Part shown: piece after piece, positions 1-64,000 of the stretch | How positions within the stretch are numbered: position 1 is the first letter of the stretch | Layout: each line of letters opens with the position of its first letter | IMG/VR virus record: IMGVR_UViG_3300020179_000005 | Span: 124,001 to 188,000 of that record | Length of the DNA stretch: 64,000 bases | Direction: 5' to 3' (one strand) | Notes under the pieces: model-generated | Seen by the model: the letters and a program-made list of their open reading frames with translations, nothing else | What the model was told of the DNA's origin: nothing | The model's database searches: none | Translations under genes and position numbers: made by a program

Positions 1-516
1 ACCTGCACCAAACAAAGGGGTTCCAGCTTCGACTCCAAGTGTACTTCTTAAACCACCCATCTTTAATTTTCCAGATTGCTCCAATTTATTTAAGAGTCTG
101 TGTCCTTGAGCAAAAGTGTAAATTCCAGAACCCTGTGATCCAGCGGTAAATACCGACAAAGAGTGCATCCTTGTCATTGCCCTTGGCCTCATAGTTATAT
201 TGTTTAATCTCGATGGTTTTACAAACGGATCTTTACCTGCTATATTTCTGCGTTTTCCAAAAAGAAAAGATTTTTCAGTGGCTGCAGTTGGTGACATTGC
301 TCCTTTTTGAAAAATTCCAAACTTTGACCTTGAGTTTGCAAAGCGCGTGGTGTCGTCCATGAATCCACCGCGTATGAGAGTATTTGAACCCCTAAACGAA
401 CTAAATCCAATAGATGCCGTTATACCAGGAATGTGCTCTATCATTCTTTGGGCTAAAGGAGTCTCAGTATTCAATGTCCCCATTGACTGATCGTAGTCAT
501 CGTAAGATAAAGGCAT
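1..516 (-). CDS. Hypothetical protein, runs off the left edge (MPLSYDDYDQSMGTLNTETPLAQRMIEHIPG...)
   Basis: Open frame from ATG at 516 to the window edge; directly follows the stop at 519 of the upstream minus-strand gene. Confidence 0.65.
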   Translation of the reverse strand, partial: MPLSYDDYDQSMGTLNTETPLAQRMIEHIPGITASIGFSSFRGSNTLIRGGFMDDTTRFANSRSKFGIFQKGAMSPTAATEKSFLFGKRRNIAGKDPFVKPSRLNNITMRPRAMTRMHSLSVFTAGSQGSGIYTFAQGHRLLNKLEQSGKLKMGGLRSTLGVEAGTPLFGAG

Positions 517-518
517 TT

Positions 519-1137
519 TTATCCTCTCGAATTGTGCATTCCGAGAACAATATCTCCTGATGCGTTTAGTGCTTCTGCGTTTCTCAAAGACACGTTATTG
601 TACGGGCTTTGATCATAAAATTGTCTATTTCTTTCAAGGTGACCTTTTGTGTACATAGCAGGAAAAGCAGCTGCACCTGTTACGGCACCAAGTATTGCTC
701 CTGCGGCTCTTGTTTTTGCTCCACCTATAGAAAATGCTTTACCTTCTCTTCCTATTGCTGCTACCGCATTTCCAATTGTTTTTCTGGGAGTTCTTGCCAC
801 AAGACTAGTTGCTCCGATATCCAAGTCCGCCACCAACTGCAGCACCGACTCCGGCTAATCCGGCAGCAAAACCCACGCCCCTAGCGGGATCAACCATAAA
901 TTTATCTTGTGGAGCCGAATACTGCATTGCCCCCCCAAGAGGACCACCCATTGCTGAGCCTATTAAAAATCTTGCAGAAACGTTTTTACCTAAAAATGCT
1001 GCATCTGCATTTGGATCCCCAAGTGCGGCTTCCATCGCGCCTTCCCTAACAGAAGGTCCAATCCTACTGGCCGCCCCCATGGCACCAGCTACACCTAGAG
1101 CCCCAATCATCGCTGCTCTACCAAGACCTAAAGCCAT
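519..1137 (-). CDS. Gly/Ala-rich hydrophobic hypothetical protein, split by a +1 frameshift near 815-825
   Basis: ORFs 805..1137 and 519..845 overlap and join (…GGGLG-x-GATSLV…) if one base is removed. Confidence 0.6.
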
Positions 1138-1142
1138 TTAAA

Positions 1143-4100
1143 TTACACTCCCGAATATAGATGGTTGTATTTATCATTTCCCATTCGATGATGGTTTATT
1201 CTATTTCTGTCTAAGTTTCCTACCACTCCAGCGGTGACCAGAGGGTCTCTTCTTCTTGCATTCATTGGCTGAACTCCCCTTGTTTCATCCATAGACATTC
1301 TCCCAGCGTACTGCTGTATAGGTTGTTCGTCCATTGTTTCATTATAAACGTCATTTTCACGAGTTCTTTTATACATATAGTAACCAGCTGCTGCCGCAGT
1401 CATACCTATGCCAATACCTTTTAATCCACCTTTATTTTGAATAAGACTCTCTATAAACTCATTGGCTTGCATTCCAATCATTCTTCTTTTTTGTCTCATT
1501 CTTAAGATTCTTTGAGTTGATTTTGACATACCAGATATTGCGTCGCTAATCGCTCCCATAACGCCTTTTGTTCCATCTGCTTCGCCTCTTATTCTTTTTG
1601 CTGCTTCGGCCATATCATCTGCAGCTGCTCCACTACCTTTCGTTACATTTTTACTTTCAAATCCGGTCAATACGAGCGTAGATTCATCGGCACTAGTTTT
1701 TGCGTAATGTGCCCTTAATGATCTAATGTGAACGTCGTTGTCAATTTCAATTCCAGCTGCTCTAGCTGATCTTACAAATCTTTCCGTTTCTTTTTCGCCG
1801 GCGTACGCAACTCCGATTCCGCCATCATCTATTTTTTGAGCTATTGTCTTTATTATAGTTTCTTCCGATGCTCCCCTTTCTCCCATGTTAATAATTGCTT
1901 GAAGGGATTGACGAGCCGTAGCTAATTCTTCTGTCAATGCTGTTTGAGTTGCTTTATTTCCCCTCAATAGTTCGGATCTGTCATTCATTATGTAATCGTA
2001 TAAATTTTTTGCTACCACTTCAGAACTGGATTTACCTTCTTGTTCAGCTAAATGAAAAAATACATTTAATTGGTCTTTTTTGGAAACTCTTGCAACGCTT
2101 AAACTAAAATCACCCTTACTCAGGACATCTTCGCCCAAAGCTTCCTTCACTATCTGCATGGGTACAAAAATTCTTTCAGCTATTTGTTCCGATGGAGTCA
2201 CTCCGGCTCGAAAGACGTCAATTTTTGATCCAGTTTTAAAATGAGAAACTCCGTATTCAGACATTAGGTCTTTGTTTTTTGCGTATCTAAAATAGTGAAC
2301 GTCTTGCGAAGCGGCTTTTCTAGCTGATTCCGAAATACTTATATCGGAAGAAGCGGCTATTGCTCTTTCTCTAGCGGATCTAAGCTCATCAGAAGTTGAT
2401 TGAGCAACTATGGTACTAAACATTCTACCCTGATTACTCATTTTTACATGGGGTGATCCTATGTCTATTGCTGCCTCTGCTAACTCCAACGCCGTTCTTG
2501 CAGTCGCATTATTTAAGCCCGGATTAAATTGAGCTTCTCCCTTAACCGCTTTGAAAAACGGAGTTTGACCTCCTAATAAATCGTAAGTTTTACCCATTGA
2601 CGCAATAAGTCTTTTTTCGTCTAATGCAACAGTTTCGCCAACCTGGGAGCTCAAACTACTTAAATTTCTTACTATGTTTTCAACTTCGTCAAGTTGACTC
2701 GCCTCTCTGTAGTTTATTCCTAAATCAAGTATTTTCCCAGCCCTGGTATTTATTGATACCGATTCCCCGACAGTCACTCCAGCTGGTCGGGGAAGATCGA
2801 TTGTTTCCACAAAACTTTCATCAATACTTTGATCTATAATTTCTCTTAAGTGTGTTCTTGTTAGATCTGTATCTAATTCAAAGATGTTTTCTCCAACCCT
2901 AAATACGGATTGTCCTCTTTTTTTGTCAAAACTAATTATTCCCTTTGATTCTTTTAGGTCTTCGGCAAGATCACCGCGGTGGCGTAAATAATCCTTTCCC
3001 GGTTATCTCATCCAAAGTGGATGTTATCTGTACTTCATCTATAAATTTATCCTTGACTATGTTTCTTACGGCCATAGAAAGATGAGATACGTCTGCTATG
3101 TTTGTGGTTGGAGTTAGTGCTGCTGATTGAAATACCTTTGCCTGCGCCCCCCTAACCAAACTACTGTATCCTGATCTCTCTTTTTGATCTACGATCCTTA
3201 GAGCAAATGGATCTTTCTGTTCTTGCAATCCTATGTTAATATATTTCTGCACATAACTTTGAAGCATTGCATCCGTGTCCGCCATGTGTGTTCCGCCATA
3301 AATTTTATGAAACAATTGTCTGGCTTTCTCTCCTGTTTCGCCTGCTTGTTGTGCTTCTTTTTCAATTAACTCAAGAAGATTTGTCCTCATTGCTATGGCT
3401 TCTACTGAGGCCGTTGCGGCTGATTGTCCCATTTTAGCTCGTGCTAAAAATTCAGGAGAGTATAACAATTCGTTAAATCTTTTTAGGTGAGCTGCGTCAT
3501 CGAACTTCCCCGACGCATCCAAAAAAGTTTCGCCTAGCTCATCTATCTTTTGTTGCACTAGCCTATTCATATGCACTCTTGATACCTCTAAGGTATCGAT
3601 GATAAAATTCGCTTCACGGTCTGCCATTCTTTTATGAAATTTATCTGTAGCTTCCATAGCTGCTTTATGTTCACTAAAACCTGCTTGTTGTTTTGCGGTG
3701 TTCGTCATTGCCTGAATATCAAATAATACGTTATGGCCAGAAACATGATCGGCTTCCATCAATTTTTCCATGAATCTTGCGTAATTATCTAAAAAATCTT
3801 TTCCGCCTCTTGAATCACTAATAATTCTTGCTCTACTACTTCTTGCTTGTTCAGAAAAGAACTCTGTTAAAGATTTGCTTCCGGCAACTGTTATTCCGCC
3901 CAACTGTCTACTATTGTACGTAAAATTGAAATCATCCAAAAGACGTATGTTTCCATTTATGTTTTCGCTTATTGCAAATGATCTTACTTCGGAACCCTCG
4001 AATACCCCAGTTGTTTCCACGTCAAAAGTATAAATTTTTTTACCAACTAAAGAATCTGAAAGTTCTTTATAATTCGTTGTTTGCTCCAGGGTATTAACTC

Positions 4101-4572
4101 CCATTAAATTAGATATACCCACATTAAACGCGTCCATATCTGATATTCTTGGATTTATATTAAATATTGTTCTATTTAAAAGCGTAATTATTCCGTGATT
4201 AACATTTGTTGTATCAACGTTGTATTTAGCTGCTTTCCTATAAAGGTTTGTGCTTGGAAGTTGTTGACCTGGAAGTCCAATTTCTGCAAATAACCTTGGG
4301 AGCTTTAAAACTTCATTTGTATATTCGCTTTTCATCATTGCCATACTTGCTTCGTCGAGAATAGATAAGTCTATCTTTCCACCGGCAATCAGTGTATCTA
4401 AATTAACTCTTCCTACTTTAGCTGAATTAACTTTTCCAGTCTCTAACAGTTTTATGTATTTTTCGTGAAATTCAGAATATCTTTGCAGGAATGCTTCAGG
4501 AGTTCCGTAAATTTCCTGTAATTTCGCAACGTCTAACCCTGACGGGGCGAGGCCGCTTGTGGTGTAATCCAC
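1143..4572 (-). CDS. ~1140-aa protein with a DEDDh (DnaQ-like) 3'-5' exonuclease domain, frameshifted near 2975
   Basis: Motifs FDVETTG, GHNVLFDI, IDTL, HMADTD in 2971..4572; the frame of 1143..2810 stays open up to ~2972 and joins on removing one base at CCGCGG. Confidence 0.7.
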
Positions 4573-4598
4573 CTAAATTTACCGAACTGTATATGTCA

Positions 4599-5333
4599 CT
4601 AAGAGGCATTGTCTGTTTTGTCCGTATCAATAATTTGAGATTCTATGTACTCATCGAGTTCGTATGTTCCCAATTTTTGTTTCAAAAGTTTTTCTTTTTC
4701 TATTTGGATAGATTGAACCTTGTACAATATGTCGGAGATTGCTTGAGCGCTGTCTATTTGCATCTGGCCAGCTTTGGCTTTTGCTTCTCTTGTTGCCAAG
4801 AGTTGATTTCTTAAGTCTTTTCTTCTTTTATGCAGCTTGTCTTCAAGTTCAACCGCAAGATGCAATTCTTTTTTAAGTACCGGCATTCCGTTTTCATCAA
4901 TACCAATTACGTTTTCTTGTACAAAATGTTCTTTTGCCAAAAGCTTTGTTTTTCTAAGGTATTGAACTTCTTGATCAACAAGATCTCTTATCATTGACAC
5001 CTCAATGAGATTGTCTGGATGTACATCTAATTGCTCCATATACTCCATTGTGAATTGAGAAACCATTGACATTTCTATTGGACATGGATTTCCTTTTGGG
5101 GCCAGGTTTTGCTTAAGTAAGGGACAGGTATCTGCAAATATACATTTTTGAGCTTCGCAATTCATCGGGATCGAAGAAAACATGCTGCTTCGTGTTTTTT
5201 GCGGCCTTACCAATTCAACGGCTTTTGTTTTATCTTCATCCGACCAGTTTTCGGGAAAAAATAAATCCGGTCTTAGAGATTCAAATTCTTTCAGGAATTT
5301 TTTTTTGTCGTCAAATTTTTCTATGTCAGCCAT
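4599..5333 (-). CDS. Conserved-looking phage hypothetical protein (Cys cluster plus coiled coil)
   Basis: 244-aa ORF in a tightly packed run; CxxxxCxxxxxC..CP cluster. Confidence 0.7.
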   Translation of the reverse strand: MADIEKFDDKKKFLKEFESLRPDLFFPENWSDEDKTKAVELVRPQKTRSSMFSSIPMNCEAQKCIFADTCPLLKQNLAPKGNPCPIEMSMVSQFTMEYMEQLDVHPDNLIEVSMIRDLVDQEVQYLRKTKLLAKEHFVQENVIGIDENGMPVLKKELHLAVELEDKLHKRRKDLRNQLLATREAKAKAGQMQIDSAQAISDILYKVQSIQIEKEKLLKQKLGTYELDEYIESQIIDTDKTDNAS

Positions 5334-5508
5334 TAAAATCTATCCATTCAGATTGAAATTTTTCATCATTAACAAACATTTCAGACACTGCCGATTTACA
5401 ATAAGTACAATAATAATCTTTAGATATTATAACAGCTTTGTCGCTTTTTCTTTTTTGTTTTTTTGACAAAATTAAAGATAGTTGCGATTCACATCTTGGG
5501 CAGTTCAT
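5326..5508 (-). CDS. Small zinc-ribbon protein
   Basis: CPRC and CTYC motifs; overlaps neighbouring start/stop codons. Confidence 0.6.
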   Translation of the reverse strand: MNCPRCESQLSLILSKKQKRKSDKAVIISKDYYCTYCKSAVSEMFVNDEKFQSEWIDFNG

Positions 5509-5927
5509 TAGATTTCTCCGAGAAGTTTTAGAAGACCTTTCTGAAGTTTTTCTTGCACTGCTACATCCTGGGCGGCATTCACGAAAGTACTTACTTCTCT
5601 CATTTCATCGGGAGAAAGATAAGATGAAACCCTATACCTTGCGCCCTTGCATATGTCGCAATATATTTCTTGTTCTTCTGAATAACAGTCGCATTTTTCT
5701 ATTATTTCAAAATTCTCTAGAGCCTCTGCTGTATTTAACCATTTGTTTTTAAATAGTTTTTTTGTTTGCTCTTTGTAGGCTCTCAACTTTTGAGGATCAT
5801 TAGACAGTAAAGTTCCCATATCTAAAGAATGTTTCATTAACTCATTTATACTTTTATATAAAAAATTTGCTAGTTGAAAATCACCGTTTTTATCAATATA
5901 GTTTTTCCAGTTATTCATTGGTTTCAC
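5508..5927 (-). CDS. Hypothetical protein with CxC/CxxCxG cluster
   Basis: 139-aa ORF, translationally coupled to the next gene. Confidence 0.65.
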   Translation of the reverse strand: MKPMNNWKNYIDKNGDFQLANFLYKSINELMKHSLDMGTLLSNDPQKLRAYKEQTKKLFKNKWLNTAEALENFEIIEKCDCYSEEQEIYCDICKGARYRVSSYLSPDEMREVSTFVNAAQDVAVQEKLQKGLLKLLGEI

Positions 5928-6110
5928 CTAAATATGATTCTACTTTTGCATTTATGTATTCCATATATGGCTTAACGCCAAATCCCAAAAATGCATTGGA
6001 TGGTATTCCAAAGCCCATATTAACTCCACCCAAACCACCATTAATTATATTTTCGTCTAATTCAAATTCTTGCTCTTGTTTCATTACATATCACATCTTT
6101 CTTTTTTTAT

Positions 6111-7171
6111 TTAATATCTATAGTTACTTTGTCTTCCTCTCGAAGTGCCGCCTGATCTTCTTGATTGGACAACGCTAGCAGCGGCAACTACTCCAGCTCC
6201 AATTAGTGCATTTCTTTTAAAGTTTCTACTTTTCATCAAACCTGAAAATCTACTTGCCCTTCCTGGGCCCGGATTCGGAGCTTGTCCTGAAACATCGGCT
6301 AACGGACCGGCGCCTGCTGAAGATGCTGGAGCTACTGGTCTTGTTGGTGCAGCTGTCGGCGGAGCAGCACTTATTGGAACAGGCCTACTTACCCTTGGAG
6401 TTCCTCTACCCGTTCTTCTATCAAAGGCGGCAGCATCACGAGCATGCAAATCTTCGAGTGATGGAACACGTCTAGTTACCCTTGGAGTTCCTCTACCCGT
6501 TCTTGCATCAAAGGCTTTCGCTTGGTCACCGTGCAATGTAGACCCAAAACCTTCCATATCAATTGGCAAAGAGCGGGGTGATAATCGATGCCTAAGGGCT
6601 GCCCTTCGTGAATAGCCACTCTCAAGCATTGGAATATTTTGACTGCCCCTTGGTGCGTTTTGGGGTACACCCATTCCCATATCGCCGAAACGATAATCTG
6701 CGGCTCTACTTGCTCTGCTACTTGCTCTGTTTGATACGCTAGATTTTATTCTTCCCATCGATTCCCTTGCCCTACCCATAAAGCGGGAACGGGCAGTTTG
6801 TGGTTGCATCCTTTCAAGCATTGGGATATTTTGACTGCCCCTTGGTGCGTTTTGCGGTACACCCATTCCCATATCGCCGAAACGATGAACTTGCTGCTCC
6901 GTGTAGACCCAAAGCCTTCCATGTTAATTCCAAGATTTCTACCAGCCCTCATTCTTGAAGGTCGAGCAACACGATTAATAAATGAATTACCACGTGCACC
7001 ACTCAACCTGGGTGCTCTTGCTGGATCTAAGTTTGCAGCAGTGTTGGGGGCGGTAAGACTAGAATAGGGGGTGCGACCTTGGTGTCTTCTTCCCGCATTT
7101 TGATTGATTCCGGGTCTTACTCTTACTCCATCATAATTCATACCGGGAACATCTGGAAACATGTAGGGCAT
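6111..7171 (-). CDS. Arg/Pro/Gly-rich low-complexity protein with internal repeats, frameshifted near 6890-6905
   Basis: ORFs 6746..7171 and 6111..6872 share repeats (MEGFGST x2; RFGDMGMGVPQNAPRGSQNIPMLE x2; AFDxRTGRGTPRVxR x2). Confidence 0.6.
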
Positions 7172-7181
7172 TGTTGAAATC

Positions 7182-8598
7182 CTATTCTACTATTTTTGTT
7201 TTTTTACTTGGTTTCTTTAAAGAAAAAATAAAATTATCATCATTATAATCTATATTAAAAATAGTACCTTTTGGAATGGTACTTTGAACAATTATCTTAG
7301 ATATGCCAGTTTCTATTTGGTCCCTTCTTATTTGAGCCAATCCTCTAGCCCCCTTAACTGAATCTATGCCTTTTTCTATTAAAGCATCTATCACCCTAGT
7401 GTTGTACTCGGCAAAGAATCCTTTTTTGTTTAATTTTGAAGAAACTAGCTGCATTTCTAATTCTGCTATCTTTTCGCAATCTTGTCTAGAAAGATGATTG
7501 AAGATTACGATCTTGTCAATTCTGTTTAAGAATTCAGGTCTAAAATATTTTCTTACCGCGTCAAGCGTATTTCTTTCGACTAATGACTTAAGGGGTATGG
7601 CAGATGTCGATTGAACATAGTTAATGTTTTTATTGAATCCAGTACCTTTGCCTATCAAATGATCTACCGTTTTTTCGTTACCTAAGTTTGTTGTCAGGAT
7701 AATAATTGTTCCCCTAAAATCTATTATCTTACCTTTTGCATCGGTGATGGCTCCCTCGTCAAATATTGTTAAGAATGTGTTCCAAATGTCTGGATGGGCT
7801 TTTTCAACCTCATCTATGAGAACAACTGAATTTGGATTTTTTTCAATCTGATTTACTAACTGCCCACCTTCATCATGACCAACATAACCAGGAGGAGAAC
7901 CTATCAATTTTGAGTTTTCATGCTTATGTTGAAATTCGCCGCAGTCTATTCTAACCATAGGGATATTAGGATCAAATAAATAATTATGAAGAGTCTTTGC
8001 CAAATGTGTTTTTCCTACTCCAGATGATCCAGAAAATAGAAAAACTCCCAATGGCCTATTTGAATCGTTCATGTCTGCTTGAGACCTAACTAGTGCAGCA
8101 GATACAGTTTCTATTGCCTCATCTTGTCCTATGATGTTAGATTTTAGATGTTCTTCTAAATTAGCAAATTTTACTTTTTCTATTTTCTTTATCTTTTTTA
8201 TTTTTTGAGTGGGATGAGAAGAAGGTCTATCTTTATATTTTGAGATAATATTTTTTAACTCATCAAAATTATTATCCATTACATCGTCTATGTCAAAGTT
8301 AGTATTTGTGTAGGCAATTGATATCCAGTAATCTATATCAAGACCGGGATTTAGCATTACGCATCCGCGTATACAACGCTTCTATGCATCTTTCTGCGTT
8401 TGATCTAGTCATCAAACTTAGTGCATTTGAGACTTCTGTTTTTAGGTTATAAATTACGTATTGAAGAATTTTTCTTCTACGATCTTTTTCTGTTTTTACT
8501 GTTATCTCAGAAATAAATTTTTCTATTTGTTCGGGCTCGAGCACCTTATACTTGACAAACGTATTTAAATCAGGAACATATATTTGGTAAATCTTCAC
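7182..8598 (-). CDS. ClpA/ClpB-family AAA+ ATPase (second nucleotide-binding domain only), frameshifted near 8366
   Basis: IIGQDEAI, RPLGVFLFSGSSGVGKT (Walker A), LIGSPPGYVG, LIDEVEKAHPD, FRPEFLNRID, GARGL; ORF 8338..8598 joins on removing one base. Confidence 0.9.
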
Positions 8599-8984
8599 AC
8601 CAACCCCAAATCTATTTTCATATTTTTAATAAAACATATATACTTATATAGAATATTATTAATATATATATGTATATTAGTAATATAATATATAGTATAT
8701 ATAACTGGGGGTAGGGGGTAGGGGGTGCAATTCAAGTCTAGCAGGTTTAACATCGAATGTCAATTATTCTTATTCTTTTATTTTTTCTATCTTAGGACAG
8801 TTTTCCTGACACGGTCCCGCGTATGCCCAATATCTAAGTAAATCATCGACAGTATTAAACCTATTATTGAGAAGAAATCTAGCTCTGTAAAAATCTTGAC
8901 CAATTACATTTCTATGTTGCATCATATGTCCGTTCTGTGTATACTTGTTGACACCAAGTATACCACCAAAAAACAGAGGAAACT

Positions 8985-9248
8985 ATGACAAGTCAAACAA
9001 GCAAGTTGGAAGAGAAAAACCCTCAATTATTCTACAACATCAAGATTGCCAGAATACAAAAGATGTATACTCTATTAGACAAAATAAGACGTGCTCAACT
9101 CGGAACCGACAAACAATCTAGAGTAGAATATAGGTACATGGAAAAGCAACTTCTAGTTGAAATAGATGAAGAAATTAAATTGGCTGTTAACATGACAAAA
9201 AAATATAAGATAAATTTTTCTGAGAAAGATCTAATCAAAAATGTCTAA
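8985..9248 (+). CDS. Hypothetical protein
   Basis: 87 aa, AGAGGA RBS, overlaps the recA start. Confidence 0.6.
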   Translation: MTSQTSKLEEKNPQLFYNIKIARIQKMYTLLDKIRRAQLGTDKQSRVEYRYMEKQLLVEIDEEIKLAVNMTKKYKINFSEKDLIKNV

Positions 9249-10203
9249 TGAATCTAAAGGTTTAGAACTGGCAATAGCTCAACTTGAAAGACAGTTTGGT
9301 TCTGGATCTATAATGCGTCTTGGTAATTTCAATGTTGAATCTTGGCCTTCAGTTCCAACAGGAGCTCCTTCGCTTGATGCGATTCTTGGAATTGGCGGAC
9401 TTCCAAGAGGAAGAATAGTTGAGATCTATGGTCCAGAATCTTCTGGTAAATCAACCATTGCGCTGTCTGTTGTTACCGAAGCTCAAAAATTAGGTTTACG
9501 TTGTGCGTACATAGATGCTGAACACGCGTTAGATCCAATTTATATGCAATCGTTAGGAGTAGATTTAGATAATCTTTTGTTGTCACAACCAGATTACGGT
9601 GAACAAGCTCTAGAAATAGTTGATCGTTTAATTAAAACAGGGGAAATAGGAGTTGTTGTGATTGACTCTGTTGCCTCACTAATACCCAAGGCTGAACTCG
9701 AAGGTGAAATGGAATCTGCCCAAATGGGACTACAGGCAAGATTAATGGCAAAGGCTATGCGTAAACTGGTTGGCTTAGCCTCAGAAAATAAAACTCTCTT
9801 AATTTTTATTAATCAACTTCGTAATAAAATTGGAATTATGTTTGGTAATCCAGAAACAACTCCAGGCGGCATGGCCCTAAAGTATGCTGCGTCTGTTAGA
9901 ATCGACATTCGCAAGAAAGAAGACTTAAAGGATAAGGATGGAAACTCTATAGGAGTTGCCGTTAAGGCAAAGGTCATCAAGAATAAAATGGCACCGCCGC
10001 TGAAAATGACAGAGTTTGACATACTTTATGGTAAAGGTATAGACAAGTATGGTTGTTATTTTGACATTGCCATAGAAAAAGGAATATTTTCACAACGTGG
10101 AGCCTGGGTGTATTATGGAGACGAATCATTTGCACAAGGTAGAGATAACGCAATTCAGAAACTAAAAGAAAGACAAGATATTTTAGATTTAATTAAATCA
10201 TGA
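9241..10203 (+). CDS. recA: RecA recombinase
   Basis: GGLPRGRIVEIYGPESSGKST, IDAEHALDP, VIDSVA, QARLM, FINQLR, GNPETTPGG, KNKMAPP. Confidence 0.98.
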   Translation: MSNESKGLELAIAQLERQFGSGSIMRLGNFNVESWPSVPTGAPSLDAILGIGGLPRGRIVEIYGPESSGKSTIALSVVTEAQKLGLRCAYIDAEHALDPIYMQSLGVDLDNLLLSQPDYGEQALEIVDRLIKTGEIGVVVIDSVASLIPKAELEGEMESAQMGLQARLMAKAMRKLVGLASENKTLLIFINQLRNKIGIMFGNPETTPGGMALKYAASVRIDIRKKEDLKDKDGNSIGVAVKAKVIKNKMAPPLKMTEFDILYGKGIDKYGCYFDIAIEKGIFSQRGAWVYYGDESFAQGRDNAIQKLKERQDILDLIKS

Positions 10204-10488
10204 ACACACAAAAGATAAATCCCGCTGTTTGTCCAGATTGTAGTTTTCCGCCCAATTTTGCGGTCGTAGATCTTTCGAATAAAGATGACGTGCGACAAAA
10301 GTTTTCCGTTAAATGCAGAGACTGCGGAGATGAATGGTCGGAGTATTTGGAGAAAGATGAATACTAATCTAAAAGATTTAGAAAAGGATTATGACGATTG
10401 TCCGTGCGGCCAAACCGCCGCGACGAGAAAATTTTTTAATTTAATTCAAGATACTTTTTGCGGAAATAGAGATGAGGAAGACGATTAG

Positions 10489-10819
10489 TTGAATTACTAT
10501 ATCCGTATGGGAAAAGATTCATACAAGAGATTGATGGATATCTTTGCTCGTATGATAAAAAATCAAAGATCTGAAATAGTAAACTTTGCAGACATAAACG
10601 ATCCAGATCTAGAAAAGGTAATAACCATACATCCCGACGAACAAGGCAACTTGGTTATTTCCGTATTCAGCCCGGAACAATGGATGATGGTACAAGACGT
10701 TTGCCTAATGACCCGGCAAAGAAGAATCTGAAATAGTATCAGGATTAGAAGAAGACAATCTTACCAAAAAGATGATAATAGATCCCAAAGATTATCCTAA
10801 TACCAACATTGACTTTTAA
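10489..10819 (+). CDS. Hypothetical protein, +1 frameshift at ACCCGG near 10712
   Basis: Removing one C extends ORF 10489..10731 to TAA at 10819 (…TGKEESEIVSGLEEDNL…). Confidence 0.55.
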
Positions 10820-10869
10820 ATAATAAAAATTCCCCCTCCAGCAGGAATTGGGGAGTATATTTTTATATA

Positions 10870-11082
10870 TCAGTAATCGTATCCGTAATCATCCTCATCA
10901 TAAAAATCGTTGGCACTTACCAGTTGTTTTGATGCGCCGTAGTAGGTTTTCATTGTGTAAGCATCGTCGTATTCTTCTTCTATCCACTGTAGGCAATCAG
11001 GGCATCTGATGTTGTCCTCTGAGGTTTCTTGTGAAACCATGATTTCTGAGGCACATGACGGACAGTCTATGAATGTAGGCAT
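10870..11082 (-). CDS. Small zinc-ribbon protein with acidic tail
   Basis: CPSC and CPDC motifs; AAGGAAG RBS. Confidence 0.65.
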   Translation of the reverse strand: MPTFIDCPSCASEIMVSQETSEDNIRCPDCLQWIEEEYDDAYTMKTYYGASKQLVSANDFYDEDDYGYDY

Positions 11083-11343
11083 TTGTCTTCCTTTTTTGCG
11101 GGCGATTTTATGAATATGATGTAGCCGGACTATGACTATACACCATGGAACATATTATGACAACTTTTGTGAACATTTTTTGGCAACCCATATAAAGTCA
11201 TATAAAATCCTAATACCTTAAAATAAGGAAAAATTTATAAAGGGGTAATAGTGAGTATTGTTGGAACATCAAAGCTCTAACATGCCCACCCCGGTATGGG
11301 GGTTCTTATCCACGAATACCAACAACATGAGGAGGAAAAACTC

Positions 11344-11706
11344 ATGAACGCAATACTGAAGGCAATCCAGGATGTACTCGTGTACATTCGTACAAACATG
11401 CGTGAAGATGAGCACATTTGTGCTGATCCATCGCTGTACCAACTGATCACCTTGAGTGGTCAAGTCGACATTGACATCATTGCTGGTGCACTGTACCAGC
11501 TGTATGTCTGTGAGTCACGCACTGTTATCAAGCCACATTCGCATGTGTTCATGCGTCCTGAGGTGCAAGATGCAGTGTACGCAATACTCGGGAATGACGA
11601 ACATGCAAAGAAGGCTGTTCGTTATTCCATCGAGTCAATTCAACACGAACAAATGGCTGAGAAGTGGGCTGCAGAAGGCCGCCCAGTAATCAACCTTCGT
11701 CCATAA
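11344..11706 (+). CDS. Hypothetical protein (first cassette gene)
   Basis: GAGGAGG RBS before ATG 11344. Confidence 0.7.
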   Translation: MNAILKAIQDVLVYIRTNMREDEHICADPSLYQLITLSGQVDIDIIAGALYQLYVCESRTVIKPHSHVFMRPEVQDAVYAILGNDEHAKKAVRYSIESIQHEQMAEKWAAEGRPVINLRP

Positions 11707-11766
11707 GGCGAAACCCCTGCATACCCAGGGGTCATTGTGGTGTGAGAGACCACGATCTGAAGAGCC
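11707..11766 (+). ncRNA. Hammerhead ribozyme (type II topology), copy 1
   Basis: GGC-GAAA-CCCCTG/CAGGGG-TC-ATTGTGGT/ACCACGAT-CTGAAGA-GCC: intact CUGAnGA and GAAA core, GUC site (cleavage predicted after 11733). Confidence 0.85.
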
Positions 11767-11803
11767 ATCTCATATTCCCCGGTACGGGGGTTGCCCCTCT
11801 GAT

Positions 11804-11853
11804 AACAAGGGCTGTGCTGTGCGTCTGACACCACATTAAACACGAATCAGATA
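11804..11853 (+). repeat. 50-bp repeat (second copy 12991-13040), predicted H-type pseudoknot
   Basis: Stem TGTG-ct-GTG/CAC-CACA; loop GTCTGA pairs with TCAGAT in copy 1, ATCTGG with CCAGAT in copy 2. Confidence 0.7.
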
Positions 11854-11916
11854 AAGCGAGTTACACGCTTTCAGCTTTCTATTATGTAACACTTTTCCAC
11901 AAGGAGGAAAAGAGTC

Positions 11917-12294
11917 ATGTTCAACACAATCATCATGGGAGTCAAGGAATTCTTCTTGACTTCATGCGAGCAATACGGACAGATGCTGAGCAACAAGCAG
12001 CAGTACATCGAGGTTGTGGGTAAGTACATTACCCATGATGGCAATCAGGTGTGGCTGGAGCTCAATGGATGCGATGCGTCTGACAGTCATGTGTTTCCCC
12101 ACAAGAACAACATCTTTGGATATCTCAATGAGATGTACAAGGGTAAGATTGTTCGTGTTAAGGGCGAGCGTCGTTTTGACTGGAAGACAGAAACGTGGGG
12201 TTACAGCTGGACCCTGCACTGCGTCAATGTCTGGGAACAGGGCATGGATGCAGCTCCCGCAAACATCAAGAAGATGTGCGGTACCAACTGCTGA
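11917..12294 (+). CDS. Hypothetical protein
   Basis: AAGGAGG RBS, 125 aa. Confidence 0.7.
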   Translation: MFNTIIMGVKEFFLTSCEQYGQMLSNKQQYIEVVGKYITHDGNQVWLELNGCDASDSHVFPHKNNIFGYLNEMYKGKIVRVKGERRFDWKTETWGYSWTLHCVNVWEQGMDAAPANIKKMCGTNC

Positions 12295-12304
12295 GAAGCA
12301 GTAA

Positions 12305-12364
12305 GGCGAAACCCCTGCGTACCCAGGGGTCATTGTGGTGTAAGAGACCACGATCTGAAGAGCC
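12305..12364 (+). ncRNA. Hammerhead ribozyme (type II topology), copy 2
   Basis: Near-identical to copy 1, differing only in loop positions; cleavage predicted after 12331. Confidence 0.85.
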
Positions 12365-12493
12365 ATCTTCGTCGTTGCTTGGAAAAGCGGAATGCAGCTT
12401 TAACGTTACCAAAGCTGCCAGCAGAAATGCTGACATTCAGGTTAAATGACACTTACCTTTAAAAGTATCACAAACAAACATGGAGGTAAAAAC

Positions 12494-12868
12494 ATGTTTG
12501 ATTTCATCCACATGCTGTTCACTGGGATCATCTTGATCCTTGTGGCAGCCTTCGCGGCCGTTGCAGTCGGTGTACTTGCACTGGTCGCATTTGGTCAAAT
12601 TCAGCAGGCACGCAGCGAAAAGGTGTTCGCACCAATCGCTTCACTTCTGGGCATGGTCATTCTCATGTTCGGATTGGCCGGCTTTCCCTGGATTGCTGCT
12701 TGGGCTTTTCCTGAGACGCGATGGGGAGTTGCAATTGGGTTGACCGCTTGGGTGTCAATCCTTTTCCTTGGAGCAGGCCTCATGGTCTGTGAAGAAGAAA
12801 TGACCAATGCACAAAAAAAGCGGAAGAAGGCAAAAAAGCGTTATCCGAGCTATAAAATCAACTATTAA
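12494..12868 (+). CDS. Membrane protein (about 3 TM helices, basic tail)
   Basis: GGAGG RBS; three hydrophobic stretches. Confidence 0.7.
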   Translation: MFDFIHMLFTGIILILVAAFAAVAVGVLALVAFGQIQQARSEKVFAPIASLLGMVILMFGLAGFPWIAAWAFPETRWGVAIGLTAWVSILFLGAGLMVCEEEMTNAQKKRKKAKKRYPSYKINY

Positions 12869-13087
12869 GTAAAAGAAATACACAAAAGAAATACACCCCT
12901 GGGTCAGCGGGCTCTGCTGATCCGGGGGTTTTTCTTTTATGACTAGCAGATAGATTGCTAGTTTGCTCCTCTGTTCTATGCAGAAATGCAAACAAGGGCT
13001 GTGCTGTGCATCTGGCACCACAATAAACACGAACCAGATATTCTTGTTGCCCGTTGGGGAATACCCAACAAACAAGGAGGTAAGCTC

Positions 13088-13429
13088 ATGCTTACTGCAA
13101 TCGCAATCGCAATCCTCGTGGGTGTGGCGGCTTCGGCTGTCACTGCCGCGTTCCTCCAAGCCAAGGTCGTCGGTCTGGTTCACCAGATCAAAGACCTCGT
13201 CGTCCAGATGGGTGACGAAAAGGCAAAGGCTCAAGAAATCATCTCCAAGTTGGAGAAGGATGTTGAGTCATGGAAAAGCAGCTCAAGCCGTCACCTGAAT
13301 GACTGGAGTGAGCTGTACAAAGAAAAGCGGGTATGGACTGAGGCACTTGAAAAAGCAGCCGAAGCCAAAGCCGCCAAGAAGGCCAACAAGACCAGCAAGA
13401 AGCCGGTCAAGAAGGCCAACAAGAAATAA
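13088..13429 (+). CDS. Membrane-anchored coiled-coil protein with Lys-rich tail
   Basis: AAGGAGG RBS; N-terminal TM segment; KKPVKKANKK end. Confidence 0.7.
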   Translation: MLTAIAIAILVGVAASAVTAAFLQAKVVGLVHQIKDLVVQMGDEKAKAQEIISKLEKDVESWKSSSSRHLNDWSELYKEKRVWTEALEKAAEAKAAKKANKTSKKPVKKANKK

Positions 13430-13463
13430 CCACGAATACCAACGGGCAACAATGAAAAGGATT

Positions 13464-13497
13464 ACCCCTGGGGACTTCGGTCTCCGGGGGTTTTTCT
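13464..13497 (+). terminator. Intrinsic terminator (near-identical copy at ~14628-14661)
   Basis: CCCCTGGGGAC-TTCG-GTCTCCGGGGG followed by a T tract. Confidence 0.85.
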
Positions 13498-13550
13498 TTT
13501 ATGACTAGCCATCCGGCTTGTCATCACCAACTACCTGAGGAGGTAGCGCA

Positions 13551-14609
13551 ATGAAACTTATGAATAAAATCAAGAGATTGCTCTTTATGAGCAAGACAGT
13601 AGAAACGGATATCGTCTGGGTGGCTTTCTCCACCTGGCCCAATCATGGGGAATGGCGTCTCCGTCGTCGGTACATCTGGGTAAGGAATGATCGCAAGATC
13701 GCTTTCTTTATCACTGGTGTCATCATGCTGTTTACCACACCAGTGGTAGCCAGTGTGGCGTACAATGTTCTCAGCGCAGATGAGGACACTGTGGTTGAAC
13801 AAACCACTGAAACAACTATCAACAGTGAACCTGTTGAACCCGGATACACAGAGTATTGCGAAGGCAATGTGTGGCAGTGGGATGAAGTGGTGCAAAATTG
13901 GACATGTCAAGTTGACATTGATCCTACTACCACTACAACATCAACAACACTGCCTCCTGTGCATCAGGTCCAGTATGTGTGTGATATGGCGCCATCAACC
14001 AGCAGTAACTACTTGTTCAGGACATTTACAAGTAGTAATGGCACGGTGATATCAGATGGTAGTGCAGAAGACACGCAGTACATCTTCCCATTGATCCAGG
14101 AGAGCGACATATACCTACATGTTGATATCATGGGCATTAATGAAGATCATGAATTGTGGCGTGAATTTGCAGATGTGGCAGAATATCTGTCAATTTATCT
14201 GAATAAGAACGTCACGGTTGGTATTGGTGAGGTTGATGAAGACTTCAATGGCATGGTTTTGCCAATCAGGTCTGAATTTGATCCTCGTCAATCAGGTACA
14301 AGCAATGGTGGTGGCGGTGTTGCATGGGCTGAAACGCGAGTAAGTGGCTTCTTTGGCATTTACTTTGCGGATACTGCCATATACATCCGCGAAAACTATT
14401 TGTTTGCTACTGGTGATTGGGCGAATGATCCACATCGATCATTTAAGTACACCGGGTTCAGCACCTTGATACACGAATTTGGTCATGCTATTGGCTTTGA
14501 TCATGTTCATGGCAAGGATGCAGTTATGTCATACGAAAGTGATGAATTTGTTCGTCATTACCTACCGGGTGATGATGCAGGTTATCAGGCACTAATTTGC
14601 AATAAGTAA
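13551..14609 (+). CDS. Membrane-anchored metzincin (matrixin-like) zinc metalloprotease
   Basis: HEFGHAIGFDH (HExxHxxGxxH), Met-turn AVMSY, TM segment, Thr-rich linker. Confidence 0.85.
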   Translation: MKLMNKIKRLLFMSKTVETDIVWVAFSTWPNHGEWRLRRRYIWVRNDRKIAFFITGVIMLFTTPVVASVAYNVLSADEDTVVEQTTETTINSEPVEPGYTEYCEGNVWQWDEVVQNWTCQVDIDPTTTTTSTTLPPVHQVQYVCDMAPSTSSNYLFRTFTSSNGTVISDGSAEDTQYIFPLIQESDIYLHVDIMGINEDHELWREFADVAEYLSIYLNKNVTVGIGEVDEDFNGMVLPIRSEFDPRQSGTSNGGGGVAWAETRVSGFFGIYFADTAIYIRENYLFATGDWANDPHRSFKYTGFSTLIHEFGHAIGFDHVHGKDAVMSYESDEFVRHYLPGDDAGYQALICNK

Positions 14610-14714
14610 GTAATAAGAAAAAGGATCACCCCTGGGGACTTCGGTCTCCGGGGGTTTTTCTTTTATGACTAGGCATCCGGCCTGTCATACCCAACTACCT
14701 AAGGAGGTAGCGCA

Positions 14715-15464
14715 ATGAATAACAAAATCCGAATAATCGAATCAATCAAGGAAGACCTACGCAGGGCCGGACATTCCCTTAGTGATTATCAGGCGGCTTG
14801 GAAGATGTTGCTAGATTCTGTCAAAGTCGAGGGTAATGACAGCAAGTTCAAGGTCATCAAGGTAGAGACCGAAAACAACAAGAAGATGTTTCCGCTTTTC
14901 TTGCACGACACCCTTACTGGCACAATTGACGAAGAAGAATGTTATCTTCACAACGAACTTAGCAGGTTTGAATTTGATATGACTCAAGGGTTTGTGGCTA
15001 ACGAACACGCTTACTTGTTTGCCTATGGAGAAAGCTTGATCGTTCAAGTGATTATTCGTTTTATGAGCTTTATCGGCGACAACTTTATATTTGATGATGA
15101 TGCGACAAAGTCTGGAAATCGAATCGGAGACTTTACTGCACTTGCGTGGGATTACAATAGCTACAAATACATGGTCGATCCACAAACTTATGGATCATCG
15201 CAAGACATTAATAAGGGCGGTCTTAAAGAGTTTTTCTTTCTTGATGACTCTCGTCATGGCTGGGGTCGCCAGAGTGGACTAGAAGTTCTTGCAGATGTAT
15301 TTGATGGTCATCCAGTTATTGAATCTATCTTGCAGACGAACATGCCAACTTTGTATGGCTACAAGCCTCACAATCCAAGGAATCCTTGGGACGTGTTAAT
15401 CGAGAAGCTAGACGAATACAACAAACAACTAATCGAACGAAACAACAAAAAGGAGAATCAATAA
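14715..15464 (+). CDS. Hypothetical protein
   Basis: 249 aa, AAGGAGG RBS. Confidence 0.7.
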   Translation: MNNKIRIIESIKEDLRRAGHSLSDYQAAWKMLLDSVKVEGNDSKFKVIKVETENNKKMFPLFLHDTLTGTIDEEECYLHNELSRFEFDMTQGFVANEHAYLFAYGESLIVQVIIRFMSFIGDNFIFDDDATKSGNRIGDFTALAWDYNSYKYMVDPQTYGSSQDINKGGLKEFFFLDDSRHGWGRQSGLEVLADVFDGHPVIESILQTNMPTLYGYKPHNPRNPWDVLIEKLDEYNKQLIERNNKKENQ

Positions 15465-16177
15465 TGACTAATTCACCAATGCCCAACCCAACACGCTTGG
15501 AGGCTATGCAACCAGTCTGGAACAATCTCCTAGGAGATGCGGTCTTGGTTGACATGAATAACAACAAGATTGAGTTGAAGCTCAATGAATTCAATCACGA
15601 CAAGAAGTTCTTCAAGATCAATGTCGTGGATGAAATCAAGGGTGAACAACATCTGATGGTTCCGTGTCCGATTGCCCTTGTTGAATACAATGGCGTTGAG
15701 TATCATCATAACTACTTACTTCTGTGGGGTGAATCTGCAGTTGTTCAGGTTAGGATAAATTACAGGACCAACTTTCATCCTGAATATCCTGATCACATCT
15801 GGTCGATTGATCCTTCACCGGAGACTGACTTCATGGCTTGGCTATGGAAATCAGATGCGTACGCTGCGGATGTCAAGGTTTTGTGGAACAATCGAAACCC
15901 TGAAGACAATTGCCAAGACTTTAGCCCAGATGGTCGTTTCAAGCTCATTAATTATAACGATCACTTTGAGCTTCACGAAAGGCTCTCAGGCAACTGGGTG
16001 TGGGTAGACGAATTTGTTCTCAATACGACTTTCTTGCTCGCGGATGTGTTGCTTATTCCGACACATGCTGATATGTGGAGTTGGCTTGTTTGGAGGGTAA
16101 ACACCGAGACCGACTTGTCCAATCCGGACAGCTACTTTAATACGAAGTATCACTACAACAAAAGGGAGAATCAATAA
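15464..16177 (+). CDS. Hypothetical protein, apparent paralogue of the preceding gene
   Basis: AGGAG RBS; shared segments YLFAYGESLIVQV / YLLLWGESAVVQV, DFTALAW / DFMAWLW, VLADVF / LLADVL, KKENQ / KRENQ. Confidence 0.7.
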   Translation: MTNSPMPNPTRLEAMQPVWNNLLGDAVLVDMNNNKIELKLNEFNHDKKFFKINVVDEIKGEQHLMVPCPIALVEYNGVEYHHNYLLLWGESAVVQVRINYRTNFHPEYPDHIWSIDPSPETDFMAWLWKSDAYAADVKVLWNNRNPEDNCQDFSPDGRFKLINYNDHFELHERLSGNWVWVDEFVLNTTFLLADVLLIPTHADMWSWLVWRVNTETDLSNPDSYFNTKYHYNKRENQ

Positions 16178-16485
16178 TGCGTAAGCAGAGCAGAAGAACA
16201 CTTCCGAGGTGCAATGCACAGATATGGCCGAAGAAGAAATACAAACTGAAGAACGGTTTGGAAAGAACACCTGCCATACCCGGTCAACCGAATAATCAGC
16301 GGTGCACCAGGTCAATTAGGTGTCCTCACCACAAGAATCGTAATTCAGAATGCCCAGTAATTGAAGAGGTGGGCAAGACAGTATTCCTTTCCTGGGAACA
16401 GGTCAAGGAATTAATCAACAATGGTCACAGAGAAGTGACTGGAAGAAACTACTACGAGGACAGAAAGGAGAGCAGCAATGCCTAA
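16177..16485 (+). CDS. Basic hypothetical protein with Cys/His cluster
   Basis: TAATG coupling; RCNA…RCTR..RCPHH. Confidence 0.6.
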   Translation: MRKQSRRTLPRCNAQIWPKKKYKLKNGLERTPAIPGQPNNQRCTRSIRCPHHKNRNSECPVIEEVGKTVFLSWEQVKELINNGHREVTGRNYYEDRKESSNA

Positions 16486-16645
16486 TACGCCACTAGCGGG
16501 AGAAAAGTACGGTTGTGCAAAACAACGCAGAGTCGTACATTTCGCAGTGACACTTGAACAATACGAAAGTATTGAAGATGACGCCATGATGGCAAACATG
16601 ACGGTATCTGAATACATTCGTTTCAAGTTGGAATTGAATAAATAA
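16478..16645 (+). CDS. Small ribbon-helix-helix-like DNA-binding protein
   Basis: 55 aa read by hand: RVVHFAVTLEQYESIEDDAMMANMTVSEYIRFKL; AAGGAG RBS. Confidence 0.55.
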   Translation: MPNTPLAGEKYGCAKQRRVVHFAVTLEQYESIEDDAMMANMTVSEYIRFKLELNK

Positions 16646-16697
16646 CTAATAAAAGATTGGGGGATGGCCCTTACCCTCTGGGGGCCATCCCTTTTTC

Positions 16698-16830
16698 TTT
16701 ATTGCTAGCCATCCGGTTTCTTGCTACCGGGTGGTTGGCTCTTCGTAGAGGAGATGCGTGCTGCTCTCCTCTGCGCTCCTTTGCCAGAGATGAGTACATT
16801 ACTAGTAAATCCAGTTTTTTTTATGACTAG
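16698..16830 (+). repeat. ~135-bp non-coding two-hairpin unit (second copy ~17136-17271)
   Basis: Both copies lie between two motif copies; stem GGAGA/TCTCC in one versus GGGGA/TCCCC in the other. Confidence 0.7.
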
Positions 16831-16873
16831 GAATATGGTTTCTTAGTTAAGGGTCTTAGGAGGGCCCAGAACA

Positions 16874-17086
16874 ATGAAGGACTTATTCGATTTATTTGAG
16901 GAAGAATTTGATCTCAGATTGCAATGGATAGAAATGCTGGGTAGGCAGCGGATTCTTTGGAATAGTCAGGGAAGAGGAAGAAACGATGAAGTGGACAAAG
17001 AATTTCGTAGGGTTTGCGATGAGTGCTGCAGGATTGGCATCTTGTTGGCAAGGAAGCAGACTGAATTAGAGGAATTTCAACTCTAA
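16874..17086 (+). CDS. Hypothetical protein
   Basis: AGGAGG RBS in a shared leader. Confidence 0.6.
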   Translation: MKDLFDLFEEEFDLRLQWIEMLGRQRILWNSQGRGRNDEVDKEFRRVCDECCRIGILLARKQTELEEFQL

Positions 17087-17335
17087 TTCATGTGTAAGGA
17101 AAGGATGAGTACATTACTAGTAAATTCATTTTTTCTTTATGGCTAGCCATCCGGTTTCTTGCTTTCCGGTGGTTGGCTCTTCTGAGAGGGGATGCGTTCG
17201 GCTCCCCTTTATGCTTTTCTTTGCCAGGGATGAGTACATAACTAGTAAATCCAGTTTTTTTTTATGGCTAGAGTAAAGGTCTCTGGCTAGGCAGCTCTAC
17301 TGCGCCTAAAAGATAGTAGAGGGAAGGAGCTGCTC

Positions 17336-17662
17336 ATGGCTGGCTACAGTAAGCCAGAAATGAAGCAGTGGCTTTTTGACTTGGTTCTGGAAGGTAATAA
17401 AACGCTTCCAGACTGGCAAGTTGAGATCGACACAAGTGTGTGGGCAGCCTGCACACCAGAAGGTTTCTCCTTGCAGCTCAAGCGAACCGTTGGGGATTAC
17501 TACAAAGTGATCCACCTAGGCGTTATTCGCTGGGATCAGTTGGAGACTGCAATGAGGTTTTCGTGGGTCGACCGCGAACTCGGTGTAGTAAAGCCACCCG
17601 AAGAGGTTATCAACTGGATGTTACTGGCCAGTTCAGATGCCTCCGACGATTCGGTTGAATAA
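17336..17662 (+). CDS. Hypothetical protein
   Basis: AAGGAG RBS. Confidence 0.65.
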   Translation: MAGYSKPEMKQWLFDLVLEGNKTLPDWQVEIDTSVWAACTPEGFSLQLKRTVGDYYKVIHLGVIRWDQLETAMRFSWVDRELGVVKPPEEVINWMLLASSDASDDSVE

Positions 17663-17720
17663 ACCGATTTCGTTGTGATTATGATGGCGATCACCATATC
17701 GCCTGACCAAGAGAAGAAAG

Positions 17721-17741
17721 AGGGGCTTCGGCCCCTTTTTC
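17721..17741 (+). terminator. Intrinsic terminator AGGGGC-TTCG-GCCCCT plus T tract (also ~18058, ~19890, ~24753)
   Basis: GC stem with a C(UUCG)G tetraloop followed by Ts. Confidence 0.85.
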
Positions 17742-17799
17742 TTTATGGCTAGTATTTAGGTCTCTAATCTGAGATCGCTAGTCAAGAAAGGAAAACCCA

Positions 17800-18003
17800 A
17801 TGGCACGGAAGAAGTCGGCCACCACGCAGAACCCAAAGCGTCGGCGTGGCTTGACTGGCGCTGGGTACATCAACACGTTTGAGTACCTGCCGCAGATGGA
17901 AGCCGTTCATCCGAGGAACGGCTACGGTCTGCGTGCTCCTTGGGAGTATCGCCGTAACTGGCGGCGCTTCCACAAGAACAGCAAGCCGAAAGGGAAGAAG
18001 TAA
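17800..18003 (+). CDS. Small basic hypothetical protein
   Basis: AAAGGA RBS; ends NSKPKGKK, like 19579..19851 (NSKPKGKR). Confidence 0.6.
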   Translation: MARKKSATTQNPKRRRGLTGAGYINTFEYLPQMEAVHPRNGYGLRAPWEYRRNWRRFHKNSKPKGKK

Positions 18004-18183
18004 TTCTTCCATGACACATGATGGCGATCACCATGTCGCCTGACCAAGAGAAGAAGAAGGGGCTTCGGCCCCTTTTTCTTTATGACTAGGACTTAGGTCT
18101 CTAGTTATCGTGCCAGGTATGAGCGACACACCTAATCAACAAGTGTCGCACCTTTCCCGAAAGGGAGAAAGGGGGTATCCATC

Positions 18184-18654
18184 ATGGATACTTTCCTGGT
18201 AGTAATGGCAACGCTCTTCTTGGGCGTTGTGACCCTGGTTTCGGTGATCAATGCCGAAGCCATCAACAAGCACTGGAATCTCGCAATGGAGGCGTACGCA
18301 GATCTTGCGTATTCTTTCCAGGAGTTCTGGTGGACAAGCATCAGGCCTGAAATCAGGGGTCTGATGGGCAAAAAGAACCCAGTCTGGGAACCGCCAACGG
18401 CACTTGGGTACTACTTTGGGGATATCGTCAAGCTTGACGACTCTGAGAAGTGGTACATGGTGTTGTCCAGCGGTATCTGGATGATTTCAGTGAGCTCACC
18501 GCTACTCGTCCATGAGTGCGATGACACACTGAAAGTCGTTCAGGCCAAAGGCTGGAAGTACGTGTACAACAACGAAAAAGTCGTTGAACACGTACCCGCA
18601 GATGCCGTAGAGGCATTTCTCGACAGAATGATCGAGGAGAAGATCTACGGCTGA
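18184..18654 (+). CDS. Hypothetical protein with N-terminal TM segment
   Basis: 156 aa between motif and terminator. Confidence 0.65.
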   Translation: MDTFLVVMATLFLGVVTLVSVINAEAINKHWNLAMEAYADLAYSFQEFWWTSIRPEIRGLMGKKNPVWEPPTALGYYFGDIVKLDDSEKWYMVLSSGIWMISVSSPLLVHECDDTLKVVQAKGWKYVYNNEKVVEHVPADAVEAFLDRMIEEKIYG

Positions 18655-18803
18655 ATGTAAGTAGTTGATTGGCACGAGTCAACTACCTACAGAAGAATTA
18701 GGGTGGTCCCTTACCCTCTGGGGGACCACCCTTTTTCTTTATGACTAGTTTTTAGGTTACCAAAGGTGGCCGCTAGTCAAGGGTCTTAGGAGGGCCCACA
18801 ACA

Positions 18804-19445
18804 ATGGAAGCAATGTTCATCATGCTCATGGAGTTCATGAGCAAAGTCATGAATGCTGTGGAGACACGGCATCATGACGGAAAGCGTACGAAAGGCGAAG
18901 GCTCCGGCATTCATTCTTTCGTTTCGCTTGTACGATGGATCAATCAGAACAAAGGCTTGGTCAAGGCAGCAATTGCCAATGACAGAGAAATGTTCGAGTT
19001 GATCATGAAGCAGGCAAGTCAAACGTTGAAGACATACATCAGAACCGGTGTGTGGAACACGGTGTACTGGGTTACCTCATTCGATGGTTACTTCTACCGC
19101 CACCTGTTCGTCGACGACGACACACGCTACAAAATCAATCCGAAAGTTCACTTCGTGTGGACTCCTCGGAATGGACAAAGCATGACCAAGGACGAAGACA
19201 ATCGTCTTTTTGGTAAAATAAGAAACGTTGCAAACAGTCTGGATAAGGCTGGATACGACGTGTTTTGCTATGACATCGAGTGGGAACCAATCACACTAAA
19301 CATTGGAGACGGCGCGGAAAAACGCGTCAAATACAGCTGTGGAAATGTGTTTGAGCTTCTCGAAGAGTTCCTCGACCGGCCAAGCCAAGAAATCAGTAAA
19401 CTGGTTTGGCAAGCAAAAATGGAAGACAAACTCCAGCACGAATAA
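18804..19445 (+). CDS. Hypothetical protein
   Basis: 213 aa, AGGAGG RBS. Confidence 0.7.
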   Translation: MEAMFIMLMEFMSKVMNAVETRHHDGKRTKGEGSGIHSFVSLVRWINQNKGLVKAAIANDREMFELIMKQASQTLKTYIRTGVWNTVYWVTSFDGYFYRHLFVDDDTRYKINPKVHFVWTPRNGQSMTKDEDNRLFGKIRNVANSLDKAGYDVFCYDIEWEPITLNIGDGAEKRVKYSCGNVFELLEEFLDRPSQEISKLVWQAKMEDKLQHE

Positions 19446-19578
19446 ATGAATAAATAAAGACTGAGGGTGGTTCGGGAAATCCGGCCACCCTCTTTCTTTA
19501 TGGCTAGGAATTAGGTCTGTAGTTTTAGACCGTTAGCTTTTGTGTGTGTATGTGTCAATCAAGTACCAGGAGGTACTC

Positions 19579-19851
19579 ATGTCAATACACGAAATGAACG
19601 ACGACTTCCTCGACAGGATGTTTCTCTTGCAGGAACGCCTGGAAAAGGATGATCGTCAAGGAAACAAAATCCACAAGCGACGAGGTACACACTTCGTCAG
19701 GTACTGGTATTTCCCAAACGAGGACCTGTTCATCGTTGGGAAGTGTGAATCAATGGGCAAAGTGGTGAACACCTGGAGTAAGGAAACAACGTTTCTTCTT
19801 TCCAGCGAACCACCACGCAAAAGCAATAGCAAGCCGAAAGGCAAGCGATAA
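19579..19851 (+). CDS. Hypothetical protein
   Basis: AGGAGG RBS before ATG 19579. Confidence 0.65.
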   Translation: MSIHEMNDDFLDRMFLLQERLEKDDRQGNKIHKRRGTHFVRYWYFPNEDLFIVGKCESMGKVVNTWSKETTFLLSSEPPRKSNSKPKGKR

Positions 19852-19964
19852 CAACCAACACACACACACACACAAATGAAATAAGGGAGAGGGGCTTCGG
19901 CCCCTCTTTCTTTATGACTAGGAATATGGTTTCCTGGTCAAGGGTCCAAGGAGGGCCCAAAATA

Positions 19965-20858
19965 ATGAAAAGCATTAACGACATGGAAATGAAGCGACAG
20001 AAATTGACACAACTATGCCAAGAGGTCACAAGTGATGTAATTAAGAAACATGGTTCCCTACGTAATCAATGTGGCCATGGAGCGTCTGAGCTCAGGAAAC
20101 GGGCAAGGAAATCGGGAATTAAGCTCAATCTTCAGGGTGGCTTATTTAATTATGGCACTGAGCACAACTGGTGTGTTGACCCAGAAACAAACGAGATATA
20201 CGATCCAACTGCAGAGCAGTTCATTATTGGAATCAATGGCCTACAGAATGAAGAGACCTCCAAGCTCTACTTGTCATTGAACGATGATGAAATATCTGAT
20301 TTGCAATCTCTTGCCAGGAGCAAGGGATTTATTTGGAGCTTCAGTGAGGGTGTTTCGCAAATCGTCTTTGGCTACCAAGTAAGTATCGCAAATCAGAAAA
20401 TAGTTGACAAGTTTCGGTTTTACTATCCAGACTTGACTCATGTTGTTGTTCGCAACACAAAGGATGAAGTACGGAAAGCAAAGAATGGTAACACCTATGC
20501 TGTTATCAGAAACAATGTTGTTGAGTTTCATATCGATAAAATGAACGTCAAGAAATGGAAGAATGACTTAAACGTAACAGGTCCTGAAGTGGTGAGTTAC
20601 ATTGTGTTCAAGAATCCGAACAACAGCTATTGGATCAGGGTTGTTGAACAAAGGCTGTTTGTTTCAAAGAATGGAAAGACTGGTGTTATAACCAAACTTG
20701 GTGAAGAATTGAAGAACATCAAGATCAATAAGAAAGGCAAGCTTTACAGGACAATAAAGATCGAAGACGGATGTTTTGTGAATGAAATGATTGATCAGCA
20801 TTACTTTTTGCTAATCAAGAGATTTGAAGAACTTACATCACGTAATAGTGATCAATAA
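19965..20858 (+). CDS. Protein with N-terminal transglutaminase/papain-like Cys-His-Asp domain
   Basis: NQCGHGA…EHNWCVD…IYDPTAEQF pattern. Confidence 0.6.
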   Translation: MKSINDMEMKRQKLTQLCQEVTSDVIKKHGSLRNQCGHGASELRKRARKSGIKLNLQGGLFNYGTEHNWCVDPETNEIYDPTAEQFIIGINGLQNEETSKLYLSLNDDEISDLQSLARSKGFIWSFSEGVSQIVFGYQVSIANQKIVDKFRFYYPDLTHVVVRNTKDEVRKAKNGNTYAVIRNNVVEFHIDKMNVKKWKNDLNVTGPEVVSYIVFKNPNNSYWIRVVEQRLFVSKNGKTGVITKLGEELKNIKINKKGKLYRTIKIEDGCFVNEMIDQHYFLLIKRFEELTSRNSDQ

Positions 20859-20973
20859 ATATTCTTTAGCCGATTGATATACAACTAGTAAATTTAACTA
20901 CATTATTAATCTTTTATTTTTATGACTAGTCATCCGACTTAGTCATCAAACCAAAAATGGGGAGGATAAACCC

Positions 20974-23016
20974 ATGAAAGCAATAAGGTGGATTAACAGG
21001 TTCCAAGACAACTCGTTTCAAGAGATCGAAGTTGATCTAGACAATCTGAAAGCAAAGAACACTTATCAGTTAGTAGAAATCATGCGTCAACTCAACATAA
21101 TCGAGAACAAGCTAGAAACAGGTATTGGTATTGTTGTTGATGAAAACGACCAAAAAGTGGCCGATTGGTTCACTTTCCCAAATCTCAAAGTCTTGATTTA
21201 TGATGAGATTGATGAGTTGGCTGCTAATGAACAAAATGCTGCTCGTGAATCAAAGAACATGATCAGCGGGTACAGGTTTCGGAAATTTGGAACAACGGAA
21301 GTTGGAAAGAACCTTTGGCCAGAGTCACGGTATTATTTAGCACAGATCGTCAATGCTGAGACCGGTGAAGTAGATAAGAACATGTTGGGACAATGGGGTT
21401 ACACCAAGCATGACTGGGGTCAGTGGATATGGGGCCTAGAAGTTAATCTCAATAAGAGAAAGAATGGCAAGGGGTGGACAATTCATTGTTCTTTAAGTGC
21501 GACTTATTACAACAACTATGAATCAATATCAGATGAAAGAAGCAAGAATTATGACCCCCTTTATGTCAAGCTCACAAACGCACTTGAAACAGCGGGAATT
21601 AAAATGAAGCACAAGAAAACGTGCACGACTTTCTTTCAACCAATGAAAGAAATGATCTTTGTCAATGAAACTAAGGTTGGAGTACGTTGCTTGACCACAA
21701 AAGTCGATAAAAATGGATTCAAACCATTGTGGGGGCAATCTCTTTCTCAGCAATTGAAATTCAAGTTTCTACAGGGTGAAGTACAGATTTTGGTCAATGA
21801 TGCGTATCGTTGTCTAGAAAAGGTATACAAGAAGACAGACATTTTGCCAATTTGTGAAAACCTGTCATTTGACAGAATTTTCCCAGACGAATACAATAGT
21901 TTGAGCTACCCCATGCCGACTCAACTGTATGGAATAACTCAAGATCAGTTGCGTTATCTTTCTGGTGCCAAAAACATTCACCAAGCATTAAATAATGCTT
22001 TTGGTACTCCTGTAGAGAAAATGGGCAAAGAAGAATCACGGTATATCTTTCTTGAGATTCCTATCAAAGAAAATTCTGGAATTACAAGAAGAGCATTTGG
22101 TGGGCAACAACAATTCAAGCATTGGCACCATTTGTGCTCGGCCATTCAAATGGTCAGAATGTTCAAAGCATTTGGACTTAATTTCTTTGAACAAATGAAG
22201 ATTGATTTTGTTCTGCCACCAATACCTGTAATGCACAAGGTTGAAAGACTTGGAGGCGATCAGAATTATGCGATATACCCAATAAGAACAGGGTCTAATC
22301 CGGGGAATTACCGTATATACAATGACATACAGAACATGCAAAAGTACTTCAAGACCTTTGGTGCAACAACTGCATACAAGAATCAAATCTTGCAGACTTT
22401 TACATGGGACGAAACTGATACAAAGAAGCTGGAAGAGCTCGCAAAAGAACCACATCGCACCCACGCCACCGCAGCGTGTGAGCGTCAGAATCAGATCTAT
22501 CATCTATTAAATCAAGTTGCTGACACTCTTTCTTCATTGAAGAAAATTCCTGTTGGAAATCGCAGAAAAGCGGTTATTGAACAGGTAAAGAGGCAGAAGT
22601 ATGACTTTGATCAAACTCACGATTACGTAGTTACAGAAGCAATGAAATACAAGAATGAAGCCAGGCCAACGAAAAATACCAGGTTGATCAATTCGTTCGA
22701 TGGCAAAGAAATCATTGATGGAGTAATCTTCAGGGCTCCTAAGACCACGCATGATCTTTACCTGTGGGGTACACAACAGAACAACTGCATCGGAACTTCT
22801 TGGGCAGAAGTTGTTGCCGACAGATATCAATTCATCGTTGGCTTTGAATATGCAGATACGGGTAAGTGGATTGGACATGCAAGGTTCGTACTCCTTGATT
22901 CCGGCAAAGAGCTTGAAATTCAAGAGTTTCGAGGTAAGGGTGAAGAGCCACGAGAAGATCTACGTAAAGAGCTTGTCAAGTGGATGAAGAGCAATTTGGT
23001 AAAGAAGGAAAACTAA
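20974..23016 (+). CDS. 680-aa protein with C-terminal PcfJ-like domain
   Basis: FRAPKTTHDLYLWGTQQNNCIG…IQEFRGK resembles the PcfJ motif. Confidence 0.6.
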   Translation: MKAIRWINRFQDNSFQEIEVDLDNLKAKNTYQLVEIMRQLNIIENKLETGIGIVVDENDQKVADWFTFPNLKVLIYDEIDELAANEQNAARESKNMISGYRFRKFGTTEVGKNLWPESRYYLAQIVNAETGEVDKNMLGQWGYTKHDWGQWIWGLEVNLNKRKNGKGWTIHCSLSATYYNNYESISDERSKNYDPLYVKLTNALETAGIKMKHKKTCTTFFQPMKEMIFVNETKVGVRCLTTKVDKNGFKPLWGQSLSQQLKFKFLQGEVQILVNDAYRCLEKVYKKTDILPICENLSFDRIFPDEYNSLSYPMPTQLYGITQDQLRYLSGAKNIHQALNNAFGTPVEKMGKEESRYIFLEIPIKENSGITRRAFGGQQQFKHWHHLCSAIQMVRMFKAFGLNFFEQMKIDFVLPPIPVMHKVERLGGDQNYAIYPIRTGSNPGNYRIYNDIQNMQKYFKTFGATTAYKNQILQTFTWDETDTKKLEELAKEPHRTHATAACERQNQIYHLLNQVADTLSSLKKIPVGNRRKAVIEQVKRQKYDFDQTHDYVVTEAMKYKNEARPTKNTRLINSFDGKEIIDGVIFRAPKTTHDLYLWGTQQNNCIGTSWAEVVADRYQFIVGFEYADTGKWIGHARFVLLDSGKELEIQEFRGKGEEPREDLRKELVKWMKSNLVKKEN

Positions 23017-23132
23017 TAAATATTCTTTAGCCGACTGATATAAGACTAGTATATTTAACTACATTACTAGTCTTTTTTTTTATGACTAGGAATATGGTTT
23101 CCTAGTCAAGGGTCTTAGGAGGGCCCAAAACA

Positions 23133-23672
23133 ATGAAAGCAAACCGCTACTACATCGCTGGGACTGGCTCTCGTGAGCTGATTCTGGATGTTGACAAGCG
23201 TCGTGAGGTCCGTGATTATCTTGCGGACCTTCTGACAAAGGCAAAGGAAAAGCATGGTGACAAGTTGATTGTCATCAGCGGAATGGCAGAAGGCTTTGAT
23301 GAAGCACTTGCTCGTGCTGCAATCATGGCTGATGTGTCGTTTATCGCGGCAATTCCCAGCCCTGATTACATTGAGTACTACTGGGGTAAAACCAGTATGC
23401 TCAGGCGTAACAGAATGAGTGAAGCACAGGAAATCCTGTCAAAGGCACAAGAAATCGTTTACGTGTGCCCATCAAGCCCAAGCAAACGTGGCAATGGCGT
23501 TAAGTATCCGCAAAACGGTGGTGCAAACATCGACCGAAACGAGTGGATGGTCGACCATGCAAACATTGTCTGGGTGTACAATCCAACTACTCCAGGTACC
23601 GCTAGGTGCTATGCCTACCTCAAGAAGGTTGGCAAGCCCGCATTTATCATTGACACCACTAAAAAGCTTTAA
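23133..23672 (+). CDS. SLOG-superfamily (YspA/DUF1273-like) nucleotide-binding protein
   Basis: IAGTGSR, VISGMAEGFD, AAIP, RNEWMVD, GT..C motifs. Confidence 0.75.
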   Translation: MKANRYYIAGTGSRELILDVDKRREVRDYLADLLTKAKEKHGDKLIVISGMAEGFDEALARAAIMADVSFIAAIPSPDYIEYYWGKTSMLRRNRMSEAQEILSKAQEIVYVCPSSPSKRGNGVKYPQNGGANIDRNEWMVDHANIVWVYNPTTPGTARCYAYLKKVGKPAFIIDTTKKL

Positions 23673-23795
23673 CCAGCTAATTGGTTGGTAATAAGGGATC
23701 TATATATGGCTAGTAAATTTAACTATATTACTAGTCTTTTATTTTTTATGGTTAGCCATCCGGCTACCAAAATCAACAATGGGGAGGAAAAACCC

Positions 23796-24227
23796 ATGAG
23801 TAAGCGGTTTGATCAAGAAATACAGAAGGCAATACAGAAGGGTTACGTTGAAGGACTGACCATCAAGTGCGAGCGATGTGCTGGCACTGGATTGTGGCCA
23901 ACCATCGAAGATCCGGAAGGCTTGCACCACAAGTGCTTTCGGTGCGATGGAACTGGACAAGTTCAGATAATGAGCATCGCGCAAGTTGCACTCATCAGGA
24001 AACTGATGTATGTGGACCAAGTTATTGCCAGGGAGTCCGCTTTCGGAGGCACTACCGCGCAATGGTCACGTATCGAATACAAGATGGCTGGCCATTTGGC
24101 TGGCATGCCCTATCTGTCAATGGCAGAAGGCAGAAAAATCATTGGTGAACTGATGAACTCGAAGAAGACCAAGGAAAAAGAAAGCCTTGATCAATGCGAG
24201 ATCGACTTCGGTCACATCTACGAATAA
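23796..24227 (+). CDS. Protein with DnaJ-type zinc-finger repeats
   Basis: CERCAGTG and CFRCDGTG. Confidence 0.7.
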   Translation: MSKRFDQEIQKAIQKGYVEGLTIKCERCAGTGLWPTIEDPEGLHHKCFRCDGTGQVQIMSIAQVALIRKLMYVDQVIARESAFGGTTAQWSRIEYKMAGHLAGMPYLSMAEGRKIIGELMNSKKTKEKESLDQCEIDFGHIYE

Positions 24228-24372
24228 CAAGGCAAGCAAGAAAAGAAGAAGGGGTCCAAAAGGGCCCCTTTTTCTTTATGACTAGTACTTAGACTTCAAG
24301 TATCAGTCAGGGTTGAAGTGTCGTTTCCCAAATCAAAAATGACGCAATGTACATCCATACAAGGAGGATGAC

Positions 24373-24690
24373 ATGAACAAGCAAATCAAGTGCGGTGCCT
24401 GCGGGCATACGCACCCGACCGTGGCAGAGGTATTCAGCTGCCACAACACACTGGGGGTTTTCAAACTCCAGGAAGCGGATGAACTGGCGAAAGACATGCC
24501 AAAGCGCCAGTTCGTCAAGACTCCAAAGGCACAGGAGCCCAAGACCTACCAGGTCCATGTGTTCCCGACCAAGGAGGGCGCCGAGGCATTCATTGCCAAA
24601 ACGCCAAAGACCCGACTCGGAACGACGAAAGTCAAGTACGTGGACGGACAGCCCGAGAAGACCTATCAGGTCATCGAGAGCTTGAAGTAA
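24373..24690 (+). CDS. Hypothetical protein with N-terminal CxxCxxxH..C zinc site
   Basis: AAGGAGG RBS; KCGACGHTH…SC. Confidence 0.65.
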   Translation: MNKQIKCGACGHTHPTVAEVFSCHNTLGVFKLQEADELAKDMPKRQFVKTPKAQEPKTYQVHVFPTKEGAEAFIAKTPKTRLGTTKVKYVDGQPEKTYQVIESLK

Positions 24691-24838
24691 TAACCTAGCA
24701 GGGGAAAGAAGTCACCCCTGCAAACCAAGAGTCGGGTTCAGCCGACAGTAGAAGGGGCTTCGGCCCCTTTTACTTTATGACTAGTACTTAGGTCTCTATT
24801 CTGAGGCCGCTAGTAGCTCAAGAGAAAGGAAACTCATC

Positions 24839-27481
24839 ATGAGCGCAATCAACCAAGCGGTGAAGGGCGAAATCCCGATCATCGCATTCCTGTCAGGAAA
24901 GTGGCGAATCCTGACCAACAATCCCAGGGCACACGAAAAGTCTGCTCTGGAACTGTTCAGGGATACCAAAGAGCCAATCCAAGTCCAGACACGGACTCCA
25001 CAAGGTAGGACAATTTCCAACTACCTGATGGAAATCCACAATGGAACCTGGATCTACCCTGCGTTGAGCAAGTTGAACAAAAGAGGATTCACATTCCGAC
25101 TTGGTTCAATCTCAATCAGTGACCTAAAGCATGAAATCAAGTTGAAGAGGACCAATATCGACCTGTTGGTTGATGGATCCACTTTTGCTTGGGCAAATGC
25201 GACCTATGCATTCTTCCTTTACATCGATGGAATGGATCGTGAGATCTTCAGCCTCGAGGCAATGGACATGATTGCACTGGATGCAAAGAAGACACCAAAG
25301 CGACTGCAAGAAGTTGGTCGTTCATGCCAGATGTACAAGTCTGGTAAGTTCGACGAACTGAGCTGCTTGATGTTGGTGGACCCCAGCAATGAAATCCCAG
25401 AAGCTGAACATGATCACGGACCGGGTAACTGGCCTGCTGCTCGTGAAGAAGTCACCCTGGAGATGAGCCCTGATGGCAATAATTGCAATCCGTACGACGG
25501 ACCAATCATTGTCAGTCAGAGCTTCTTGCGGGAGATGTGCTACAAGATGGAAGAAGGTCATGAAAAGCGCCGTATGATTGCAATGATCATGGGCAACAAG
25601 ATTGACCGGTTCATCTTCCGACTGAGGACTCCGTACGGACTCGTAAAGGGTTTGGGTTTGTGCAGGCCTGACAGGGTGATGTCTCATGATGTCATCTTCC
25701 ACAGCAGTGCAATCAAGCCGGAGTTCCATTCGGATGGCAACAACTATCTGGCAACGGCGTTCATTCACGAGAACATCCACACGGCGATGTGGGACATGCA
25801 GAGCACGTTCCACAATCACGATTGGTTGTTCACCGAAGAGCGTTTCGTTCAGGACTCAGAGTCATTGGTGGATGACATCACCAAATCGTTCGCAGACAAC
25901 AAAGTGCCGGACTTCATCTTGCACCAAGTAAAGTTTGCTCATGACGAAGCTGGTGTGCACCACGAAGAACCTGTAGTGGCTGGTTGGAAGACCGCTGTTG
26001 TCAGGTGGCTTGAGGCAGGGAATGATCTGTCTGCTTCTGCTTGCTTTAACAGGCTGGCGATTGGTTCTGTAGAAATGCAGATGCAATCAGCACGAGACAA
26101 CAACCGTTGGTGGCTGCCAATGAGCAATGCATTCATGGCAACCGTCAACACCTATGCTGCCTTGGAGCACATGGCGATGATGGACCTTCCGGAAGAGAAG
26201 CGCAATTGTGTCTTCTATCTGGAGAATGTTGGTGTGGTAATTCCCACCGACAGGTTCGTTGATACCGCTGTGTTGCATGACACATGGGATCAAGACGGTG
26301 ATCAAGCCAAGTTCATCTGGATCAAAATCTGGTGCAGCCAGTATGGTCGAGAGAAACTGGAGAAGCTGTATTCGGACTCGGTACTGCCAGTCAACATGAT
26401 TGTGCCAGAGACACCGGAGGAAGCCATCGACGTCTGCGTAGTGATTCGTTCACCAAACGGACCAGGTGGGTACAGCATTGAGTGGTTTGATGCAGAGACC
26501 ATGCCATGGCACAGGCGTAATGACGAGCGGGTTCCGGTCATCGACTTGAACACTGCTCCATTCGGCATGTCGACTTTGCTGGAGACCTCTGAGCGAGGAG
26601 AGATTCCTCATTCAGTGGAGTACACCAGCAGGATGATCACACGAGACAACGTCAAACGGATGATCAGGGCACAGTTGGTAAATCCCAACGTAGGTACGTA
26701 TGCCAACTTGATCATGGCTTACTCTGCAATCATGGGAGTGAGCTATCCTGAGTGGCTGCCGGCAAACAGCAACGATGTGATCGACACCAATCAACAGGAG
26801 GCGGACATCGATTCCTTCCTCTACCTGAAGTTTGGAATGTTGCACATGCAAAAGTTGATCGTGAATGAAATCATTCGCGAACAGGTGCCTGTTGACAAGT
26901 TCGTGTTCAAGACACGTCTGTCGATTGGCATGGACGAAACAGATCAGGACATGCTTGAGGACATTCTGGTGGATGGCAAATTCACCCGTATGGACAATGT
27001 GAACAAGCACACCCTGGATCAAGTCAAGAAGATGATCGTTGAAGTTTCATTCGGTCGTCGTCTGGAATCTGAAACTCGTCAGTTGGTCATGGACAAATTG
27101 TCGATAGTCAAGCCGGAACACGTCGAATGGGCAAGTGGACTCTTCAAGGAGTTCGATGTGCGCCTCAAGCGTGCAGATGCAAAGTACCACTCCTCAGTGG
27201 CCAAGGCCGGTAAACTCGGGTTCAACAGCAAGTATCTCAAGATGTTTGCCGAAACCGAGCGCAGCAGGGAAATTGGCGATATTCAATCGGACCTGTACAA
27301 CAGGATCAATTCACACACAGCACCAGAAAAGTGGGCTGTACTGCTGTACCGGTACATCGTGGATCCGAGCCTGAACTCTGGCAAGTACGGTCTCAGTGAC
27401 CGGATCATCTTCCAGAATGGCCAGGAAGGACAACCCACGGTCATGGACCTGTTGATCCAAGGTTTGGCTGACCTCAAGTAA
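24839..27481 (+). CDS. Single-chain two-barrel RNA polymerase, YonO/cellular-RdRP-like (paralogue 1)
   Basis: Motifs YDGPIIVS, FRLRTPYGLVKG, WDQDGD (DxDGD), IRSPNG, NVGTYAN, DVID. Confidence 0.75.
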   Translation: MSAINQAVKGEIPIIAFLSGKWRILTNNPRAHEKSALELFRDTKEPIQVQTRTPQGRTISNYLMEIHNGTWIYPALSKLNKRGFTFRLGSISISDLKHEIKLKRTNIDLLVDGSTFAWANATYAFFLYIDGMDREIFSLEAMDMIALDAKKTPKRLQEVGRSCQMYKSGKFDELSCLMLVDPSNEIPEAEHDHGPGNWPAAREEVTLEMSPDGNNCNPYDGPIIVSQSFLREMCYKMEEGHEKRRMIAMIMGNKIDRFIFRLRTPYGLVKGLGLCRPDRVMSHDVIFHSSAIKPEFHSDGNNYLATAFIHENIHTAMWDMQSTFHNHDWLFTEERFVQDSESLVDDITKSFADNKVPDFILHQVKFAHDEAGVHHEEPVVAGWKTAVVRWLEAGNDLSASACFNRLAIGSVEMQMQSARDNNRWWLPMSNAFMATVNTYAALEHMAMMDLPEEKRNCVFYLENVGVVIPTDRFVDTAVLHDTWDQDGDQAKFIWIKIWCSQYGREKLEKLYSDSVLPVNMIVPETPEEAIDVCVVIRSPNGPGGYSIEWFDAETMPWHRRNDERVPVIDLNTAPFGMSTLLETSERGEIPHSVEYTSRMITRDNVKRMIRAQLVNPNVGTYANLIMAYSAIMGVSYPEWLPANSNDVIDTNQQEADIDSFLYLKFGMLHMQKLIVNEIIREQVPVDKFVFKTRLSIGMDETDQDMLEDILVDGKFTRMDNVNKHTLDQVKKMIVEVSFGRRLESETRQLVMDKLSIVKPEHVEWASGLFKEFDVRLKRADAKYHSSVAKAGKLGFNSKYLKMFAETERSREIGDIQSDLYNRINSHTAPEKWAVLLYRYIVDPSLNSGKYGLSDRIIFQNGQEGQPTVMDLLIQGLADLK

Positions 27482-27739
27482 TTAATCCTTTATTGATTGT
27501 GAATACCTATGGGTATTCTAAATAGGTCTCTCTGGCTGGCTAGGCTCTAGGTTGCTTGGCTGGCTTGGGTTGTTGCGTGTTGACTCTTCTTACGGGTCTA
27601 ACGCGCAAAATAGGGGTCTTTCCCCGTTTGGCGTTGCTGAACGGGTTTGACTCTGAAAATAGGGGCTCATTCCCGAGCCTCTTCAGGCGGTCACTGCCTG
27701 CGTAAGAAAGTGGCAAAGCGGTCAAGGAGCCGCAGCAAT

Positions 27740-28252
27740 ATGAAGCAGATACTGAAGGCGCTCTACGCCAACAATGATTGGCAGGAGCGAGTGAACACCG
27801 AGACGGGCAAGCGATTCTGGCAGGTGCTAGTTGGGCCTGTTGGCTTTGATGCCGTTTCGGCGGAAGACCGTCAGGTCAACGCGTACAACTGGGCAATCAA
27901 CGAAGATGACCAGTTGACCGTGGAAGTGGACGGTGCCAAGCACTCAGTGAACCTGAAGTCCTATGTGGACGAAGTGGTTCGCAGTGCGACTGGTGGAATC
28001 AACCCGAAGGGTGTGTTGCGCGTCTTGTGCGACGACATCGTGCTGGGGAAGGCCACCGAGTTGACCTACAAGGATGGCAGCGTCCACCCGCAAATCACGG
28101 TGTACCCCGTGAACTTCGTGGTTGAGACCTACCAGCGGAGCAGGCCAGCAGCGGTGAAGATGGACAACGCAGCGTTCGCAGCGCTGAAGAGTCGGATGTC
28201 GCAGCCGACGCGGCCAGTGGTGGTCGCTGAGAGCAGTGACGCACCGTTCTGA
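27740..28252 (+). CDS. Hypothetical protein, possibly SSB-like (acidic C-terminal SSDAPF)
   Basis: AAGGAG RBS; beta-rich body; GC-rich codons; followed by a GC hairpin. Confidence 0.55.
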   Translation: MKQILKALYANNDWQERVNTETGKRFWQVLVGPVGFDAVSAEDRQVNAYNWAINEDDQLTVEVDGAKHSVNLKSYVDEVVRSATGGINPKGVLRVLCDDIVLGKATELTYKDGSVHPQITVYPVNFVVETYQRSRPAAVKMDNAAFAALKSRMSQPTRPVVVAESSDAPF

Positions 28253-28468
28253 CCGAACGGCGGAATGTGTTGGTGGGGGGGCTTCGGCCCCCCTGCCAAT
28301 AAAAAATTGGTCTAGGTATATAGGTTCTTGCTATCCCTCCTTGGGGACACCCAGTCCGGCGGTGCTATGCACTTCTCACCGTCGGGCTGGGTCGTCTTTT
28401 CGTGTGGGTGCTTGAATGGTAATACAAAAAAAATAGGGGTAACATCCAAGTCAACAGTGGAGGGCATC

Positions 28469-28675
28469 ATGCCTAAGCAATCAGTGAATCCAGTAATTCC
28501 GTTTGAAGTAATGATTCCCAAGCGGGGAGATAGGTCTCAGGTGTTGGCGGAAATCGTCAGCATCGTCGAGAACGCACCTTCTTCCAAGTGGGACAAGTAC
28601 CAAAGTGCAGAACAAGAGTTCCATCTCTTCAATGTGATGGCAGCTTCCTCAATCCCGGAGGACAATAACGTATAA
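28469..28675 (+). CDS. Hypothetical protein
   Basis: GGAGG RBS before ATG 28469. Confidence 0.55.
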   Translation: MPKQSVNPVIPFEVMIPKRGDRSQVLAEIVSIVENAPSSKWDKYQSAEQEFHLFNVMAASSIPEDNNV

Positions 28676-28679
28676 GATG

Positions 28680-29150
28680 TTTCCCTGTACAACCGTAATC
28701 ACATGCAGGGTTATGCCATCGGGCGAAGAACCGATGTTAGCGGAGAATGGTTGGATTGTCCGGGTTTATTCTGTGTCGGCCCTTAAGTGGAAGTACGTAC
28801 AGGATAGACGAAACTTATTGTGAACTGGGCTGGCCCGTCCCAAAGGATGTCGGAGTCTGTTGATATCTTCGGAGCAACAGACAGGGCGCTATTAATGGGA
28901 GATTGATGTCCCGTGGATACATCAATGGTGTAATTGCAGCATCAGACAGCTCTTGCTGACATACCAAGTAGACAAAGTGCAGTAGTATGTCACAGAATTA
29001 AAAGTGGGGAAGGCGTTCGCAACTCCCCATGGTTATGGGACTGGCTTAAATGCCGGGCCATTGACGGGTTTCGGTTCAACCGAGTAATGTCCCATCTGGC
29101 TGACCCACCTACGGCGAACCTAGTGGGTGGGGCGCAAGCCCTGCCCACTC
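28680..29150 (+). ncRNA. Candidate large structured non-coding RNA
   Basis: No convincing ORF; dense hairpins (CATCGG/CCGATG, TCTGTTG/CAACAGA, ATTGATGT/ACATCAAT, TGACATAC/GTATGTCA, TGGGGA/TCCCCA, GTGGGTGGGGC-GCAA-GCCCTGCCCAC). Confidence 0.6.
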
Positions 29151-29226
29151 GATAATAATATATAAAAAAATTTTTTATTAGCTTATAATTCTAAAAATTT
29201 ACACTAGAAAAATAGGGGGGTGTTTC

Positions 29227-30286
29227 ATGACGCAAGAATGGACAGATTTGGTGCCCAAGTGCACCATACACAATGTTCCGATGAGAGTAAAACAACTGAC
29301 ACTCACTGAAGAACGCGAAGTTCGTGATTGTGACCTGATCATTGACGACACGCGCAAACACTGGGTTTGTGATTCGTGCCGCATTGTTTGGGTTTCCATC
29401 ATTGAGAACAACGAGATGAATGTACTTGGTATTCCAAGGTCGCACTAAAAATAGGGGTAATTATGAAATATGTGTTATTGCCAGTAATGTGGAAAATAAA
29501 GAATGCTTGTTGGCGCATAGCCGTCAAATTGAGCAAACTTGAATACACGATACTTGATCGTATCGATGCAATTGATCCCCACTATGCCGATAGGCAGTGG
29601 GCTAAGAAAATATTCAACAAAAACAAAGGGGTAAAGTAATGTCATCATGGAAGTTAACCAAAGCAGTAATGCGTGCTCAACTAATCTGGATGGTCATCGC
29701 ATTTTCGGTAATGTTCATCGTCGGTTTGTTTGTGACCAAGGACAAGGTTCCAAGCAAAAGGACCAAGGATGGTTTCAAGACCGAAGAGATGCAGTCCGTC
29801 TACGATCACTATCTGAATAAGGAGATGAAGTATGGCAAGTCCTGAAAACACCAAATGGTGGAAGGAATCCGAACGCTTGAAGGAAAAAAACAAGCGTCGT
29901 TCTGCCCGCCGCAAAGCAAATCCCGGTTTCCATAATCCCAGAGCCAAAAAGAAAGAGAGTGAATAATGTACATATTCCACGAAAACCAATACGACACCGA
30001 TAGCAGCAGTATCTACGGGTTCTTTGTCTACCGCAAAGACGGAAAGTCCATGCCCAAGGGTATGATCACTTCGTTCAATGCGATGTGGTACAAAGCCTTG
30101 GATAGGTTCCCTTCTTTCAGCCAGATCGAGTTCGCCGTTCAATCACCAACTGGTGACTCGTCAGACCACTTCGACTACACGATGCCCTGTGCGAATTTCG
30201 AACAGGCAAAAGCCATTGTGGACAACTATCGTGCAGGCTTGTACGAAATGCTGGGTGAAATTCGTAAAGAGGAGTTGTACTCATGA
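29227..30286 (+). CDS. Run of small hypothetical genes (29227..29448, 29639..29845, 29966..30286 and short ORFs between)
   Basis: Overlapping start/stop codons with RBSs. Confidence 0.55.
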
Positions 30287-30631
30287 AACCGATCACTAAA
30301 ATTGGTTTGATCGTCACCACGATTGCATTCCTAATTTCTGGTGCAGCATACAAGTTCCGGCGAAAGCCGGGCTTGTAATGCTGTTACCGGGAATATTCAC
30401 GGCAATCATTCTAAATCTTATTGTCATAGTCTTGGTCGGATTGGCCAAGGTTAATGACGATAGAAAAAAATAACACTAGCCTTCCTGTTTTAAAAATTCC
30501 TAGGAAAATAGGGGTCATATTGAAGGGAGGTGATGCGTGTTTGATTGGTTGTTCGATCTAATCACTGAACTAATAGATGCAATATTCGGAACATATGAAG
30601 AATTCTAACAACAAAAGAAAGAGGTAATGTC

Positions 30632-30832
30632 ATGCGTAAGTTAGGTAAACTGTTGGGCAAGACAACCGCCCAAACAAAGAACCTCGCCAAGTCCACCAAG
30701 AGTGGTGGTAAGGCTGCGATCAGCAAGACAAAGTCAACATTGGTAACGGCCAAAGACGACTTCGTTGCTGGTTACAAGGAACAGGCTGGTGGAGAAAGTT
30801 CCTCACCAATCGTTCCTGAATCAGGCGATTGA
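30632..30832 (+). CDS. Small Lys-rich hypothetical protein
   Basis: GAGGT RBS. Confidence 0.55.
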   Translation: MRKLGKLLGKTTAQTKNLAKSTKSGGKAAISKTKSTLVTAKDDFVAGYKEQAGGESSSPIVPESGD

Positions 30833-30925
30833 AATACAAAATAGGGGATCGTTCAGCAGTGAACTTTCCTTCAGCAATACATCATATCATATCAAACAAT
30901 AAAACACAAAGGAAAAAAACATATT

Positions 30926-31963
30926 ATGTCCACACTAAGCAACAAGTTCGGTATCAAGAGCGACACATTCGCTGTTGTCACCGAGAACCCCGATGCGCTC
31001 AAGTCCCAGAGTTCAACCGTCAAGTTGATCAAGGACAAGCGCGTCAAGATCAAGGGTTCCATCAACGGCAATGCCATTGACACCTATGCGACTCTGGAGT
31101 CCGCATTCTGGACTCGTCTGACGGTTCGTGACCACGAAGTCCGCCGCCAGAACGCAGAGCCCCGTATCAGCCAAGTCTTTGGTGGCGTGTTCAAGCCAGT
31201 CAAGTTGAAGGTTGAAGTCGAACTCGGCGGTCAGGTAATGACGCTGAGTGAGTTGATCGAGACCCTCATTCTTGAGAGCGCCAAGGGCAAGAGCCTTGAT
31301 GACGTGCGTAAGATCCTCAACGACACCAACCTGATCAAGGGCCTCAGCGACGGTATGCCACTGATGTTCCAACAGATGGGTGCCAGCCAGAACGGTTTCG
31401 CCCACGCGGTGGAAATCTTCAAGGCGGCAGGTGGTATTGACGATCTGGCAACGCTGCACAAGAATCCGCGTTTCCACACCTGCTATGACATGAAAGCCAA
31501 TCAGGGTCTGGAAGTGGTTGCCTTCGAGTTGGGTTCAGCCGACCGCAAGCAATCCACCACTGGTCAGGGTTTCATTGACATCGTTGACGCGGTGTTCAGC
31601 AACCTCGTGCGTGTCATTGAACACAAGACCGCAGCGAGCATCCTGTCCAAGCAGATTCAGGAGAAGGCAGCCGAGATGTCCCAAGGGGATGTCAAACTGC
31701 ACGAAGCCAAGATCAAGAACGAACTTGACATGAGCCGTCAGTACCCAGTGATCTGGTCTGGTGCTTCTCGTCAGGTTGATGTGCAAGCCAATGGTGAGAA
31801 AGTTACCAGAGACAAGTACAACGCAACCAACGCACCGTGTGGTCGTTGGACGGTTGTGACTGCCAATGGTAACGTGGATCTGGATGTCTGGTCTAACTCG
31901 ACCAACAAGCCAGCCAACGCACCTGTCGCAGTACAGGTTGACACCACAGTTGCACCGTTCTAA
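30926..31963 (+). CDS. Hypothetical protein, probably highly expressed, C-terminal VAPF
   Basis: 345 aa, strong C/G third-position bias, AAAGGA RBS. Confidence 0.75.
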   Translation: MSTLSNKFGIKSDTFAVVTENPDALKSQSSTVKLIKDKRVKIKGSINGNAIDTYATLESAFWTRLTVRDHEVRRQNAEPRISQVFGGVFKPVKLKVEVELGGQVMTLSELIETLILESAKGKSLDDVRKILNDTNLIKGLSDGMPLMFQQMGASQNGFAHAVEIFKAAGGIDDLATLHKNPRFHTCYDMKANQGLEVVAFELGSADRKQSTTGQGFIDIVDAVFSNLVRVIEHKTAASILSKQIQEKAAEMSQGDVKLHEAKIKNELDMSRQYPVIWSGASRQVDVQANGEKVTRDKYNATNAPCGRWTVVTANGNVDLDVWSNSTNKPANAPVAVQVDTTVAPF

Positions 31964-32066
31964 GTAGAAGGTGTTGTTCCCGCCAGTTAGTTGCCATCAG
32001 AGCAAAAAGCCCATCTGGCGGGGACACCACCAATACTTATAATAATAAAAAATAATACTAGCCCTA

Positions 32067-32366
32067 ATGAAAGGTAGGCTATTTATGTACCCGATTGCCT
32101 TGGCGGTGTTCTTGGGTTTTGCTGTGGCGTTTGCCACGGATGCAATTCTCAATTATCTTCCGTTCCTGCAGAAGGTTCCATACCTAGGAAAGCCTGAAGT
32201 TCTGTTTCCAGTGTTGACCGTCTTGACGGTCTGGGCAGCAGATGTCAGCATTCTGGGAGCCTATGGATTTGGTGGAGATCAATGGTTGAATGTCGTTGGT
32301 TCGGCATTTGCCATCGTGGTCGCTACTAAAACCGTAGATGAAATCACTGACGCTTTGACGCGTTAG
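32067..32366 (+). CDS. Small 3-TM membrane protein (holin-like architecture)
   Basis: Three hydrophobic segments; function not established. Confidence 0.55.
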   Translation: MKGRLFMYPIALAVFLGFAVAFATDAILNYLPFLQKVPYLGKPEVLFPVLTVLTVWAADVSILGAYGFGGDQWLNVVGSAFAIVVATKTVDEITDALTR

Positions 32367-32451
32367 AGGTAGTAGTGGGTGGTAGTGTCCTTGCACTATC
32401 ACCCACAAACCCCTATAAAAAAAATTTTACTAATTCAAAAAGGAGCAAACA

Positions 32452-32682
32452 ATGACAAAACGCCCACCACTAACACCATGTATCATTTGTGAAAAAGCAG
32501 TAATGCACCTATGGGAAAACAACGCCACCAACCTCAATGGTGGTTGTGACATCAGGATCAGTGCTCATTATGGTAGTGAGTTTGATACCTCTAAATTTGC
32601 CGGCATTGTGTGTGACGAATGTGTAGACAACTTGGTTCAATCCAAACGACTCAGGTTTATCGGTTACAATCACGATCTATAG
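32452..32682 (+). CDS. Small zinc-binding protein
   Basis: CIIC and CDEC; AAGGAG RBS. Confidence 0.65.
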   Translation: MTKRPPLTPCIICEKAVMHLWENNATNLNGGCDIRISAHYGSEFDTSKFAGIVCDECVDNLVQSKRLRFIGYNHDL

Positions 32683-32945
32683 AACGAATGTGTACTGTCT
32701 ACTCTATAGTCTATATAAGGCTATAGGGTAGCAGTAACAAAAAATATTTCTAGTCTTCTGGGTACCGAAAAAATTCGGTCCTTTACGGTAATAAATATTT
32801 TTATTTTTATTAGTCCTCTGGTCACCGAATTTTTCGGGGGGCCCCAGAAAAAAGTTCTTTTAGGTGTTGCATCTAAAAAAGAATATATGCTATAGTATAT
32901 TCAGCAAGCAATACCAAAATTATTCAAACTTACAAGGAGCAATGT

Positions 32946-33176
32946 ATGCCAAAGCAACATCAATCCAAAGCCATCAAAGAAGTCTTTCGGGAGCTGAGAA
33001 GACTTGGCTTTGTAGTAGAACAGAAGAAATCAGGCGCATACCGGATTGTCCCCCCTTCAACAATTCCGGGCCCGATATATACAACTCACGGCACAGAATC
33101 AGCGTTACACCCAATACGCCGTGACTTTAAAAAATATTATAACATAACTCTTCAATCTACTCTTAAAGTCAAATAA
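32946..33176 (+). CDS. HicA-like small protein
   Basis: Size and pattern ELRRLGFVVEQKKSGAYRI resemble the HicA dsRBD fold; the canonical GSH His is absent. Confidence 0.45.
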   Translation: MPKQHQSKAIKEVFRELRRLGFVVEQKKSGAYRIVPPSTIPGPIYTTHGTESALHPIRRDFKKYYNITLQSTLKVK

Positions 33177-33670
33177 CAAGGAAAAGTTTGTTAGAGCTAC
33201 GAGGTTAAATATGCCCCTATATTGTGACCTCGTAGCTCGATTTAATTAAAAGGACTTTTTATTATTAAACTTAAATAAATATCAGTATTAGAATAAAATG
33301 TTATCAAAAGTAAAATTAAAGGCTCTCTCGGGCCTGAACCCATTATACTTTTATTATATTTTGTATTATCAACATACTATATCAATATCAAAGGCGGTAG
33401 TGTCATGGCTAAATTGCCCAACAAATGGAATGATCAGGATCGCAAAGACTTCAAAAATGGAGTACGCCTACGTGCTGTTACCATACAGGATAAAAAAAAG
33501 ACGTGGAACAAAAAGGCTTGTAGAATAAAAATACCCTTGGATCACAACTTCGACTAACTTCCAGTGGGTTGCAGTGGTGAACAGTGGGGATATCTTTATA
33601 TTCCTACAAGCATATACTCTATCCCTATTAGCATATACGTAAAAATTATAAAAATTTTTGCGGGCGGCCT

Positions 33671-33743
33671 GCCCTGGTAGCTCAGTGGATAGAGCAACGG
33701 ACTTCTAATCCGCAGGTCGTAGGTTCGACTCCTACTCAGGGCG
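33671..33743 (+). tRNA. tRNA-Arg(TCT)
   Basis: GCCCTGG acceptor, anticodon loop CTTCTAA, GGTTCGACTCC. Confidence 0.95.
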
Positions 33744-33932
33744 CAAAATGGAAACTAAAAGGATTGGCTGTTGCGTCAGCCAATTCGGTATAGTTTCTGG
33801 GCACATAACAAAAATGTGTGGATGAAGACCAACCTTGTAGGATTCCCTCCATTTATCCTAACATGTTCCCGATTCCTACTCCCCCTGTGAATCGCCAGAA
33901 CTATATCCAACTTAAGAAAGGTTCATTGCCAT

Positions 33933-34391
33933 ATGTCAACGCAGCTCATGGATTCTAAACGCTTACCAATGACAGATGACCCTAAGATAGTTTCTATTCT
34001 TAGAGTTCATCATGCATTATGGAATAGGGAATCTTTTATTGAGCGGGGCGGCCAGAAGTACACGCCTTTTGTACCAGCTCATGATGGTTACATATCCGTC
34101 GTACTGCCAAACGAACAGGGTTATAACTTATTATGGATTACTCAGAATCTGAATAAATCCACTTCAGGATCTTTAGAGATTAAAAAAGCCCGTTCGTTGG
34201 GTAACGACAAAAGAATTACATGGATCGTAGACAATTCAAACTCTAAGTTTTTGTACCTTGGTTCGGTCCATACTTGCAATTATTTTGACGGCCAAGAAGA
34301 TATAATCATTGAGCGTTATTACCAAGATGAACCCACTCAAGTCCTATGGACTAACATGCCTTTTTACTTGCCTGTCAAGTCTAAATATTAG
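33933..34391 (+). CDS. Hypothetical protein
   Basis: 152-aa ORF. Confidence 0.65.
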   Translation: MSTQLMDSKRLPMTDDPKIVSILRVHHALWNRESFIERGGQKYTPFVPAHDGYISVVLPNEQGYNLLWITQNLNKSTSGSLEIKKARSLGNDKRITWIVDNSNSKFLYLGSVHTCNYFDGQEDIIIERYYQDEPTQVLWTNMPFYLPVKSKY

Positions 34392-34557
34392 AAATTGTTA
34401 ATGGGTCAAATTTATATAGGTTTGTTCTCAACCATACTATATATATATTAATATGTTGTAATTCAAATAAAATAAATTTCAACAAAACTTGCATATTTTA
34501 CCCTTCTACACTATAATATTTATACACCTTTATACACCTTAAACGGAGAGTACCATA

Positions 34558-34764
34558 ATGGCTAAGCCATCAAAAACACCACAAATTGAACAATTCATCA
34601 ACACACACGTCAACAATACTTTTTCAACAAAAGAGATGTGCGAACAAATCGGAGTGAGCCTTCCAACTTTGTTGAATTATATTAGAGCCAATCAAAACAG
34701 ATTTCAGCTTGTATCCTACGGTACTTACACCATAGTTCAAGCTTCAACATCTGCTAATTCTTAA
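34558..34764 (+). CDS. Small helix-turn-helix protein
   Basis: FSTKEMCEQIGVSLPTLLNYIR. Confidence 0.7.
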   Translation: MAKPSKTPQIEQFINTHVNNTFSTKEMCEQIGVSLPTLLNYIRANQNRFQLVSYGTYTIVQASTSANS

Positions 34765-34955
34765 CTTTATTATTAGATAAGGTTACTATACAAGGATATA
34801 ATGCCCGTTCCCAGCGGGCAGGGAAAAGATCCCTAACATAACAGAGCAATACTGTGAAGTCGGAGATAGGCAACCTGCCATCTGTGACGGGCATTTCGTT
34901 TTTGTCCGCACATCTTCGGGTTCGCAACCTGCGTTATACTAATGACAATTGTTAA

Positions 34956-35639
34956 TTGATTGTCAGACTAGACGATAAGGAGCGAAAACGCATGCTAGTA
35001 CAAAACGCGATAAAATATTTTGTAGTAACCTTACTTACCTTTGTTAACTTTACTGGACTGTTTGTAGTCAATCAGTTACATGAAGAAACAAAGCAAGTTA
35101 AGGAGCCCCCTAGTACCCTTGTGGTACAAACACATCACACCGTACAACAACATAACAATCTTTATTCATTAAATGAAACTAAAGATATTGGTTCTAATAT
35201 AAATAGCGTTCAGCATTACGGACTAACATTTAAACATGGTGATATTTCTTGGTTACCATACCTTGCTGCTCAAGCAGGTTGGCCAGAACACACATGGAAT
35301 AAGTTAGGCCAGATAATCTTACGCGAGTCAGGCGGTTGTCCCAACCGTCGTGGCGGTGATGTCGTAAATTCTAATTGTGTCATAACCAGAGTTTCTGAAT
35401 GGAACCACCGTTCAGACACAGGCTTGTTACAGATCAACGGAGTCAATTACAACACTAAGCGCAACAAGTGGGCAGCAGTATGCAATAGAATGTCTGTCTG
35501 CACACAAGAGCCTTTGTTGGATCCATTGACCAATCTTAAAGCCGGTAAACTTCTTTATGATATAGCAGGATGGTCACCATGGAATCCCTGCACATGGGAT
35601 ATTTCCAAGTGTCCAAAAAAGGTATCGACATCTGACTAA
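34956..35639 (+). CDS. Membrane-anchored lytic transglycosylase (SLT/lysozyme-like); start probably ATG 34992
   Basis: RESGG catalytic Glu, DTGLLQIN, NLKAGKLLY..GWSPW; N-terminal TM segment. Confidence 0.8.
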   Translation: MIVRLDDKERKRMLVQNAIKYFVVTLLTFVNFTGLFVVNQLHEETKQVKEPPSTLVVQTHHTVQQHNNLYSLNETKDIGSNINSVQHYGLTFKHGDISWLPYLAAQAGWPEHTWNKLGQIILRESGGCPNRRGGDVVNSNCVITRVSEWNHRSDTGLLQINGVNYNTKRNKWAAVCNRMSVCTQEPLLDPLTNLKAGKLLYDIAGWSPWNPCTWDISKCPKKVSTSD

Positions 35640-35712
35640 AATAGGGGATCTTATTCCCTTTATTTTAATTCAAAATATGGCATAAACATCTAACTAAAGA
35701 AAGGCTAGTTGT

Positions 35713-36126
35713 ATGTTCCTTACTATGATGATCGTTCTTGGTTTATCATCATTTATCGTAGAAATGATGCTCGCAGTGAATATTCCGTGGTGGAGACAAA
35801 ATGCTCATCGGTTGAAATGGTTTAACATGATCATTTCAATCACTTTGTCATCAGTACTTGGCTTTCTATTTGGAGCCGCAGGTCTTGTCGTTATGGGCGC
35901 TGCTTTGTTTGGTACTGTTTTATCTATTCCGGGTTATGCATTCTTGCACTGGAATTATGATTCAGAGCAAGCAGCCCGCTATGGTGGCAACATGCTTTCC
36001 CATATTCGCGGAAAATGGGTTCAAGCATTCAAAGATCTTGCTAAAGTAATTTATACAGTAATAAAAGTAATTACATTTCCCGTCTGGGGATTGAGATGGG
36101 TAGCAAACAAAATAAACAATAGATAG
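35713..36126 (+). CDS. Membrane protein
   Basis: Multiple hydrophobic segments. Confidence 0.65.
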   Translation: MFLTMMIVLGLSSFIVEMMLAVNIPWWRQNAHRLKWFNMIISITLSSVLGFLFGAAGLVVMGAALFGTVLSIPGYAFLHWNYDSEQAARYGGNMLSHIRGKWVQAFKDLAKVIYTVIKVITFPVWGLRWVANKINNR

Positions 36127-36173
36127 TATATTTATAGCCATATCAACGCAACTATGGAGAAAATGGAGATTAT

Positions 36174-38759
36174 ATGACATTGTCCTATCGACCAAGAGTT
36201 CGGCTCAACGCAGAAATATACGGTCCTTTGCGTAGCATGAACGATTACCAGTTCGGCTTCTATGACACAGGCTTTCTGCGTCAAGCCGTACAGGCACTTT
36301 CTGAGCAGCATTCTACGGAAAAACCTGTGTCGTTTAGAATGGCCACTCTACCAATACCTCAGACACCATCCGAATTACGGATAGCAGAAGCCATCGTTCG
36401 CCATCCACAGATTTCTTATGCAATCGTGGACAAGGACAAAATGGCCTTCGTTATCATCGAGGGGTGTCCAGGTTGGCTAGAGGCATTCAAGCGTCTTGGT
36501 TACGAAGTTTACGCCGGAGACAAGACTGCGAAACGACTCAAGACTTTTCACCGTCCTGCACTGTTGAACGCAACGTTTGCCAAGGACGAGTTGAACGTAA
36601 TGATCGTAGATCCCACTCAATATTCAGAATACAATTTCAATGATCCCGAAATGTTAGCTTCTTTGTCACAAGACTATCCCGGTGTAGATTTCAAGGACCC
36701 AAAAGTTCTTGCTCGCTTGTTGGACGGTGGTTTTGTCGTATCTTCAAAGTTGATACAGCGTGCTGTAGCCAACTTGCCGGTATACGAACCCTCAAAGACC
36801 ACCGACACCAAAGAGTATTATTACGATTGGCGGATTCGCAAGAAGCTGGTACGCAATCTCTTGAAGCAGAAAGTATACAATGCCCGCATCGTTTTCGATA
36901 AGGGTTTCCTCAAGGGTAATTGCATAGTTTCTGACAACCTACCTGAGGGAGTTGATATCATCACTTCCCAGGATAACATCAAGTCAGAAATCAAGTATGA
37001 AAACGGATTCAAATTCATTGCAGAGCCGCAAGGTTCCCACGAACGAGTAATCACCGACGACCAAACGCTCATCAACCTTCCAAATCTGTTTCGCCAGTCA
37101 GACATGGAGTTCTGGCTAGACGAAGAGTACAAGAAAATGTTTGATGATGCGGTCAACTGTCGTCTGCTTACGAACTGGCGTGAAATCTACAAACGACAGT
37201 TCCGTAACCTCGCAGACGCAGAAGACGAAGAGGCCAACTCTAGAATGTCGTACGTTGGTTACCGATGGGTATCCTCTGGAATGAAGATAACCGATTCACC
37301 TTGGCTCTTTGAAACATTGGCAACCAGCCACGCAAAACCATACCAGTCTCGGGTTCCCATTCCTTGTTCTGTCTACGAACAGGTGATACCAGAGTCGTTG
37401 GCACATATGGCTGGCTATGAGCTGAGCGTACAGGTGGAACAGGGTCAAATCATTCGTATCAACGAGATAGGCGTTCACGTCGTCAACGACGCTGATTGGC
37501 TCGAGATGTACGAGTCGCACGGCGGCCACGACGAGGACGATTATTTCAAGCTGTTCTACCGCACCATGGAAGGCGGGAAATTTGACGGACAAAAAGTCGT
37601 CATCGTATGCCGTTCACCAAACGGTATCGGTGAGTACTCGATCTTTCGGTATGTAGAGGGCCAATGGTCACCCACTTGGCACAAAGCAGATGGCACTCCG
37701 ATCAAGTTCCCCACCGTTTCCGGGCGCGGATGGCCAAAACGACTCAGTGAATGTATTCGTGATAAAGAAGTACGTTATACTGGATTTCCATCCGAACACG
37801 TTAAGAAGTCCAAGAAAACCGGCTTGTATACACAAGACGACGTCATTTCAGATATCAAAGTCGCCATGACCGGCGGCAATGTCGGAGGTTACGTCAATGC
37901 CGCAATGGTTCATTCTTTGATCATTCACAAACATCGTCCAGTCCAACTTTGTTCTATGGAAAAGGCAATTGACAAGTGCATCAACCCCGACTTTGCAGAG
38001 GATGTACTTGCGATTGACGAAGAAGCCAAGAAGATCGTCAGAGAGATCATCGATTCCGCACAACCAATAGACACGAATGTTTGGCTGAAACGAGGTTTCA
38101 AACGTTATCTGAAGGACGGAGAAGAGATCGTACTGCACGACGGTAAGATAACACAAATGAATCTACTTTGTTCACAAAAGTATTCGGAGTATTGCCAGAA
38201 AGTACGCAATTGGGCGCAGCTAAACGCTAAGCCACCGCAGATCGTACATGATCTCGCCCAACGCCTCTACTTTCAGGCACTTTCCACGGTAAAGGACTTT
38301 CGTAGCAAGATCTATCAGGTCAATATTTCTGAAACCACGCAATCAACTGGCAACATAGTCAGAGGATCATGGGAGTCAATGTACACTGAGATTGTTAATA
38401 TCATTAATTCTTTCCAGCGTATAGAAGACAAGCATGATTTTGTGTTGTCCATGTATTCGGTTTCTTTGAACGTTCCCACATCTGCAGGTAAGGTTACGGA
38501 TCAGATCGTAATGAATCGATTCGTTTATCCTTATTTGGAGTCTGCATTACAGTTTTACGGTATTGCAAGCACCGTCTTTTTCACCCCGAAAGCGGACGGC
38601 GATGTGGACGTAAACACGTTCAAGAGCGACAAATGGCAGTACGACAAGCACATCTATCACGACCCGATGTCTTTCCAAGAAGCACATCGTCAGGACACGG
38701 AAGTTGTGTTCACACCCACGATCAAGTTCACCAGAACTTCCAGCGTATCAAGATATTAA
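36174..38759 (+). CDS. Single-chain two-barrel RNA polymerase-like protein (paralogue 2), variant catalytic loop GGHDEDD
   Basis: LLDGGFVVS, NARIVFDKGFLKG, HGGHDEDDY, VCRSPNG, NVGGYVN, KAID, collinear with 24839..27481. Confidence 0.7.
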   Translation: MTLSYRPRVRLNAEIYGPLRSMNDYQFGFYDTGFLRQAVQALSEQHSTEKPVSFRMATLPIPQTPSELRIAEAIVRHPQISYAIVDKDKMAFVIIEGCPGWLEAFKRLGYEVYAGDKTAKRLKTFHRPALLNATFAKDELNVMIVDPTQYSEYNFNDPEMLASLSQDYPGVDFKDPKVLARLLDGGFVVSSKLIQRAVANLPVYEPSKTTDTKEYYYDWRIRKKLVRNLLKQKVYNARIVFDKGFLKGNCIVSDNLPEGVDIITSQDNIKSEIKYENGFKFIAEPQGSHERVITDDQTLINLPNLFRQSDMEFWLDEEYKKMFDDAVNCRLLTNWREIYKRQFRNLADAEDEEANSRMSYVGYRWVSSGMKITDSPWLFETLATSHAKPYQSRVPIPCSVYEQVIPESLAHMAGYELSVQVEQGQIIRINEIGVHVVNDADWLEMYESHGGHDEDDYFKLFYRTMEGGKFDGQKVVIVCRSPNGIGEYSIFRYVEGQWSPTWHKADGTPIKFPTVSGRGWPKRLSECIRDKEVRYTGFPSEHVKKSKKTGLYTQDDVISDIKVAMTGGNVGGYVNAAMVHSLIIHKHRPVQLCSMEKAIDKCINPDFAEDVLAIDEEAKKIVREIIDSAQPIDTNVWLKRGFKRYLKDGEEIVLHDGKITQMNLLCSQKYSEYCQKVRNWAQLNAKPPQIVHDLAQRLYFQALSTVKDFRSKIYQVNISETTQSTGNIVRGSWESMYTEIVNIINSFQRIEDKHDFVLSMYSVSLNVPTSAGKVTDQIVMNRFVYPYLESALQFYGIASTVFFTPKADGDVDVNTFKSDKWQYDKHIYHDPMSFQEAHRQDTEVVFTPTIKFTRTSSVSRY

Positions 38760-38791
38760 TAACAACAATATATGAAAGGTAAGTATATTAT

Positions 38792-39718
38792 ATGAATAAA
38801 GATACAGAGATTCAAATGCAGCAAGATGAAATTGGTTCTGATTTGGAGATCAACGTTCCTTTGTGGAGAAATTTCGTGAAGGACGTTCGCAAGATGACTT
38901 ATCCCGAAGATCCTCACACTGTTCGGGAATTGGTCAAGGCCTATTATCGACTGCAGGATGCACGCATTGCGATTGCAGCCCAGTCCAGAGAATTGGCCAA
39001 ACGCGAAAAGCCGAATCAAATGAACGAACACATGGCTATCAACATGAAGTACATGGAGCAGTCGTTGGTTGATCCATTCAAGCACTTCAGTGGCAAGTAC
39101 TTGGCCGGACGATGGGCACTTTCCCAGTACGGCATAGGTCCGGTAATCACCGCTGGATTGTTGTCCAACATTGACATTTCCAAGGCCCATACTGCTGGTA
39201 GCATTTGGCGTTTCGCTGGAATGGATCCCACGGTTGTTTGGCAGAAGGGCGAAAAGCGCCCTTATAACGCAGATCTAAAGACTCTCGTTTGGAAAATTGG
39301 ACAGAGTTTCATGAAGTTCTCTGGTCGCGACCAGTGCTTTTATGGCAAGTTGTATCTGCAGGACAAAGCACGTCGTGTACAGTTGAACGAATCTGGAACA
39401 TATTCCGAAAGAGCCAAGTCAATCTTGGAGCAGAAACAATGGAAGAAGAACAATCCTACCCGTCGCAGACTGCAGGAAGGTTATTTACCTGACGGTCAGA
39501 TAGATGGTCAGGCACGTCGCTTTGCTGCCAAGATCTTTTTGTCTCATTTCCATACGGTGTGGTACGAAGATTACCACACTAATCTTCAGGGTACTCCCGT
39601 ACGCGCACCCCGACCTTATGTCATTCAGCATGGCGGTCATTCTCATATGATCGAAGTGCCGAATTATCATCAAGCAGTGGACGGTGTTTCTTCCGGATAC
39701 ATCATTTTGGACAAATAA
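38792..39718 (+). CDS. tasA: Nop-domain/IS110-related RNA-binding protein without nuclease domain (TasA-like)
   Basis: YYRLQDARIA coiled coil, YGIGPVITAGLL, SIWRFAGMDP, YNADLKTLVW, ARRFAAKIFLSHF; only ~45 aa precede the coil, so no RuvC/HNH; TIGR-like array 0.6 kb downstream. Confidence 0.8.
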   Translation: MNKDTEIQMQQDEIGSDLEINVPLWRNFVKDVRKMTYPEDPHTVRELVKAYYRLQDARIAIAAQSRELAKREKPNQMNEHMAINMKYMEQSLVDPFKHFSGKYLAGRWALSQYGIGPVITAGLLSNIDISKAHTAGSIWRFAGMDPTVVWQKGEKRPYNADLKTLVWKIGQSFMKFSGRDQCFYGKLYLQDKARRVQLNESGTYSERAKSILEQKQWKKNNPTRRRLQEGYLPDGQIDGQARRFAAKIFLSHFHTVWYEDYHTNLQGTPVRAPRPYVIQHGGHSHMIEVPNYHQAVDGVSSGYIILDK

Positions 39719-39757
39719 ATAACTTCTTTGTTTTGACCCAAAATACCGGAGGATAAT

Positions 39758-40291
39758 ATGACACAAATGTTAACGAAAATACATTCTGATGTAGTGAGTA
39801 CAATCGTAAGTTATTTCGACGAACATCTTGATCCACTATTGGTTACCGATGTATCTAGATATGCGCCTGGACGCAGAAGATTGTGGCTTCAGTACGAAGC
39901 GCCTCTTACTGCATCTAGACCATGGTTACCCGGACATAGAGACCAAAGAATATGGACTTATATACAGTCGATATGTCGACCTCATAAGTTCAGCCCTGAC
40001 TTTGGTTTGGTGTCAAAGGGTGGTCAGATAGGCCCACATAGAGATGCATCAGCTTTGTGCGCCCATGCAATAAGTATTAACTTGGGTAGAGTTACTTGGT
40101 GCATGGGGGAAAAAGAACAGGTCGAAAAGATCGATCTTGTTGGAGGAGAGGTATTTTCCTTCAACAGTAAAAATGTTCATTGGGTTGAGAACGTAGATCC
40201 GCAACGTTGGGCTATCAACCTTTGGAATGTGTCCAATATTGAGACCCAGCGGTATCAGCAGATCAAGATTCAATACCCGTTATCTGAATAA
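39758..40291 (+). CDS. 2OG-Fe(II) dioxygenase (AlkB-like double-stranded beta-helix)
   Basis: IGPHRD (HxD), ISINLG, GEVFSF, distal H (NVHWV), RWAIN. Confidence 0.75.
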   Translation: MTQMLTKIHSDVVSTIVSYFDEHLDPLLVTDVSRYAPGRRRLWLQYEAPLTASRPWLPGHRDQRIWTYIQSICRPHKFSPDFGLVSKGGQIGPHRDASALCAHAISINLGRVTWCMGEKEQVEKIDLVGGEVFSFNSKNVHWVENVDPQRWAINLWNVSNIETQRYQQIKIQYPLSE

Positions 40292-40329
40292 TATTTTTAA
40301 CCGTAGCCTGAAGAGAGTGCCGTTCACCG

Positions 40330-40671
40330 GAGTGAATCATTGATTTCAATTTGTAACAAGATCTATGAATGAATCATCATTTGGGATTAGTATCATGTCT
40401 GAGGAATGAATCACAAACATTTAATGGTAACATGTAAAGCGAATGAATCATTTTCGCCGATTTGTAACAAACGCAGTAAATGAATCACTAACAACGATTT
40501 TGAACATGATGCACGAATGAATTATAGTCATTGATTTGTAACAATTACTGGGAATGAATCATCAGGATGAATTCGTAGCAAACCACCTGAATGAATCACA
40601 CATCGAAACATGTATCATTAGGTAGAAATGAATCAACACCTTTGATTGTAACACGTACGAAAAATGAACCA
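40330..40671 (+). ncRNA. TIGR-like dual-repeat guide array: 9 units of 37 nt (last 36) plus a terminal edge repeat
   Basis: Edge RAATGAATCA at 40330, 40367, 40404, 40441, 40478, 40515, 40552, 40589, 40626, 40662, alternating with loop ATTTGTAACA-like repeats; unique 8-9 nt spacers between them. Confidence 0.9.
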
Positions 40672-40746
40672 TTTCAAATAAAAGGATCGGAACGAGTGGA
40701 CCCATACCACCCATTCCGACCCTACCAACCACAAAGGAGTCACAAA

Positions 40747-41127
40747 GTGACGACTACAGTATACACCAAAACATCCGACGTTGACAAAATGTTGGACGTT
40801 TTGCGGACTTTAATTTCTTCACCTAGAGTTGAGCCAACTATTATTGACTATCATCCTGAGTCACGTAAGGGAATAGTTTATAAGATTGGTAAATACACCA
40901 AAAAGACCGTAAACTACGTGAAAAGAACAGAGTCAAAAACAGGCGTTCTTGTTGCTACATGGGTAGTAGAAAGCATCGCTTATGCATTGACGTTCTTGGT
41001 ATTGTTGTCTTCCGGTGCAGTAGTTACTGCTGCATTGTGGACAGCTTTGTATGTTTATATTACTTATGCTTTCTTTGACATGCTCAAAGATTCTGTCGTA
41101 TTCAATAGTATAATCAAAGGATCGTAG
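40747..41127 (+). CDS. Membrane protein (2 TM segments); start GTG 40747
   Basis: AAGGAG RBS; the longer track ORF begins inside the array. Confidence 0.6.
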   Translation: MTTTVYTKTSDVDKMLDVLRTLISSPRVEPTIIDYHPESRKGIVYKIGKYTKKTVNYVKRTESKTGVLVATWVVESIAYALTFLVLLSSGAVVTAALWTALYVYITYAFFDMLKDSVVFNSIIKGS

Positions 41128-41135
41128 AAAATATT

Positions 41136-41741
41136 ATGGCGATTAAGTATCCTTCTTTACAAGACTATGTAAATAGTCCAGAAGAAGAAATAAAAAATAT
41201 CACTAGTTCTTTTAGTGACCACGTTAAGCTAACTAACAATGCTGCTTATCGCCCTAGATTGGTATTTTTCGATTTCTTTGGAGACAAGATTTTTGGTATT
41301 GTGGCCAGATCTTATGTAGATGAAACGGATTTCAAGTCTTGCATTGCAGAGATGATGTATTCTTACAGTGCTGTGCATGCAGAAGCATGTGTGCTTGTGC
41401 TTGATTCTACGTATAAATCTAAAGATTCTAAAGATGTTAACAATTGTTTGCATTGTTATTTTGTGGGTGACAAATCGGCCGGCGTAGTCTTTCTTCCTTA
41501 CACTTTGAACGACAAAGAAGTAGTTTGGGACACTGCCCAACAAAGTTCAAAGGAGATAGATCTAAAGGATCACGACGGAGTTACTCAGGAGATGATAGAA
41601 TTGCTTTATGCTTATACACATCTTGATAAACCTCCGTTCAGTATAAATGATTTGTTATCGTACTATACATCAATGCATTATCAATTTAGATCATTTAAGA
41701 ATATGAATATAACGTATATTGATTACAGTAAGAGTAAATGA
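41136..41741 (+). CDS. Hypothetical protein
   Basis: 201-aa ORF. Confidence 0.65.
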   Translation: MAIKYPSLQDYVNSPEEEIKNITSSFSDHVKLTNNAAYRPRLVFFDFFGDKIFGIVARSYVDETDFKSCIAEMMYSYSAVHAEACVLVLDSTYKSKDSKDVNNCLHCYFVGDKSAGVVFLPYTLNDKEVVWDTAQQSSKEIDLKDHDGVTQEMIELLYAYTHLDKPPFSINDLLSYYTSMHYQFRSFKNMNITYIDYSKSK

Positions 41742-41914
41742 AAATATGCAAAAAAACAAACAAAATATAAAAACAGAAAAAGAATATATAACATTAAAAG
41801 ACAAAACCGTAGTTTATTATGTTAAGATCGACACTGTTTCTGACGAACAAGTAGAAGACATGATGACCGAGTCTGTGTCGTACGAATATCAAGAGTCATA
41901 TAGTTAGGAGAGTT

Positions 41915-43603
41915 GTGACTATACAACTTAGACCATATCAACAGGAAGCGCTAGATGCAATAGTCAATAATATTGACAAGAATATTTTTAGACAGCTGAT
42001 AGTTCTTCCGACTGGTTCAGGTAAAACAGTTGTATTTAGTCATCTACCCCAAACTATACCCGATGCTTTACCGATGCTCGTTCTTGCCCACAGAGGTGAA
42101 CTTCTAGAACAGGCCAAGGACAAAATTTTATGGTCCAATCCTGATCTGGATGTTCAAACAGAAAAAGCAGAACAAACTGCAGAACTCTGTGACGTTGTAG
42201 TTGCTTCTGTGCAAACTCTTGGTAGGTCAGATTCTAACAGAATAAATAAATTTTCTAAAAATTATTTTAAGACTATAGTCGTGGACGAAGCACATCATGC
42301 TGCAGCCACAACGTACAGAAGAATATTGGATTATTTTGATCCCAATCTTCTTTTGGGCGTTACCGCTACACCACAACGAAGTGATTCGGTAAGATTGACA
42401 GATGTTTTCGACGAGATAGTTTACTATAAAAATATTCTTGATTTAATTCAAGAAGGATATCTTTGTAGGTTAGTAGGTTATAGAATAAACACAGACACTG
42501 ACATTTCGGAAGTGGAGACAACAAATGGCGATTATATCGCGTCTCAATTGGAAGATACTATCAATAATCCTTACCGTAACAATCTTGTTGTTAAGTCTTA
42601 TCTGGAGATTGCAAAAGATAAAAAAGCCCTCGTATTTGCCGCTGGAGTACAGCACGCAAAAGACCTGGCCGCATCCTTTGCGAGACAAGGGACACCTGTA
42701 CGAGTAGTTCTTGGCGACACTCCAGACGAACAAAGACAATCTACTTTCAATGATTTTCGTTCTGGAAAAATAAAAGTAGTCGTCAATGTGGGTGTATTAA
42801 CCGAGGGCTTTGACGAGCCTTCTGTAGAGGTCGTTATATTGGCTAGACCAACACGATCATCATTGTTGTACACTCAGATAGTCGGTCGTGGAACCCGTCT
42901 ATTTGAGGGAAAAAACAATTGCATGATCATAGACGTAGCCGATACCACGAAAGGCAAAAAGCCTTTGGGTCTCCCCACATTGTTGGGCATGCCGCCAGAT
43001 TTTGACCTGCAAGGTCAAGATTTGGTCGATGTTGCCAACAAGTACAAGGAACTGGAAGCCTACTGCCCAGGAGAGGCCGTTAGGGTGCTTAAACCACAGG
43101 ACATTGATTTAGCGTACAAGAGAATTGATTTGTTCATGCCGCCACCACCTAATCAGTTCATATTACAATATTCAACTTTTGTTTGGGCTGAAACTGCACA
43201 GGATGAATACAGATTGGGCATTGGAAACAACGAATCTTTAAAGATACACACAGACACTCTTGGAAGATTGTCTGTTGTGCACATACAAAAAGTTGGGTTC
43301 AATACTGTTCCTAATGAGACCGTATTAGGATACCCAGCTGATATTAGGGAAGCTTTTGCAAGAAGCGACAGGTGGGTCATAAACAATAGATCTTCCAGCG
43401 TAAATTTAATTGATAATCAATCTGTTTGGAGACATGATGAACCAACTGACAAGCAGAAAAGGTTGCTCAAAAGAATTGGTGTACCTTTGACTGCAGATAT
43501 GACCAAAGGTATTGCAAGCAACATCATAACAAAGTATTATGAAGCTAATCCCAAACCGAAATGGCTTGAAAACAAAATAGCTTCAAATAAGAAATGGAAG
43601 TAA
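41915..43603 (+). CDS. Superfamily 2 DEAH helicase (ResIII/Irc3-like)
   Basis: LRPYQ, LPTGSGKT, VVDEAHH, GVTATP, VLTEGFD, QIVGRGTR. Confidence 0.95.
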   Translation: MTIQLRPYQQEALDAIVNNIDKNIFRQLIVLPTGSGKTVVFSHLPQTIPDALPMLVLAHRGELLEQAKDKILWSNPDLDVQTEKAEQTAELCDVVVASVQTLGRSDSNRINKFSKNYFKTIVVDEAHHAAATTYRRILDYFDPNLLLGVTATPQRSDSVRLTDVFDEIVYYKNILDLIQEGYLCRLVGYRINTDTDISEVETTNGDYIASQLEDTINNPYRNNLVVKSYLEIAKDKKALVFAAGVQHAKDLAASFARQGTPVRVVLGDTPDEQRQSTFNDFRSGKIKVVVNVGVLTEGFDEPSVEVVILARPTRSSLLYTQIVGRGTRLFEGKNNCMIIDVADTTKGKKPLGLPTLLGMPPDFDLQGQDLVDVANKYKELEAYCPGEAVRVLKPQDIDLAYKRIDLFMPPPPNQFILQYSTFVWAETAQDEYRLGIGNNESLKIHTDTLGRLSVVHIQKVGFNTVPNETVLGYPADIREAFARSDRWVINNRSSSVNLIDNQSVWRHDEPTDKQKRLLKRIGVPLTADMTKGIASNIITKYYEANPKPKWLENKIASNKKWK

Positions 43604-43613
43604 ATATGCTATA

Positions 43614-44087
43614 ATGGTTATTACTATGTATGTTTCAAAATATTTAGTAAACCATTTCAGCATTACTCCAGAAAATTTTCCGTCTGTAAAAAAAGACGCT
43701 GAACGAAGAATAAAGTCTTTGTACATACCTGTTGGTTCAAAAGAACCAAAGATATGTTTTAATACCCCCGATGGTGTCAAATCGGAGGTATTTAAACAGC
43801 AAGTTTCTTCTCTTTTGTTGATACCATTGCACCCATATTATCATATGTATGTTGTTACTGATTTTGCGGTTCATCATCATAATGTAAATTTTGTTGCAAC
43901 GTGTTTGTACAGATCATGCACTTTGGCGATGCTTGGATTTCTTTCTACTAACGTGATATCTGGTGATGTGCTTGTATTCGGTTCAGCAAGTGCTCTTGAT
44001 CAGCAGAATCATGAGGTAGATTATTCTGTTCCATACGAGCTTGTTGAACAAATATCAAGATACTACGACCAGAAAATGATAGTATGA
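43614..44087 (+). CDS. Hypothetical protein
   Basis: 157-aa ORF. Confidence 0.55.
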   Translation: MVITMYVSKYLVNHFSITPENFPSVKKDAERRIKSLYIPVGSKEPKICFNTPDGVKSEVFKQQVSSLLLIPLHPYYHMYVVTDFAVHHHNVNFVATCLYRSCTLAMLGFLSTNVISGDVLVFGSASALDQQNHEVDYSVPYELVEQISRYYDQKMIV

Positions 44088-44254
44088 AGTCCAAATATTC
44101 GCCACCTTCTAAATTGAAATGTTATGATTGCAACGTTTATTCTAATCAAGTAAGTTATAAGAAAAAGTTTGATCTTAAACTTTGCGTTTCCTGTTATATT
44201 AACAGAGAAATAAAAAGTTTGGGCAATAAATAAGGTTATACAGAAAGGATATAT

Positions 44255-44485
44255 ATGTCATTAAGTATTATGATTGGTTCAGAAGCAGAAGATTATAAGA
44301 ATATTAAGAATACTATAGTTTTTCTGGAAGCCGTCAAGGAATTGAAACCTCTTGGGCTTATAGATGACGAACGGTTCGAAGAATTGGAATATCTGATTAC
44401 TTGGTACCAGTCTATGTACGACGTCTTGACCAATCCCTTGGTTTCGTCTGAACAGCTTTACGATCCAAGTGAGTTGGTCAAATAG
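44255..44485 (+). CDS. Hypothetical protein
   Basis: AAGGA RBS. Confidence 0.6.
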   Translation: MSLSIMIGSEAEDYKNIKNTIVFLEAVKELKPLGLIDDERFEELEYLITWYQSMYDVLTNPLVSSEQLYDPSELVK

Positions 44486-44491
44486 TTCTAT

Positions 44492-44577
44492 GCCCAGGTG
44501 GCGGAACAGGCAGACGCAAGGGGCTTAAACCCCCTCGACTAGAGATAGTCGTACGGGTTCAATTCCCGTCTTGGGCA
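44492..44577 (+). tRNA. tRNA-Leu(TAA)
   Basis: Anticodon loop CTTAAAC, long variable arm, GGTTCAATTCC. Confidence 0.95.
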
Positions 44578-44598
44578 CATATTGGTTAGGGAGGTGTT

Positions 44599-44925
44599 AT
44601 GCCAGAAACGTTTGATCAAGATTATTCTTGGATAGAAAGTGCAGCATGCAAAGGCATGACACACTTATTTTTTGGGCATGTATCTGAGCGTCCACAAGCT
44701 GCTCATAGGCGCGAAGAAAAGGCTCGTAAAATATGCAATAACTGCGATGTTTTTGAGCAGTGCAGAAACTATGCCCGCTCGAACAGAGAGCATGGTTTTT
44801 GGGCTGGCGAAAATGAATACGACAGATCTTTACTTGGATTTGGTCCACCGAACATAAAGCTCCGTCGTTCAACTGTTTATCGCAGAGCAGCCAACACCAT
44901 TGAAGGTGAAGATATTGGCGAGTAG
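44599..44925 (+). CDS. whiB: WhiB-family Fe-S transcription regulator
   Basis: W..AACKG, LFF, ARKICNNC.V..QC, HGFWAG. Confidence 0.92.
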   Translation: MPETFDQDYSWIESAACKGMTHLFFGHVSERPQAAHRREEKARKICNNCDVFEQCRNYARSNREHGFWAGENEYDRSLLGFGPPNIKLRRSTVYRRAANTIEGEDIGE

Positions 44926-44988
44926 CTCAGTTGGCAGAGCAAGGGACTGTTAATCCCTGGGTCGCAGGTTCGAGCCCTGCCTCGCCAG
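44916..44988 (+). tRNA. tRNA-Asn(GTT)
   Basis: TGGCGAG/CTCGCCA acceptor, loop CTGTTAA. Confidence 0.95.
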
Positions 44989-45025
44989 CACGGTTTATAC
45001 GCATAATATTTATGAAAGGAATATT

Positions 45026-46438
45026 ATGAAGAAGATTTTTATTTCACTTATTGTTTTGGCATTAATGCCTTTGTTTGTTTTTTCGAACACAACAAGTGTC
45101 AAAGCAGATACATTACAGGCGTTAGGGCCAGTTAAGTTCAGAATGAATCTTACAAGAAGTTTGTCGCAGATTGGTGCTGTCAAGGCTCATCAGAATCTAC
45201 ACAAAGGCAATGGGTCTTTTGTGGTCGTTATAGATTCAGGCGTAGATGTTCAATCTTCATTTTTGTCCAACAAGGTGGCGTTGGAAGCATGTTTTGCAGT
45301 AGCCTGTCCAAATGGTACAACCAAAATGATTGGACAGGGAGCCGCAAAGCCGGTTCACTGGCATGGTACTCATGTGGCAGGAATCGTCGCCGGTTCCAAC
45401 GCCAACATGTCAGGAGTCGCACCAGAAGCAAAGATAATTGCAGTAAATATCTTTGACAGATACGGATCTACGTTTGACGGCAATATCATTGCTGCATTGC
45501 GGTGGGTTGATTCGATATCATCCGAATACAACATTGCTGCAGTAAACATGTCTCTTGGCACGACGATGGTATTTAAATCATCTTGCAATAGCTATATTCC
45601 AGATCTTACAAGTATTATCTCTAAACTTAAGTCAAAAAATATTGCCACAGTTGTGTCAGCAGGAAACGCTTATTCTCACGGAATGAGTTCTCCTGCATGC
45701 ATAACCGACACTATCAGTGTAGCTGCAACCTATTATAATAGGGACGAAGTAACTAAGTTTTCCAATGTTCATGAAGATACAGATTTTTCCGCTCCTGGAG
45801 ATAATATATATTCTTCAGAATTGAACGGTTCTTACAGAACTGCTTCAGGTACTTCCATGGCAGCTCCTCACGTTGCTGGTGCTTACGCAGTATACAGATC
45901 CAAGTACGGAGTACAGTCTGTAGACAAAGTAACACAAGACTTTAAGGATAGTTCAATGCCTGCAATAGATGATTTTACATCCATCGTCACAAAAAGAATA
46001 GACCTTGGATATTTGTTTGGTGACGGTCAAATGCCTTCACCCACAACTACAACAACAACGGTTTTGCGTCCGCCAGTAACCACTATCAAGCCTCCTGTTA
46101 CAACTACAACGGTTGTTGCGCCGGCTCCTCCTGAAGGAGACACTGAGTTTGTTTTGACCGTTCCTGAAATATTGGGCATATACAAAGATGTACACGGAAA
46201 AGATTATCTGTATCTTGATTTCAAGTATACTGGTAAAACAGATCTTCTTTCTGCATACTTATTTGATTGTTCATATTCTGGGTCAAACAATGTTTCAAGA
46301 TCTATTCGTAATAGAGGTCATAGATTAAATTATTTTTACGTTGCTATACCAGTATCTAACATTGATTCATGCAGAATTGCTGCTGTTTCAAAGTCTGGTG
46401 TTGTAGGTCAGTATACTGATTATTTCAAGTTAAAATAA
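45026..46438 (+). CDS. Secreted S8 subtilisin-like serine protease
   Basis: Signal peptide; VIDSG, HGTHVAG, SAGN, SGTSMAAPHVAG. Confidence 0.95.
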   Translation: MKKIFISLIVLALMPLFVFSNTTSVKADTLQALGPVKFRMNLTRSLSQIGAVKAHQNLHKGNGSFVVVIDSGVDVQSSFLSNKVALEACFAVACPNGTTKMIGQGAAKPVHWHGTHVAGIVAGSNANMSGVAPEAKIIAVNIFDRYGSTFDGNIIAALRWVDSISSEYNIAAVNMSLGTTMVFKSSCNSYIPDLTSIISKLKSKNIATVVSAGNAYSHGMSSPACITDTISVAATYYNRDEVTKFSNVHEDTDFSAPGDNIYSSELNGSYRTASGTSMAAPHVAGAYAVYRSKYGVQSVDKVTQDFKDSSMPAIDDFTSIVTKRIDLGYLFGDGQMPSPTTTTTTVLRPPVTTIKPPVTTTTVVAPAPPEGDTEFVLTVPEILGIYKDVHGKDYLYLDFKYTGKTDLLSAYLFDCSYSGSNNVSRSIRNRGHRLNYFYVAIPVSNIDSCRIAAVSKSGVVGQYTDYFKLK

Positions 46439-46469
46439 TGCCTTATCTCATCAAGAAAGGAAATATAAA

Positions 46470-47126
46470 ATGAAAGCAATTATTAATGGAATTGAGTTTG
46501 AAGGAACTCCTGAAGAATTTGTCAAGCTTATTGGCAAACATGATTCTTCAGTTTCTTCAAAGGGTTCTGAGGTTTATGTTTTTGATCCCAAAAGATTGAA
46601 CGGGAGTTCAAAGCCAAAGAGCAAAGATGATGCCAAGAGTGAATCCAAGGTAGTCGCAGAAGTAATGGAGACGTACTTAAGCGGCACTGCAGAGTTCCTT
46701 GCGGCACTTTATCGTTATCGTCCAAAGTTCGGTGGCGCATCCTATGCATTCCAGTTGTTTGCAACCGGTAAAGCATTTACCGTCAGATCTTTGGCTCAGA
46801 AGGCCGGTGTATCTTACGACGCGGTTTATGAGGTATTGCAAAGATCATTCAATGCAGGATGCAAAATCGGCATTGACAACAACCATGTTGCACCAGGTAC
46901 ACTACAAAGATCAAAAAAGACTTTGTCTGTTTCCGGTAGCAAAGATGATACAATTTCAATTGCTTTGGAAACCAAGATTAGGTTGGTTTCTTTGGGTACG
47001 GTAGAACAAGCAAAAGTTGCCGCTGACAATACGCGTGTTGCTTTTCGAAAGAACAAAGACTCTAAGACCAAGGCAGTCGTTGTTTCAACAGGTTCACCAC
47101 CCGTAACCAAGATAGTCTACAACTGA
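46470..47126 (+). CDS. Hypothetical protein with HTH-like segment
   Basis: FTVRSLAQKAGVSYDAVYEVL. Confidence 0.6.
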   Translation: MKAIINGIEFEGTPEEFVKLIGKHDSSVSSKGSEVYVFDPKRLNGSSKPKSKDDAKSESKVVAEVMETYLSGTAEFLAALYRYRPKFGGASYAFQLFATGKAFTVRSLAQKAGVSYDAVYEVLQRSFNAGCKIGIDNNHVAPGTLQRSKKTLSVSGSKDDTISIALETKIRLVSLGTVEQAKVAADNTRVAFRKNKDSKTKAVVVSTGSPPVTKIVYN

Positions 47127-47133
47127 TTAGATC

Positions 47134-47206
47134 GCGCCTTTAGCTCAGTTGGTAGAGTAACGGACTTTTAATCCGCTGGTCGCGGGTTCGATCCCCGCAG
47201 GGCGCA
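47134..47206 (+). tRNA. tRNA-Lys(TTT)
   Basis: Loop CTTTTAA, GGTTCGATCCC. Confidence 0.95.
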
Positions 47207-47294
47207 CGGTCCAGCATTAAAAAGTTTGTTTGAAATAAAAGTATGCAGTGACGTACATTTCAAACTAATCAAACAAAAAGTAGGAGGAATTTTT

Positions 47295-47994
47295 ATGCCA
47301 CCATTGAAGAAGAATAAGGTCGTCAAGGAAGAAAAAACGACTTTGGAACAAAAGGTACAAGCAGCAATAAATTCCAGTAGTTATTGTATGATTCCCCATC
47401 TGTATGCAGATTATGTCACCGTTCGTAATCCAATTACCGGAAAGGATCATCATCTGAAGACAGACAGTGAAGTTTTTCTTGAAATGGTTTGGGATTTGAC
47501 CCAAAGAGGGATGAAAGAAAAGATTTTAAAGGATCTTACGGCTTTTTCTGATTTGTATGATCCTAAATGGACAAAGATCATAGATCTTGTAAATGGTTAT
47601 ATCAAAGGCAAGGAAACTGCTAATGTCGAAAAAGTCGAAAGCACTTAGACCTTTTGTAGAGTCCGGCTCTATGAGCGACGTATTGTTGCATTTCATTTAT
47701 ATGTATAGTAGGACCACTGCGTATACAGATCCTACGTCTAGTGAGCTCTATACAATAAATGCTGCAAGATATAAAAAGAAAGACAATTTAGAAAGAGCTC
47801 TGTCTAGATTGTTAAAAATGAAACTAGTGAACTTCTATTCTCACGCTGACGGTAAACGATATTTCATTACCGATCGTGGTATAGATTGCGTGTATAGACT
47901 TGCGGCTCTTAGAAAAAGAAGAGAGATTAAACATAAGCGGGATGCTGGTATAAACAGCACTAATTTTAAGTATGGTTATGATGAACTTTTATAG
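47295..47994 (+). CDS. Two overlapping hypothetical genes (47295..47648; 47623..47994, winged-helix-like)
   Basis: AGGAGG RBS; LSRLLKMKLV…YFITDRG. Confidence 0.6.
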
Positions 47995-48066
47995 GGGCCG
48001 GTAGCTCAGTGGCAGAGTGTCACCTTTACATGGTGAGTGTCGGGGGTTCGATTCCCTCTCGGCTCA
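47995..48066 (+). tRNA. tRNA-Val(TAC)
   Basis: TCACC-TTTACAT-GGTGA anticodon arm. Confidence 0.93.
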
Positions 48067-48074
48067 CGACATAC

Positions 48075-48147
48075 GGGCCGTTAGCTCAGTGGTTAGAGCG
48101 TGGCACTCATAATGCCTTGGTCGTAGGTTCGATCCCTACACGGCCCA
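48075..48147 (+). tRNA. tRNA with CAT anticodon (Ile2 or elongator Met)
   Basis: GGGCCGT/ACGGCCC acceptor, loop CTCATAA; lacks initiator features. Confidence 0.9.
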
Positions 48148-48324
48148 CCGAAACAGTAGCGTTAAGTATCCCGAAACGGTAGTGTTAAATATGACAGATA
48201 TGATTATCAGCAACATAGGTTATGGTTTATTTGTATGTTTGCTTGCGATTAGAATTTATGTAGGTATTAATTTTCTTGATAAAGAATCAAGAACATGTGA
48301 AGTTTGCGGAGTTGATCATGATTC

Positions 48325-51300
48325 ATGAACCATATTAGACAAGGAGTGCAAATAATGGCGAAAGCAAAGAAGCGCAAGGCCAAAGCAAGACCCCGCGCTA
48401 AACGCGCAAAGACGACGAGTGGGGAGCGGTTCCGCGCCAAAATCGCTGCGCTTTGTAAGAACTATTTGATTGACGAAGATGGCGATGGACAAATTATTAT
48501 CTACACGGGTTTGATGGACGATGGAAATGACAACTATGTGTTGTTTGATGATGAGTCGGAGATGGCTTGGAAAGATGGCGCTCAATACTGGCCTGGTTCG
48601 TGACGTTTCTTAAAAGACAGCAAATGAGTATGTTTGATACATGATTCATCAGATTACAAGGAGTACCATGGAAATGCCAATGAAAAACGAATATAAATAT
48701 GTTAAAAAGTATCGTACATTTGGAAAGTACTTGTTAGCAAGTGGTGTAGTATTGTACTTTATATTTATGGGTGCTTTCTTTAGTTCTTGCATAGGCAATA
48801 ACCTATGATGCATGATCCTTCAGATTACAAAGCGTCAATAGTTTTGACATATCAGCAGATGTGGGAAGTGTCTAAGGCCATATCCGCTCGGATAGCTGAT
48901 TGGGTAGGGGCTGGAGTTTTGTCTGAAAAAGATTTAGAAATAGGTTGGTTGACTCAAGTCCAACAAATTTTAGAACCACATATCAGCTATGCGGTGGACC
49001 AATGGGAAAGCGAATTAGTTGATAGAGAAATTTTTGATTTGGATCAAGCTATAAATAAAATGTTAGAAGAAGACGGCAGTGATAGCTGATCATCATAATA
49101 TATTAGACACCACGGGAATAGATATATTTTTTGTGGTAACGATTATATTATGCGCTATAATAGGATTTTATGTTAAGCGTTTAATAGACAAGGAGGATCA
49201 ATAATGATCGTTGAATCTATTTTTGGTTTGATAATTCTTGTTCTTCTTGGTCTAATGTTTGCTATAACCGTAAAATCATATGTTCAGGAAGAGAAAGATG
49301 AAAGAGATTACAAATGAACAATCATGCACATCATCCAATAGTTTGGGATCACGAGCTTGGTGCTTATGTTTACAAGGGTGAGTCGTACAGTGGTCCAAGC
49401 ACAAAGAAGAATCAAAGAGTTGCCTCTGCCTATTCTTTGGAGCATTATAAGGTTCGTCAGTTAGAACTTATAGCCCAAGCTTTAGAGGGCCAAAAGGTCG
49501 TAAATGACTTAATGAGAAAACAATTAACTATACAGAATTATCGAACAGCTTATTTTGCTGAATGAAAGGCCGTATCATGACAAGTAGGGACACCCATGAC
49601 ATAGAAGAGTACGAACGGGAACGGAAAACTACCAATGTCCAACCAGCCCTAATGGTTAAATTAATGATGGAATCTGAACCTTGTTTGTTTGCCAACAAGA
49701 ACAAACCTGTAGTTGTCCCTTACAAAATGCCGTATAATTTAATGGTGATTAGGGACAGAATGCTTGACATTAGTCGTTGGCATGCTCAGCTACAGGTTTC
49801 TTTTGAGCGTATTCTTCGTAGAGAGTCTTTTTATTCTGCCGGTTCGTTGTATATCAAATAGTTGTAAAGGAGTTACGTTATGGACAGTCAAGATATAATT
49901 AATCAGTACAGAATGGCTTTGCGTTTTTGTGCCGAGAACGAATTGCCTATTGGTGTTCACGATTTATTGGATGGTTTGGCCATTGCTGGTTTGAAGCTTT
50001 GTGATTTGAATGACGACGAATATGATGAAGAGGGTGTAAGTTTAACTTCCAAAGCTTACATGTATTCTGTTGTTGAGAATATAGAGACATCTCATCATAG
50101 AAATAAAGAAGTTGATGATTTTGATTCGGATATTGATGATGATCTTGATATTGAGGATTTTTATTCGGTAGATCCGTCTGACGAAACAGAGGTTTAGAAT
50201 GGCAGATATTATAGGTCCAGATGGAATAGCAATACCAAGAAACAACGTTTTTTGTTTACCTTTAAGCCCTGATAATTATTATGGAAGAGCTTCTACGATG
50301 GAAGAAATATCTAGAATGCCCGTACAGCCCACCTTTTACATTGGTCAGAGTAGAGACACACGAGAGTATGTTGGCATATCTTATTCATTGTTGGAAGATG
50401 GTACATATCATTTTTTTGTAAAGAGGAAGGAACGCGGTTCACTTTCTTATAGTGATTATGTTTTGGTTGGCACAAAATATACGAGAGTGAATCTTAAAAA
50501 TGAGTCTCGCTAAGTCTCGCAAAGTTTCCAAAGGTCCTAAAAAGCCTCCCACACCACCACCACCGCCACCGGCGGACGTCCCCAAGGAGAAATAACTATG
50601 GGAATGGATGTATACGGTAAAAATCCGAAAAATAAAAAGGGTGAGTATTTTCGGAATAGCGTATGGTGGTGGCATCCTTTATGGCATTACTGCGAAACTG
50701 TGCACAATGACATTGCACAAAAGGTAGAGGACGGTCATAGCAATAGTGGCTATGGCTTAGATTCAACTGACGCATATAAGCTTGGAATAAAACTTAGACA
50801 GGATTGCGTATCCGGACTTGCTTCGGAGTACGAAAGAAGATACATGGCAGAGTTGAGTCAATTGCCAAAAGAAAAATGCCATCTTTGCCGTGGTACAGGT
50901 ATCATTGTGAAAGAAAATGAATTTTACGTTTCAGCTGATGCAGAATCCGTATCAGGCAGTAAAGTTTGCCATGTTTGTTCTGGAGAAGGATTTACTGATT
51001 CTTTTAGTAAGAATTATCCTTTCTCTGCAGAAAATCTTAGAGATTTTGCTGAGTTTTGTATACATTCCGGTGGATTTAGTATACATTGATATTATTTATT
51101 TTTATTATTGGAGATTACGATGGACAAAGATATTGATGAAATCTTTAATAGTGTAACTAAAAATTTTAACGATAGAGTCAGTCAGCTTAATGCGATGATT
51201 TTAGAAGTTCAGGATCTTTTTCCTCGTTATCGCGAATTGTCTAAATTGATTGTTGAAATATATTCTACTCCATCTCCGGATGAAAATAAGATTACAGAAC

Positions 51301-52186
51301 TTAAAGAAAATTTTTATAGATTGGTAAAGAATTTGAACTCTATTAATAAAGAAATATATACGATAATATTTGAGTCAGATTTTACCAATGATCAAAGTCA
51401 AAACAATGACTAGAAAGGTTGATTATGTCTGAGTTTTCGCGTCAGAATGACGATGATTTGTTTGATTACGATCCGTCTAAGGATAAACCAAAGGTATCAC
51501 ACGATTATATTTCTTCTTCTTCTAATTCAAAAGTATCTAATGAAGTTTATGATCAGATTACAAAAAGCATTGAAGAAAACGACGATGAAAATTATTTGAA
51601 GATCAACGGTTTGCGGATAAAATTTTCTCAGGCTATTTTGAATTCTTATGATTATTGGATATCGCCAATCGGCGCCATCTCGTCTTTTGTTACTATATCA
51701 CAAGTTCTTGATCAGTTAACTGGTGGAAGATTTTCCAGTTTATACCTTTACAATTATTTGGAAACCAGTATACTTAGACGCAAACATATTATATATCTTT
51801 TGAGTCAAACATTTGATCAAGTTTCTCGGAACAAAGACGACGACGATTCTTTTAGAGAGTTTTTGGCCAGACTTGATGTGAAGGTTTCTGATTCTTATCT
51901 TCCTACTTACGTAGGTACATTGGTAAGAATTTCCTCTCACATTCTTGCCAAGGACCGCGCAATGTATATCACATTGGCAAATAAACTTGATATTGTACCC
52001 AATGCGTCTGTACTAGAGTCTGTTTCTTCACCTAGCGAAGTGTACAACAATTCTCAACAGAACGTCAAAGCGGCTTCGGATTGTTTGTTGCAGGAAACAT
52101 TCAATAAATCAGTTGACATGGCTTTTGCTGAGAAGTTGAATAATTTGAATGGCACTCAAGTAGATTATCAGCTGCGTAGCATATGA
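48325..52186 (+). CDS. Run of small hypothetical genes, including 50598..51089 with CxxCxGxG repeats and 51419..52186
   Basis: Densely packed + strand ORFs with RBSs. Confidence 0.6.
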
Positions 52187-52614
52187 TAAAGTCTGTTGCC
52201 ATTCTTATTGTAACGGCAGTAGCAACAGCGGCTATAAATTATGCCTTGATGCCTACACCATTTGTGTTTTTTATAATACTTGTTCTTTTGGCTCATGAAT
52301 TTGGACATTATTTTATATCTTTATTGAACAGAGCAAGTCCTGACTTACCCTATATTATACCGTTACCATTAATTGCAATAGGAATAACAAGAGTACATAA
52401 TTTTCAAGAGCTCAAGCCAAATTCCCAAAAGTCCATACTTTTTGGTGGGCCTTTGTTTGGCGTAATTACAGCTATAAGTATATTTATATATCTCCTTACA
52501 AATCCAATCATTTCCCCACTTTATATGCTGATAATAGCATTGCTTGAGATCATTTTAAATTATTTCGGTTCTGACGGTTCAAGATACCGCAGAATATCTA
52601 ACAAGGAGTTATGA
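52183..52614 (+). CDS. Minimal M50/site-2-protease-like membrane metalloprotease
   Basis: HEFGH after a TM segment, GGP, LNYFGSDG (NxxPxxxxDG-like). Confidence 0.7.
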   Translation: MIKSVAILIVTAVATAAINYALMPTPFVFFIILVLLAHEFGHYFISLLNRASPDLPYIIPLPLIAIGITRVHNFQELKPNSQKSILFGGPLFGVITAISIFIYLLTNPIISPLYMLIIALLEIILNYFGSDGSRYRRISNKEL

Positions 52615-53321
52615 TGTACGCTATTTTTATTCCTATTTTGATAACTGGTTTGGTTTTAAGGATTTATAACAATAAACTTAAACATATGATCAACGTTCAA
52701 GAGGAACAAAATGACACAGTTAAACAGACAACAGAAGATAGACAGAATACAACAGTATCTTAATGATTGTTGTTTTGACATACAAGGAATTTCGAGTTCT
52801 CAATCTTTGATGAACACCGCTGAAGCACAGCTTGCAAGAATACTTACCAAAATAGTGGTCGGTGGTGCTTCTATTTGGTGGAGTGTTATGGAGTTGAGAC
52901 AGTTTTTGAAAATCAGAAAAACGCAGAAAGGGTTATAATGTCGTCTAACATAGAAAGTTTCAATTTTTCTTTTGCCATGGCTGCAAAAGCCAAGGATTCT
53001 TTGGAGGAGCAAGTTTCTAGCGTAGAGTCTAGGATAGAAAAGATAGTCGATCATTTTACGATAAATGACGCACCGATATTGAAGTTCATTCTCAATATGA
53101 ATCCTACCAGAGAAGACCTTAAAAAATTATCTAAAGCTTTAGATCGTTTGTCTGATTTGGTAGAAATTTATAATACATTGGATTCAAAGTTGTCGGTTAT
53201 CAATGCCGCAGAAAAGGATCCGAATTGGTTTGCTTTGGCTTTTGGTGATTTCAAAGAAGACATAGACAAAGGTATTGAGCAAATTCTAACAGAAGAATAA
53301 TTATAGATTGGATATAACATC

Positions 53322-54401
53322 ATGGACAAAGTGTCTTACTCATTTGTAAAGCAAGAAGATAGCATTGTCTTTCGTTCCAAGGTACAGGCATTCAACCTTG
53401 ATCATGTAACGGACAAAGACATTCGTTCTTTTTATTTGCAGTTTTCACAGTATGCTGCCTTTGATACTGGTTTGTTACCGTTGGACGGAACTGGTTTGCT
53501 TTGTGTTCGCAAAGCAGGCGAATACACACAGGTTGCCTACCAGTACAAACCAGGTAGTTATTATGTTAACTGGGGGACATACGAAAAGGATCCTGAAGCC
53601 AAAAAGTATCTTTTGGCGCAACCTTATCGAGTGGTTATAATAGATTTTAAGTCCAACAATTTGTTGGGTGCTAGAACGTTTTACACCACTACCCCTGTTA
53701 CGCATCCAGATGTCCAGTTGTATCATGTTAATCTTCCCAACATAAATTGCAGAGGGTACCGCGGCAATGGCGTTGGATGGATTTGTTTGTATCATAATAC
53801 CGATTGGAGTAGTCTGACGTTTAATGAGCGTTTGGCGCTTGCTTTGGAGCGTTGTTCCGGTTCTGAAGCATACAACGACAACAATATGTCGGAAACTGAC
53901 GGTCCGAGATTCTATCGAGACATGTACCAGAACGATGCTTCTTTTTCCTACATGTGGAATCCCAGCGTTTGGCAGAACAAAACATCTCAGGACGGTTATG
54001 AGTGGACTTTGTTTGCCCCGTGGATTCCTGTTGTAGTTGAGGGTCTCGACCGGCAGGCAGCACATTCAACTTCTTCTGAAGCTGTTCCGCTTACATTTTC
54101 AATGGCTTTGACTGGTACATACAAATCTTATTACACTGATAAGATGCCATTGAAACCCATAAATGCATTGCAGCGCAATGGAGAGAGCGTAATTACCGAT
54201 ATTACCAACTATTTTGTACAGTCTTACAATAATTCTTCAACACAGTATGTTGGTAGGGACATAATGGAGGATAGTAAGAAGTTTAGAGACTCTAGAAAAG
54301 AAGTTAACCAAGGTCAGTTGTTTGAAGAGTCTGAGTCCGAAGAAGATGAAGATCATGATGATGACGACCATGATCAAGGGGGAGAAGAAGGTCCTTTTTA
54401 G
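53322..54401 (+). CDS. Prokaryotic E2-like protein (E2 family D / PRTRC protein B-like)
   Basis: LAQPYRVVI…LYHVNLPNI…GWICL; context next to JAB/E1/Ubl. Confidence 0.65.
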   Translation: MDKVSYSFVKQEDSIVFRSKVQAFNLDHVTDKDIRSFYLQFSQYAAFDTGLLPLDGTGLLCVRKAGEYTQVAYQYKPGSYYVNWGTYEKDPEAKKYLLAQPYRVVIIDFKSNNLLGARTFYTTTPVTHPDVQLYHVNLPNINCRGYRGNGVGWICLYHNTDWSSLTFNERLALALERCSGSEAYNDNNMSETDGPRFYRDMYQNDASFSYMWNPSVWQNKTSQDGYEWTLFAPWIPVVVEGLDRQAAHSTSSEAVPLTFSMALTGTYKSYYTDKMPLKPINALQRNGESVITDITNYFVQSYNNSSTQYVGRDIMEDSKKFRDSRKEVNQGQLFEESESEEDEDHDDDDHDQGGEEGPF

Positions 54402-54502
54402 ATATAAATTCTAAAGAGACTTTCGATGGTGTACCACTTACAATACTGGCTCAAGACTACATAACTGGCAGTATTGATACTGTTGATTTTGACAATACTA
54501 CA

Positions 54503-55288
54503 TTGGTCTATTCCAATACTACTGGATTTTGGTATTCTAAAGATGGGGATTACTTGGCTGTTTGTTCAAATTGCGGTCAAGTACATTTTTGTTTTGAAGA
54601 AAATTATAATAAGTCTAATCCGTATGAAAGTTTTAATATTTGGTACCAAAATCAAGAGGCTTTCAATAATTTTTCTGATATGCCTGTTGTTATTTGTAGT
54701 ACTTGTAAAAAAGATTACATAGATGATATTTCAAAATGTAAATTATGTCTTGTTGATATACCTCCAAAAGAACATTATTCTCATGTTCACGAATTTAAAG
54801 ATACTAATCATTGTAAACATCTTATTTGTAATTCTTGTTCTAGTACTCATTGGTATCACCCTATGATGTGTCTGTGTGGCGAAGCAGTTTCAGAAGTTGA
54901 CATGTATCAAATCAAACCGATAGTTATAGATGAAATAACTAGCACGCATCATTCAGACGCATTCTTTGCTTTGAAGGATAGGCTTCAACTAGAGCATACC
55001 GATAGTGTTTATCTTTATGCTACTAAGATTTGTTCTTCTTGTTATTCAGAAAATCCATTTGATTATAATAAATTTATAAATAAGATATCAACTAATATTA
55101 ATATAGAAAGTTTGTCTTGTGTTGCTGATTCTTTGGGTGATATCGAGACAAAATATATACAATTGGTTGAGACTTACTACAAAAAGCCTACAGACGATGA
55201 TGTTGAAGTGTTAGTGCCTGCAATTTATTTACAGGCTCAAATCAAAAGTCACGGCTATGTAGGATATTTCTCTAAAGAAATAGTTTAA
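54503..55288 (+). CDS. Cys-rich multi-zinc-finger protein
   Basis: Several CxxC pairs; start uncertain. Confidence 0.6.
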   Translation: MVYSNTTGFWYSKDGDYLAVCSNCGQVHFCFEENYNKSNPYESFNIWYQNQEAFNNFSDMPVVICSTCKKDYIDDISKCKLCLVDIPPKEHYSHVHEFKDTNHCKHLICNSCSSTHWYHPMMCLCGEAVSEVDMYQIKPIVIDEITSTHHSDAFFALKDRLQLEHTDSVYLYATKICSSCYSENPFDYNKFINKISTNINIESLSCVADSLGDIETKYIQLVETYYKKPTDDDVEVLVPAIYLQAQIKSHGYVGYFSKEIV

Positions 55289-55316
55289 TTAAATAACAAA
55301 TTGAGGAGGATATGAT

Positions 55317-57089
55317 ATGACAGTACCACAACTGAATGACCTGAAGCATTTTTGGATGCCTTCAGGTGTTCCATGTTTTATCGCAGATCGTCAAGACATA
55401 TGCGATGTCGTGGAGAATATGGGTTTTCAAATATATTATTTGCTTTCGAACCACAAAACCGAAACCAAGTCGGTCACAAATAGTACTCCTTCTGCGTCGC
55501 CGCATAATTATGGTTATACCACTTATGGAAATTCAACCGTTACGTCGATAAAGATAGAAAAGAAGCCTAGACTTTTCAAGGTCGTAAACAATTACGTAGG
55601 TAGGGTAGTTGCGGTAAGTAATGACGAGTTTCCTGCTGAATTCATTGACATTGAAGACGAATGTACTTATAGCATGCCCCTCATTCCCATTGATGTTGTC
55701 AATAAGCTGGATGAGTTCTTTAGGCTTGTACACTCACAGCACGGTACGGAATCAATCGTTATACTTACATACGATACTACCAAGACCGGACCAGCAGGTT
55801 GGGGTGTTCTGGTTCCGGAACAAACAAACACCGCAGCCCATTGCAAGTATGATGCCGACAGCATCGTTGCATTAAAGCCCGAGAACGTCATGATTGTTGG
55901 TTCGGTACATTCGCACCCGGATATGCCTGCCTATGCTTCAGGCACAGATCATGACGATCAAGCTGATTTTGATGGTTTACACATAACCTATGGTTGGCAA
56001 AAGAATGTAAACAATGGTGCCACACAGTATTATGCCGAGTTACAAATGGCAGGCACAGGATACAAACTTGACATGGAAGATGTTTTTGAAACTGTAACGG
56101 TGCAGAAAGATCCTGATCCTGAAGTTGTGGAGTGGTCCACTAAAGTAAAAAAAGCCTACCCCCCCTACCAGGGGGGATACAACACCATTCAAAATGGTCG
56201 GCACACGCAAACAACTCAAACGACGACACCACAACAGCAGCCTGGGCTTCAGACTGGGAAGGCGGTTGGGGGATCTAGAACTCCTTTGAAGCAGGCCAGA
56301 TTTCTGGAAAAGTACGAGGATATGCTGGCAGCTTATCATATGCCGTACAACGCCGTTCTGGCTATTGAGGCAGAGCTTGATGAGCGGAACAGAGGACATT
56401 GTCTTGTGTGCGAAACCGAGATTAATATCTCCGATGTAAGAATCGGTTTGTGTCCCACATGCGAAGTTCCCCTTGTTCATCCAGAAGACCATATGTCTAC
56501 GATTGTTGAAAAGGTAGAGTCTTATTTGATCGACAATTATTTGCCGTATACTACTCCCGTTTATTTGTATTCGTTTACGGATGATAATCTTCCAAGCATA
56601 ATGAATATCAGTGACGAATTGAGATATTATACGGGTACGGCAATGAAGCCTATCGTTCAGAATTCTACCGTCAAAAAGGCGGATGTTTCTGACCTGTCTG
56701 ATTATGTTCATTTGCCAACACATACAGAGGACGTAATACCCATAGACAGTGCTTTCAGCTCTGGACATACTGCTTGTTGTGGTGTAAGGATAGAGAATGC
56801 TGAAGCTGATTGCGTTTGTGCCGTGAGACTGATGCCCGATGATGTTGTGGATTTTGATAGTTATTTGGCTGAAAATGCTGATATATATGTTCCGAATTCT
56901 CCATGCCATGATTGTACCCATTTTTATTCCATCAAATGCCCTGCGTTTAGAGAGCTTTTGACAGAATGGGTAAGGTCTAAAGATAGTTTCAACATTATTC
57001 TTTACACACATTCCGTCAATGGTTGCAGCAATTATGAACATTATGCAAATTCTTTTGCTGAAATTCAATATAATGACGAAATTAGATAG
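55317..57089 (+). CDS. JAB/MPN+ metallo-isopeptidase with Cys-rich C-terminal region
   Basis: GTES (Glu), VHSHPDMPAYASGTD (HxH-x7-S-x2-D). Confidence 0.85.
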   Translation: MTVPQLNDLKHFWMPSGVPCFIADRQDICDVVENMGFQIYYLLSNHKTETKSVTNSTPSASPHNYGYTTYGNSTVTSIKIEKKPRLFKVVNNYVGRVVAVSNDEFPAEFIDIEDECTYSMPLIPIDVVNKLDEFFRLVHSQHGTESIVILTYDTTKTGPAGWGVLVPEQTNTAAHCKYDADSIVALKPENVMIVGSVHSHPDMPAYASGTDHDDQADFDGLHITYGWQKNVNNGATQYYAELQMAGTGYKLDMEDVFETVTVQKDPDPEVVEWSTKVKKAYPPYQGGYNTIQNGRHTQTTQTTTPQQQPGLQTGKAVGGSRTPLKQARFLEKYEDMLAAYHMPYNAVLAIEAELDERNRGHCLVCETEINISDVRIGLCPTCEVPLVHPEDHMSTIVEKVESYLIDNYLPYTTPVYLYSFTDDNLPSIMNISDELRYYTGTAMKPIVQNSTVKKADVSDLSDYVHLPTHTEDVIPIDSAFSSGHTACCGVRIENAEADCVCAVRLMPDDVVDFDSYLAENADIYVPNSPCHDCTHFYSIKCPAFRELLTEWVRSKDSFNIILYTHSVNGCSNYEHYANSFAEIQYNDEIR

Positions 57090-57092
57090 AAG

Positions 57093-57860
57093 GTGGATAA
57101 AATGCAATCAAAAAGATTTGTTATCGTAGGTACAGGCGGCATAGGCACGTGGCTTGCTGCTGGTCTTGTACGTCTTTTGGAATGGAAAATGCCTGGTTCT
57201 GGTTTGATTCTCGTAGACGGAGACAACTACGAAGAGAAGAACAAGGAGCGCCAGGATTTTACAAAGTTAGGCAACAAGGCTGTTGTGAAAGCGGCCGAGT
57301 TGACGCCTCAGTTTCCCAAGACCACGATCATACCGGTACCAAAGTGGGTCGTGTCTGACGACAACACTGGAGTTTCCGCTGATAGTGATTCTCCCAGAAT
57401 TAAGGCTTCCGACTTGTTGATTGACGGCGACGTTGTTTTTGCTGTCGTCGATAATTTTGCTGCTCGCAAGATACTTTTCGACGCCGCTGCAAAACTTATA
57501 AACGTCGATGTATTCACAGGCGGTAACGACGATGCTTTGTTCGGTTCCATCTATCATTACCAAAGAAGAGATGGCAAGAACATAACTGAACATCCTGTCG
57601 TTTTTCATCCTGAATATGAAAATCCTCCTGACAAAAATCCAGGCGAACTTTCTTGTCAGGAAAGATCTAAGCTTGAGGGCGGTACGCAATTATTGGCTAC
57701 CAATATGGCGGTGGCCGCATTCATACTTGGTAGGGTTCATAAGACCATTGTTCTAGATCAAAGTCCCGAAGAAACCGAAATCTATTTTGATTTGGGTTTG
57801 GGAAAATCTGAGCCCTACAACAGAATGGTTTCGCAGGTCAATCAACCTGCGATGGTATAA
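57093..57860 (+). CDS. ThiF/E1-like activating enzyme
   Basis: VGTGGIG, DGDNYEEKNKERQ, VDNFAARK, SCQE catalytic Cys, LATN. Confidence 0.9.
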   Translation: MDKMQSKRFVIVGTGGIGTWLAAGLVRLLEWKMPGSGLILVDGDNYEEKNKERQDFTKLGNKAVVKAAELTPQFPKTTIIPVPKWVVSDDNTGVSADSDSPRIKASDLLIDGDVVFAVVDNFAARKILFDAAAKLINVDVFTGGNDDALFGSIYHYQRRDGKNITEHPVVFHPEYENPPDKNPGELSCQERSKLEGGTQLLATNMAVAAFILGRVHKTIVLDQSPEETEIYFDLGLGKSEPYNRMVSQVNQPAMV

Positions 57861-57885
57861 AACAACAACACAATAGGAGAATAAA

Positions 57886-58137
57886 ATGGATCAGTCAGCA
57901 TCGCAGAATCAACCTTCTGCATCGCAAGGTATTGCCAATGTTCGCTTTGGTGTATACAATCAGCCAAGCAACATTGGAGGTAAAACAGTTTCTCAGGCAA
58001 GAGAGCAGTTTTCTCGACTGTGGGGCATTCCCACGGACGCTGTTGCCTACAAAGGCAAGGACAAACTTGATGAAAACTATGTCATCCAGCCAGGCGACAA
58101 CGTGGAGTTCCACCGTCGCGCAGGCGAGAAGGGCTGA
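57886..58137 (+). CDS. Ubiquitin-like (beta-grasp) protein ending GEKG
   Basis: GKTVSQAR…IP…YVIQPGDNVEF…AGEKG; directly follows E1. Confidence 0.8.
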   Translation: MDQSASQNQPSASQGIANVRFGVYNQPSNIGGKTVSQAREQFSRLWGIPTDAVAYKGKDKLDENYVIQPGDNVEFHRRAGEKG

Positions 58138-58236
58138 TATAGTTCAAGGTTTGAGTGGGGGGGACCATAACCTTTCAAATGGTTTCCCCCACTCTTATAT
58201 AAAGGCGATATTTAATACAATAGAAAGCAGTATTTT

Positions 58237-59835
58237 ATGTTAAACGAAATAAAGATTGGTTATCCTGCTTTATGGATAAAAACCACTGAGTATTCTAGGG
58301 TTATTAGTAATATCGTGTCTTTTGATTTCAGAGACTATTATATGATAGATCCACAGCAAGGGTTTTCCAAGTACGTTGATTCAGATTGGAAACCGGTGCT
58401 CGTAGAATTTACTGACGAATCAGGCACAGTCGCTCATGTTCACACTTATGATTTATCTATTGCCGTAAATCATATAAAGAATAATACCGTTTCTGGAGGC
58501 AAGGCGCCTACGTTTTTGCTTCCCATACATGGCAAGCCAGAGGTTAATTTGTTTAGGTACGTGCCTATGGTGTATCAACTTGTTGAAAAGTATCGCAAGT
58601 CCTTTTGGACCGACACCATGTATGAAGAAATGCAGTTCATATTTCTTTCCGCTTTCGATGTGCCTGTTGATTATCCCAACCTTTTCAAAGTCATAGGTCA
58701 TGGAGTTCCCACTTCCGAAGAGTTGTTCCACATTGTGGATCATATTAATGTGTCTTCACATGGTCGTTTTGTTAATCCAGAAACCGTAAAAGATCTCGTA
58801 AAATCTGGCATTGGTCTAACGGAAACTGATTTCATCGATTATTGTTTGACTTCAATAGTCGACAACGGTCTTTTGGATCCAAAGTACATATACGAGAGAA
58901 AGATGGCCACCGTTAAACAAAAGGGCATTCTTGAGATCATAAAGCCTCGGTTGACATTTGCCGAAATCGGTGGTCTTGATAACATCAAGAACATAATCAA
59001 ACGTACCGCTTTCCTTAGGAACAATAGACAGAAAGCTGAGTCTTTTGGTGTGTCTCCAATCAGAAGAATATTGATGGTTGGTGTCCCCGGCACTGGCAAG
59101 TCGGCCATCTGTCAAGCTACCGCTAGTGAACTTGGGCTTGATCTTGCCAGAACCGGCATCAGCCAAGTCATGAATTCTTTTGTTGGTCAGTCAGAAGCCA
59201 ACATGCGTGCGGTGTTTAATCAGATTAGAGCTATGACGCCTTTGTGCGTTTGGATTGACGAGTTTGGTCGTGATCTTTCTGGTGGTTCGAGTTCGTCACA
59301 AGTTGACGCCGGTACCACAGATCGTGTCCATGGCGAGTTCTTAACTGGATTACAGGAATTACCAGAAGATACATTTTTGATGTGTGCCGCAAATCAACTT
59401 GATAATTTGCGACCAGAGATGCTTCGCGCTGATCGTTTCGACAAGATAGTGTTCGTTGGTTTGCCATCTTACAGTGAGCGTGTAGAGATACTAAAGATAT
59501 ATTTGTCTGGTATAGATACCGATCACGAGTACGATTATGATGCCCTTGCAAGAGTAACCGAAAATTTCACCGGTGCAGAGATTTCTGCTTTGATTAAAGA
59601 AGTCAAGTTCTTTGTTGTTGCCGATGAATTTCGTGCAATCAACACCCAGGACATTATGGCTCATGCCCCTAATGTTAAGAACATAATTTGGAATAAACAT
59701 AGAGATATGATAAAATCAATGTACAGTTATGCCTTGGCACAATGGGATTGGGCTTCTTCTGAACAACAGATCGATGCACAAAACGTACTATCTGGTCGTA
59801 CCGTTGATCAGCCGCAGGTTACTTGGAAAATATAA
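58237..59835 (+). CDS. AAA+ ATPase (Ycf46/CDC48-like)
   Basis: IGGLDNIK, GVPGTGKS, WIDEF, AAN, PEMLRADRFD, FTGAEI. Confidence 0.9.
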   Translation: MLNEIKIGYPALWIKTTEYSRVISNIVSFDFRDYYMIDPQQGFSKYVDSDWKPVLVEFTDESGTVAHVHTYDLSIAVNHIKNNTVSGGKAPTFLLPIHGKPEVNLFRYVPMVYQLVEKYRKSFWTDTMYEEMQFIFLSAFDVPVDYPNLFKVIGHGVPTSEELFHIVDHINVSSHGRFVNPETVKDLVKSGIGLTETDFIDYCLTSIVDNGLLDPKYIYERKMATVKQKGILEIIKPRLTFAEIGGLDNIKNIIKRTAFLRNNRQKAESFGVSPIRRILMVGVPGTGKSAICQATASELGLDLARTGISQVMNSFVGQSEANMRAVFNQIRAMTPLCVWIDEFGRDLSGGSSSSQVDAGTTDRVHGEFLTGLQELPEDTFLMCAANQLDNLRPEMLRADRFDKIVFVGLPSYSERVEILKIYLSGIDTDHEYDYDALARVTENFTGAEISALIKEVKFFVVADEFRAINTQDIMAHAPNVKNIIWNKHRDMIKSMYSYALAQWDWASSEQQIDAQNVLSGRTVDQPQVTWKI

Positions 59836-59843
59836 GGAGACAT

Positions 59844-62800
59844 ATGTCAGACATGGATCAAATAGAATATCAGATGTCTCAGACTGCTGAGCCTGTTGTA
59901 TCTGATATCTTACAGAAAGATTACGAGAAAGATCTTTACAAGAAATGGTTTAGGTCTAAAACTCAAAGTGGATTTTTGTCCATAAGGCCTTGGTATCAAG
60001 GTCTTAAGTTTAAGCTGGACATAGGTAAAACTTCGCCCGATGGCAAACTCATTTCTAGCACGATGGTATATTTAGATGCCATAGATTTTTCTGGTTATTT
60101 AAATTCTATTGCTATTGGTATAGGAAGCATAAATTTTCCCGCAAACAGCAAAACCGGTATTCCAACCGATGAAGGTTTTGTTTCTTACGGTGGAGGCATA
60201 ATAGAGTCAAAACCTATTTCTAGGATTTTCAAGTCTCATTATTGGCAGAATTCCGATAATAGTTTTGATTCTTCTGCGTTTGTTTGGAAGTGCGGTCATT
60301 TTGCTGCTAGAAAAACTGAGTCAGGTGCATTCATCCCGGACATGAAATCTTCTTTGTCCGTTGATAGCATAAAGGTTACTAGATCAGAAATAGTCAGCAT
60401 CTCTCATATGTTGAATCTTTCGTTGATATCTCACGTGGCAAACAAATCAGATTGGTATGCCGTATGACCGAACAGGGAAATTATGATACTGACTTTTCTA
60501 CCATACAAATTGCAATTGATAATATGTTGAACGTTCTCGCCAAAGAAGTCACTTCGGTTCAAAAGGATATCGAACAGAGAGTAGAAGCAGTCGAAAAACA
60601 GATTGCTACTTTAGTTTTGGCGTACGGCGAACAGGCTGTTTTTATGGAAGCTTTGATAGGTCAGATAGCTTTTTCTACCGTTGAAGCCCAAAAGTCTTTT
60701 CGTGATACTTTGAAAGAGGCAAGAAAGTCTATGTTGGAGGTAATGCAGGATGGAACACAATCTTTTGTGGCAGACGGCGACAAAAAAATTGGACAAGCCA
60801 TTGCAGACGTGGTTGCAGAAAAGCTATCTGACCTTGGTCAATGATCACGAATGCGTACTGTTTCTAGATAGATACAATCACGTTTTGTTAAATCATTTAA
60901 GTTATCTTTCTGAAATATACGCTTGTGTTAAAACTGTTTATCCGGAGTTTAGATCTTTGCATTTGGCTAATACTTCGTTTTTAGATTATCTTAAATCTCA
61001 AAAAATCGAACTTTATTCATTGGAGGCGTTATGATGGATATACATTCTCATATTAAGTCAGTTGATCATTTTGATCAAGTTTGGAATAAGAAGGTATCTT
61101 TGTTTAGTAAACATTTTGAGAATCGACCCGTTGTTGCTTGTCTTTATGATTTCAACATTACTTTCTTTTTGCGGGCTTTGGCTGATTCAATGATTGGTGT
61201 ATCTGATCAGATACCTCAGTCTGATATAAATACACACGAAGCATATTGTAAAATGAATTTAGAAGCTTTTATGAATTGTCGTGATGTTGCGTTTAATTTT
61301 TACATGAGGTATCAACCAAGAAAGAAACCTGTTACTCAAAAGCGGTTAGATGCTTTTAATGTTTCGTATCAATCTCTTACTGCCGCGCAGAAGAAGGCTG
61401 TGGTTTTACCTTATTTTTTCAATGATTTTTTTAATATTATTTTTGGTTCTTTTTATCCTTCGGTTCGTATTTCTTTGTTAAGTTTTATGTTTAAGAATAA
61501 AATAATTGTTCCGGATAAGTCGAATAAGTTTGTAACAATTGTTCCTTACGATCCGAGTAACGAGCATATATTCACCATGAATAAATCTTCTACTTCCCTT
61601 GCGTATGACACGATGCTTTCTGATTCTAAAGATGTTTTTGATGTACTTAAGTCCATGCAGTCATACATTGAGAACCTAATTAAGGATAACAATTTTGTTC
61701 AAAACAGTTACGAATCTTTGTTGAAAAAAATGGAATTGCAAGATAAACAGGGAATTAATGGTTATTTAATGACTTGGCATTAAGGAGAATGTTATGGATA
61801 ACGATAGCAGTGTTGCCGAAGCAAGTTTATTGGATTACGCTTTTATAGGTAAACCTCAGATAAATTTAGATGAGGTGACTTATTTGAAACTGGAGATTCC
61901 TTGTTCTCCCAGTGTCGATACAGGAGAACCGGCGGGGAACTTGCTTATACAATTAAATTCTGTTATGAATTTTTATGTGTATCCAATAAATCCTAATTAT
62001 GTTAATAGTGCCGCGGAGTTGGATGAGGGTCATTCTATTGACGAAATTATCATATTTGATTTATTTAATACCGGTAGTTTTTATATTTCCAAAGCTAATA
62101 TAATGAATGGAATTAAGTCTAATTCATTACCTTTGTATGTCCATATCAATAATGTTTGGAAATCTTCTCCGTTGATTAACACTGAATATCCACATGGATT
62201 TGTATACGCAGTCCAGATATCTTTTAGTGATCCATTTCAGGCTGATTATACGTTGAATTTTAAGCGTCACATATCTGAATTTTATGATGGCTGGGAAATT
62301 ATGATAGGGCATATGTTTTATGTAGGCTCTATGAAAAATTTTGTCGTATCCAGTGATCAATCTAAGAATTTATCAGATAAACTTAGTAATGATATTGAGA
62401 AACTCACTAAGGCAATCAAGAAGATGAAGACAACAAATTTGTCGCCGAATAAGACTAAAGGTCATGAAGCATTTAGTGTTTTTAATAGTAAGGGTCAAAG
62501 TAACGCACCAATATTTCATACCGATATAATATTAGAGGAGGAAGAGTCCATGTCGCAGTTTTCAATATGTTCTTATTTTAGCTTGAAAACTCAAAACGTA
62601 GATATAGTCAGCAAGGATTATGCTTATGCAAATCGTCCGGAAAACATTTGCATTTGTACGCATTCTGCTTTATCTAAGCCTGACAAAGCATCTTATTGTG
62701 GCTTTGGTTTGACTCCAAACCAAACTATCTGTCCTTATTATAAGTCTAGTTCTGTGCTACGAAAGAAGTACACTTCTAAGGGTAAAGGATCATTATCTTT

Positions 62801-63059
62801 TGATCTTTATGAGCATACAGATTACAAGGGAAATAAGGTTTTTAATTTGATCAATCCTGAAAATGATCAGGTGTCTTATACTTTGGTTCCTCCCGTAGAC
62901 GCACCTTATGATCAAGTAGTTTCTGAAATTGATTCTGTGGTCAATGAGGTTGTTTCTTCTTGTCCAGAGGAAGTGTCTTCCACGTTGGTTTCTCTTGAAG
63001 TGCCTCCTTCTACTGAGACACCCGTTGAGAAGAAAAGCTTTATATTGTCTCTTATATAG
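59844..63059 (+). CDS. Run of hypothetical genes (~59844..60467, ~60464..60844, 61031..61783, 61794..63059)
   Basis: Contiguous + strand ORFs. Confidence 0.6.
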
Positions 63060-63073
63060 TGAGAGGAGTTTTT

Positions 63074-64000
63074 ATGCCAGGCGTGTATAATATAGTGCAG
63101 TATTCACCTGACAATTCTAATTGGTTTCAGGTAAGGAACACATCAATAACTGGTTATTATTCTTGCGTAAGAGCAGCAAGTGAATTATTTCCAGAAGACA
63201 GTTTTGATTTTCTCGTTCAGTCATTAGTGTCTCTACAGTATGTTGTTCCTACTGAGCTGATTTACGATCAGCAGGACTATAATTTACAGATGCGTTCGAA
63301 ACGGCATATACTGCCTATGGCAGTTAGATACGTAGACAAGTCTCAGTCTTATTATATTGAACGCCCACCATGCAGAATTAATGTTAAATACAAAAATGCG
63401 AGAGCGTCGCACAGCGCTCCGGAAGTTGAAGATTTGTTTATATGGGTACCTTGGACAATAACAATAATGCCAGTTACGTTCATAAATAAATATGATCCAG
63501 GCGATGTAAGGATTTATTATTCTCATTCTGCGTTGTCTTCTTCTACTCAAATGTATATTAATTCTTTGTTTCCCAATACGCATTCAGATGCAAGAATATG
63601 TTGGTCTGGTTCTTTTTCAAATTTATTGACTCATGTAAAAGATCAGTCCGACTTTAATACTTTTGATTATAGATACTGGCATTCTATGATTTTTAATGAT
63701 TACATGTTAGGTGGATGGAACAATGACCTGATATCAAGACCATTGTATGCTTTGTCTGGTAGAACTAACGTGGGAGAAGCTGGGATAGTTAATCAGATCT
63801 TAGAAGGAGATTATAAATCTAAGTATCCTTTGGTAGATATGTACAGAAATCCTCAATCTTATCCTGAGTTTTACGATAGGTTGGTTTCTGTTGTAATTAA
63901 CAAGTTTAATTTTTCTAGATCCAAGGCATTGGATGTTGTTTCAAATGCACAATATGATTCCTATATCAGTAATTACGATTACGTAAAATTATTGTCTTTT
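63074..64000 (+). CDS. Second prokaryotic E2-like protein, runs off the right edge
   Basis: Read by hand from ATG 63074 (GAGGAG RBS): IERPP…IWVPWTI…LFPNTHSDARICW…GWNNDL. Confidence 0.6.
   Translation, partial: MPGVYNIVQYSPDNSNWFQVRNTSITGYYSCVRAASELFPEDSFDFLVQSLVSLQYVVPTELIYDQQDYNLQMRSKRHILPMAVRYVDKSQSYYIERPPCRINVKYKNARASHSAPEVEDLFIWVPWTITIMPVTFINKYDPGDVRIYYSHSALSSSTQMYINSLFPNTHSDARICWSGSFSNLLTHVKDQSDFNTFDYRYWHSMIFNDYMLGGWNNDLISRPLYALSGRTNVGEAGIVNQILEGDYKSKYPLVDMYRNPQSYPEFYDRLVSVVINKFNFSRSKALDVVSNAQYDSYISNYDYVKLLSF

Follow-up and report, generated by a model that had tools for sequence, protein, structure and literature searches.

An uncultured phage with a genome of 209.7 kb (IMG/VR record IMGVR_UViG_3300020179_000005) encodes two distantly related proteins, each predicted to be a single-chain two-barrel RNA polymerase. 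We analyzed a 64,000-nucleotide stretch of this genome (positions 124,001 to 188,000 of the record), hereafter the window, to which all coordinates refer. Gene A occupies positions 24839-27481 on the + strand and encodes 880 aa, while gene B occupies positions 36174-38759 on the + strand and encodes 861 aa. A region of repeated cassettes (class 1, 12895-24814, +) precedes gene A, and a second repeated motif (class 2, 27607-35647, +) fills the region between A and B. The small ORF137 (35713-36126, +) lies upstream of B.

A and B are paralogs with shared catalytic-type residues

To test whether A and B are homologous, we first compared the two proteins by BLASTP, which gave one significant local alignment (A532-719 to B475-663, 27% identity, E 6e-11). 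Profile-profile comparison of the two families with hhalign (33 sequences for A and 52 for B) gave a probability of 100% and an E of 4.7e-57 over 712 columns. The similarity therefore spans nearly the whole length and is far beyond chance. An initial annotation, made from the sequence alone, had listed six collinear blocks shared by the two proteins, and all six are present, collinear and located on invariant or nearly invariant family columns. These are DG..VS (A D220/G221; B D184/G185), R....G..KG (A R261, G267, K270, G271; B R238, G244, K247, G248), the acidic loop (A D484-Q-D486-G-D488; B D453-E-D455-D456), RSPNG.G.YSI (A 537-547; B 480-490), NVG.Y.N (A 615-623; B 568-575) and ID (A 648-649; B 599-600). 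One further shared block had been missed, K(K)T.KRL (A K151/K154/R155; B K117/K120/R121).

The acidic loop, the putative Mg-binding triad in A, is encoded at 26288-26302 (+) in A and is invariant in 33 family members. The corresponding loop of B, encoded at 37530-37541 (+), is invariant in 52 family members but is DxDD, one residue shorter than the DxDGD named in the initial annotation. Three carboxylates are kept, although with a spacing that departs from the DxDxD of every characterized two-barrel RNA polymerase, so that the metal site of B is unproven. In the wider family, DxDD or DxDDD was found by regular expression in 80 of 125 long hits, and only the core of the A clade has DxDGD. DxDD is the ancestral state on a tree built from a fast alignment with FastTree only, in which the deep branches are unsure. 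The KG of the beta-like barrel is encoded at 25646-25651 (+) in A and at 36912-36917 (+) in B. K270 and G271 of A are invariant and R261, upstream of them, is nearly invariant; in B, K247 is invariant, whereas G248 and R238 are nearly so. These Lys and Arg residues lie inside predicted beta-strands, K270 and G271 of A in strand 267-276 of the model.

We next asked whether A or B could be assigned to a known family. Searches of Pfam, PHROGs and NCBIfam, sequence and profile searches of the PDB, and megablast and tblastn searches against GenBank phages (50,697 phage records for tblastn) gave nothing usable for either protein; no Pfam family was matched at E<=1 apart from a chance DUF2292 hit. 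Comparison by hhalign with YonO of Bacillus prophage SPbeta, as a single sequence and as an 18-sequence profile, gave probabilities of 0.2-0.3%, and comparison with gp64 of Thermus phage P23-45 gave 2.0% for the B family and 0.2% for the A family. Membership of the YonO and gp64 families is therefore rejected. Some YonO homologs carry the RdRP model PF05183, which neither A nor B matches. Nevertheless, the YonO alignment shows the same collinear series (DG, R..P..KG, DNDGD, N.G...N, ID). A has 61 metagenomic homologs and B has 268 representative clusters with E<=1e-3 (clustered at 50% identity), nearly all metagenomic and unnamed; the two proteins belong to a large unannotated metagenomic family. 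The published survey filter [RK]xP...DxDxD would have missed its DxDD loop.

Predicted models match two-barrel RNA polymerases

AlphaFold produced high-confidence models of A (pLDDT 86.7, pTM 0.85) and B (pLDDT 90.4, pTM 0.89). In the model of A, the beta-like barrel spans about residues 220-310 and the beta-prime-like barrel about residues 425-550. Foldseek matched A to plant RDR2 (7w82, E 6e-8) and QDE-1 (7y7r, E 2e-6), and B to RDR2 (7rqs, E 1e-6), P74-26 gp62 (8f5m, E 7e-6) and P23-45 gp64 (8f72, E 3e-5), all with a probability of 1.0; no other hit reached a probability of 0.99. The next hits were single double-psi beta-barrel (DPBB) proteins, namely expansins, formylmethanofuran dehydrogenase subunit D, aspartate decarboxylase and the p97 N domain. 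In BFVD, the top hits of A were two uncharacterized uncultured-phage proteins (TM 0.72 and 0.62), followed by a phage 'RdRP' and the predicted model of P23-45 gp64 (A7XX94, E 2e-3). No right-hand polymerase appeared among the listed hits, and no T7-like family was matched in Pfam, PHROGs or NCBIfam. These data, which rest on predicted structures, support the inference of the initial annotation that A and B are two-barrel polymerases, although by sequence they are not members of the YonO or QDE-1 families.

Since the best structural matches are eukaryotic RNA-dependent polymerases (about 10% identity, TM-scores of only 0.3-0.4) and B lacks the canonical DxDxD spacing, we considered that one or both proteins could be RNA-dependent polymerases or catalytically dead structural relatives. 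This is very unlikely. The three acidic residues and the Lys/Arg pair are conserved across 33 and 52 diverged sequences, which argues for retained catalysis, QDE-1 itself also copies DNA (PMC9508822), and a dsDNA phage has no evident use for an RNA-copying enzyme.

Two classes of repeated motifs flank the polymerase genes

To characterize the repeats preceding each gene, we searched the window for TTTATGRCTAG with up to 1 mismatch and obtained 21 matches, against 2.5 +/- 1.4 expected, of which 18 lie on the + strand between 12936 and 24784. In total, the class-1 region contains 19 cassettes, most of which consist of a GC hairpin plus T-run followed by TTTATG(A/G)CTAG, whose TGRCTAG forms the 5' arm of a downstream hairpin. 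Their TATG elements start at 12938, 13500, 14664, 16700, 16822, 17138, 17263, 17744, 18081, 18740, 19499, 19913, 20921, 23081, 23705, 23726, 23747, 24277 and 24776. Terminator-like sites number 39 against 16.3 +/- 4 expected. RNAalifold predicted no common structure for 23 class-1 sites, because the stems are in different registers, but a per-site test against shuffled downstream sequence showed hairpin involvement at 41 of 46 sites, against 46% in the shuffled controls. The last cassette (24753-24814, +), the putative promoter of A, ends 25 nt upstream of the ATG of gene A, with its motif 54 nt before A.

The class-2 motif, AAAATAGGGG, occurs in 8 exact copies, all on the + strand, at 27607, 27656, 28430, 29209, 29448, 30505, 30838 and 35638, and nowhere else in the window. 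The first copy lies 126 nt after the stop codon of A. The last (35638-35647, +) lies 65 nt upstream of ORF137 and 0.5 kb upstream of B, and is the putative promoter of an ORF137-B operon. ORF137 encodes a small hydrophobic, membrane-type protein that is probably co-transcribed with B; it is conserved upstream of B at 40 or more places in the related loci, including copies of the same phages, at 39-62% identity. We considered it as a specificity factor, but rejected this since it is of membrane type and has no family or PDB match.

In order to determine whether this layout is conserved, we examined related loci (designated by L numbers) from five other phage lineages. A class-1-type motif ends just before gene A in four of them (L005, L006, L007 and L013), and a class-2-type motif runs from just after A to just before B in four of them. 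Class 1 is TTTATGACTAG in the window and L005, and TTTATGGGTAG in L006, L007 and L013, and the 3' arms of the hairpins change to match. Class 2 is AAAATAGGGG in four lineages (the window, L006, L007 and L013), TAAAAGGGGG in L005 and TAGGAATAAGTCGG in L014. Copies equivalent to the last class-2 site lie at L021 9463, L022 9414 and L023 9478, with B starting at 10001 in each locus. B is found downstream of A in all 8 contigs (6 lineages) that extend far enough.

These motifs might instead be RNA-level or regulatory elements, such as 5' or 3' stability hairpins, processing sites, or operator or antitermination sites, with the targets of the two polymerases lying elsewhere. Indeed, class-1 sites overlap hairpins on both sides, a palindromic ACTAGT-containing element precedes several of them, and in two class-2 copies the G run lies 5-8 nt before a start codon and could act as a ribosome-binding site. 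However, the motifs lie on one strand, almost always in intergenic DNA 30-95 nt upstream of start codons (usually 32-94 nt for class 1), and each is confined to one contiguous gene block. In addition, a Shine-Dalgarno-like GGAGG or AAGGA follows separately in most class-1 leaders, and the layout matches transcription start sites mapped by experiment in P23-45 (PMC10770324). We thus regard a non-promoter role as improbable.

The gene B module

Searches for a third paralog with HMMs of both families and a DxDxD scan found none within the window, which is only 64 kb of the 209.7-kb genome, so that a third polymerase elsewhere cannot be excluded. Likewise, no third motif class was found in the window downstream of B or on the left arm; the only candidates, such as AGATTACAA (5 copies) and ATAGAAAAA, were weak, lay inside coding sequence and were not accepted. 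At least ten contigs of 170-270 kb carry B but gave no A-family match, and in the related loci examined (L025, L027, L042, L053 and L062) there is no strong repeated motif within 10 kb of B. B can therefore work without A, and its own promoter class was not found.

In every lineage, B sits in a module with an SF2 helicase and an iteron-like array rather than among structural genes, which fits a virion role no better than another role. The array, of about 37-nt periodicity with a AATGAATCA core, was detected by k-mer positions only (window 40331-40663; L034, L036, L039) and was not reported by Tandem Repeats Finder. This linkage, and the lack of a recognized primase in the window, raise the possibility that B is a replication enzyme, either a primase or an origin-activating RNA polymerase acting at the array. 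This seems very unlikely, since the helicase is of the SF2 ResIII/SNF2 type, not a replicative DnaB- or primase-linked helicase, and all characterized phage two-barrel single-chain enzymes are transcriptases, although only 64 kb of the genome was examined for a primase.

Discussion

The initial annotation proposed a phage transcription system with two dedicated polymerases acting in a temporal cascade. Fold, motif order and the conserved layout support this reading, with the qualification that the motif in front of each gene marks the promoter class that expresses it, not the class it reads. The phage is known only from metagenomes, without enzymatic or expression data, and we consider it somewhat more likely than not that A and B are functional, DNA-dependent, single-chain two-barrel RNA polymerases that arose by an old duplication within one phage-specific family and drive successive stages of transcription. 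In this model, class-1 cassettes (a terminator hairpin, a T-rich element ending in TTTA, then a transcript that starts near TGRCTAG and folds into a 5' hairpin) express about 15 small early genes and, from the last cassette, A. A would then recognize AAAATAGGGG, probably starting in the G run, and transcribe the next block of genes and, from the last copy, the ORF137-B operon. B would serve the remaining stage, and we favor the version in which B is also packaged, injected and fires class-1 promoters at the next infection, closing a loop that does not depend on the host polymerase, as in P23-45 and phiKZ. The pairing of enzyme and motif rests on gene position and on analogy with P23-45, as the distribution of motif variants over lineages does not tell A from B.

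A less likely alternative is a linear cascade in which the host RNA polymerase, perhaps with an injected or early phage factor, reads class 1, A reads class 2, and B is a late-gene polymerase that is never packaged. YonO is such a non-virion polymerase for late genes (PMC5467207), B lies in a non-structural module conserved in phages lacking A, and class-1 cassettes include canonical hairpin-plus-T-run terminators of the kind bacterial polymerases obey. Sigma-70-like hexamers also occur at the divergent junction at 8.7-9.0 kb, so the host polymerase is probably used somewhere. On the other hand, class-1 sites have no -35/-10-like hexamers, and none of the 19 sites was picked by a sigma-70 consensus scan. 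The part after TTTA differs between close lineages (ACTAG against GGTAG), which is not expected of a host sigma site, the most similar known architecture is read by a virion enzyme, and no late motif for B was found in the window.

That architecture is the pre-early cassettes of P23-45 (PMC10770324), in which a virion polymerase reads TTATTCYTTTA placed straight after terminator hairpins and expresses the gp64 gene; gp64 then reads promoters with a CTAGGGGC core. Both motifs resemble classes 1 and 2. As inferred here, P23-45 has two single-chain two-barrel polymerases that are each other's closest relatives, two distinct promoter motifs, the second with a TAGGGG core, terminator hairpin plus T-rich promoter cassettes between small early genes, and the gene of one polymerase under the promoter class of the other. 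In contrast, A and B are free-standing, about 870 aa long and alignable end to end, whereas the virion enzyme gp96 is fused to the tape measure protein, and P23-45 is an 84-kb thermophilic siphovirus rather than a phage of about 210 kb from environmental metagenomes. YonO is similar in size (about 840-880 aa, single chain), but occurs as a single enzyme in a temperate phage and transcribes one late operon. QDE-1 and RDR2 share the barrel order, beta-like first and beta-prime-like second, but are cellular enzymes making double-stranded RNA. The virion RNA polymerase gp66 of crAss-like phage phi14:2 is a single-chain two-barrel enzyme of the QDE-1-like branch that reads its own short promoter motif (bioRxiv 10.1101/2020.03.07.982082); it is a domain of a virion protein, has the motif DFDID and did not appear among the Foldseek hits for either model.

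Two-barrel polymerases are the catalytic core of all cellular transcription, and their minimal single-chain relatives (YonO, crAss gp66, P23-45 gp64 and gp96) are the main window on how little is needed for promoter-specific RNA synthesis. To these our analysis adds a large sequence family that profile methods do not link to any of those enzymes, and a natural pair of full-length, alignable paralogs in one genome, each with a clear candidate promoter of 10-17 nt. If active and specific, the two enzymes would be candidates for orthogonal expression tools. More speculatively, and doubtfully on present evidence, the family defined by B could be a so far unrecognized branch of two-barrel RNA polymerases whose active site uses a DxDD loop, and the subclade that also carries A could be the first jumbo-phage lineage to run a closed circuit, independent of the host polymerase, with single-chain enzymes, supplying two compact, mutually orthogonal polymerase-promoter pairs.

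Our data also provide evidence that phages of jumbo size, about 200 kb, can use single-chain rather than multisubunit phage polymerases, which a 2026 review of jumbo phages does not mention. Jumbo phages with multisubunit enzymes use two phage polymerases in sequence, as inferred here for A and B, and in those phages the genes of the virion enzyme are expressed by the non-virion enzyme (PMC7598289, PMC13282480). Those enzymes, however, are made of four to five polypeptides related to bacterial beta and beta-prime, whereas here each predicted enzyme is a single chain from the RdRP/YonO-like branch.

Two homologous ORFs with a predicted two-barrel polymerase fold

The window lies within a 209,701-bp IMG/VR contig (UViG 3300020179_000005, about positions 124001-188000), and the same phage occurs on 23 contigs from several samples. 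It carries six tRNA genes, a UvsX/RecA-like gene, an SF2 helicase, a subtilase, and AAA and Lon-like ATPases. Three adjacent genes at 55317-59835, encoding a prokaryotic JAB domain (55317-57089), a ThiF/E1-like domain (57093-57860) and an AAA ATPase (58237-59835), look like a ubiquitin-like conjugation and deconjugation module. No nucleotide or protein match to either ORF of interest, ORF A (24839-27481, + strand, 880 aa) or ORF B (36174-38759, + strand, 861 aa), was found among 50,697 GenBank phage records.

To determine whether the two ORFs are homologous, we first compared them by BLASTP, which aligned only the centre of the proteins (A532-719 to B475-663, 27% identity, E 6e-11). We then collected relatives of each, obtaining 61 clusters for A, at 98-25% identity, and 268 representative clusters at E<=1e-3 for B. 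The two family profiles aligned over 712 columns with a probability of 100% and an E value of 4.7e-57. All six blocks listed in the initial annotation are present and collinear, and they fall on invariant or nearly invariant columns: DG (A 220-221, B 184-185), R....G..KG (A 261-271, B 238-248), the acidic loop (A D484/D486/D488, B D453/D455/D456), RSPNG.G.YSI (A 537-547, B 480-490), NVG.Y.N (A 615-623, B 568-575) and ID (A 648-649, B 599-600). A seventh shared block, K(K)T.KRL near the N-terminus, is also invariant. The one correction to be made is that the acidic loop of B is DxDD, one residue shorter than the DxDGD of A. In B, the order is R393-x-P395, then the acidic loop, then RSPNG. Some A-type polymerases at 65-67% identity (P0003 and P0004, homologues of A of 1062 and 1041 aa) carry an extra NADAR domain (PF08719), and one source names such a protein 'ribA/ribD-fused uncharacterized protein'.

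Searches of Pfam, PHROGs and NCBIfam, and of the PDB with single sequences and with profiles, gave no identification for either protein. AlphaFold models built on the family alignments were confident, with pLDDT 86.7 and pTM 0.85 for A, and pLDDT 90.4 and pTM 0.89 for B. When compared with the PDB using Foldseek, model A returned only maize and Arabidopsis RDR2 and Neurospora QDE-1 at E<=1e-3 (best 6e-8, probability 1.0), whereas model B returned RDR2 (1e-6), P74-26 gp62 (7e-6) and P23-45 gp64 (3e-5). In both lists the next hits were single double-psi beta-barrel proteins. Among predicted viral structures, the best matches to model A were two uncharacterised proteins of uncultured Caudovirales (TM 0.72 and 0.62), followed by a phage protein annotated as RdRP and by P23-45 gp64. 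That the proteins are RNA-dependent or inactive appears very unlikely to us.

The initial annotation had likened the blocks to those of QDE-1-type enzymes and of YonO. An alignment of YonO that we built indeed shows the same order of invariant blocks (TDG, R.P..KG, DNDGD, N.G...N, ID). However, profile-profile comparison with YonO (single sequence and an 18-sequence profile) and with gp64 gave probabilities of only 0.2-2%. A and B are therefore like YonO, QDE-1 and gp64 at the level of predicted fold and motif order, but they are not members of those sequence families.

We built a FastTree phylogeny of 59 members of the family. All A-type sequences were placed in one clade on a long stem, whose basal members still carry DxDD and of which only the core has DxDGD. 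The rest of the family, including B, is DxDD, which therefore looks like the ancestral state of this family. The published survey of viruses with two or more such polymerases filtered on [RK]xP...DxDxD, a filter that would miss this family. Phage single-chain two-barrel polymerases have been characterised previously, and pairs of phage polymerases used in sequence are known from P23-45 (single-chain) and from phiKZ and AR9 (multisubunit). What is new here is the family, which has no profile link to any described one, its DxDD loop, the presence of two free-standing, fully alignable paralogues, and the setting in uncultured phages of about 200 kb. Full-text searches found no description of it, and a 2026 review of jumbo phages discusses only multisubunit phage polymerases.

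Two repeated motif classes precede the polymerase genes

We next examined the repeated motifs associated with each gene. The class 1 motif, TTTATGRCTAG with up to one mismatch, occurs 21 times against 2.5 expected, and 18 copies lie on the + strand between 12936 and 24784; a slightly looser pattern gives 19 sites. Most are preceded by a GC-rich hairpin and a T-run, and terminator-like sites number 39 against 16.3 +/- 4 expected. The TGRCTAG part is the 5' arm of a downstream hairpin at 41 of 46 sites pooled over five phages, against 46% in shuffled controls. The motif usually lies 32-94 nt before the next start codon, and the last copy is 54 nt before the ATG of A. It remains possible, although we consider it unlikely, that the motifs are RNA-level or regulatory elements and not promoters.

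In several class 1 cassettes (16788-16810, 17103-17125, 17228-17250, 20875-20905, 23036-23066 and 23700-23735), a conserved element containing the palindrome ACTAGT (GAGTACATTACTAGTAAAT or ACTAGTAAATTTAACTACATTA) takes the place of the upstream terminator hairpin and may be a binding site for a regulator. At 13448-14720, two neighbouring early genes (13551-14609 and 14715-15464) share a 108-nt upstream region at 92% identity that includes the class 1 cassette; the first of these genes has a matrixin-like zinc-peptidase motif (Pfam PF00413, E 2e-5). Just left of the first class 1 site lie two pairs of near-identical intergenic repeats, one of 67 nt at 97% identity (11704-11770 and 12302-12368) and one of 50 nt at 92% (11804-11853 and 12991-13040), which contain hairpins and could be small RNAs or terminators.

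The class 2 motif, AAAATAGGGG, occurs eight times, all exact, all on the + strand, and only between 27607 and 35647. The first copy is 126 nt after the stop codon of A, and the last is 65 nt before ORF137 (35713-36126), the small gene directly upstream of B. ORF137 encodes a 137-aa hydrophobic, membrane-type protein with no family or PDB match, which is conserved upstream of B, directly or within a few kb, at 40 or more places in the related loci (39-62% identity).

The layout is conserved while the motif sequences drift

To investigate whether this arrangement is conserved, we carried out pattern scans of IMG/VR, which found 17 loci with A-type genes and 48 with B-type genes (loci are designated L followed by a number). 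In every contig that extends far enough downstream of A (8 contigs, 6 lineages), B follows on the same strand, 7-12 kb away. In four other lineages a class 1-type motif ends directly before A; it is TTTATGACTAG in L005 and TTTATGGGTAG in L006, L007 and L013, and the 3' arms of the hairpins change to match. A class 2-type motif runs from just after A to just before B, and is AAAATAGGGG in L006, L007 and L013, TAAAAGGGGG in L005, and TAGGAATAAGTCGG in L014. Position is conserved while the sequence drifts between close relatives, which is what is expected of promoters read by phage-encoded enzymes. It is not expected of host sigma-70 sites, which class 1 does not resemble. Sigma-70-like hexamers (TTGACA, 17 nt, TAGACT on the minus strand) were seen at 8735-8990, the divergent junction between the minus-strand left arm and the plus-strand genes, together with a palindrome GTATACTTG...CAAGTATAC around a TTGACA on the plus strand. 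This junction could be a host-type promoter and operator region.

A proposed polymerase cascade

The closest worked example is that of P23-45 (PMC10770324), in which a virion polymerase reads TTATTCYTTTA, placed right after terminator hairpins, and transcribes small pre-early genes and the gp64 gene; gp64 then reads promoters with a CTAGGGGC core. Here, class 1 (hairpin, T-run, TTTTTCTTTA, then the transcribed hairpin) and class 2 (AAAATAGGGG) resemble those two motifs, and gene A occupies the position of gp64. This resemblance is a lead and not a test; the motifs are short and class 1 is of low complexity. We propose that A is made from the last class 1 promoter, reads class 2, and so switches on the ORF137-B operon. 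We regard the core of this scheme, that both enzymes are active DNA-dependent polymerases, that the two motif classes are promoters, and that A reads class 2 and thereby expresses B, as somewhat more likely than not. Class 1 needs an enzyme that is present at the start of infection, for which the economical candidate is B carried in the virion, a role that we consider about as likely as not within this scheme; the host polymerase or an unseen third enzyme are the alternatives. B may also, or instead, transcribe later genes. A cascade started by the host, with B acting as a late, non-virion enzyme, is a possible but less favoured reading.

B in phages with no detected A

At least ten contigs of 170-270 kb carry B but gave no A-family match. 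In the loci examined, B sits in the same module, which comprises a homologue of the 308-aa ORF, an iteron-like array, B, an SF2 helicase and a subtilase. In five of those loci (L025, L027, L042, L053 and L062) there is no strong repeated motif within 10 kb. The block at 12.9-30.9 kb of the window, which holds the class 1 genes, A and the first class 2 sites, is richer in G+C (0.45-0.50 against 0.38-0.39 on either side), whereas genes from 30926 onward (ORF345, ORF137 and B) are shared with phages lacking A. The richer block therefore looks like a module specific to the subclade that carries both polymerases.

The iteron-like array (40331-40663; also L034 13785-14118, L036 9184-9371 and L039 9375-9857) consists of about ten units spaced roughly 37 nt apart, with the core AATGAATCA and often ATTTGTAACAA. 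It lies between the B operon and the helicase module and is conserved next to B in phages that lack A. The array looks like iterons or an origin. Tandem Repeats Finder at default settings did not report it. That B is a primase or an origin-activating polymerase next to this array seems very unlikely to us. The helicase conserved downstream of B (41915-43603) is of the SF2 ResIII/DEAD/SNF2 type, not a replicative helicase, and might be a transcription-associated ATPase working with B.

What the first reader, a model, noticed from the sequence alone, without database searches (positions are those of the whole stretch)
27607..35647. Second motif class (AAAATAGGGG) takes over right after polymerase 1
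Seen: the first motif stops at 24784. Eight copies of AAAATAGGGG begin 126 bp after the polymerase 1 stop, and the last precedes the membrane gene + polymerase 2 + tasA run. Six copies are too far from a start codon to be an RBS. Inference: a middle-class promoter, perhaps read by polymerase 1, driving polymerase 2 and the TIGR locus.
Basis: partly seen in the sequence, partly recalled or inferred. Interest (0 to 1): 0.62.

Follow-up and report, generated by a model that had tools for sequence, protein, structure and literature searches.

The report
Middle-gene promoter motif of a giant phage
A ten-base signal, AAAATAGGGG, sits in front of eight gene groups right after a phage-encoded RNA polymerase gene in an uncultured 210-kb lake phage and nowhere else in its genome. 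Related phages keep it, or a lineage-specific variant, at the same places, so it is most likely the start signal read by that polymerase.

Summary
AAAATAGGGG occurs 8 times, all on the + strand at window 27607-35647, and nowhere else in the 209,701-bp phage genome on either strand (0.5 copies expected).

The first copy lies 126 bp after the stop of ORF 24839-27481 ("polymerase 1"). The last lies 65 nt before a membrane gene followed by "polymerase 2". Six copies are 22-123 nt from a start codon that has its own ribosome-binding site.

Both polymerases have no sequence-level family match. Both fold as two-barrel single-chain RNA polymerases, closest to plant RDR2, QDE-1 and the Thermus phage P74-26/P23-45 polymerases.

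Comparative evidence is the main support:
- In five phages with polymerase 1 only 35-67% identical, the 10-mer is invariant at 39 sites while the flanks are unconserved.
- Other lineages carry AAAAGGGGGG, GAATAAGTSGG or AAAAGAAGGG at the same syntenic sites.
- Every site in a genome carries the same variant, and each variant forms one clade on the polymerase 1 tree.

Best reading, confidence about 0.6: a middle-class promoter read by polymerase 1, with transcription starting at the G-run. Nothing shows that it drives the TIGR locus. No third motif class was found.

The parts
24774..24784 (+). Last of 11 copies of the first motif class (TTTATGACTAG), 55 nt before the polymerase 1 start codon and just after a GC hairpin plus T-run
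24839..27481 (+). Polymerase 1 (880 aa): a two-barrel single-chain RNA polymerase with an invariant D484-x-D486-G-D488 motif. It is the proposed reader of the motif.
   Evidence: No Pfam, PHROG or PDB sequence hit. AF2 model pLDDT 86, pTM 0.85. Foldseek top hit RDR2, E 9e-8. VIA-align: RDR2 Z 11.8, QDE-1 Z 8.5, P74-26 gp62 Z 8.1, P23-45 gp96 Z 6.7. Invariant residues.
27592..27606 (+). Conserved ACGGGTCT-type box directly upstream of motif copy 1. A second box lies at 27641-27655 before copy 2. The box is present before the polymerase-proximal tandem copies in all three lineage variants.
27607..27616 (+). Motif copy 1, 126 bp after the polymerase 1 stop. Its G-run pairs with a CCCC 5 nt downstream.
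27656..27665 (+). Motif copy 2, in tandem 49 bp after copy 1 and 74 nt before ATG 27740 (170-aa ORF with its own AAGGAG). It is followed by a 7-bp hairpin that starts in the G-run.
28430..28439 (+). Motif copy 3, 29 nt before ATG 28469 (68-aa ORF with its own GGAGGG)
29209..29218 (+). Motif copy 4, 8 nt before ATG 29227. Here the G-run could also serve as the ribosome-binding site.
29448..29457 (+). Motif copy 5. It overlaps the stop codon of the preceding ORF and lies 5 nt before ATG 29463.
30505..30514 (+). Motif copy 6, 22 nt before a conserved micro-ORF (30537-30608, peptide starting FDWLFDLI) that follows a copy of the motif in every lineage
30838..30847 (+). Motif copy 7, 78 nt before the conserved 345-aa gene (30926-31963). 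It is followed by a long hairpin that begins at the G-run and is kept, with different sequences, at the orthologous site in six relatives.
35638..35647 (+). Motif copy 8. It overlaps the stop of ORF 34956-35639 and lies 65 nt before the membrane gene. Its G-run is the 5' arm of a hairpin followed by a T-run (35643-35660).
35713..36126 (+). Small membrane protein gene (137 aa, 2-3 hydrophobic segments), the first gene after copy 8
36174..38759 (+). Polymerase 2 (861 aa): a paralogue of polymerase 1 with the same two-barrel fold. Its invariant acidic motif is D453-x-D455-D456, not DxDGD.

Best explanation
AAAATAGGGG is the core of a middle-class promoter of an uncultured 210-kb freshwater phage.

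Proposed sequence of events:
1. An earlier transcription machinery, not identified, reads the TTTATGACTAG class and so expresses polymerase 1, a single-chain two-barrel RNA polymerase.
2. Polymerase 1 recognises the 10-bp element directly. It needs no -35/-10 architecture.
3. Transcription starts at or just before the G-run, giving transcripts that often begin with a G-run/C-run hairpin.
4. These promoters drive about 20 small genes, a conserved 345-aa gene, a tRNA, the membrane gene and polymerase 2.

What is shown: the motif's exclusivity, strand and position; its conservation and its concerted lineage-specific switching; and the polymerase fold with an intact catalytic motif.

For: 1. Exclusivity. 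All 8 copies lie in one 8-kb stretch on one strand, and there are none in the other 201 kb.

2. Position. Every copy is intergenic or overlaps a stop codon and lies upstream of a + strand gene at a variable distance of 5-123 nt. No sigma-70-like hexamer pair coincides with any copy.

3. Conservation. In five phages whose polymerase 1 is 35-67% identical, 39 sites share all ten positions (information content 2.0 bits each), while the flanks stay below 0.45 bits.

4. Synteny. Four positions recur across lineages: two tandem copies soon after polymerase 1, one before the FDWLFDL micro-ORF, one before the 345-aa gene, and one before the membrane gene plus polymerase 2.

5. Concerted switching.
- L001 and L010 have 7 of 7 sites as AAAAGGGGGG.
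- L013-L022 use GAATAAGTSGG.
- G004 and G007 use AAAAGAAGGG directly after their divergent polymerase-1-like gene.
- Each variant is confined to its own polymerase 1 to polymerase 2 interval in 170-216-kb records, and the other variants occur 0-1 times there.
- On the polymerase 1 maximum-likelihood tree each variant is one well-supported clade.

6. Polymerase 1 is a two-barrel RNA polymerase by fold and has an invariant DxDGD motif. The genome has no sigma-70 region 2 match, and the early and middle ORFs give no hit to a transcription-related family.

7. Hairpins. The G-run is paired in a 5'-proximal hairpin at 30 of 39 sites, against 50% in shuffles (p 5e-4), with mean dG -6.6 against -4.0 kcal/mol. 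This fits a G-run that is transcribed.

8. Rates of change. The class-1 motif keeps TTTATGnnTAG even where polymerase 1 is only about 20% identical. The class-2 motif diverges along with polymerase 1.

9. Precedent. In Thermus phage P23-45, two two-barrel polymerases read two distinct motif classes in a cascade (PMC10770324).
Against: - No transcript 5' ends are available. All 20 runs that hold this DNA are lake DNA metagenomes.
- All genes of these phages share one phylogeny, so the match between motif variants and the polymerase 1 tree fits any phage-encoded reader equally well.
- The nearest solved structures are RNA-dependent polymerases (RDR2, QDE-1). DNA-dependent activity is assumed by analogy with the phage members of the fold.
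- In two copies the G-run sits where a ribosome-binding site would be.
- Copy 8 is followed by a hairpin plus T-run that would lie inside its own transcript.
- In L005, two ORFs lie between polymerase 1 and the first copy.
- In G010, two copies lie beyond polymerase 2.
- The GAATAAGTSGG lineage has no copy directly before polymerase 2.
Confidence: 0.6

Rival explanations
1. The motif is a promoter, but it is read by the host RNA polymerase redirected by a phage early protein. The model is T4 late promoters: a single short element, TATAAATA, read with the phage factor gp55 (recalled from memory).
For: The element is short, has no partner, and is A-rich at its 5' end. Most early ORFs have no recognisable function and could hide such a factor. 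A host-type TGnTATAAT-like promoter does seem to be used elsewhere in these phages, before the conserved non-coding element near window 34800.
Against: There is no sigma-70 region 2 match anywhere in the genome, and the early ORFs give no hit to a transcription-related family. This model places the start about 7 nt downstream of the element, so the G-run would not be transcribed, whereas the G-run is preferentially paired with downstream sequence. The phage carries two polymerase genes of its own, placed exactly at the class boundaries.
Confidence: 0.12
2. The motif is a promoter read by polymerase 2 or by another phage polymerase, not by polymerase 1. Polymerase 1 would then read the TTTATGACTAG class or have another role.
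For: The comparative data cannot separate phage-encoded readers. In G010, copies continue past polymerase 2. Polymerase 2 is an equally good two-barrel fold.
Against: The only motif near the polymerase 2 gene is class 2 itself, so it would need another route for its first expression. Polymerase 2 is strongly conserved (at least 51% identity over the best 120 homologues) while the class-2 motif varies. Polymerase 1 diverges to about 20% identity while class 1 stays TTTATGnnTAG. The copies begin directly after the polymerase 1 gene in most lineages. No third polymerase was found.
Confidence: 0.12
3. The motif acts in RNA. It would be a cleavage site for a sequence-specific endoribonuclease (the model is T4 RegB cutting at GGAG, recalled from memory) or an RNA-stability or processing signal that defines the 5' ends of cistrons within a long transcript.
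For: It is sense-strand only and intergenic. It lies next to or within ribosome-binding regions in some copies, and hairpins start at the G-run.
Against: The tandem copies lie 74-123 nt from any start codon. Copies begin only after polymerase 1, not throughout the co-oriented 60-kb gene block. No nuclease candidate was identified. A concerted switch of all ten positions is typical of promoter-polymerase pairs.
Confidence: 0.08
4. The motif is a ribosome-binding site variant or a chance repeat.
For: GGGG lies 5 and 8 nt before the ATG in copies 5 and 4.
Against: Six of eight copies are 22-123 nt from starts that have their own Shine-Dalgarno sequence. The probability of the count and clustering by chance is about 1e-7 times 1e-12. 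The 5' AAAATA half is invariant, which a ribosome-binding site does not require.
Confidence: 0.01

Closest known systems
Thermus phage P23-45 / P74-26: the tape-measure-fused virion polymerase gp96 and the non-virion polymerase gp64/gp62, with their AT-rich and GC-rich promoter classes (PMC10770324)
   Same: Two paralogous single-chain two-barrel RNA polymerases in one phage. Two unrelated motif classes occupy adjacent genome zones. The gene of one polymerase lies in the zone of the earlier class. There is fold-level similarity: P74-26 gp62 Z 8.1 to polymerase 1 and 9.1 to polymerase 2; gp96 Z 6.7 and 7.3.
   Different: There is no detectable sequence homology. Both polymerases here are free-standing genes of about 870 aa in the early/middle block, and no virion fusion was found. 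The motifs differ. The genome is 210 kb, not about 84 kb (the latter figure recalled from memory). In P23-45 the promoters rest on ONT-cappable-seq and ChIP; here there is no RNA evidence.
T7-type single-subunit polymerase promoters (recalled from memory: the consensus ends TATAGGGAGA with +1 at the first G, and tandem promoters phi1.1A/phi1.1B lie directly after gene 1)
   Same: An AT-rich stretch runs into a G-run (ATAGGG is shared). Tandem copies lie right after the polymerase gene. There is one invariant sequence per phage with lineage-specific variants. Hairpins occur at transcript 5' ends.
   Different: The polymerase fold is unrelated (two-barrel, not right-hand Pol I-like). The conserved element is 10 bp, not about 23 bp.
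crAss-like phage phi14:2 gp66 virion polymerase and Bacillus SPbeta YonO
   Same: Single-chain two-barrel polymerases of phages, related to eukaryotic RdRPs (6vr4 Z 5.1 and 4.9; PMC5467207 listed).
   Different: gp66 is a 2,180-aa virion protein. No defined 10-bp promoter of this kind is known to me for either enzyme.
phiKZ / AR9 non-virion multisubunit polymerases and their short promoters (PMC4666361, PMC5449584)
   Same: Jumbo phages that transcribe independently of host sigma factors from very short motifs at the start site, in temporal classes.
   Different: Those enzymes are split beta/beta'-like multisubunit polymerases. Here there are single chains of the RdRP-like branch.

Membership tests
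Phage-polymerase-specific promoter class (T7 / P23-45 type) | Conserved sequence on the coding strand only, in intergenic positions upstream of genes | tested here: met
   8 of 8 copies are on the + strand and are intergenic or overlap a stop codon. The same holds in all relatives.
Phage-polymerase-specific promoter class (T7 / P23-45 type) | The motif varies with the polymerase lineage, and all sites in a genome share one variant | tested here: met
   Four variants, each forming one clade on the polymerase 1 tree. Other lineages' variants occur 0-1 times per genome. This does not single out polymerase 1 among phage-encoded readers.
Phage-polymerase-specific promoter class (T7 / P23-45 type) | Primary transcript 5' ends map to the motif | not testable with these tools
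   Only DNA runs hold this sequence. Read laying was not used because contigs cannot show starts.
Phage-polymerase-specific promoter class (T7 / P23-45 type) | The cognate polymerase initiates specifically at the motif in vitro | not testable with these tools
   Needs purified polymerase 1 and polymerase 2.
Two-barrel single-chain RNA polymerases (RdRP / YonO / gp66 / gp64 branch): polymerase 1 | Two double-psi beta-barrels with an overall fold like known members | tested here: met
   AF2 pLDDT 86. RDR2 Foldseek E 9e-8. Z 11.8 to RDR2, 8.5 to QDE-1, 8.1 to gp62, aligned over 460-600 residues.
Two-barrel single-chain RNA polymerases (RdRP / YonO / gp66 / gp64 branch): polymerase 1 | Catalytic DxDGD metal-binding motif | tested here: met
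   D484, D486, G487 and D488 are invariant in 30 homologues.
Two-barrel single-chain RNA polymerases: polymerase 2 | Fold and catalytic motif | tested here: inconclusive
   The fold criterion is met: Z 11.3 to RDR2, 9.1 to gp62, 8.9 to QDE-1. The invariant acidic motif is D453-x-D455-D456, which lacks the G and shifts the third Asp. The distant polymerase-1-like protein of G004 also has DLDD.
Pfam RdRP (PF05183) | Sequence match above the family cut-off | tested here: not met
   No hit in either protein or anywhere in the genome. The resemblance is at the level of fold and language-model features only.
Shine-Dalgarno / ribosome-binding site | Purine-rich element 5-10 nt before the start codon | tested here: not met
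   Only copies 4 and 5 qualify. Six copies are 22-123 nt away from starts that have their own site.
Sigma-70-type promoter | -35 and -10 hexamers with 16-18 nt spacing | tested here: not met
   None of the 26 consensus matches in 24-41 kb coincides with a copy, and the number found equals that in shuffles.
Intrinsic terminator | GC-rich hairpin followed by a T-run | tested here: not met
   Only copy 8 has hairpin plus T-run (35643-35660). The other hairpins lack a T-run.

The most novel reading that the evidence does not exclude
These uncultured lake phages run a largely host-independent transcription cascade built from two paralogous RdRP-like single-chain polymerases. The polymerase 1 lineages and their 10-11-bp promoters (AAAATAGGGG, AAAAGGGGGG, GAATAAGTSGG, AAAAGAAGGG) would then form a natural series of mutually orthogonal polymerase-promoter pairs, with the shortest fully specified promoters known for any single-chain polymerase. 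Polymerase 2, made from the last class-2 promoter, could be the enzyme carried into the next cell to read the TTTATGnnTAG early class. That would close the loop without a third motif.
Probability: 0.25. Interest if true: 0.8.

Novelty: new variant of a known kind. Interest (0 to 1): 0.62.

Why it matters
It would define the promoter of a polymerase family that no sequence library recognises and that is absent from all 50,697 deposited phage genomes. The family is nonetheless common in lake metagenomes: 56 homologues of polymerase 1 and more than 250 of polymerase 2.

It gives a second, independent example of a cascade built from two two-barrel single-chain polymerases, after Thermus phage P23-45.

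The natural motif variants give a ready experiment on how this fold reads DNA sequence.

A 10-bp promoter with compact polymerases of about 870 aa, in several apparently exclusive variants, would also interest people who build orthogonal expression systems.

Tried and rejected
- RNA evidence. The one search for sequencing runs returned only DNA lake metagenomes. Read laying was therefore not used, since contigs cannot show transcript starts.
- A third motif class for polymerase 2. I counted k-mers in oriented intergenic regions of the 132-kb minus-strand block and of the region after polymerase 2, and in 13 relatives downstream of polymerase 2. Nothing sharp appeared. There was only a weak ATTACTAT enrichment that looks like a host -10 element, plus the TIGR array repeats.
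- A third polymerase. tblastn of both polymerases against the genome, a DxDxD scan, and an atlas look-up of a 404-aa ORF containing GDYDGD found none.
- A natural control lacking polymerase 1. G003 first seemed to lack it, but it has a divergent 947-aa polymerase-1-like frame. G001, G002, G008 and G009 show only polymerase 2. They lack both the class-1 motif and any repeated class-2-like motif. Three of these are incomplete records, so this agrees with the model but does not decide it.
- Sigma factor or transcription factor among early and middle ORFs. Pfam and PHROGs gave no hit to a transcription-related family.
- Formal covariation at the hairpin after copy 7. The MAFFT alignment supports only the G-run/C-run pairs, and the inner stems differ too much to align.
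- ATTCTAAA as a further class. It is conserved next to polymerase 1 and some class-2 sites in all lineages but is not enriched genome-wide.
- Cultured relatives. None in GenBank phages for either polymerase.

Full report
**Setting.** The window is bases 124,001-188,000 of a 209,701-bp virus record with terminal repeats, 39% G+C. About 132 kb of genes lie on the minus strand. A 60-kb plus-strand block begins near window 8,985 with recA. The DNA is found only in lake and freshwater DNA metagenomes. Neither polymerase has a homologue in 50,697 deposited phage genomes.

**Observation.** AAAATAGGGG occurs eight times, all on the + strand, starting at window 27607, 27656, 28430, 29209, 29448, 30505, 30838 and 35638.
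- Shuffles of the window give 0.1 copies.
- The whole genome has no further copy on either strand.
- By composition 0.51 copies are expected, so P(>=8) is 7.5e-8. Confinement to 8 kb and one strand adds roughly 1e-12.

- The first motif class, TTTATGACTAG, has 11 copies, all on the + strand, from 12936 to 24784. Most come directly after a GC hairpin and T-run. The last lies 55 nt before ORF 24839-27481.
- The first AAAATAGGGG lies 126 bp after that ORF's stop.
- The last lies 65 nt before a membrane-protein gene (35713-36126), which is followed by ORF 36174-38759.
- Next comes a Tas-family gene (38792-39718), which matches a solved TasH chain at E 4.7e-13.
- A 37-nt-period array follows at 40330-40680.
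- The gaps from motif to the likely start codon are 123, 74, 29, 8, 5, 22, 78 and 65 nt. The distant starts have their own Shine-Dalgarno sequences. The motif is therefore not a ribosome-binding site.

**The two "polymerases".**
- Neither ORF matches Pfam, PHROGs or any PDB sequence.
- They are distant paralogues: 27% identity over 200 residues, E 6e-11.
- Polymerase 1: with 30 homologues, AlphaFold2 gives a model with pLDDT 86 and pTM 0.85.
  - Foldseek ranks plant RDR2 first (E 9e-8), and the rest of the list is double-psi beta-barrel proteins.
  - The exhaustive aligner gives RDR2 Z 11.8, QDE-1 Z 8.5, Thermus phage P74-26 gp62 Z 8.1, P23-45 gp96 Z 6.7 and crAss-like gp66 Z 5.1.
  - D484, D486, G487 and D488 are invariant, which is the DxDGD metal site of two-barrel polymerases.
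- Polymerase 2: the model has pLDDT 82 and gives the same hit list, with Z 11.3, 9.1, 8.9 and 7.3.
  - Its invariant acidic motif is D453-x-D455-D456.
- Both are therefore RdRP-like single-chain RNA polymerases by fold. DNA-dependent activity is assumed from the phage members of this fold.

**Comparative test of the motif.** I fetched loci around homologues of polymerase 1 and of polymerase 2.

Where polymerase 1 is 35-67% identical to the window's, the same 10-mer recurs:

| Locus | Copies of AAAATAGGGG |
|---|---|
| L003 | 7 |
| L005 | 9 |
| L011 | 8 |
| L012 | 7 |
| L027 | 7 (11 in its whole contig, G012) |

- All copies are on the + strand, downstream of polymerase 1.
- Aligned on the G-run, 39 sites from five phages are invariant at all ten positions. 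No flanking position exceeds 0.45 bits.
- The sites are syntenic:
  - two tandem copies soon after polymerase 1, each preceded by an ACGGGTCT-type box;
  - one before a conserved 18-23-aa micro-ORF;
  - one before the conserved 345-aa gene;
  - one before the membrane gene and polymerase 2.

Other lineages carry a different element at these same places:

| Lineage | Class-2 element |
|---|---|
| L001 / L010 | AAAAGGGGGG, 7 of 7 sites |
| L013-L022 | GAATAAGTSGG |
| G004 / G007 | AAAAGAAGGG, directly after a polymerase-1-like gene about 20% identical |
| G003 | AAGAAAAGGG |

- Whole-record scans show that each variant is confined to its own interval in 170-216-kb genomes, while the other variants occur 0-1 times there.
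- On a maximum-likelihood tree of polymerase 1, each derived variant is one well-supported clade. AAAATAGGGG is the retained ancestral state on three deep branches.

Long stasis, followed by a concerted switch of every site in a genome, is what a single sequence-specific reader produces.

**Where transcription would start.**
- Folding the 28 nt that begin at the G-run pairs at least three of the first four Gs at 30 of 39 sites. Composition-matched shuffles give 50% (p 5e-4). Mean dG is -6.6 against -4.0 kcal/mol.
- At the site before the 345-aa gene, seven phages each form a long hairpin of different sequence that begins at the G-run.
- This fits transcripts that begin at the G-run with a protective 5' stem-loop.
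- The element ATAGGG is also the -3 to +3 core of T7-type promoters (recalled from memory). That is a resemblance only, since the enzymes are unrelated.

**Who reads it.** Arguments for polymerase 1:
- The copies start right after its gene in most lineages, as T7 promoters do after gene 1 (recalled from memory).
- The class-2 motif diverges as polymerase 1 does. The class-1 motif stays TTTATGnnTAG even where polymerase 1 is about 20% identical, and polymerase 2 stays at least 51% identical over its best 120 homologues.
- The genome has no sigma-70 region 2 match and no other recognisable transcription factor.

Limits on this assignment:
- All phage genes share one tree, so the covariation does not single out polymerase 1.
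- Records in which only polymerase 2 is detectable (G001, G002, G008, G009) lack both motif classes. That agrees with the model, but three of these records are incomplete.
No third polymerase was found.
- No third motif class was found for polymerase 2.

**Complications.**
- Copy 8 is the 5' arm of a hairpin followed by a T-run. The orthologous sites in L001 and L010 show the same feature. It may stop incoming transcription, or it may attenuate expression of polymerase 2.
- In L005, two ORFs separate polymerase 1 from the first copy.
- In G010, two copies lie beyond polymerase 2.
- The GAATAAGTSGG lineage has only four copies, and none lies directly before polymerase 2.
- Nothing ties the motif to the TIGR array except that the array lies on the same strand 4.7 kb downstream.

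**Comparison with known systems.** The closest is Thermus phage P23-45. There a virion two-barrel polymerase reads AT-rich pre-early promoters, including that of the gene for a second two-barrel polymerase, and the second polymerase reads GC-rich promoters. This was shown by cappable-seq and ChIP (PMC10770324). The logic and the fold are the same here. What differs:
- there is no sequence-detectable homology;
- both polymerases are free-standing early/middle genes;
- the motifs are different;
- the phage is an uncultured 210-kb lake phage.

I file the finding as a new variant of a known kind.

**Verdict.** The motif is very probably a transcription signal of a middle gene class (about 0.85 in total), and most probably the promoter of polymerase 1 (about 0.6). 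Direct evidence requires 5'-end mapping and in vitro transcription.

Noticed in passing
window 34800-34945 (+): A non-coding element of about 150 nt is almost invariant across lineages whose polymerases are only 33-43% identical. It has a predicted stable structure (-42 kcal/mol consensus). In relatives it is preceded by a TGnTATAAT-like host-type promoter. It matches no Rfam family even at E<=10. It is a candidate new small RNA.
   Followed up: partly
window 30537-30608 (+): A conserved micro-ORF of 18-23 codons (peptide starting FDWLFDLI, acidic and hydrophobic) is found in every lineage directly behind a class-2 motif and a strong ribosome-binding site.
   Followed up: partly
window 40330-40680 (+), with ORF 38792-39718: A TIGR-like array has about ten 37-nt units with two conserved blocks (GAATGAATCA and TTGTAACA) and two variable blocks. 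It lies next to a 308-aa protein that matches a solved TasH chain (E 4.7e-13) and PHROG 4285. The same repeat is present in relatives (L039, L044, L061), sometimes upstream of polymerase 2.
   Followed up: partly
window 12936-24784 (+): The class-1 motif TTTATGACTAG usually follows a GC hairpin plus T-run. Its ATGACTAG part is complementary to a sequence 9-11 nt downstream, so it can form a hairpin. The core TTTATGnnTAG is kept in distant relatives (G004-G007), always clustered upstream of the polymerase-1-like gene. Its reader is unknown.
   Followed up: partly
window 27592-27606 and 27641-27655 (+): An ACGGGTCT-type box lies 4-8 nt upstream of the two polymerase-proximal tandem class-2 copies. 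It is conserved in all three motif lineages, so it is more conserved than the class-2 motif itself. Its function is unknown; it could be an upstream promoter element or a stop signal for incoming transcription.
   Followed up: no
window 27515, 29188, 30408 (+), and relatives: ATTCTAAA, often in the loop of a small hairpin, lies 30-60 nt after the polymerase 1 stop and 13-25 nt upstream of some class-2 copies in every lineage. It is not enriched genome-wide (28 copies, mostly coding).
   Followed up: partly
window 24000-32000 and 36000-40000: The polymerase genes and the class-2 region have 45-51% G+C, against 39% for the genome. Relatives in which only polymerase 2 is detectable lack both motif classes, which hints that polymerase 1 with its motifs is a separable module.
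   Followed up: no
L003 88-3276 (homologues P0005, P0006): In two relatives polymerase 1 is fused to a C-terminal NADAR domain (PF08719), giving a protein of 1,041-1,062 aa.
   Followed up: no
window 33671-33744 and 44492-48149 (+): There are six tRNA genes (Arg-TCT, Leu-TAA, Asn, Lys, Val, Met). In L011 and L012 a class-2 copy lies directly after the tRNA-Arg homologue.
   Followed up: no
genome minus-strand block (outside the window), e.g. genome 2805, 85831, 104137: ATTACTAT, often preceded by TATAAT-like sequence, recurs upstream of minus-strand (probably late) genes. The enrichment is weak. It may be a host-type -10 element.
   Followed up: partly

Follow-up and report, generated by a model that had tools for sequence, protein, structure and literature searches.

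Paralogous predicted two-barrel RNA polymerases of an uncultivated phage with the R-x-P loop placed after the acidic loop

We found that a 210-kb uncultivated phage encodes two paralogous proteins, predicted to be single-chain "two-barrel" RNA polymerases, which belong to a large unannotated family. In this family the R-x-P loop follows the metal-binding acidic loop instead of preceding it, and D-x-D-D, not D-x-D-G-D, is the usual metal motif. Secondary-structure order and covariation, rather than inspected coordinates, suggest that the catalytic barrel is rewired, and we read both proteins as probably active enzymes. The two genes lie in the analysed window, a 64,000-nucleotide stretch of IMG/VR record IMGVR_UViG_3300020179_000005 (positions 124,001 to 188,000), and all coordinates below are those of the window:

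24839..27481 (+), paralogue 1, predicted 880-aa single-chain two-barrel RNA polymerase of the long-spacer clade, D-x-D-G-D type
36174..38759 (+), paralogue 2, predicted 861-aa single-chain two-barrel RNA polymerase of the short-spacer clade, D-x-D-D type

First, we examined the motifs that had been noticed in a sequence-only reading, which claimed that the acidic loop of paralogue 2 is one residue shorter than that of paralogue 1 and lacks Gly, and that RSPNG lies after this loop in both proteins. Both claims were confirmed. Paralogue 2 reads H449-G-G-H-D453-E-D455-D456-Y, followed by R480-S-P-N-G (nt 37611-37625), and paralogue 1 reads H480-D-T-W-D484-Q-D486-G-D488-Q, followed by R537-S-P-N-G (nt 26447-26461), with RSPNG 24-49 residues after the loop. 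BLASTP showed that the two proteins are homologous (E 6e-11 over about 200 aa), and hhalign between the two family alignments gave a probability of 99.65% and E 4e-25 over 531 columns, aligning DEDD- with DQDGD and RSPNG with RSPNG. In 32 homologues of paralogue 2, H449, G450, G451, D453, D455, D456, R480, S481, P482 and N483 were invariant, and in 34 homologues of paralogue 1, H480, D481, D484, D486, G487, D488, R537, S538, P539 and N540 were invariant, indicating that the motifs are not chance. We also confirmed the canonical order in known enzymes: YonO has LRSPHLF about 45 aa before DNDGD, P23-45 gp64 has NRRPDLP about 35 aa before DYDGD, E. coli beta-prime has RAPTLH at 425 and NADFDGD at 458, and QDE-1 has R962/P964 before D1007-D1011 (PMC2919709; PMC9508822). 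The features of the two proteins that are considered below are as follows:

36522..36554 (+), paralogue 2, K117-T-A-K120-R121-L...R127 helix just before the first barrel, probably the duplex-binding (DPBB1 auxiliary) helix
36723..36917 (+), paralogue 2, first-barrel (DPBB-B) catalytic residues D184-G185, R238 and K247-G248
37350..37652 (+), paralogue 2, catalytic barrel (DPBB-A), residues 393-493, with strands X 399-406, Y1 425-429 and Y2 434-437, helix 439-448, the acidic loop, strands Z 457-466 and U 474-479, RSPNG, and strand V 488-493; the proposed equivalents are beta1, beta2, beta5, alpha2, loop, beta6, beta3, R-x-P and beta4 (an inferred assignment)
37518..37544 (+), paralogue 2, acidic (metal) loop H449-GGH-D453-E-D455-D456-Y
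37611..37634 (+), paralogue 2, R480-S-P-N-G-I-G-E487, the putative Pro-gate (R-x-P) loop, followed by the carboxylate that covaries with loop position 450
37872..37973 (+), paralogue 2, bridge-helix-like segment G567-I583 and the E596-K-A-I-D600 segment (a trigger-loop-like "A-V/I-D")
25496..25651 (+), paralogue 1, first-barrel residues D220-G221, R261 and K270-G271
26276..26305 (+), paralogue 1, acidic loop H480-D481-T-W-D484-Q-D486-G-D488-Q
26447..26470 (+), paralogue 1, R537-S-P-N-G-P-G-G544 loop, with Gly where paralogue 2 has E487

To place the two proteins, we searched for known relatives by sequence and by structure. Neither protein matched a Pfam family even at E<=1, a PHROGs scan gave nothing usable, and HMM searches of PDB sequences with both family profiles gave only noise. 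A tblastn search of 50,697 cultured or deposited phage genomes with both paralogues and two distant family members found no match, the only hits being to an unrelated N-terminal domain of P0253. However, a profile search identified 501 clusters of this family at 50% identity, supporting the inference in the sequence-only reading that it is a distinct family. We found no paper describing this family or a permuted barrel in the literature library that was searched. The AlphaFold2 models (pLDDT 85.8 for paralogue 1 and 85.7 for paralogue 2) were then compared with known structures, and for both models the top 17-21 PDB matches were all two-barrel polymerases. Paralogue 1 matched RDR2 (Foldseek E 8e-8, VIA Z 11.8), QDE-1 (E 4e-7, Z 9.6) and gp64 (Z 8.7), while paralogue 2 matched QDE-1 (E 1e-9, Z 9.9), RDR2 (Z 11.7) and gp64 (Z 9.1). 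Generic DPBB domains aligned to residues 160-312 of the paralogue 1 model, and the AFDB hits were RdRPs.

We next studied conservation across 150 family representatives at 50% identity. D-x-D-D occurred in 138 and D-x-D-G-D in 6, indicating that paralogue 2 is the typical member and paralogue 1 the derived one, the reverse of the polarity assumed in the sequence-only reading. In the acidic loop D453 and D455 were conserved in 144/144 and D456 in 138/144. Paralogue 2 does not carry the D-x-D-x-D triad of the superfamily but three conserved Asp with the third one residue closer. In the first barrel D184 was conserved in 133/134, R238 in 121/133 and K247 in 139/139. These residues correspond by position to QDE-1 D709, R738 and K743 (PMC2919709), an Asp and basic pair represented in Rpb2 by D837, K979 and K987, and the equivalents in paralogue 1 (D220, R261 and K270) are invariant in alignment A2. 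R480 and P482 were conserved in 139/139 and D600 in 141/141. This inventory matches the eight residues said to be universal in two-barrel RNAPs (PMC2919709). Outside the two barrels, K120 was conserved in 133/133 and R121 in 131/133, on a helix (118-125 in the model) whose position matches the QDE-1 D1AH helix 664-678 (PMC9508822), and G571 and N575 of the bridge-helix-like segment were conserved in 140/141 and 135/141. The equivalence of the first helix to D1AH, and that of the 596-600 segment to the QDE-1 trigger-loop D1116 (PMC9508822), are inferences.

Remarkably, the downstream R-x-P is the only invariant one. It lies after the acidic loop in 296/296 sequences, at a median of 31 aa after the start of the loop. 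In contrast, the upstream candidate position 393 is R in only 44/144 (W in 36, F in 13 and K in 12) and is W in paralogue 1, although paralogue 2 and about a third of the family do have an R-x-P about 58 aa upstream of the loop (R393-V-P395). In both models only helices lie between the first barrel and strand X, which opens the catalytic barrel (pLDDT 85-96 over residues 393-493 of paralogue 2). These results support the proposal of a permuted barrel in the sequence-only reading, but the change is not a circular permutation: a half-swap, with the Asp-loop half first, was rejected because only one strand separates the Asp-loop strand from R-S-P, not a full beta-beta-alpha-beta unit. The best fit is transposition of the beta3-RxP-beta4 hairpin to after beta6. 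The strand order is deduced from DSSP strings, loop lengths and covariation, with a canonical DPBB ring order that was only partly cross-checked, and the strand-by-strand topology remains inferred.

To examine this topology by covariation, we performed mfDCA. The analysis of the large region 110-600 was too noisy because gap-rich columns dominate, and smaller regions were therefore used. The Z-U, U-V and Y1-Y2 hairpins and the X-Z (antiparallel) and X-Y2 (parallel) pairings ranked 1, 2, 3, 6 and 7 of 15 strand pairs. Y1-V ranked 4, but its predicted parallel orientation was not resolved (antiparallel 3.13 against parallel 2.37). Residue 456 paired with residue 480, and the acidic loop and the RSPNG loop were each other's strongest inter-segment coupling. 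The same method recovered the canonical pairing orientations in the first barrel. This support is weak, however, since Neff was only about 186 and individual ladder scores reached only p 0.02-0.09 against random segments. The top coupling was between residue 450 in the acidic loop and residue 487 next to RSPNG, which occur as G/E or D/G. D at position 450 arose three times, and in all 14 such sequences E487 is lost, suggesting that RSPNG lies beside the active site, although the covariation is dominated by one deep split and only three independent events support it. Positions 451, 446, 450 and 487 also coupled with 596. In profile-profile alignments of the whole core and of separate segments against YonO, gp64 and beta-prime, no significant alignment was obtained. 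The one suggestive result was that the best local hit of the U-RSP-V segment in the 839-aa YonO profile was YonO's own ILRSPHLFREHGV (E 0.043).

Based on the above results, the explanation that we favour, with moderate confidence, is that both genes encode active single-chain two-barrel (double-psi beta-barrel) RNA polymerases of a large phage-borne family related in fold to QDE-1/RDR cellular RdRPs and Thermus-phage gp64/gp96. The first barrel is canonical. In the catalytic barrel the connector helices would be followed by beta1 (X), a long psi-loop, beta2 and beta5 as a tight hairpin, helix alpha2, the acidic loop and beta6, and only then by a hairpin that occupies the places of beta3 and beta4, with the invariant R-S-P at its tip. 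The Arg/Pro "Pro-gate" would thus sit beside the last Asp of the metal loop, as in other two-barrel polymerases, but reach that place from the C-terminal side. The normal metal loop of the family is H-G-x-x-D-x-D-D, with a Glu seven residues after the Arg, whereas a minority, including paralogue 1, has H-D-x-x-D-x-D-G-D with Gly at that position, so that four carboxylates would surround the site in either form. Catalytic activity and DNA-templated transcription are inferred.

We considered whether the barrel instead keeps the canonical connectivity, with the upstream R/W-x-P (R393-V-P395 in paralogue 2, W425-L-P427 in paralogue 1) as the true Pro-gate and RSPNG as a lineage-specific hairpin that follows beta6 and merely packs near the active site. 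In line with this, E. coli beta-prime has SPANGEP at 492, 30 residues after its DFDGD motif and separated from it by a helix, as in paralogue 1 (helix 501-512), an upstream R-x-P 50-59 aa before the loop occurs in 130 of 296 sequences, P395 is conserved in 119/144, and the Foldseek and VIA alignments to QDE-1 are collinear over nearly the full length. However, the poor conservation of the upstream Arg contrasts with the Arg and Pro that are stated to be invariant in all two-barrel RNAPs (PMC2919709), three barrel strands would be missing before strand X in the models, and the register of the Z-U hairpin puts R480 opposite D456, where the canonical beta3 Arg sits. Moreover, beta-prime has Leu, not Arg, before its S-P, and hhalign gave no signal to beta-prime at all. 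We therefore regard this reading as unlikely, though not negligible.

The sequence-only reading had left open whether paralogue 2 is a variant active enzyme or an inactive partner subunit. The latter might be suggested by the lack of D-x-D-G-D spacing, by the dimeric QDE-1 (PMC9508822), and by the constant co-occurrence of the two genes, 9-12 kb apart, in the closest relatives. We consider it very unlikely, because a dead enzyme would not keep D453, D455, D456, R480, P482, D184 and K247, D-x-D-D is the majority state, four related phage genomes (G006-G009) carry two D-x-D-D copies and no D-x-D-G-D one, and the two genes appear to sit in different promoter classes. It is also possible, but improbable, that the proteins are polymerases without being the phage's transcriptases, acting as RNA-dependent RNA polymerases or making some other nucleotide polymer (for example in counter-defence or priming) while host RNAP transcribes the phage. 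The nearest solved folds, RDR2 and QDE-1, are indeed RNA-dependent, template preference cannot be read from sequence, and some paralogue 1 orthologues are fused to, or sit next to, a NADAR domain. On the other hand, the other phage members of this fold clade that have been tested (YonO, gp64, gp96, crAss gp66) are DNA-dependent transcriptases (PMC5467207; PMC10770324), searches found no beta/beta-prime, T7-like or PF05183 gene in the genome, the genome carries a conserved, non-sigma70-like promoter-type motif with terminator-like hairpins, and two copies per genome parallels virion and non-virion RNAP pairs.

We further compared the proteins with the closest known systems. QDE-1 and RDR2 (PF05183) are the best structural matches over nearly the whole chain and share the order of N-terminal domain, auxiliary helix, first barrel, helical connector, catalytic barrel, bridge helix and A-V-D segment (the auxiliary helix, bridge helix and A-V-D segment of the phage proteins being inferred), as well as the first-barrel Asp plus basic pair, the Asp loop and an R-S-P loop. 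In the phage proteins, however, R-S-P comes after the Asp loop, about 80-100 extra conserved residues lie between the Asp-loop strand and the bridge helix, and a PF05183 search of the whole genome at E<=10 found nothing, while the same search gave a signal, below the cut-off, in the Bacillus subtilis control genome. Thermus phage P23-45 gp64 (non-virion) and gp96 (virion, tape-measure-fused) and P74-26 gp62 are phage single-chain two-barrel RNAPs (VIA Z 8.6-9.1 for gp64/gp62 and 7.0 for gp96), and the two paralogous RNAPs in one phage arose by duplication and act on different promoter classes (PMC10770324). The 616-aa gp64 is much smaller, has the canonical order and shows no detectable sequence similarity, and neither window paralogue is fused to a tape-measure protein. 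YonO of Bacillus prophage SPbeta is a single-chain phage DNA-dependent two-barrel RNAP of similar size with an R-S-P loop in the canonical order; its family is picked up by PF05183 in part, and hhalign of A2 against YonO gave a probability of 0.3%, and of the core profile against an 18-sequence YonO alignment 0.2%. The crAss-like phage phi14:2 gp66 virion RNAP matched weakly (Foldseek E 2e-3, VIA Z 4.8) and has an Asp loop lacking Gly (DFDID), showing that D-x-D-G-D is not obligatory (10.1101/2020.03.07.982082), but it is 2,180 aa and virion-packaged, and keeps D-x-D-x-D spacing and the canonical barrel order according to a structure-based alignment (PMC10770324). The beta-prime/Rpb1 catalytic barrel has the same eight-residue inventory, basic residues just before beta1 (GKRVDYSGRS), like the KK/R-x-W/R-x-P-M-S-N-A stretch here, and an S-P-x-x-G hairpin after the Asp loop. 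Its two barrels lie on separate subunits, R-A-P precedes DFDGD by 33 residues, and it matches PF00623, which the genome lacks.

If the rewiring is real, the catalytic barrel would have a connectivity not described for any two-barrel polymerase, with the Pro-gate hairpin transposed from before beta5 to after beta6, alpha1 lost, only one psi-loop remaining, and a fourth carboxylate able to sit either in the loop or beside the Pro-gate. It would also define an ancient, widespread phage RNAP lineage that always comes as a pair. We consider this reading about as likely as not. The order R-x-P ... D-x-D-G-D and the barrel connectivity are treated as universal from bacterial RNAP to Pol II, RNAi polymerases and archaeal PolD, and anchor scenarios for the origin of transcription. 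A large natural family with the same active-site geometry but a different strand order and a D-x-D-D loop would show how far this core can be rewired, would explain why profile methods miss these enzymes, and would add hundreds of unannotated jumbo-phage genes to the list of phage transcriptases.

Every informative relative carries two paralogues (two each in the related genomes G001-G003 and G006-G009), and the window's own genome has exactly two. We asked whether the two genes differ in their regulatory context. We identified the following block:

12936..24784 (+), 15 copies of the promoter-like motif TTTATG(A/G)CTAG, most preceded by a GC hairpin plus T-run, the last copy (24774-24784) lying 54 nt upstream of the paralogue 1 start codon

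At <=1 mismatch, 16 matches were found against 1.5 expected, and 0/100 shuffles reached that number. These are the only copies in the 209.7-kb genome, and 14 are intergenic. Terminator-like hairpins were also more frequent than expected (31 against 11.7). Paralogue 1 is the last gene of the block marked by the TTTATGACTAG element, whereas paralogue 2 is not in that block. The two enzymes most likely serve different temporal gene classes, as virion and non-virion RNAP pairs do elsewhere, although this division of labour is inferred. Moreover, the motif is conserved upstream of paralogue 1 orthologues that are 33-43% identical.

We first examined the two polymerase genes and their motifs in the window, bases 124001-188000 of a 209,701-bp viral record with direct terminal repeats. 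The features are as follows (positions are those of the window):

36174-38759 (+), paralogue 2, an ORF of 861 aa reading ...YESHGGHDEDDYFKLFYRT...VVIVCRSPNGIGEYSIF...
37518-37544 (+), the acidic loop of paralogue 2
37611-37625 (+), RSPNG of paralogue 2
24839-27481 (+), paralogue 1, an ORF of 880 aa reading ...AVLHDTWDQDGDQAKFIWI...CVVIRSPNGPGGYSIEW...

BLASTP between the two proteins gave an E value of 6e-11, and hhalign between alignments of their homologues gave a probability of 99.65% and an E value of 4e-25 over 531 columns, aligning DEDD- with DQDGD and RSPNG with RSPNG, indicating that the two proteins are paralogues. In 32 homologues of paralogue 2 and 34 homologues of paralogue 1, the His, every Asp of the loop, and R-S-P-N are invariant. 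Therefore, the sequence-only reading, which had described a shorter acidic loop lacking Gly in paralogue 2 and an R-x-P motif lying after the acidic loop in both proteins, is correct, and the arrangement is under strong selection.

To identify the proteins, we searched both sequences against known families. Neither protein matched any Pfam family, the only PHROG hit was one marginal match of unknown function, and profiles of both families found nothing among PDB sequences. AlphaFold2 models built on the homologue alignments were confident (pLDDT 85.7 and 85.8, pTM 0.83 and 0.85), and their significant matches in the PDB were exclusively two-barrel polymerases. Foldseek matched QDE-1 (E 1e-9), maize and Arabidopsis RDR2, Thermus-phage gp62/gp64 and gp96, and crAss-phage gp66, while the VIA Z-scores were 11.7-11.8 for RDR2, 9.6-9.9 for QDE-1, 8.6-9.1 for gp64/gp62 and 7.0 for gp96. 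Similarly, AlphaFold DB clusters and the ESM Atlas gave the same neighbourhood of RdRP-named proteins and unnamed viral proteins. The genome holds exactly these two copies, and no beta, beta-prime, T7-like or PF05183 gene was found in it.

We then searched a joint profile of both families against 1.84 billion cluster representatives, and found 501 clusters at E<=1e-3 and 401 at E<=1e-10. None carries a name, and tblastn found none in deposited phage genomes; a Microbacterium phage of 191,968 bp matched only the unrelated N-terminal domain of P0253, a distant family member. Among the 150 best representatives, the acidic loop is D-x-D-D in 138 and D-x-D-G-D in 6, while the other 6 are fragments lacking the loop. 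On a midpoint-rooted tree the family splits into a short-spacer clade, with 18-35 residues between the loop and R-x-P, to which paralogue 2 belongs, and a long-spacer clade, with 43-63 residues and an inserted helix, to which paralogue 1 belongs. Parsimony puts D-x-D-D at the root, with D-x-D-G-D gained twice, one gain being the paralogue 1 clade. Within this family the 'non-canonical' loop of paralogue 2 is therefore the rule, and paralogue 1 is the exception. Several distant family members of 1,370-1,670 aa (P0227, P0234, P0256, P0253 and P0297) carry N-terminal extensions of 500-750 residues ahead of the polymerase core, and in P0253 the first ~90-100 residues of this extension resemble small proteins in many cultured jumbo phages, at one locus a DUF4326 domain protein. 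These fusions might mark virion-delivered versions. Moreover, some paralogue 1 orthologues (P0123 and P0124) carry an added NADAR domain (PF08719), and in another relative, on the contig of P0186, a separate NADAR gene lies just downstream of the polymerase gene, a recurring link between the polymerase and an ADP-ribose-processing domain that is unexplained.

Eight residues have been listed as invariant in all two-barrel RNAPs by Ruprich-Robert and Thuriaux (PMC2919709), namely the Asp triad, one Asp and two basic residues of the other barrel, and the Arg and Pro of an R-x-P. In QDE-1 that R-x-P is the 'Pro-gate' loop, in which R962 binds the 2'-OH of the incoming NTP and of the 3' end, and P964 senses the minor groove (PMC9508822). 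Across the 150 representatives (paralogue 2 numbering), we found D184 in 133/134, R238 in 121/133, K247 in 139/139, D453 and D455 in 144/144, D456 in 138/144, and R480 and P482 in 139/139. The only other R-x-P near the loop is R393-V-P395, about 58 residues upstream. However, it is not conserved, as position 393 is R44/W36/F13/K12 and is Trp in paralogue 1, and that stretch looks more like the basic residues that precede beta1 in beta-prime (GKRVDYSGRS). The functional Pro-gate is therefore most likely the downstream RSPNG, which lies after the loop in 296 of 296 family members, whereas in YonO, gp64, beta-prime and QDE-1 (PMC2919709) it lies before the loop.

The sequence-only reading had inferred a permuted barrel, and we deduced the strand order, without model coordinates, from DSSP strings, loop lengths and covariation. 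The models place only helices between the end of the first barrel and strand X (399-406 in paralogue 2, 427-438 in paralogue 1). Strand X is followed, in paralogue 2 numbering, by an 18-residue connection, a tight hairpin Y1-Y2 (425-429 / 434-437), a helix (439-448), the acidic loop, strand Z (457-466), strand U (474-479), RSPNG and strand V (488-493). The canonical barrel probably has the ring order beta1-beta5-beta2-beta4-beta3-beta6, in which the Asp loop enters beta6 and the R-x-P lies at the beta3-beta4 turn opposite the last Asp. If this ring order is taken as correct, and given that Z follows helix plus loop (so Z = beta6) and that Z-U, U-V and Y1-Y2 are hairpins, only one assignment fills the ring: X = beta1, Y1 = beta2, Y2 = beta5, Z = beta6, U = beta3 and V = beta4.

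To test this assignment, we performed mean-field DCA on 312 aligned family members, although the depth is modest (Neff 186). The six predicted neighbour pairs rank 1, 2, 3, 4, 6 and 7 of 15, and the three pairs that are not trivial hairpins rank 1, 3 and 4 of 12. Residue 456 couples with 480 and residue 457 with 479, and X-U and Z-V score as parallel second neighbours, as expected, while one predicted orientation, Y1-V parallel, is unresolved. As a control, the same procedure on the first barrel, which has the ordinary sequence order, recovered the expected orientation for all six neighbour pairs, including the hallmark parallel beta2-beta4 pair. The best reading is that the beta3-RxP-beta4 hairpin has been moved to after beta6 and alpha1 has been lost, a non-circular permutation that keeps the geometry of the site. 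A simple half-swap circular permutation does not fit, because only one strand separates Z from R-S-P.

We further studied whether RSPNG is likely to lie near the active site. The strongest coupling in the whole region is between position 450 (second residue of the loop) and position 487 (seventh residue after the Arg). The family shows either G450 with E487 (239 sequences) or D450 with G, A or S at 487 (64 sequences). On the tree, D450 arose three separate times, and in all 14 such representatives E487 is gone, while among the G450 representatives only 11 of 116 lack E487. At segment level, the acidic loop and the RSPNG loop are each other's best partners, and both also couple with the invariant WPxRLS helix (position 524) and the E596/D600 segment. 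These covariation results, in the absence of a direct view of adjacency in three dimensions, suggest that RSPNG is not far from the active site, and also that a fourth carboxylate is required and can come from either loop. An alternative is that RSPNG is merely an extra hairpin like SPANGEP of beta-prime and that the upstream R/W-x-P is the real gate. We consider this alternative unlikely but do not dismiss it. A further limit is that profile alignments to canonical families carry no significant signal.

The sequence-only reading had left open whether paralogue 2 is a variant active enzyme or an inactive partner subunit. Every catalytic position is invariant in the homologues of paralogue 2, and the D-x-D-D form dominates the family. 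Moreover, other near-complete phage genomes of 200-230 kb carry two family members that are both D-x-D-D, for example G006 (HGGWDLDDS plus HGGPDLDDF) and G007/G009 (HGGHDEDDF plus HGGWDLDDS). A dead partner subunit would not behave like this, and we therefore infer that paralogue 2 is an active enzyme. Two copies per genome hold in the window's own genome and in all seven informative relatives, and in the closest relatives the genes keep the same order and a 9-12 kb spacing.

Taken together, the proteins appear to work like, and are predicted to be folded like, single-chain two-barrel RNAPs of the QDE-1 / YonO / gp64 clade. However, they differ from the described families in that they give no PF05183 or YonO profile match, that most members have D-x-D-D instead of D-x-D-x-D, and that the R-x-P lies after rather than before the Asp loop. 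No paper describing this family or such a connectivity was found in our literature search.

We next examined the genomic context of the two genes. The whole genome contains 15 copies of TTTATG(A/G)CTAG, all on the + strand between window positions 12936 and 24784. Fourteen are intergenic and usually 30-90 nt before a start codon, and most are preceded by a strong GC hairpin and a T-run, forming terminator-promoter cassettes in front of small genes. The motif gave 16 matches at <=1 mismatch against 1.5 expected, and terminator-like sites numbered 31 against 11.7 expected, while sigma-70-like sites were not enriched. The last copy (24774-24784, +) lies 54 nt upstream of paralogue 1, and the motif recurs 6-7 times upstream of paralogue 1 orthologues that share only 33-43% protein identity. 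In contrast, paralogue 2 has no copy nearby. Its gene run (34956, 35713, 36174) follows one of seven co-oriented intergenic sites of the AT-rich motif TACTATATA, which has 10 copies genome-wide, including 34435-34443 (+) and 8689 (-) in the window; 7 of the 10 copies are in intergenic DNA, and all 7 are co-oriented with the next gene. This motif may be a second promoter class, but the signal is weaker and the statistics are weak. By analogy with P23-45, in which a virion RNAP transcribes a pre-early set that includes the gene of the second RNAP (PMC10770324), we propose that the two enzymes serve different temporal classes.

The ORF directly after paralogue 2 (38792-39718, +) matched PHROG 4285 'transposase' (E 2e-35) but no Pfam family, and it may be a mobile-element gene inserted next to the polymerase. 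In addition, there is a strand switch near 8.5-9.2 kb, between 1-8400 (-) and 9200-64000 (+), with a matching change in GC and AT skew. The leftward genes include a ClpX-like AAA ATPase (7182-8357) and a protein with a DNA-polymerase-exonuclease-like PHROG hit (2971-4572), while the rightward genes include RecA (9241-10203), an SNF2-type helicase (41915-43603), a subtilase (45026-46438), a JAB-domain protein (55317-57089) and an AAA ATPase (58237-59835).

Follow-up and report, generated by a model that had tools for sequence, protein, structure and literature searches.

Introduction

TIGR-Tas systems were described in 2025, with about 20,000 loci mined from databases including JGI metagenomes (Faure et al. 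2025, PMC12045711). Just one accessory gene has been reported for Tas, tasParB, which always forms an operon with tasA although the genes on either side differ, and nuclease-free interference by type IV and type V-M CRISPR is named as a functional analogue (PMC12045711). Nuclease-free TasA proteins were later shown, in reporter repression and gel-shift assays, to repress transcription; the two TasAs used in the repression assays are of stem-loop types, not of the dual-repeat type (bioRxiv 10.64898/2026.09.09.750476). A full-text literature search found no paper that ties natural TIGR-Tas loci to a dioxygenase.

The locus analysed here lies in a 64-kb stretch of phage DNA (the window), in which tasA, a predicted dioxygenase gene (ORF2) and a TIGR array follow each other on one strand. 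A preliminary description of this DNA suggested that the dioxygenase could supply the catalysis that TasA lacks. Our reading, to which we give a probability of roughly 0.7, is that a phage of about 210 kb carries a functional dual-repeat TIGR-TasA system, and that ORF2 is most likely a backbone neighbour standing outside the machine. The homology, the fold, the array anatomy, the candidate dyad, the array turnover, the cassette boundaries and the domain fusions on which this reading draws are all taken from the data presented here. The TIGR-TasA system of this phage is an ordinary one, of known kind. The main value of the analysis is corrective: the guilt-by-association reading, a guide-directed dioxygenase, fails against the related phages.

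The locus comprises the following features.

36174–38759, plus strand: gene for a conserved 861-residue protein, a core gene of the phage family, ending 32 bp before tasA
38792–39718, plus strand: tasA, encoding a 308-residue TIGR-associated Nop-domain protein with no nuclease domain
39758–40291, plus strand: ORF2, 177 residues, predicted 2OG-Fe(II) dioxygenase with a double-stranded beta-helix fold
40331–40671, plus strand: dual-repeat TIGR array of nine units and a terminal edge repeat (40663–40671)
40673–40723, minus strand: hairpin of 17 bp with a U-run, resembling an intrinsic terminator and abutting the 3′ end of the array
40747–41127, plus strand: backbone gene for a 126-residue protein, the right-hand limit of the locus

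Results and Discussion

The TasA protein

The tasA product matches the NCBIfam model NF052498 (TIGR_Tas_endo) at 163.5 bits, with a cut-off of 100. A search of PDB sequences returned TasH at 4.7e-13 and TasR (9mty) at 4.5e-8; with a profile of the TasA family, the values are 3.7e-15 for TasH and 2.1e-22 for 9mty. The AF2 model (pLDDT 84) is made of helices throughout, save one short C-terminal hairpin. Residues 1–19 are disordered, the helices of residues 23–100 are coiled-coil-like, those of residues 104–266 form the Nop domain, and Y276 and H283 lie in a C-terminal loop. The best 11 Foldseek matches of the model are TasH or TasR structures without exception, and its long helices 41–70 and 76–100 align with the coiled-coil part of both proteins. 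The alignment with TasH begins past the HNH part of the latter. No HNH, RuvC or other nuclease domain is found by Pfam, and the model contains no RuvC-like fold. By sequence and modelled fold, the protein is a TIGR-Tas protein of the nuclease-less TasA form. The preliminary description had made the same assignment, to a Nop protein without RuvC or HNH, and the profile score and structure matches bear it out. Since TasA has no N-terminal HNH or RuvC domain, DNA cleavage is not expected. PADLOC gave no match for the five genes of the locus.

Y276 and H283 show the Y-x6-H spacing of the SpTasH processing dyad (Y289/H296), and their assignment as a candidate dyad is based on this spacing and on the alignment to 9mty. 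The dyad is kept in the array-bearing relatives. It is gone in three short TasA-like lineages, which have no array within 8 kb; in these array-less derivatives the processing dyad has been lost. One decayed related TasA-like lineage has an in-frame stop. The reading frame of the present TasA is intact. A 296-residue ORF at the tasA position in the relative L057 was considered as a divergent TasA and rejected, since similarity is absent.

Some matches point to another origin of tasA, as the decaying or domesticated remnant of an IS110-type transposase with short repeats nearby. TasA matches PHROG 4285, named 'transposase', at 2e-35 and Pfam Transposase_20 at an E-value of 0.0096, and the IS621 and ISCro4 structures are matched weakly by the profile. 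However, the NCBIfam IS110 model reaches only 15.7 against a cut-off of 140, while the TIGR_Tas_endo model is well exceeded, and the E-values of Tas structures are four orders of magnitude better than those of IS110 recombinases. The dual-repeat anatomy of the array, conserved beside tasA in relatives, also argues against such a remnant, and the domain content of TasA, whose model has no DEDD/RuvC-like N-terminal domain, already refutes it. We give this origin virtually no chance.

The dual-repeat array

The array was detected by a lag-autocorrelation scan with motif chaining. Each unit consists of an edge repeat of 9 nt, spacer A of 9 nt, a loop repeat of 9–10 nt and spacer B of 9 nt. Eight units are 37 nt long and the last is 36 nt, so the array is not strictly periodic, as the preliminary description had it, although its period of 37 nt holds for the other eight. 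The four spacer pairs quoted in that description correspond exactly to units 1–4.

The edge repeat AATGAATCA starts at 40368, 40405, 40442, 40479, 40553, 40590 and 40627. Variants are found at 40331 (AGTGAATCA), at 40516 (AATGAATTA) and, as the terminal copy, at 40663 (AATGAACCA); the core TGAATCA is present in all units. All seven exact copies in the window lie inside the array; shuffles give an expectation of 1.7. The combined edge-plus-loop pattern matches eight times in the array, and 0.8 matches are expected in shuffles across the whole window.

Edge repeats are nearly perfect, and the loop repeat is far more degenerate, with only A-T-T-x-G-T-A-x-C-A kept. In its core consensus TGTAACA, the CA is present in eight of nine counted units and the G in seven of nine, and the T of TG varies. 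Two alternating repeats, both of the form TG..CA, had been proposed; the alternation and the edge repeat stand, but the TG of the loop repeat is seen in about half of the units. Both repeats have the box D (UG) start and the box C (..CA) end. The variable 9 nt begin right behind the ...CA of edge and loop repeats alike, in keeping with the box-C-anchored spacers of PMC12045711. The array escaped Tandem Repeats Finder because the loop repeat is so degenerate that the units are too divergent. No Rfam family was found in 38000–42000.

Arrays with the same edge repeat adjoin tasA in relatives and are homologous. Among phages 97–98% identical in ORF2, units are gained, lost and replaced. The relatives L070 and L071, which show this degree of identity, have units 8 and 9 and several others in common, and the remaining units are replaced or added. 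Judged from the unit turnover in these two sequences, the array is in use. Such turnover between near-identical phages is natural evidence that bears on how TIGR arrays gain spacers.

Search for targets

Targets were searched on both strands, in both orders of the half-sites and with gaps of 0–2 bp. The nine guides gave four matches at three mismatches in their own window, compared with 2.9 in shuffles. The 117 unique guides of the family gave no match at one mismatch or fewer in 940 kb of related phage DNA, and matches at two mismatches were no more frequent than in shuffles. Units 8 and 9 had no exact target in any of the viral contigs, the 209.7-kb contig of the phage itself among them. For 18-bp sites in tens to hundreds of gigabases, chance matches would outnumber real ones.

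The empty searches of the window, of the related phage DNA and, for units 8 and 9, of the viral contigs would also be obtained if the system were present but inactive, its array a relic without live targets. The decayed lineages described above, with short TasA-like proteins devoid of dyad and array and one version with an in-frame stop, illustrate such a fate. However, the reading frame and the candidate Y/H dyad are intact here, the edge repeats are nearly perfect, and units turn over among near-identical phages. Little sequence could be searched with mismatches, and 18-bp targets are not expected to turn up in it. An inactive system is therefore improbable.

Surroundings of the array

No leader of its own was found for the array in the window. 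In three relatives (L008–L010), tasA is followed by a hairpin on the plus strand with a T-run, by TATAAT and by an edge repeat truncated at its 5′ end, all ahead of the array. TIGR arrays have been described with a plus-strand terminator, whereas the hairpin behind the present array belongs to the minus strand: folding gives -34 kcal/mol (z -5.1) for the minus-strand RNA and -17.8 for the plus strand. Three substitutions in the hairpin of L071 retain the minus-strand pairing. Every gene between 30.9 and 64 kb is read from the plus strand. Scans of the relatives for terminators gave no help with the orientation of the array. A candidate second array with a period of 39 nt, located 3′ of the helicase in relatives, was rejected, since the periodic region encodes a Thr-rich linker of a subtilisin-like protein.

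The 126-residue gene starts at GTG 40747, preceded by AAAGGAG. A listed ORF at 40591–41127 overruns the last two array units, and its 5′ end is spurious. Homologues of the 126-residue gene lie downstream of the locus in relatives, and Pfam and PHROG gave no family match.

The ORF2 dioxygenase

ORF2 starts with an ATG 7 nt behind a GGAGG. Gaps of 39 bp separate its ATG from the tasA stop and its own stop from the first edge repeat, in agreement with the figure of about 40 bp given earlier. The AF2 model has a pLDDT of 93. Foldseek places ALKBH2, ALKBH3, ALKBH6, E. coli AlkB and ALKBH5 in the lead (TM 0.58–0.70), followed by prolyl hydroxylases, with the AlkB homologues, whose substrates are DNA or RNA, only narrowly ahead. 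There are 121 PDB fold matches at E≤0.001, and the best 50 are mostly 2OG oxygenases with a few cupins.

The iron triad is formed by H94, D96 and H141; the candidate for binding 2-oxoglutarate is R150. All four are invariant in 36 diverse members that are 29–74% identical to ORF2. The H-to-R spacing of 9 is nearer to that of prolyl hydroxylases than to that of AlkB. With 16.7 bits, the Pfam match to 2OG-FeII_Oxy_3 falls short of the cut-off of 27, Cupin_2 is also below its cut-off, and NCBIfam and PHROG gave no match. Judged by the invariant residues and the modelled fold, ORF2 is a genuine 2OG-Fe(II) dioxygenase; the preliminary description, which called it an AlkB-like dioxygenase, is upheld as to the superfamily, with AlkB homologues as the nearest solved folds.

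With AlkB-family and prolyl-hydroxylase-type dioxygenases, ORF2 has in common the H-x-D...H triad, an Arg after the second His and the beta-helix fold. Its identity to solved 2OG-Fe(II) structures is 9–16% at most. The ORF2 family is small, almost purely viral and often fused to a module of the 861-residue type.

The 861-residue protein has no match in Pfam, PHROG, NCBIfam, PADLOC or PDB sequences, and its homologues, in at least 253 clusters, are all unnamed or 'hypothetical'. An ORF2-like domain and an 861-like region are joined in one reading frame in 12 metagenome loci and also in 11 large representative proteins. Some fused proteins with an ORF2 domain carry PIF1 helicase or NADAR; no fusion with Tas is among those found. 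The evolutionary partner of ORF2 is, on these sequences, best explained as the 861-residue gene. The fusions with the 861-residue module, PIF1 and NADAR point to an unstudied phage module for DNA transactions or DNA repair.

Boundaries of the tasA-array cassette

Loci were found with alignment A3, the broader A4 being too divergent; Megablast against GenBank phages returned no close relative. Phages whose flanks are 81–88% identical differ cleanly in the tasA-plus-array block, which is present, absent or replaced and ends just before ORF2. Between the 861 gene and ORF2, L157 has a tasA-plus-array block of 1794 bp, and the corresponding interval in L177 measures 38 bp. Two unrelated ORFs stand in place of the block in L155, and in L058 ORF2 directly follows the 861 gene. 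Synteny of tasA, dioxygenase and array does not hold in these relatives, in which ORF2 stays when the block is absent or replaced. These comparisons suggest that the tasA-array cassette was most likely inserted or exchanged next to ORF2. In this family of freshwater-type phages, with genomes of roughly 200 kb, the block behaves like a cassette that is exchanged at one fixed hotspot.

ORF2 adjoins tasA or an array in about ten lineages and in three gene orders: tasA-ORF2-array (here), tasA-array-ORF2 (L008–L010) and tasA-array-ORF2-array (L090). In the last, ORF2 lies between two sub-arrays, with its ATG 14 nt after the last edge repeat. Among the lineages anchored on the 861 gene, ten have both TasA and ORF2, six or seven TasA only, two ORF2 only and eight neither (Fisher p 0.05–0.11 for the association). 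Within the phage family, ORF2 is thus commoner in lineages with TasA (10/16–17) than in those without (2/10). The co-occurrences are not independent, since all come from one phage family with conserved gene order. On the TasA tree, the adjacency of ORF2 requires at least five changes (gains or losses).

Each gene is also found alone. L004, L005 and L007 have TasA and array without ORF2, and ORF2 is absent from all 15 TasA loci of other phages. ORF2 without TasA is seen in L058/L177 and L057/L155. Among the metagenome loci with ORF2, 44 of 73 show neither TasA nor array, and 16 of these 44 extend for 2.5 kb or more to either side. An accessory gene would be operonic with tasA while the flanks vary; ORF2 instead stays with its flank.

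Is ORF2 part of the guided machine?

In the scheme of the preliminary description, TasA and its guides would bring ORF2 to matched DNA, where it would oxidise or demethylate bases. The intact catalytic triad, the AlkB homologues as nearest folds, the tight spacing and common strand of tasA, ORF2 and array, the recurrence of the neighbourhood in about ten lineages and three orders, including ORF2 between the L090 sub-arrays, and the modest positive association within the family all speak for this scheme. If true, this phage lineage would have a naturally occurring RNA-guided enzyme for base oxidation or demethylation, the place of the nuclease being taken by an effector of epigenetic or damage type, and the interleaving of ORF2 with sub-arrays, in the window and in L090, would reflect a partnership. 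However, the boundary of the cassette leaves ORF2 out, and all co-occurrences come from one family with conserved gene order. TasA and array do without ORF2 in three lineages and in the other phages, as does ORF2 without TasA in two pairs of relatives and at least 16 well-flanked metagenome loci. The fusion partners of ORF2 are 861-like, PIF1 and NADAR modules, never Tas, and binding and repression by published TasA proteins proceed with no partner. On these points the proposal that ORF2 provides the missing catalysis is not supported, and we regard guided recruitment of ORF2 as highly improbable.

A looser coupling may be conceived, in which ORF2 is not recruited, but is co-expressed and assists in another way, such as by repairing or demethylating phage nucleic acids, or has its expression set by TasA processing of the transcript. 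Because the array in the window is leaderless, ORF2 would be inside the presumed tasA-array transcript, and its message is embedded in array transcript even more so in L090. Cutting at the edge repeats would then trim the ORF2 mRNA. In L008–L010, however, the array is equipped with a leader and ORF2 is placed behind it, with a promoter-like site between the two in L008, and in L058/L177 ORF2 is presumably expressed without any TIGR element. This coupling is unlikely, with a small but real chance of being correct.

Proposed mechanism

The system is most likely, by analogy, a nuclease-free RNA-guided DNA binder or repressor. The preliminary description had offered guided repression by TasA as its alternative, which agrees with the published experiments on other TasA proteins. 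Because none of the guides yielded a DNA target, we infer binding and repression from those proteins.

For the transcription unit, its processing, the DNA binding, the repression and the nature of the targets, we infer the following course. tasA, ORF2 and the array are probably read as one transcript, since they are separated by gaps of 39 bp without any terminator and the array is leaderless. A TasA dimer would bind the precursor RNA and cut inside the edge repeats via Y276/H283, yielding guides of 37 nt. In each guide, spacer A would pair with one strand of the DNA, and spacer B with the opposite strand at the adjacent 9-bp half-site. The outcome would be sequence-specific binding and bending of DNA, blocking transcription or replication of the target; binding without cleavage is expected because TasA has no nuclease domain. 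The target would most likely be host DNA or a competing mobile element. ORF2 is a real enzyme, most likely one of the phage backbone along with the 861 gene, and would act apart from the TasA machine.

Comparison with known systems

The closest system is the dual-repeat TIGR-TasA of Flavonifractor plautii (FpTasA), with which the present one shares a phage-borne solo Nop-domain Tas, an adjacent edge/loop array with two 9-nt spacers per unit, UG...CA repeats and box-C-anchored spacers. It differs from the FpTasA type in its unit of 37 nt (typically 36), in an unusually degenerate loop repeat, in the protein-coding gene between tasA and array, and in the leaderless array.

SpTasH of Salicola phage CGphi29 (PDB 9w03/21kl) and TaTasR (9mty) are the best matches in the coiled-coil and Nop parts, and the C-terminal loop of TasA resembles that of SpTasH in having Tyr and His seven residues apart. 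Unlike these two proteins, TasA here has no N-terminal HNH or RuvC domain.

As in tasParB-tasA operons, in which arrays lie upstream, downstream or between the genes, the tasA-array locus accommodates a second gene. Unlike tasParB, ORF2 keeps to the flank when tasA and array are lost or replaced, and it is a predicted dioxygenase, not a ParB-like DNA binder.

Type IV and type V-M CRISPR offer the functional parallel of RNA-guided binding without cleavage, carried on mobile elements and thought to act against competitors. They differ from the present system in that the proteins are unrelated, and here the 18-bp target would be split over both strands, with no PAM.

Layout of the locus and source phage

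The window proteins that were tested match the IMG/VR contig IMGVR_UViG_3300020179_000005 (209,701 bp) with 100% identity, and two shorter viral contigs match them equally well. A search of GenBank phages found no close relative of the window phage. From ~30.9 kb to 64 kb of the window every predicted gene lies on the plus strand.

Features of the locus, in window positions
36174-38759, plus strand: gene for an 861-aa protein, 32 bp before tasA
38792-39718, plus strand: tasA, 39 bp before ORF2
39758-40291, plus strand: ORF2, the dioxygenase gene (177 aa), 39 bp before the array
40331-40671, plus strand: TIGR array, nine units and a closing edge repeat
40673-40723, minus strand: hairpin (itself at 40683-40723) with a U-run, directly after the array
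GTG start at 40747, plus strand: gene for a 126-aa protein, downstream of the hairpin
Between the 126-aa gene and the helicase gene, plus strand: gene for a 201-aa protein
41915-43603, plus strand: superfamily-2 helicase gene, downstream of the 201-aa gene

The preliminary description had seen here a TIGR-TasA system with a dioxygenase gene between TasA and the array, separated by gaps of ~40 bp. The observation is confirmed, the gaps being 39 bp on each side, and the TIGR-TasA call is correct. The 861-aa protein is encoded by a conserved core gene of the phage family and has homologues in at least 253 clusters. HGG-x-D-x-DD-x-FK and RSPNG-x-GEY are among its invariant motifs. Searches of Pfam, PHROGs, NCBIfam, PADLOC and the PDB sequences gave no match for it.

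The Tas protein

The 308-aa product of 38792-39718 scores 163.5 bits on the NCBIfam TIGR-Tas model (cut-off 100) and fails the IS110 model with 15.7 against a cut-off of 140. Among PDB sequences, TasH and the TasR structure 9mty match it best. The structure model, built from 27 relatives (pLDDT 84), comprises a disordered stretch (residues 1-19), long helices (23-100), a helical Nop domain (104-266) and a short C-terminal hairpin loop. The best 11 structural matches are all TasH/TasR cryo-EM structures, with IS110-family recombinases next at much weaker scores, and no part of the model resembles HNH or RuvC. The C-terminal loop holds P275-Y276 and H283, whose Tyr-to-His spacing is identical to that of Y289/H296, the catalytic processing residues of SpTasH (PMC13421893). 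The Tas-type matches, the lack of HNH and RuvC in the model and the Y276/H283 loop together indicate that the protein is TasA, in keeping with its first description as a nuclease-less Nop/IS110-C-terminal-like protein. Tas proteins are akin to IS110, which accounts for the PHROG label "transposase" and for a below-threshold match to Pfam Transposase_20. Besides this misleading label, the NCBIfam model is named RNA-guided endonuclease despite the absence of a nuclease domain.

Shorter TasA-like proteins of 247-252 aa occur in four related loci (L046 6796-7542, L048 6176-7009, L049 7234-7992 and L050 6866-7606). Both the N-terminal region and the Tyr/His processing dyad are lost from these proteins, there is no array within 8 kb of their genes, and an in-frame stop interrupts the L048 copy. 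They look like Tas proteins in decay or put to a new use. A third, very divergent TasA-like subfamily (251 aa, ~32% identity) is encoded in L079 (8850-9605) and L174 (13326-14081), where a few genes separate it from the 861-aa gene upstream. ORF2 adjoins it in L079 and is absent in L174, and no array was seen at either locus.

The dioxygenase

The Pfam matches of ORF2 are all below threshold. The nearest solved folds to its structure model, built from ten homologues (pLDDT 93), are ALKBH2, ALKBH3, ALKBH6, E. coli AlkB and ALKBH5, and H94, D96, H141 and R150 are invariant in 36 members of 29-74% identity to ORF2. Based on these fold matches and invariant residues, ORF2 is a 2OG-Fe(II) dioxygenase that looks catalytically competent. 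The earlier term "AlkB-like" is apt for the fold, in which AlkB homologues rank first and prolyl hydroxylases follow closely. The nine-residue His-to-Arg spacing, though, is more like that of prolyl hydroxylases, so the substrate need not be of the AlkB type.

With 201 representatives among 1.84 billion proteins and one relative in 185,579 species genomes, the ORF2 family is small and almost wholly viral. The lone genome relative (L182) is located on the Pseudanabaenales cyanobacterium MAG contig JBBQHY010000071.1, with neither TasA nor an 861-like gene beside it. It hints weakly at a cyanobacterial host or at a piece of phage DNA that was binned with the MAG.

Evidence on linkage between the dioxygenase and TasA

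Most weight on this question was given to two observations, the cassette structure and the fusion partners. The related loci L157 and L177 are colinear with 81-84% identity. Between the 861 gene and ORF2, L157 carries an extra 1,794 bp (10619-12413) made up of tasA and its array, where L177 has 38 bp only (10634-10672). Loci L159 and L155 are also colinear (87-88% identity), and the tasA-array block of L159 (2,127 bp, 10496-12623) corresponds to 1,484 bp in L155 (8913-10397) containing two unrelated ORFs (178 and 296 aa), neither with a family match. These two comparisons show that the tasA-array block is an exchangeable cassette and that ORF2 is part of its flank. The 861/ORF2 interval is a cassette hotspot that holds tasA and the array, nothing, or two unrelated ORFs, depending on the phage.

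An ORF2-like domain and an 861-like region share one reading frame of 1081-1953 aa in 12 metagenome loci (L094, L099-L103, L108, L114, L115, L121, L124 and L130), and the same fusion occurs in 11 large representative proteins (among P0015-P0036; 1114-2126 aa). Some large fused representatives also contain PIF1 helicase and NADAR domains; a Tas domain is found in none of the large ORF2-861 proteins. L058 has the 861 gene and ORF2 directly side by side. The fusions and this adjacency make the 861-aa protein the demonstrable evolutionary partner of ORF2. Most likely, then, ORF2 stands beside tasA as a gene of the phage backbone, with the 861-aa gene as its partner. The fused proteins look like an unstudied phage DNA-transaction module.

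The linkage was examined in four samples: loci fetched by TasA, by ORF2 and by the 861-aa gene, and a TasA tree. Nearly all of the 39 viral loci fetched by TasA have 36-37-nt arrays adjoining tasA, and their ORF2 homologues are confined to one phage family, that with the 861-aa gene and the helicase. ORF2 is absent at all 15 loci of distinct TasAs from other phages. Among 73 metagenome loci fetched by ORF2, 29 have TasA or an array in their flanks and 44 have neither; 16 of these 44 have at least 2.5 kb of flank on each side. The 861-aa gene is the least biased anchor, and duplicates were merged before its lineages were counted: ~10 have both genes, 6-7 TasA only, 2 ORF2 only and 8 neither (Fisher p 0.05-0.11, uncorrected for shared ancestry). 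On the tree of 35 distinct TasA proteins, adjacency to ORF2 cannot be explained with fewer than five gains or losses; it differs between the near-identical TasA-like proteins of L076 and L169.

The dioxygenase had been proposed to supply the catalytic activity that TasA lacks, such that base oxidation or demethylation would be RNA-guided. Several gene orders suit this proposal: tasA-ORF2-array in the window; tasA-array-ORF2 in L008-L010 and L014; tasA, small ORFs, ORF2, small ORFs and array in L012; and tasA-array-ORF2-array in L090 (2143-3520), where ORF2 lies between two sub-arrays with its ATG 14 nt behind the last edge repeat. The degenerate, array-less TasA-like genes of L046, L049 and L050 also adjoin ORF2. 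However, all these arrangements come from one small variable region of one phage family, and are therefore read as a backbone gene with a hotspot on each side. The cassette boundary excludes ORF2 in both locus pairs, its fusion partner is the 861-like region and never Tas, and each gene is found alone. In the literature that was searchable, no paper links natural TIGR-Tas loci to a dioxygenase. We consider RNA-guided oxidation by ORF2 highly improbable; some link to the TIGR system in expression or by physical contact might still exist.

The minus-strand hairpin

The 17-bp hairpin directly behind the array folds at -34 kcal/mol (z -5.1) as minus-strand RNA versus -17.8 on the plus strand, and is followed by a U-run on the minus strand, within a 30-kb block of plus-strand genes. 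Rfam has no family at this site. In L071, a 97% relative, three substitutions keep the pairing on the minus strand only. The hairpin may terminate a minus-strand RNA of ~75 nt that starts at a promoter-like site at 40787-40758; such a transcript would cover the next gene's ribosome-binding site in antisense. It may instead be an insulator that shields the array from antisense read-through.

Guide array and targets

Each unit consists of the edge repeat AATGAATCA, nine variable bases, a loosely conserved loop repeat (consensus ATTTGTAACA) and nine more variable bases. Edge repeats are identical or one substitution off, and a tenth, AATGAACCA, closes the array. The alternation of two repeats with unique spacers, noted earlier, is borne out by nine units in register; the period is not strictly 37 nt, as eight units have 37 nt and the last has 36. 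All seven exact edge-repeat copies in the 64-kb window are inside the array at multiples of 37 nt (1.7 expected), and the edge-plus-loop pattern has 8 matches in the array versus 0.8 expected across the whole window. Tandem Repeats Finder did not report the array, whose loop repeat is loose.

Because the TG...CA motif is identical on either strand, orientation must be judged from other features. Read on the plus strand, both repeats have variable bases right behind their CA, as box-C-anchored spacers demand. In L007 and L008-L010, a plus-strand hairpin stands between tasA and a 5'-truncated edge repeat; the hairpin of L008-L010 is accompanied by a T-run and TATAAT.

The arrays of L070 (8576-9028) and L071 (2169-2546), from phages 97-98% identical in ORF2, have units 8 and 9 at the terminus and several further units in common, the rest being replaced, added or point-mutated. 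Compared with window 40331-40671, turnover is internal or leader-proximal and the 3' end is constant. The arrays of L009 and L014 have 7 of ~20 units in common. Such turnover among close phages makes the window array look live.

The loop repeat of L090 is ATTTAAAACA, without TG. In L012, a 110-aa ORF (8211-8540) in the interval from the dioxygenase gene to the array has a weak, below-threshold match to a Pfam model of the Cas9 helical lobe (E 3.9e-4, 19.8 bits, cut-off 27), which is probably noise. Downstream of the helicase, a stretch with 39-nt periodicity (L175 13850-15394; also L050, L164, L166 and L078) was rejected as a guide array, since it is a linker rich in Thr/Ser within a subtilisin-like protein of 514 aa.

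The window's guides match the window no more often than by chance, and for 117 family guides no target was found in 940 kb from related phages. Units 8 and 9 have no exact sites in the whole viral contig collection, the phage's own contig included, so self-regulation through perfect sites is unlikely for these two guides. By default, the target would be a host or a competitor.

By homology, the window system would process its own guides via Y276/H283, and guides and TasA would bind 18-bp sites and repress transcription. Binding to matched DNA and repression of transcription in E. coli have been shown for nuclease-free TasA and for dead TasR (bioRxiv 10.64898/2026.09.09.750476). The other role suggested at first for TasA, that of a guided repressor, is thus published for other TasA and would extend to the window system by homology. 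A TasA-activator fusion, as published, can also turn genes on. Under the published TIGR rules, the two spacers of a unit pair with opposite DNA strands, spacer B over the 9 bp next to the site of spacer A. The target tolerates a gap of 0-2 bp and needs no adjacent motif. The anatomy of the window array fits the published definition of dual-repeat TIGR arrays, in which two 8-12-nt repeats that start with UG and end with CA alternate, with two 9-nt spacers per unit (PMC12045711).
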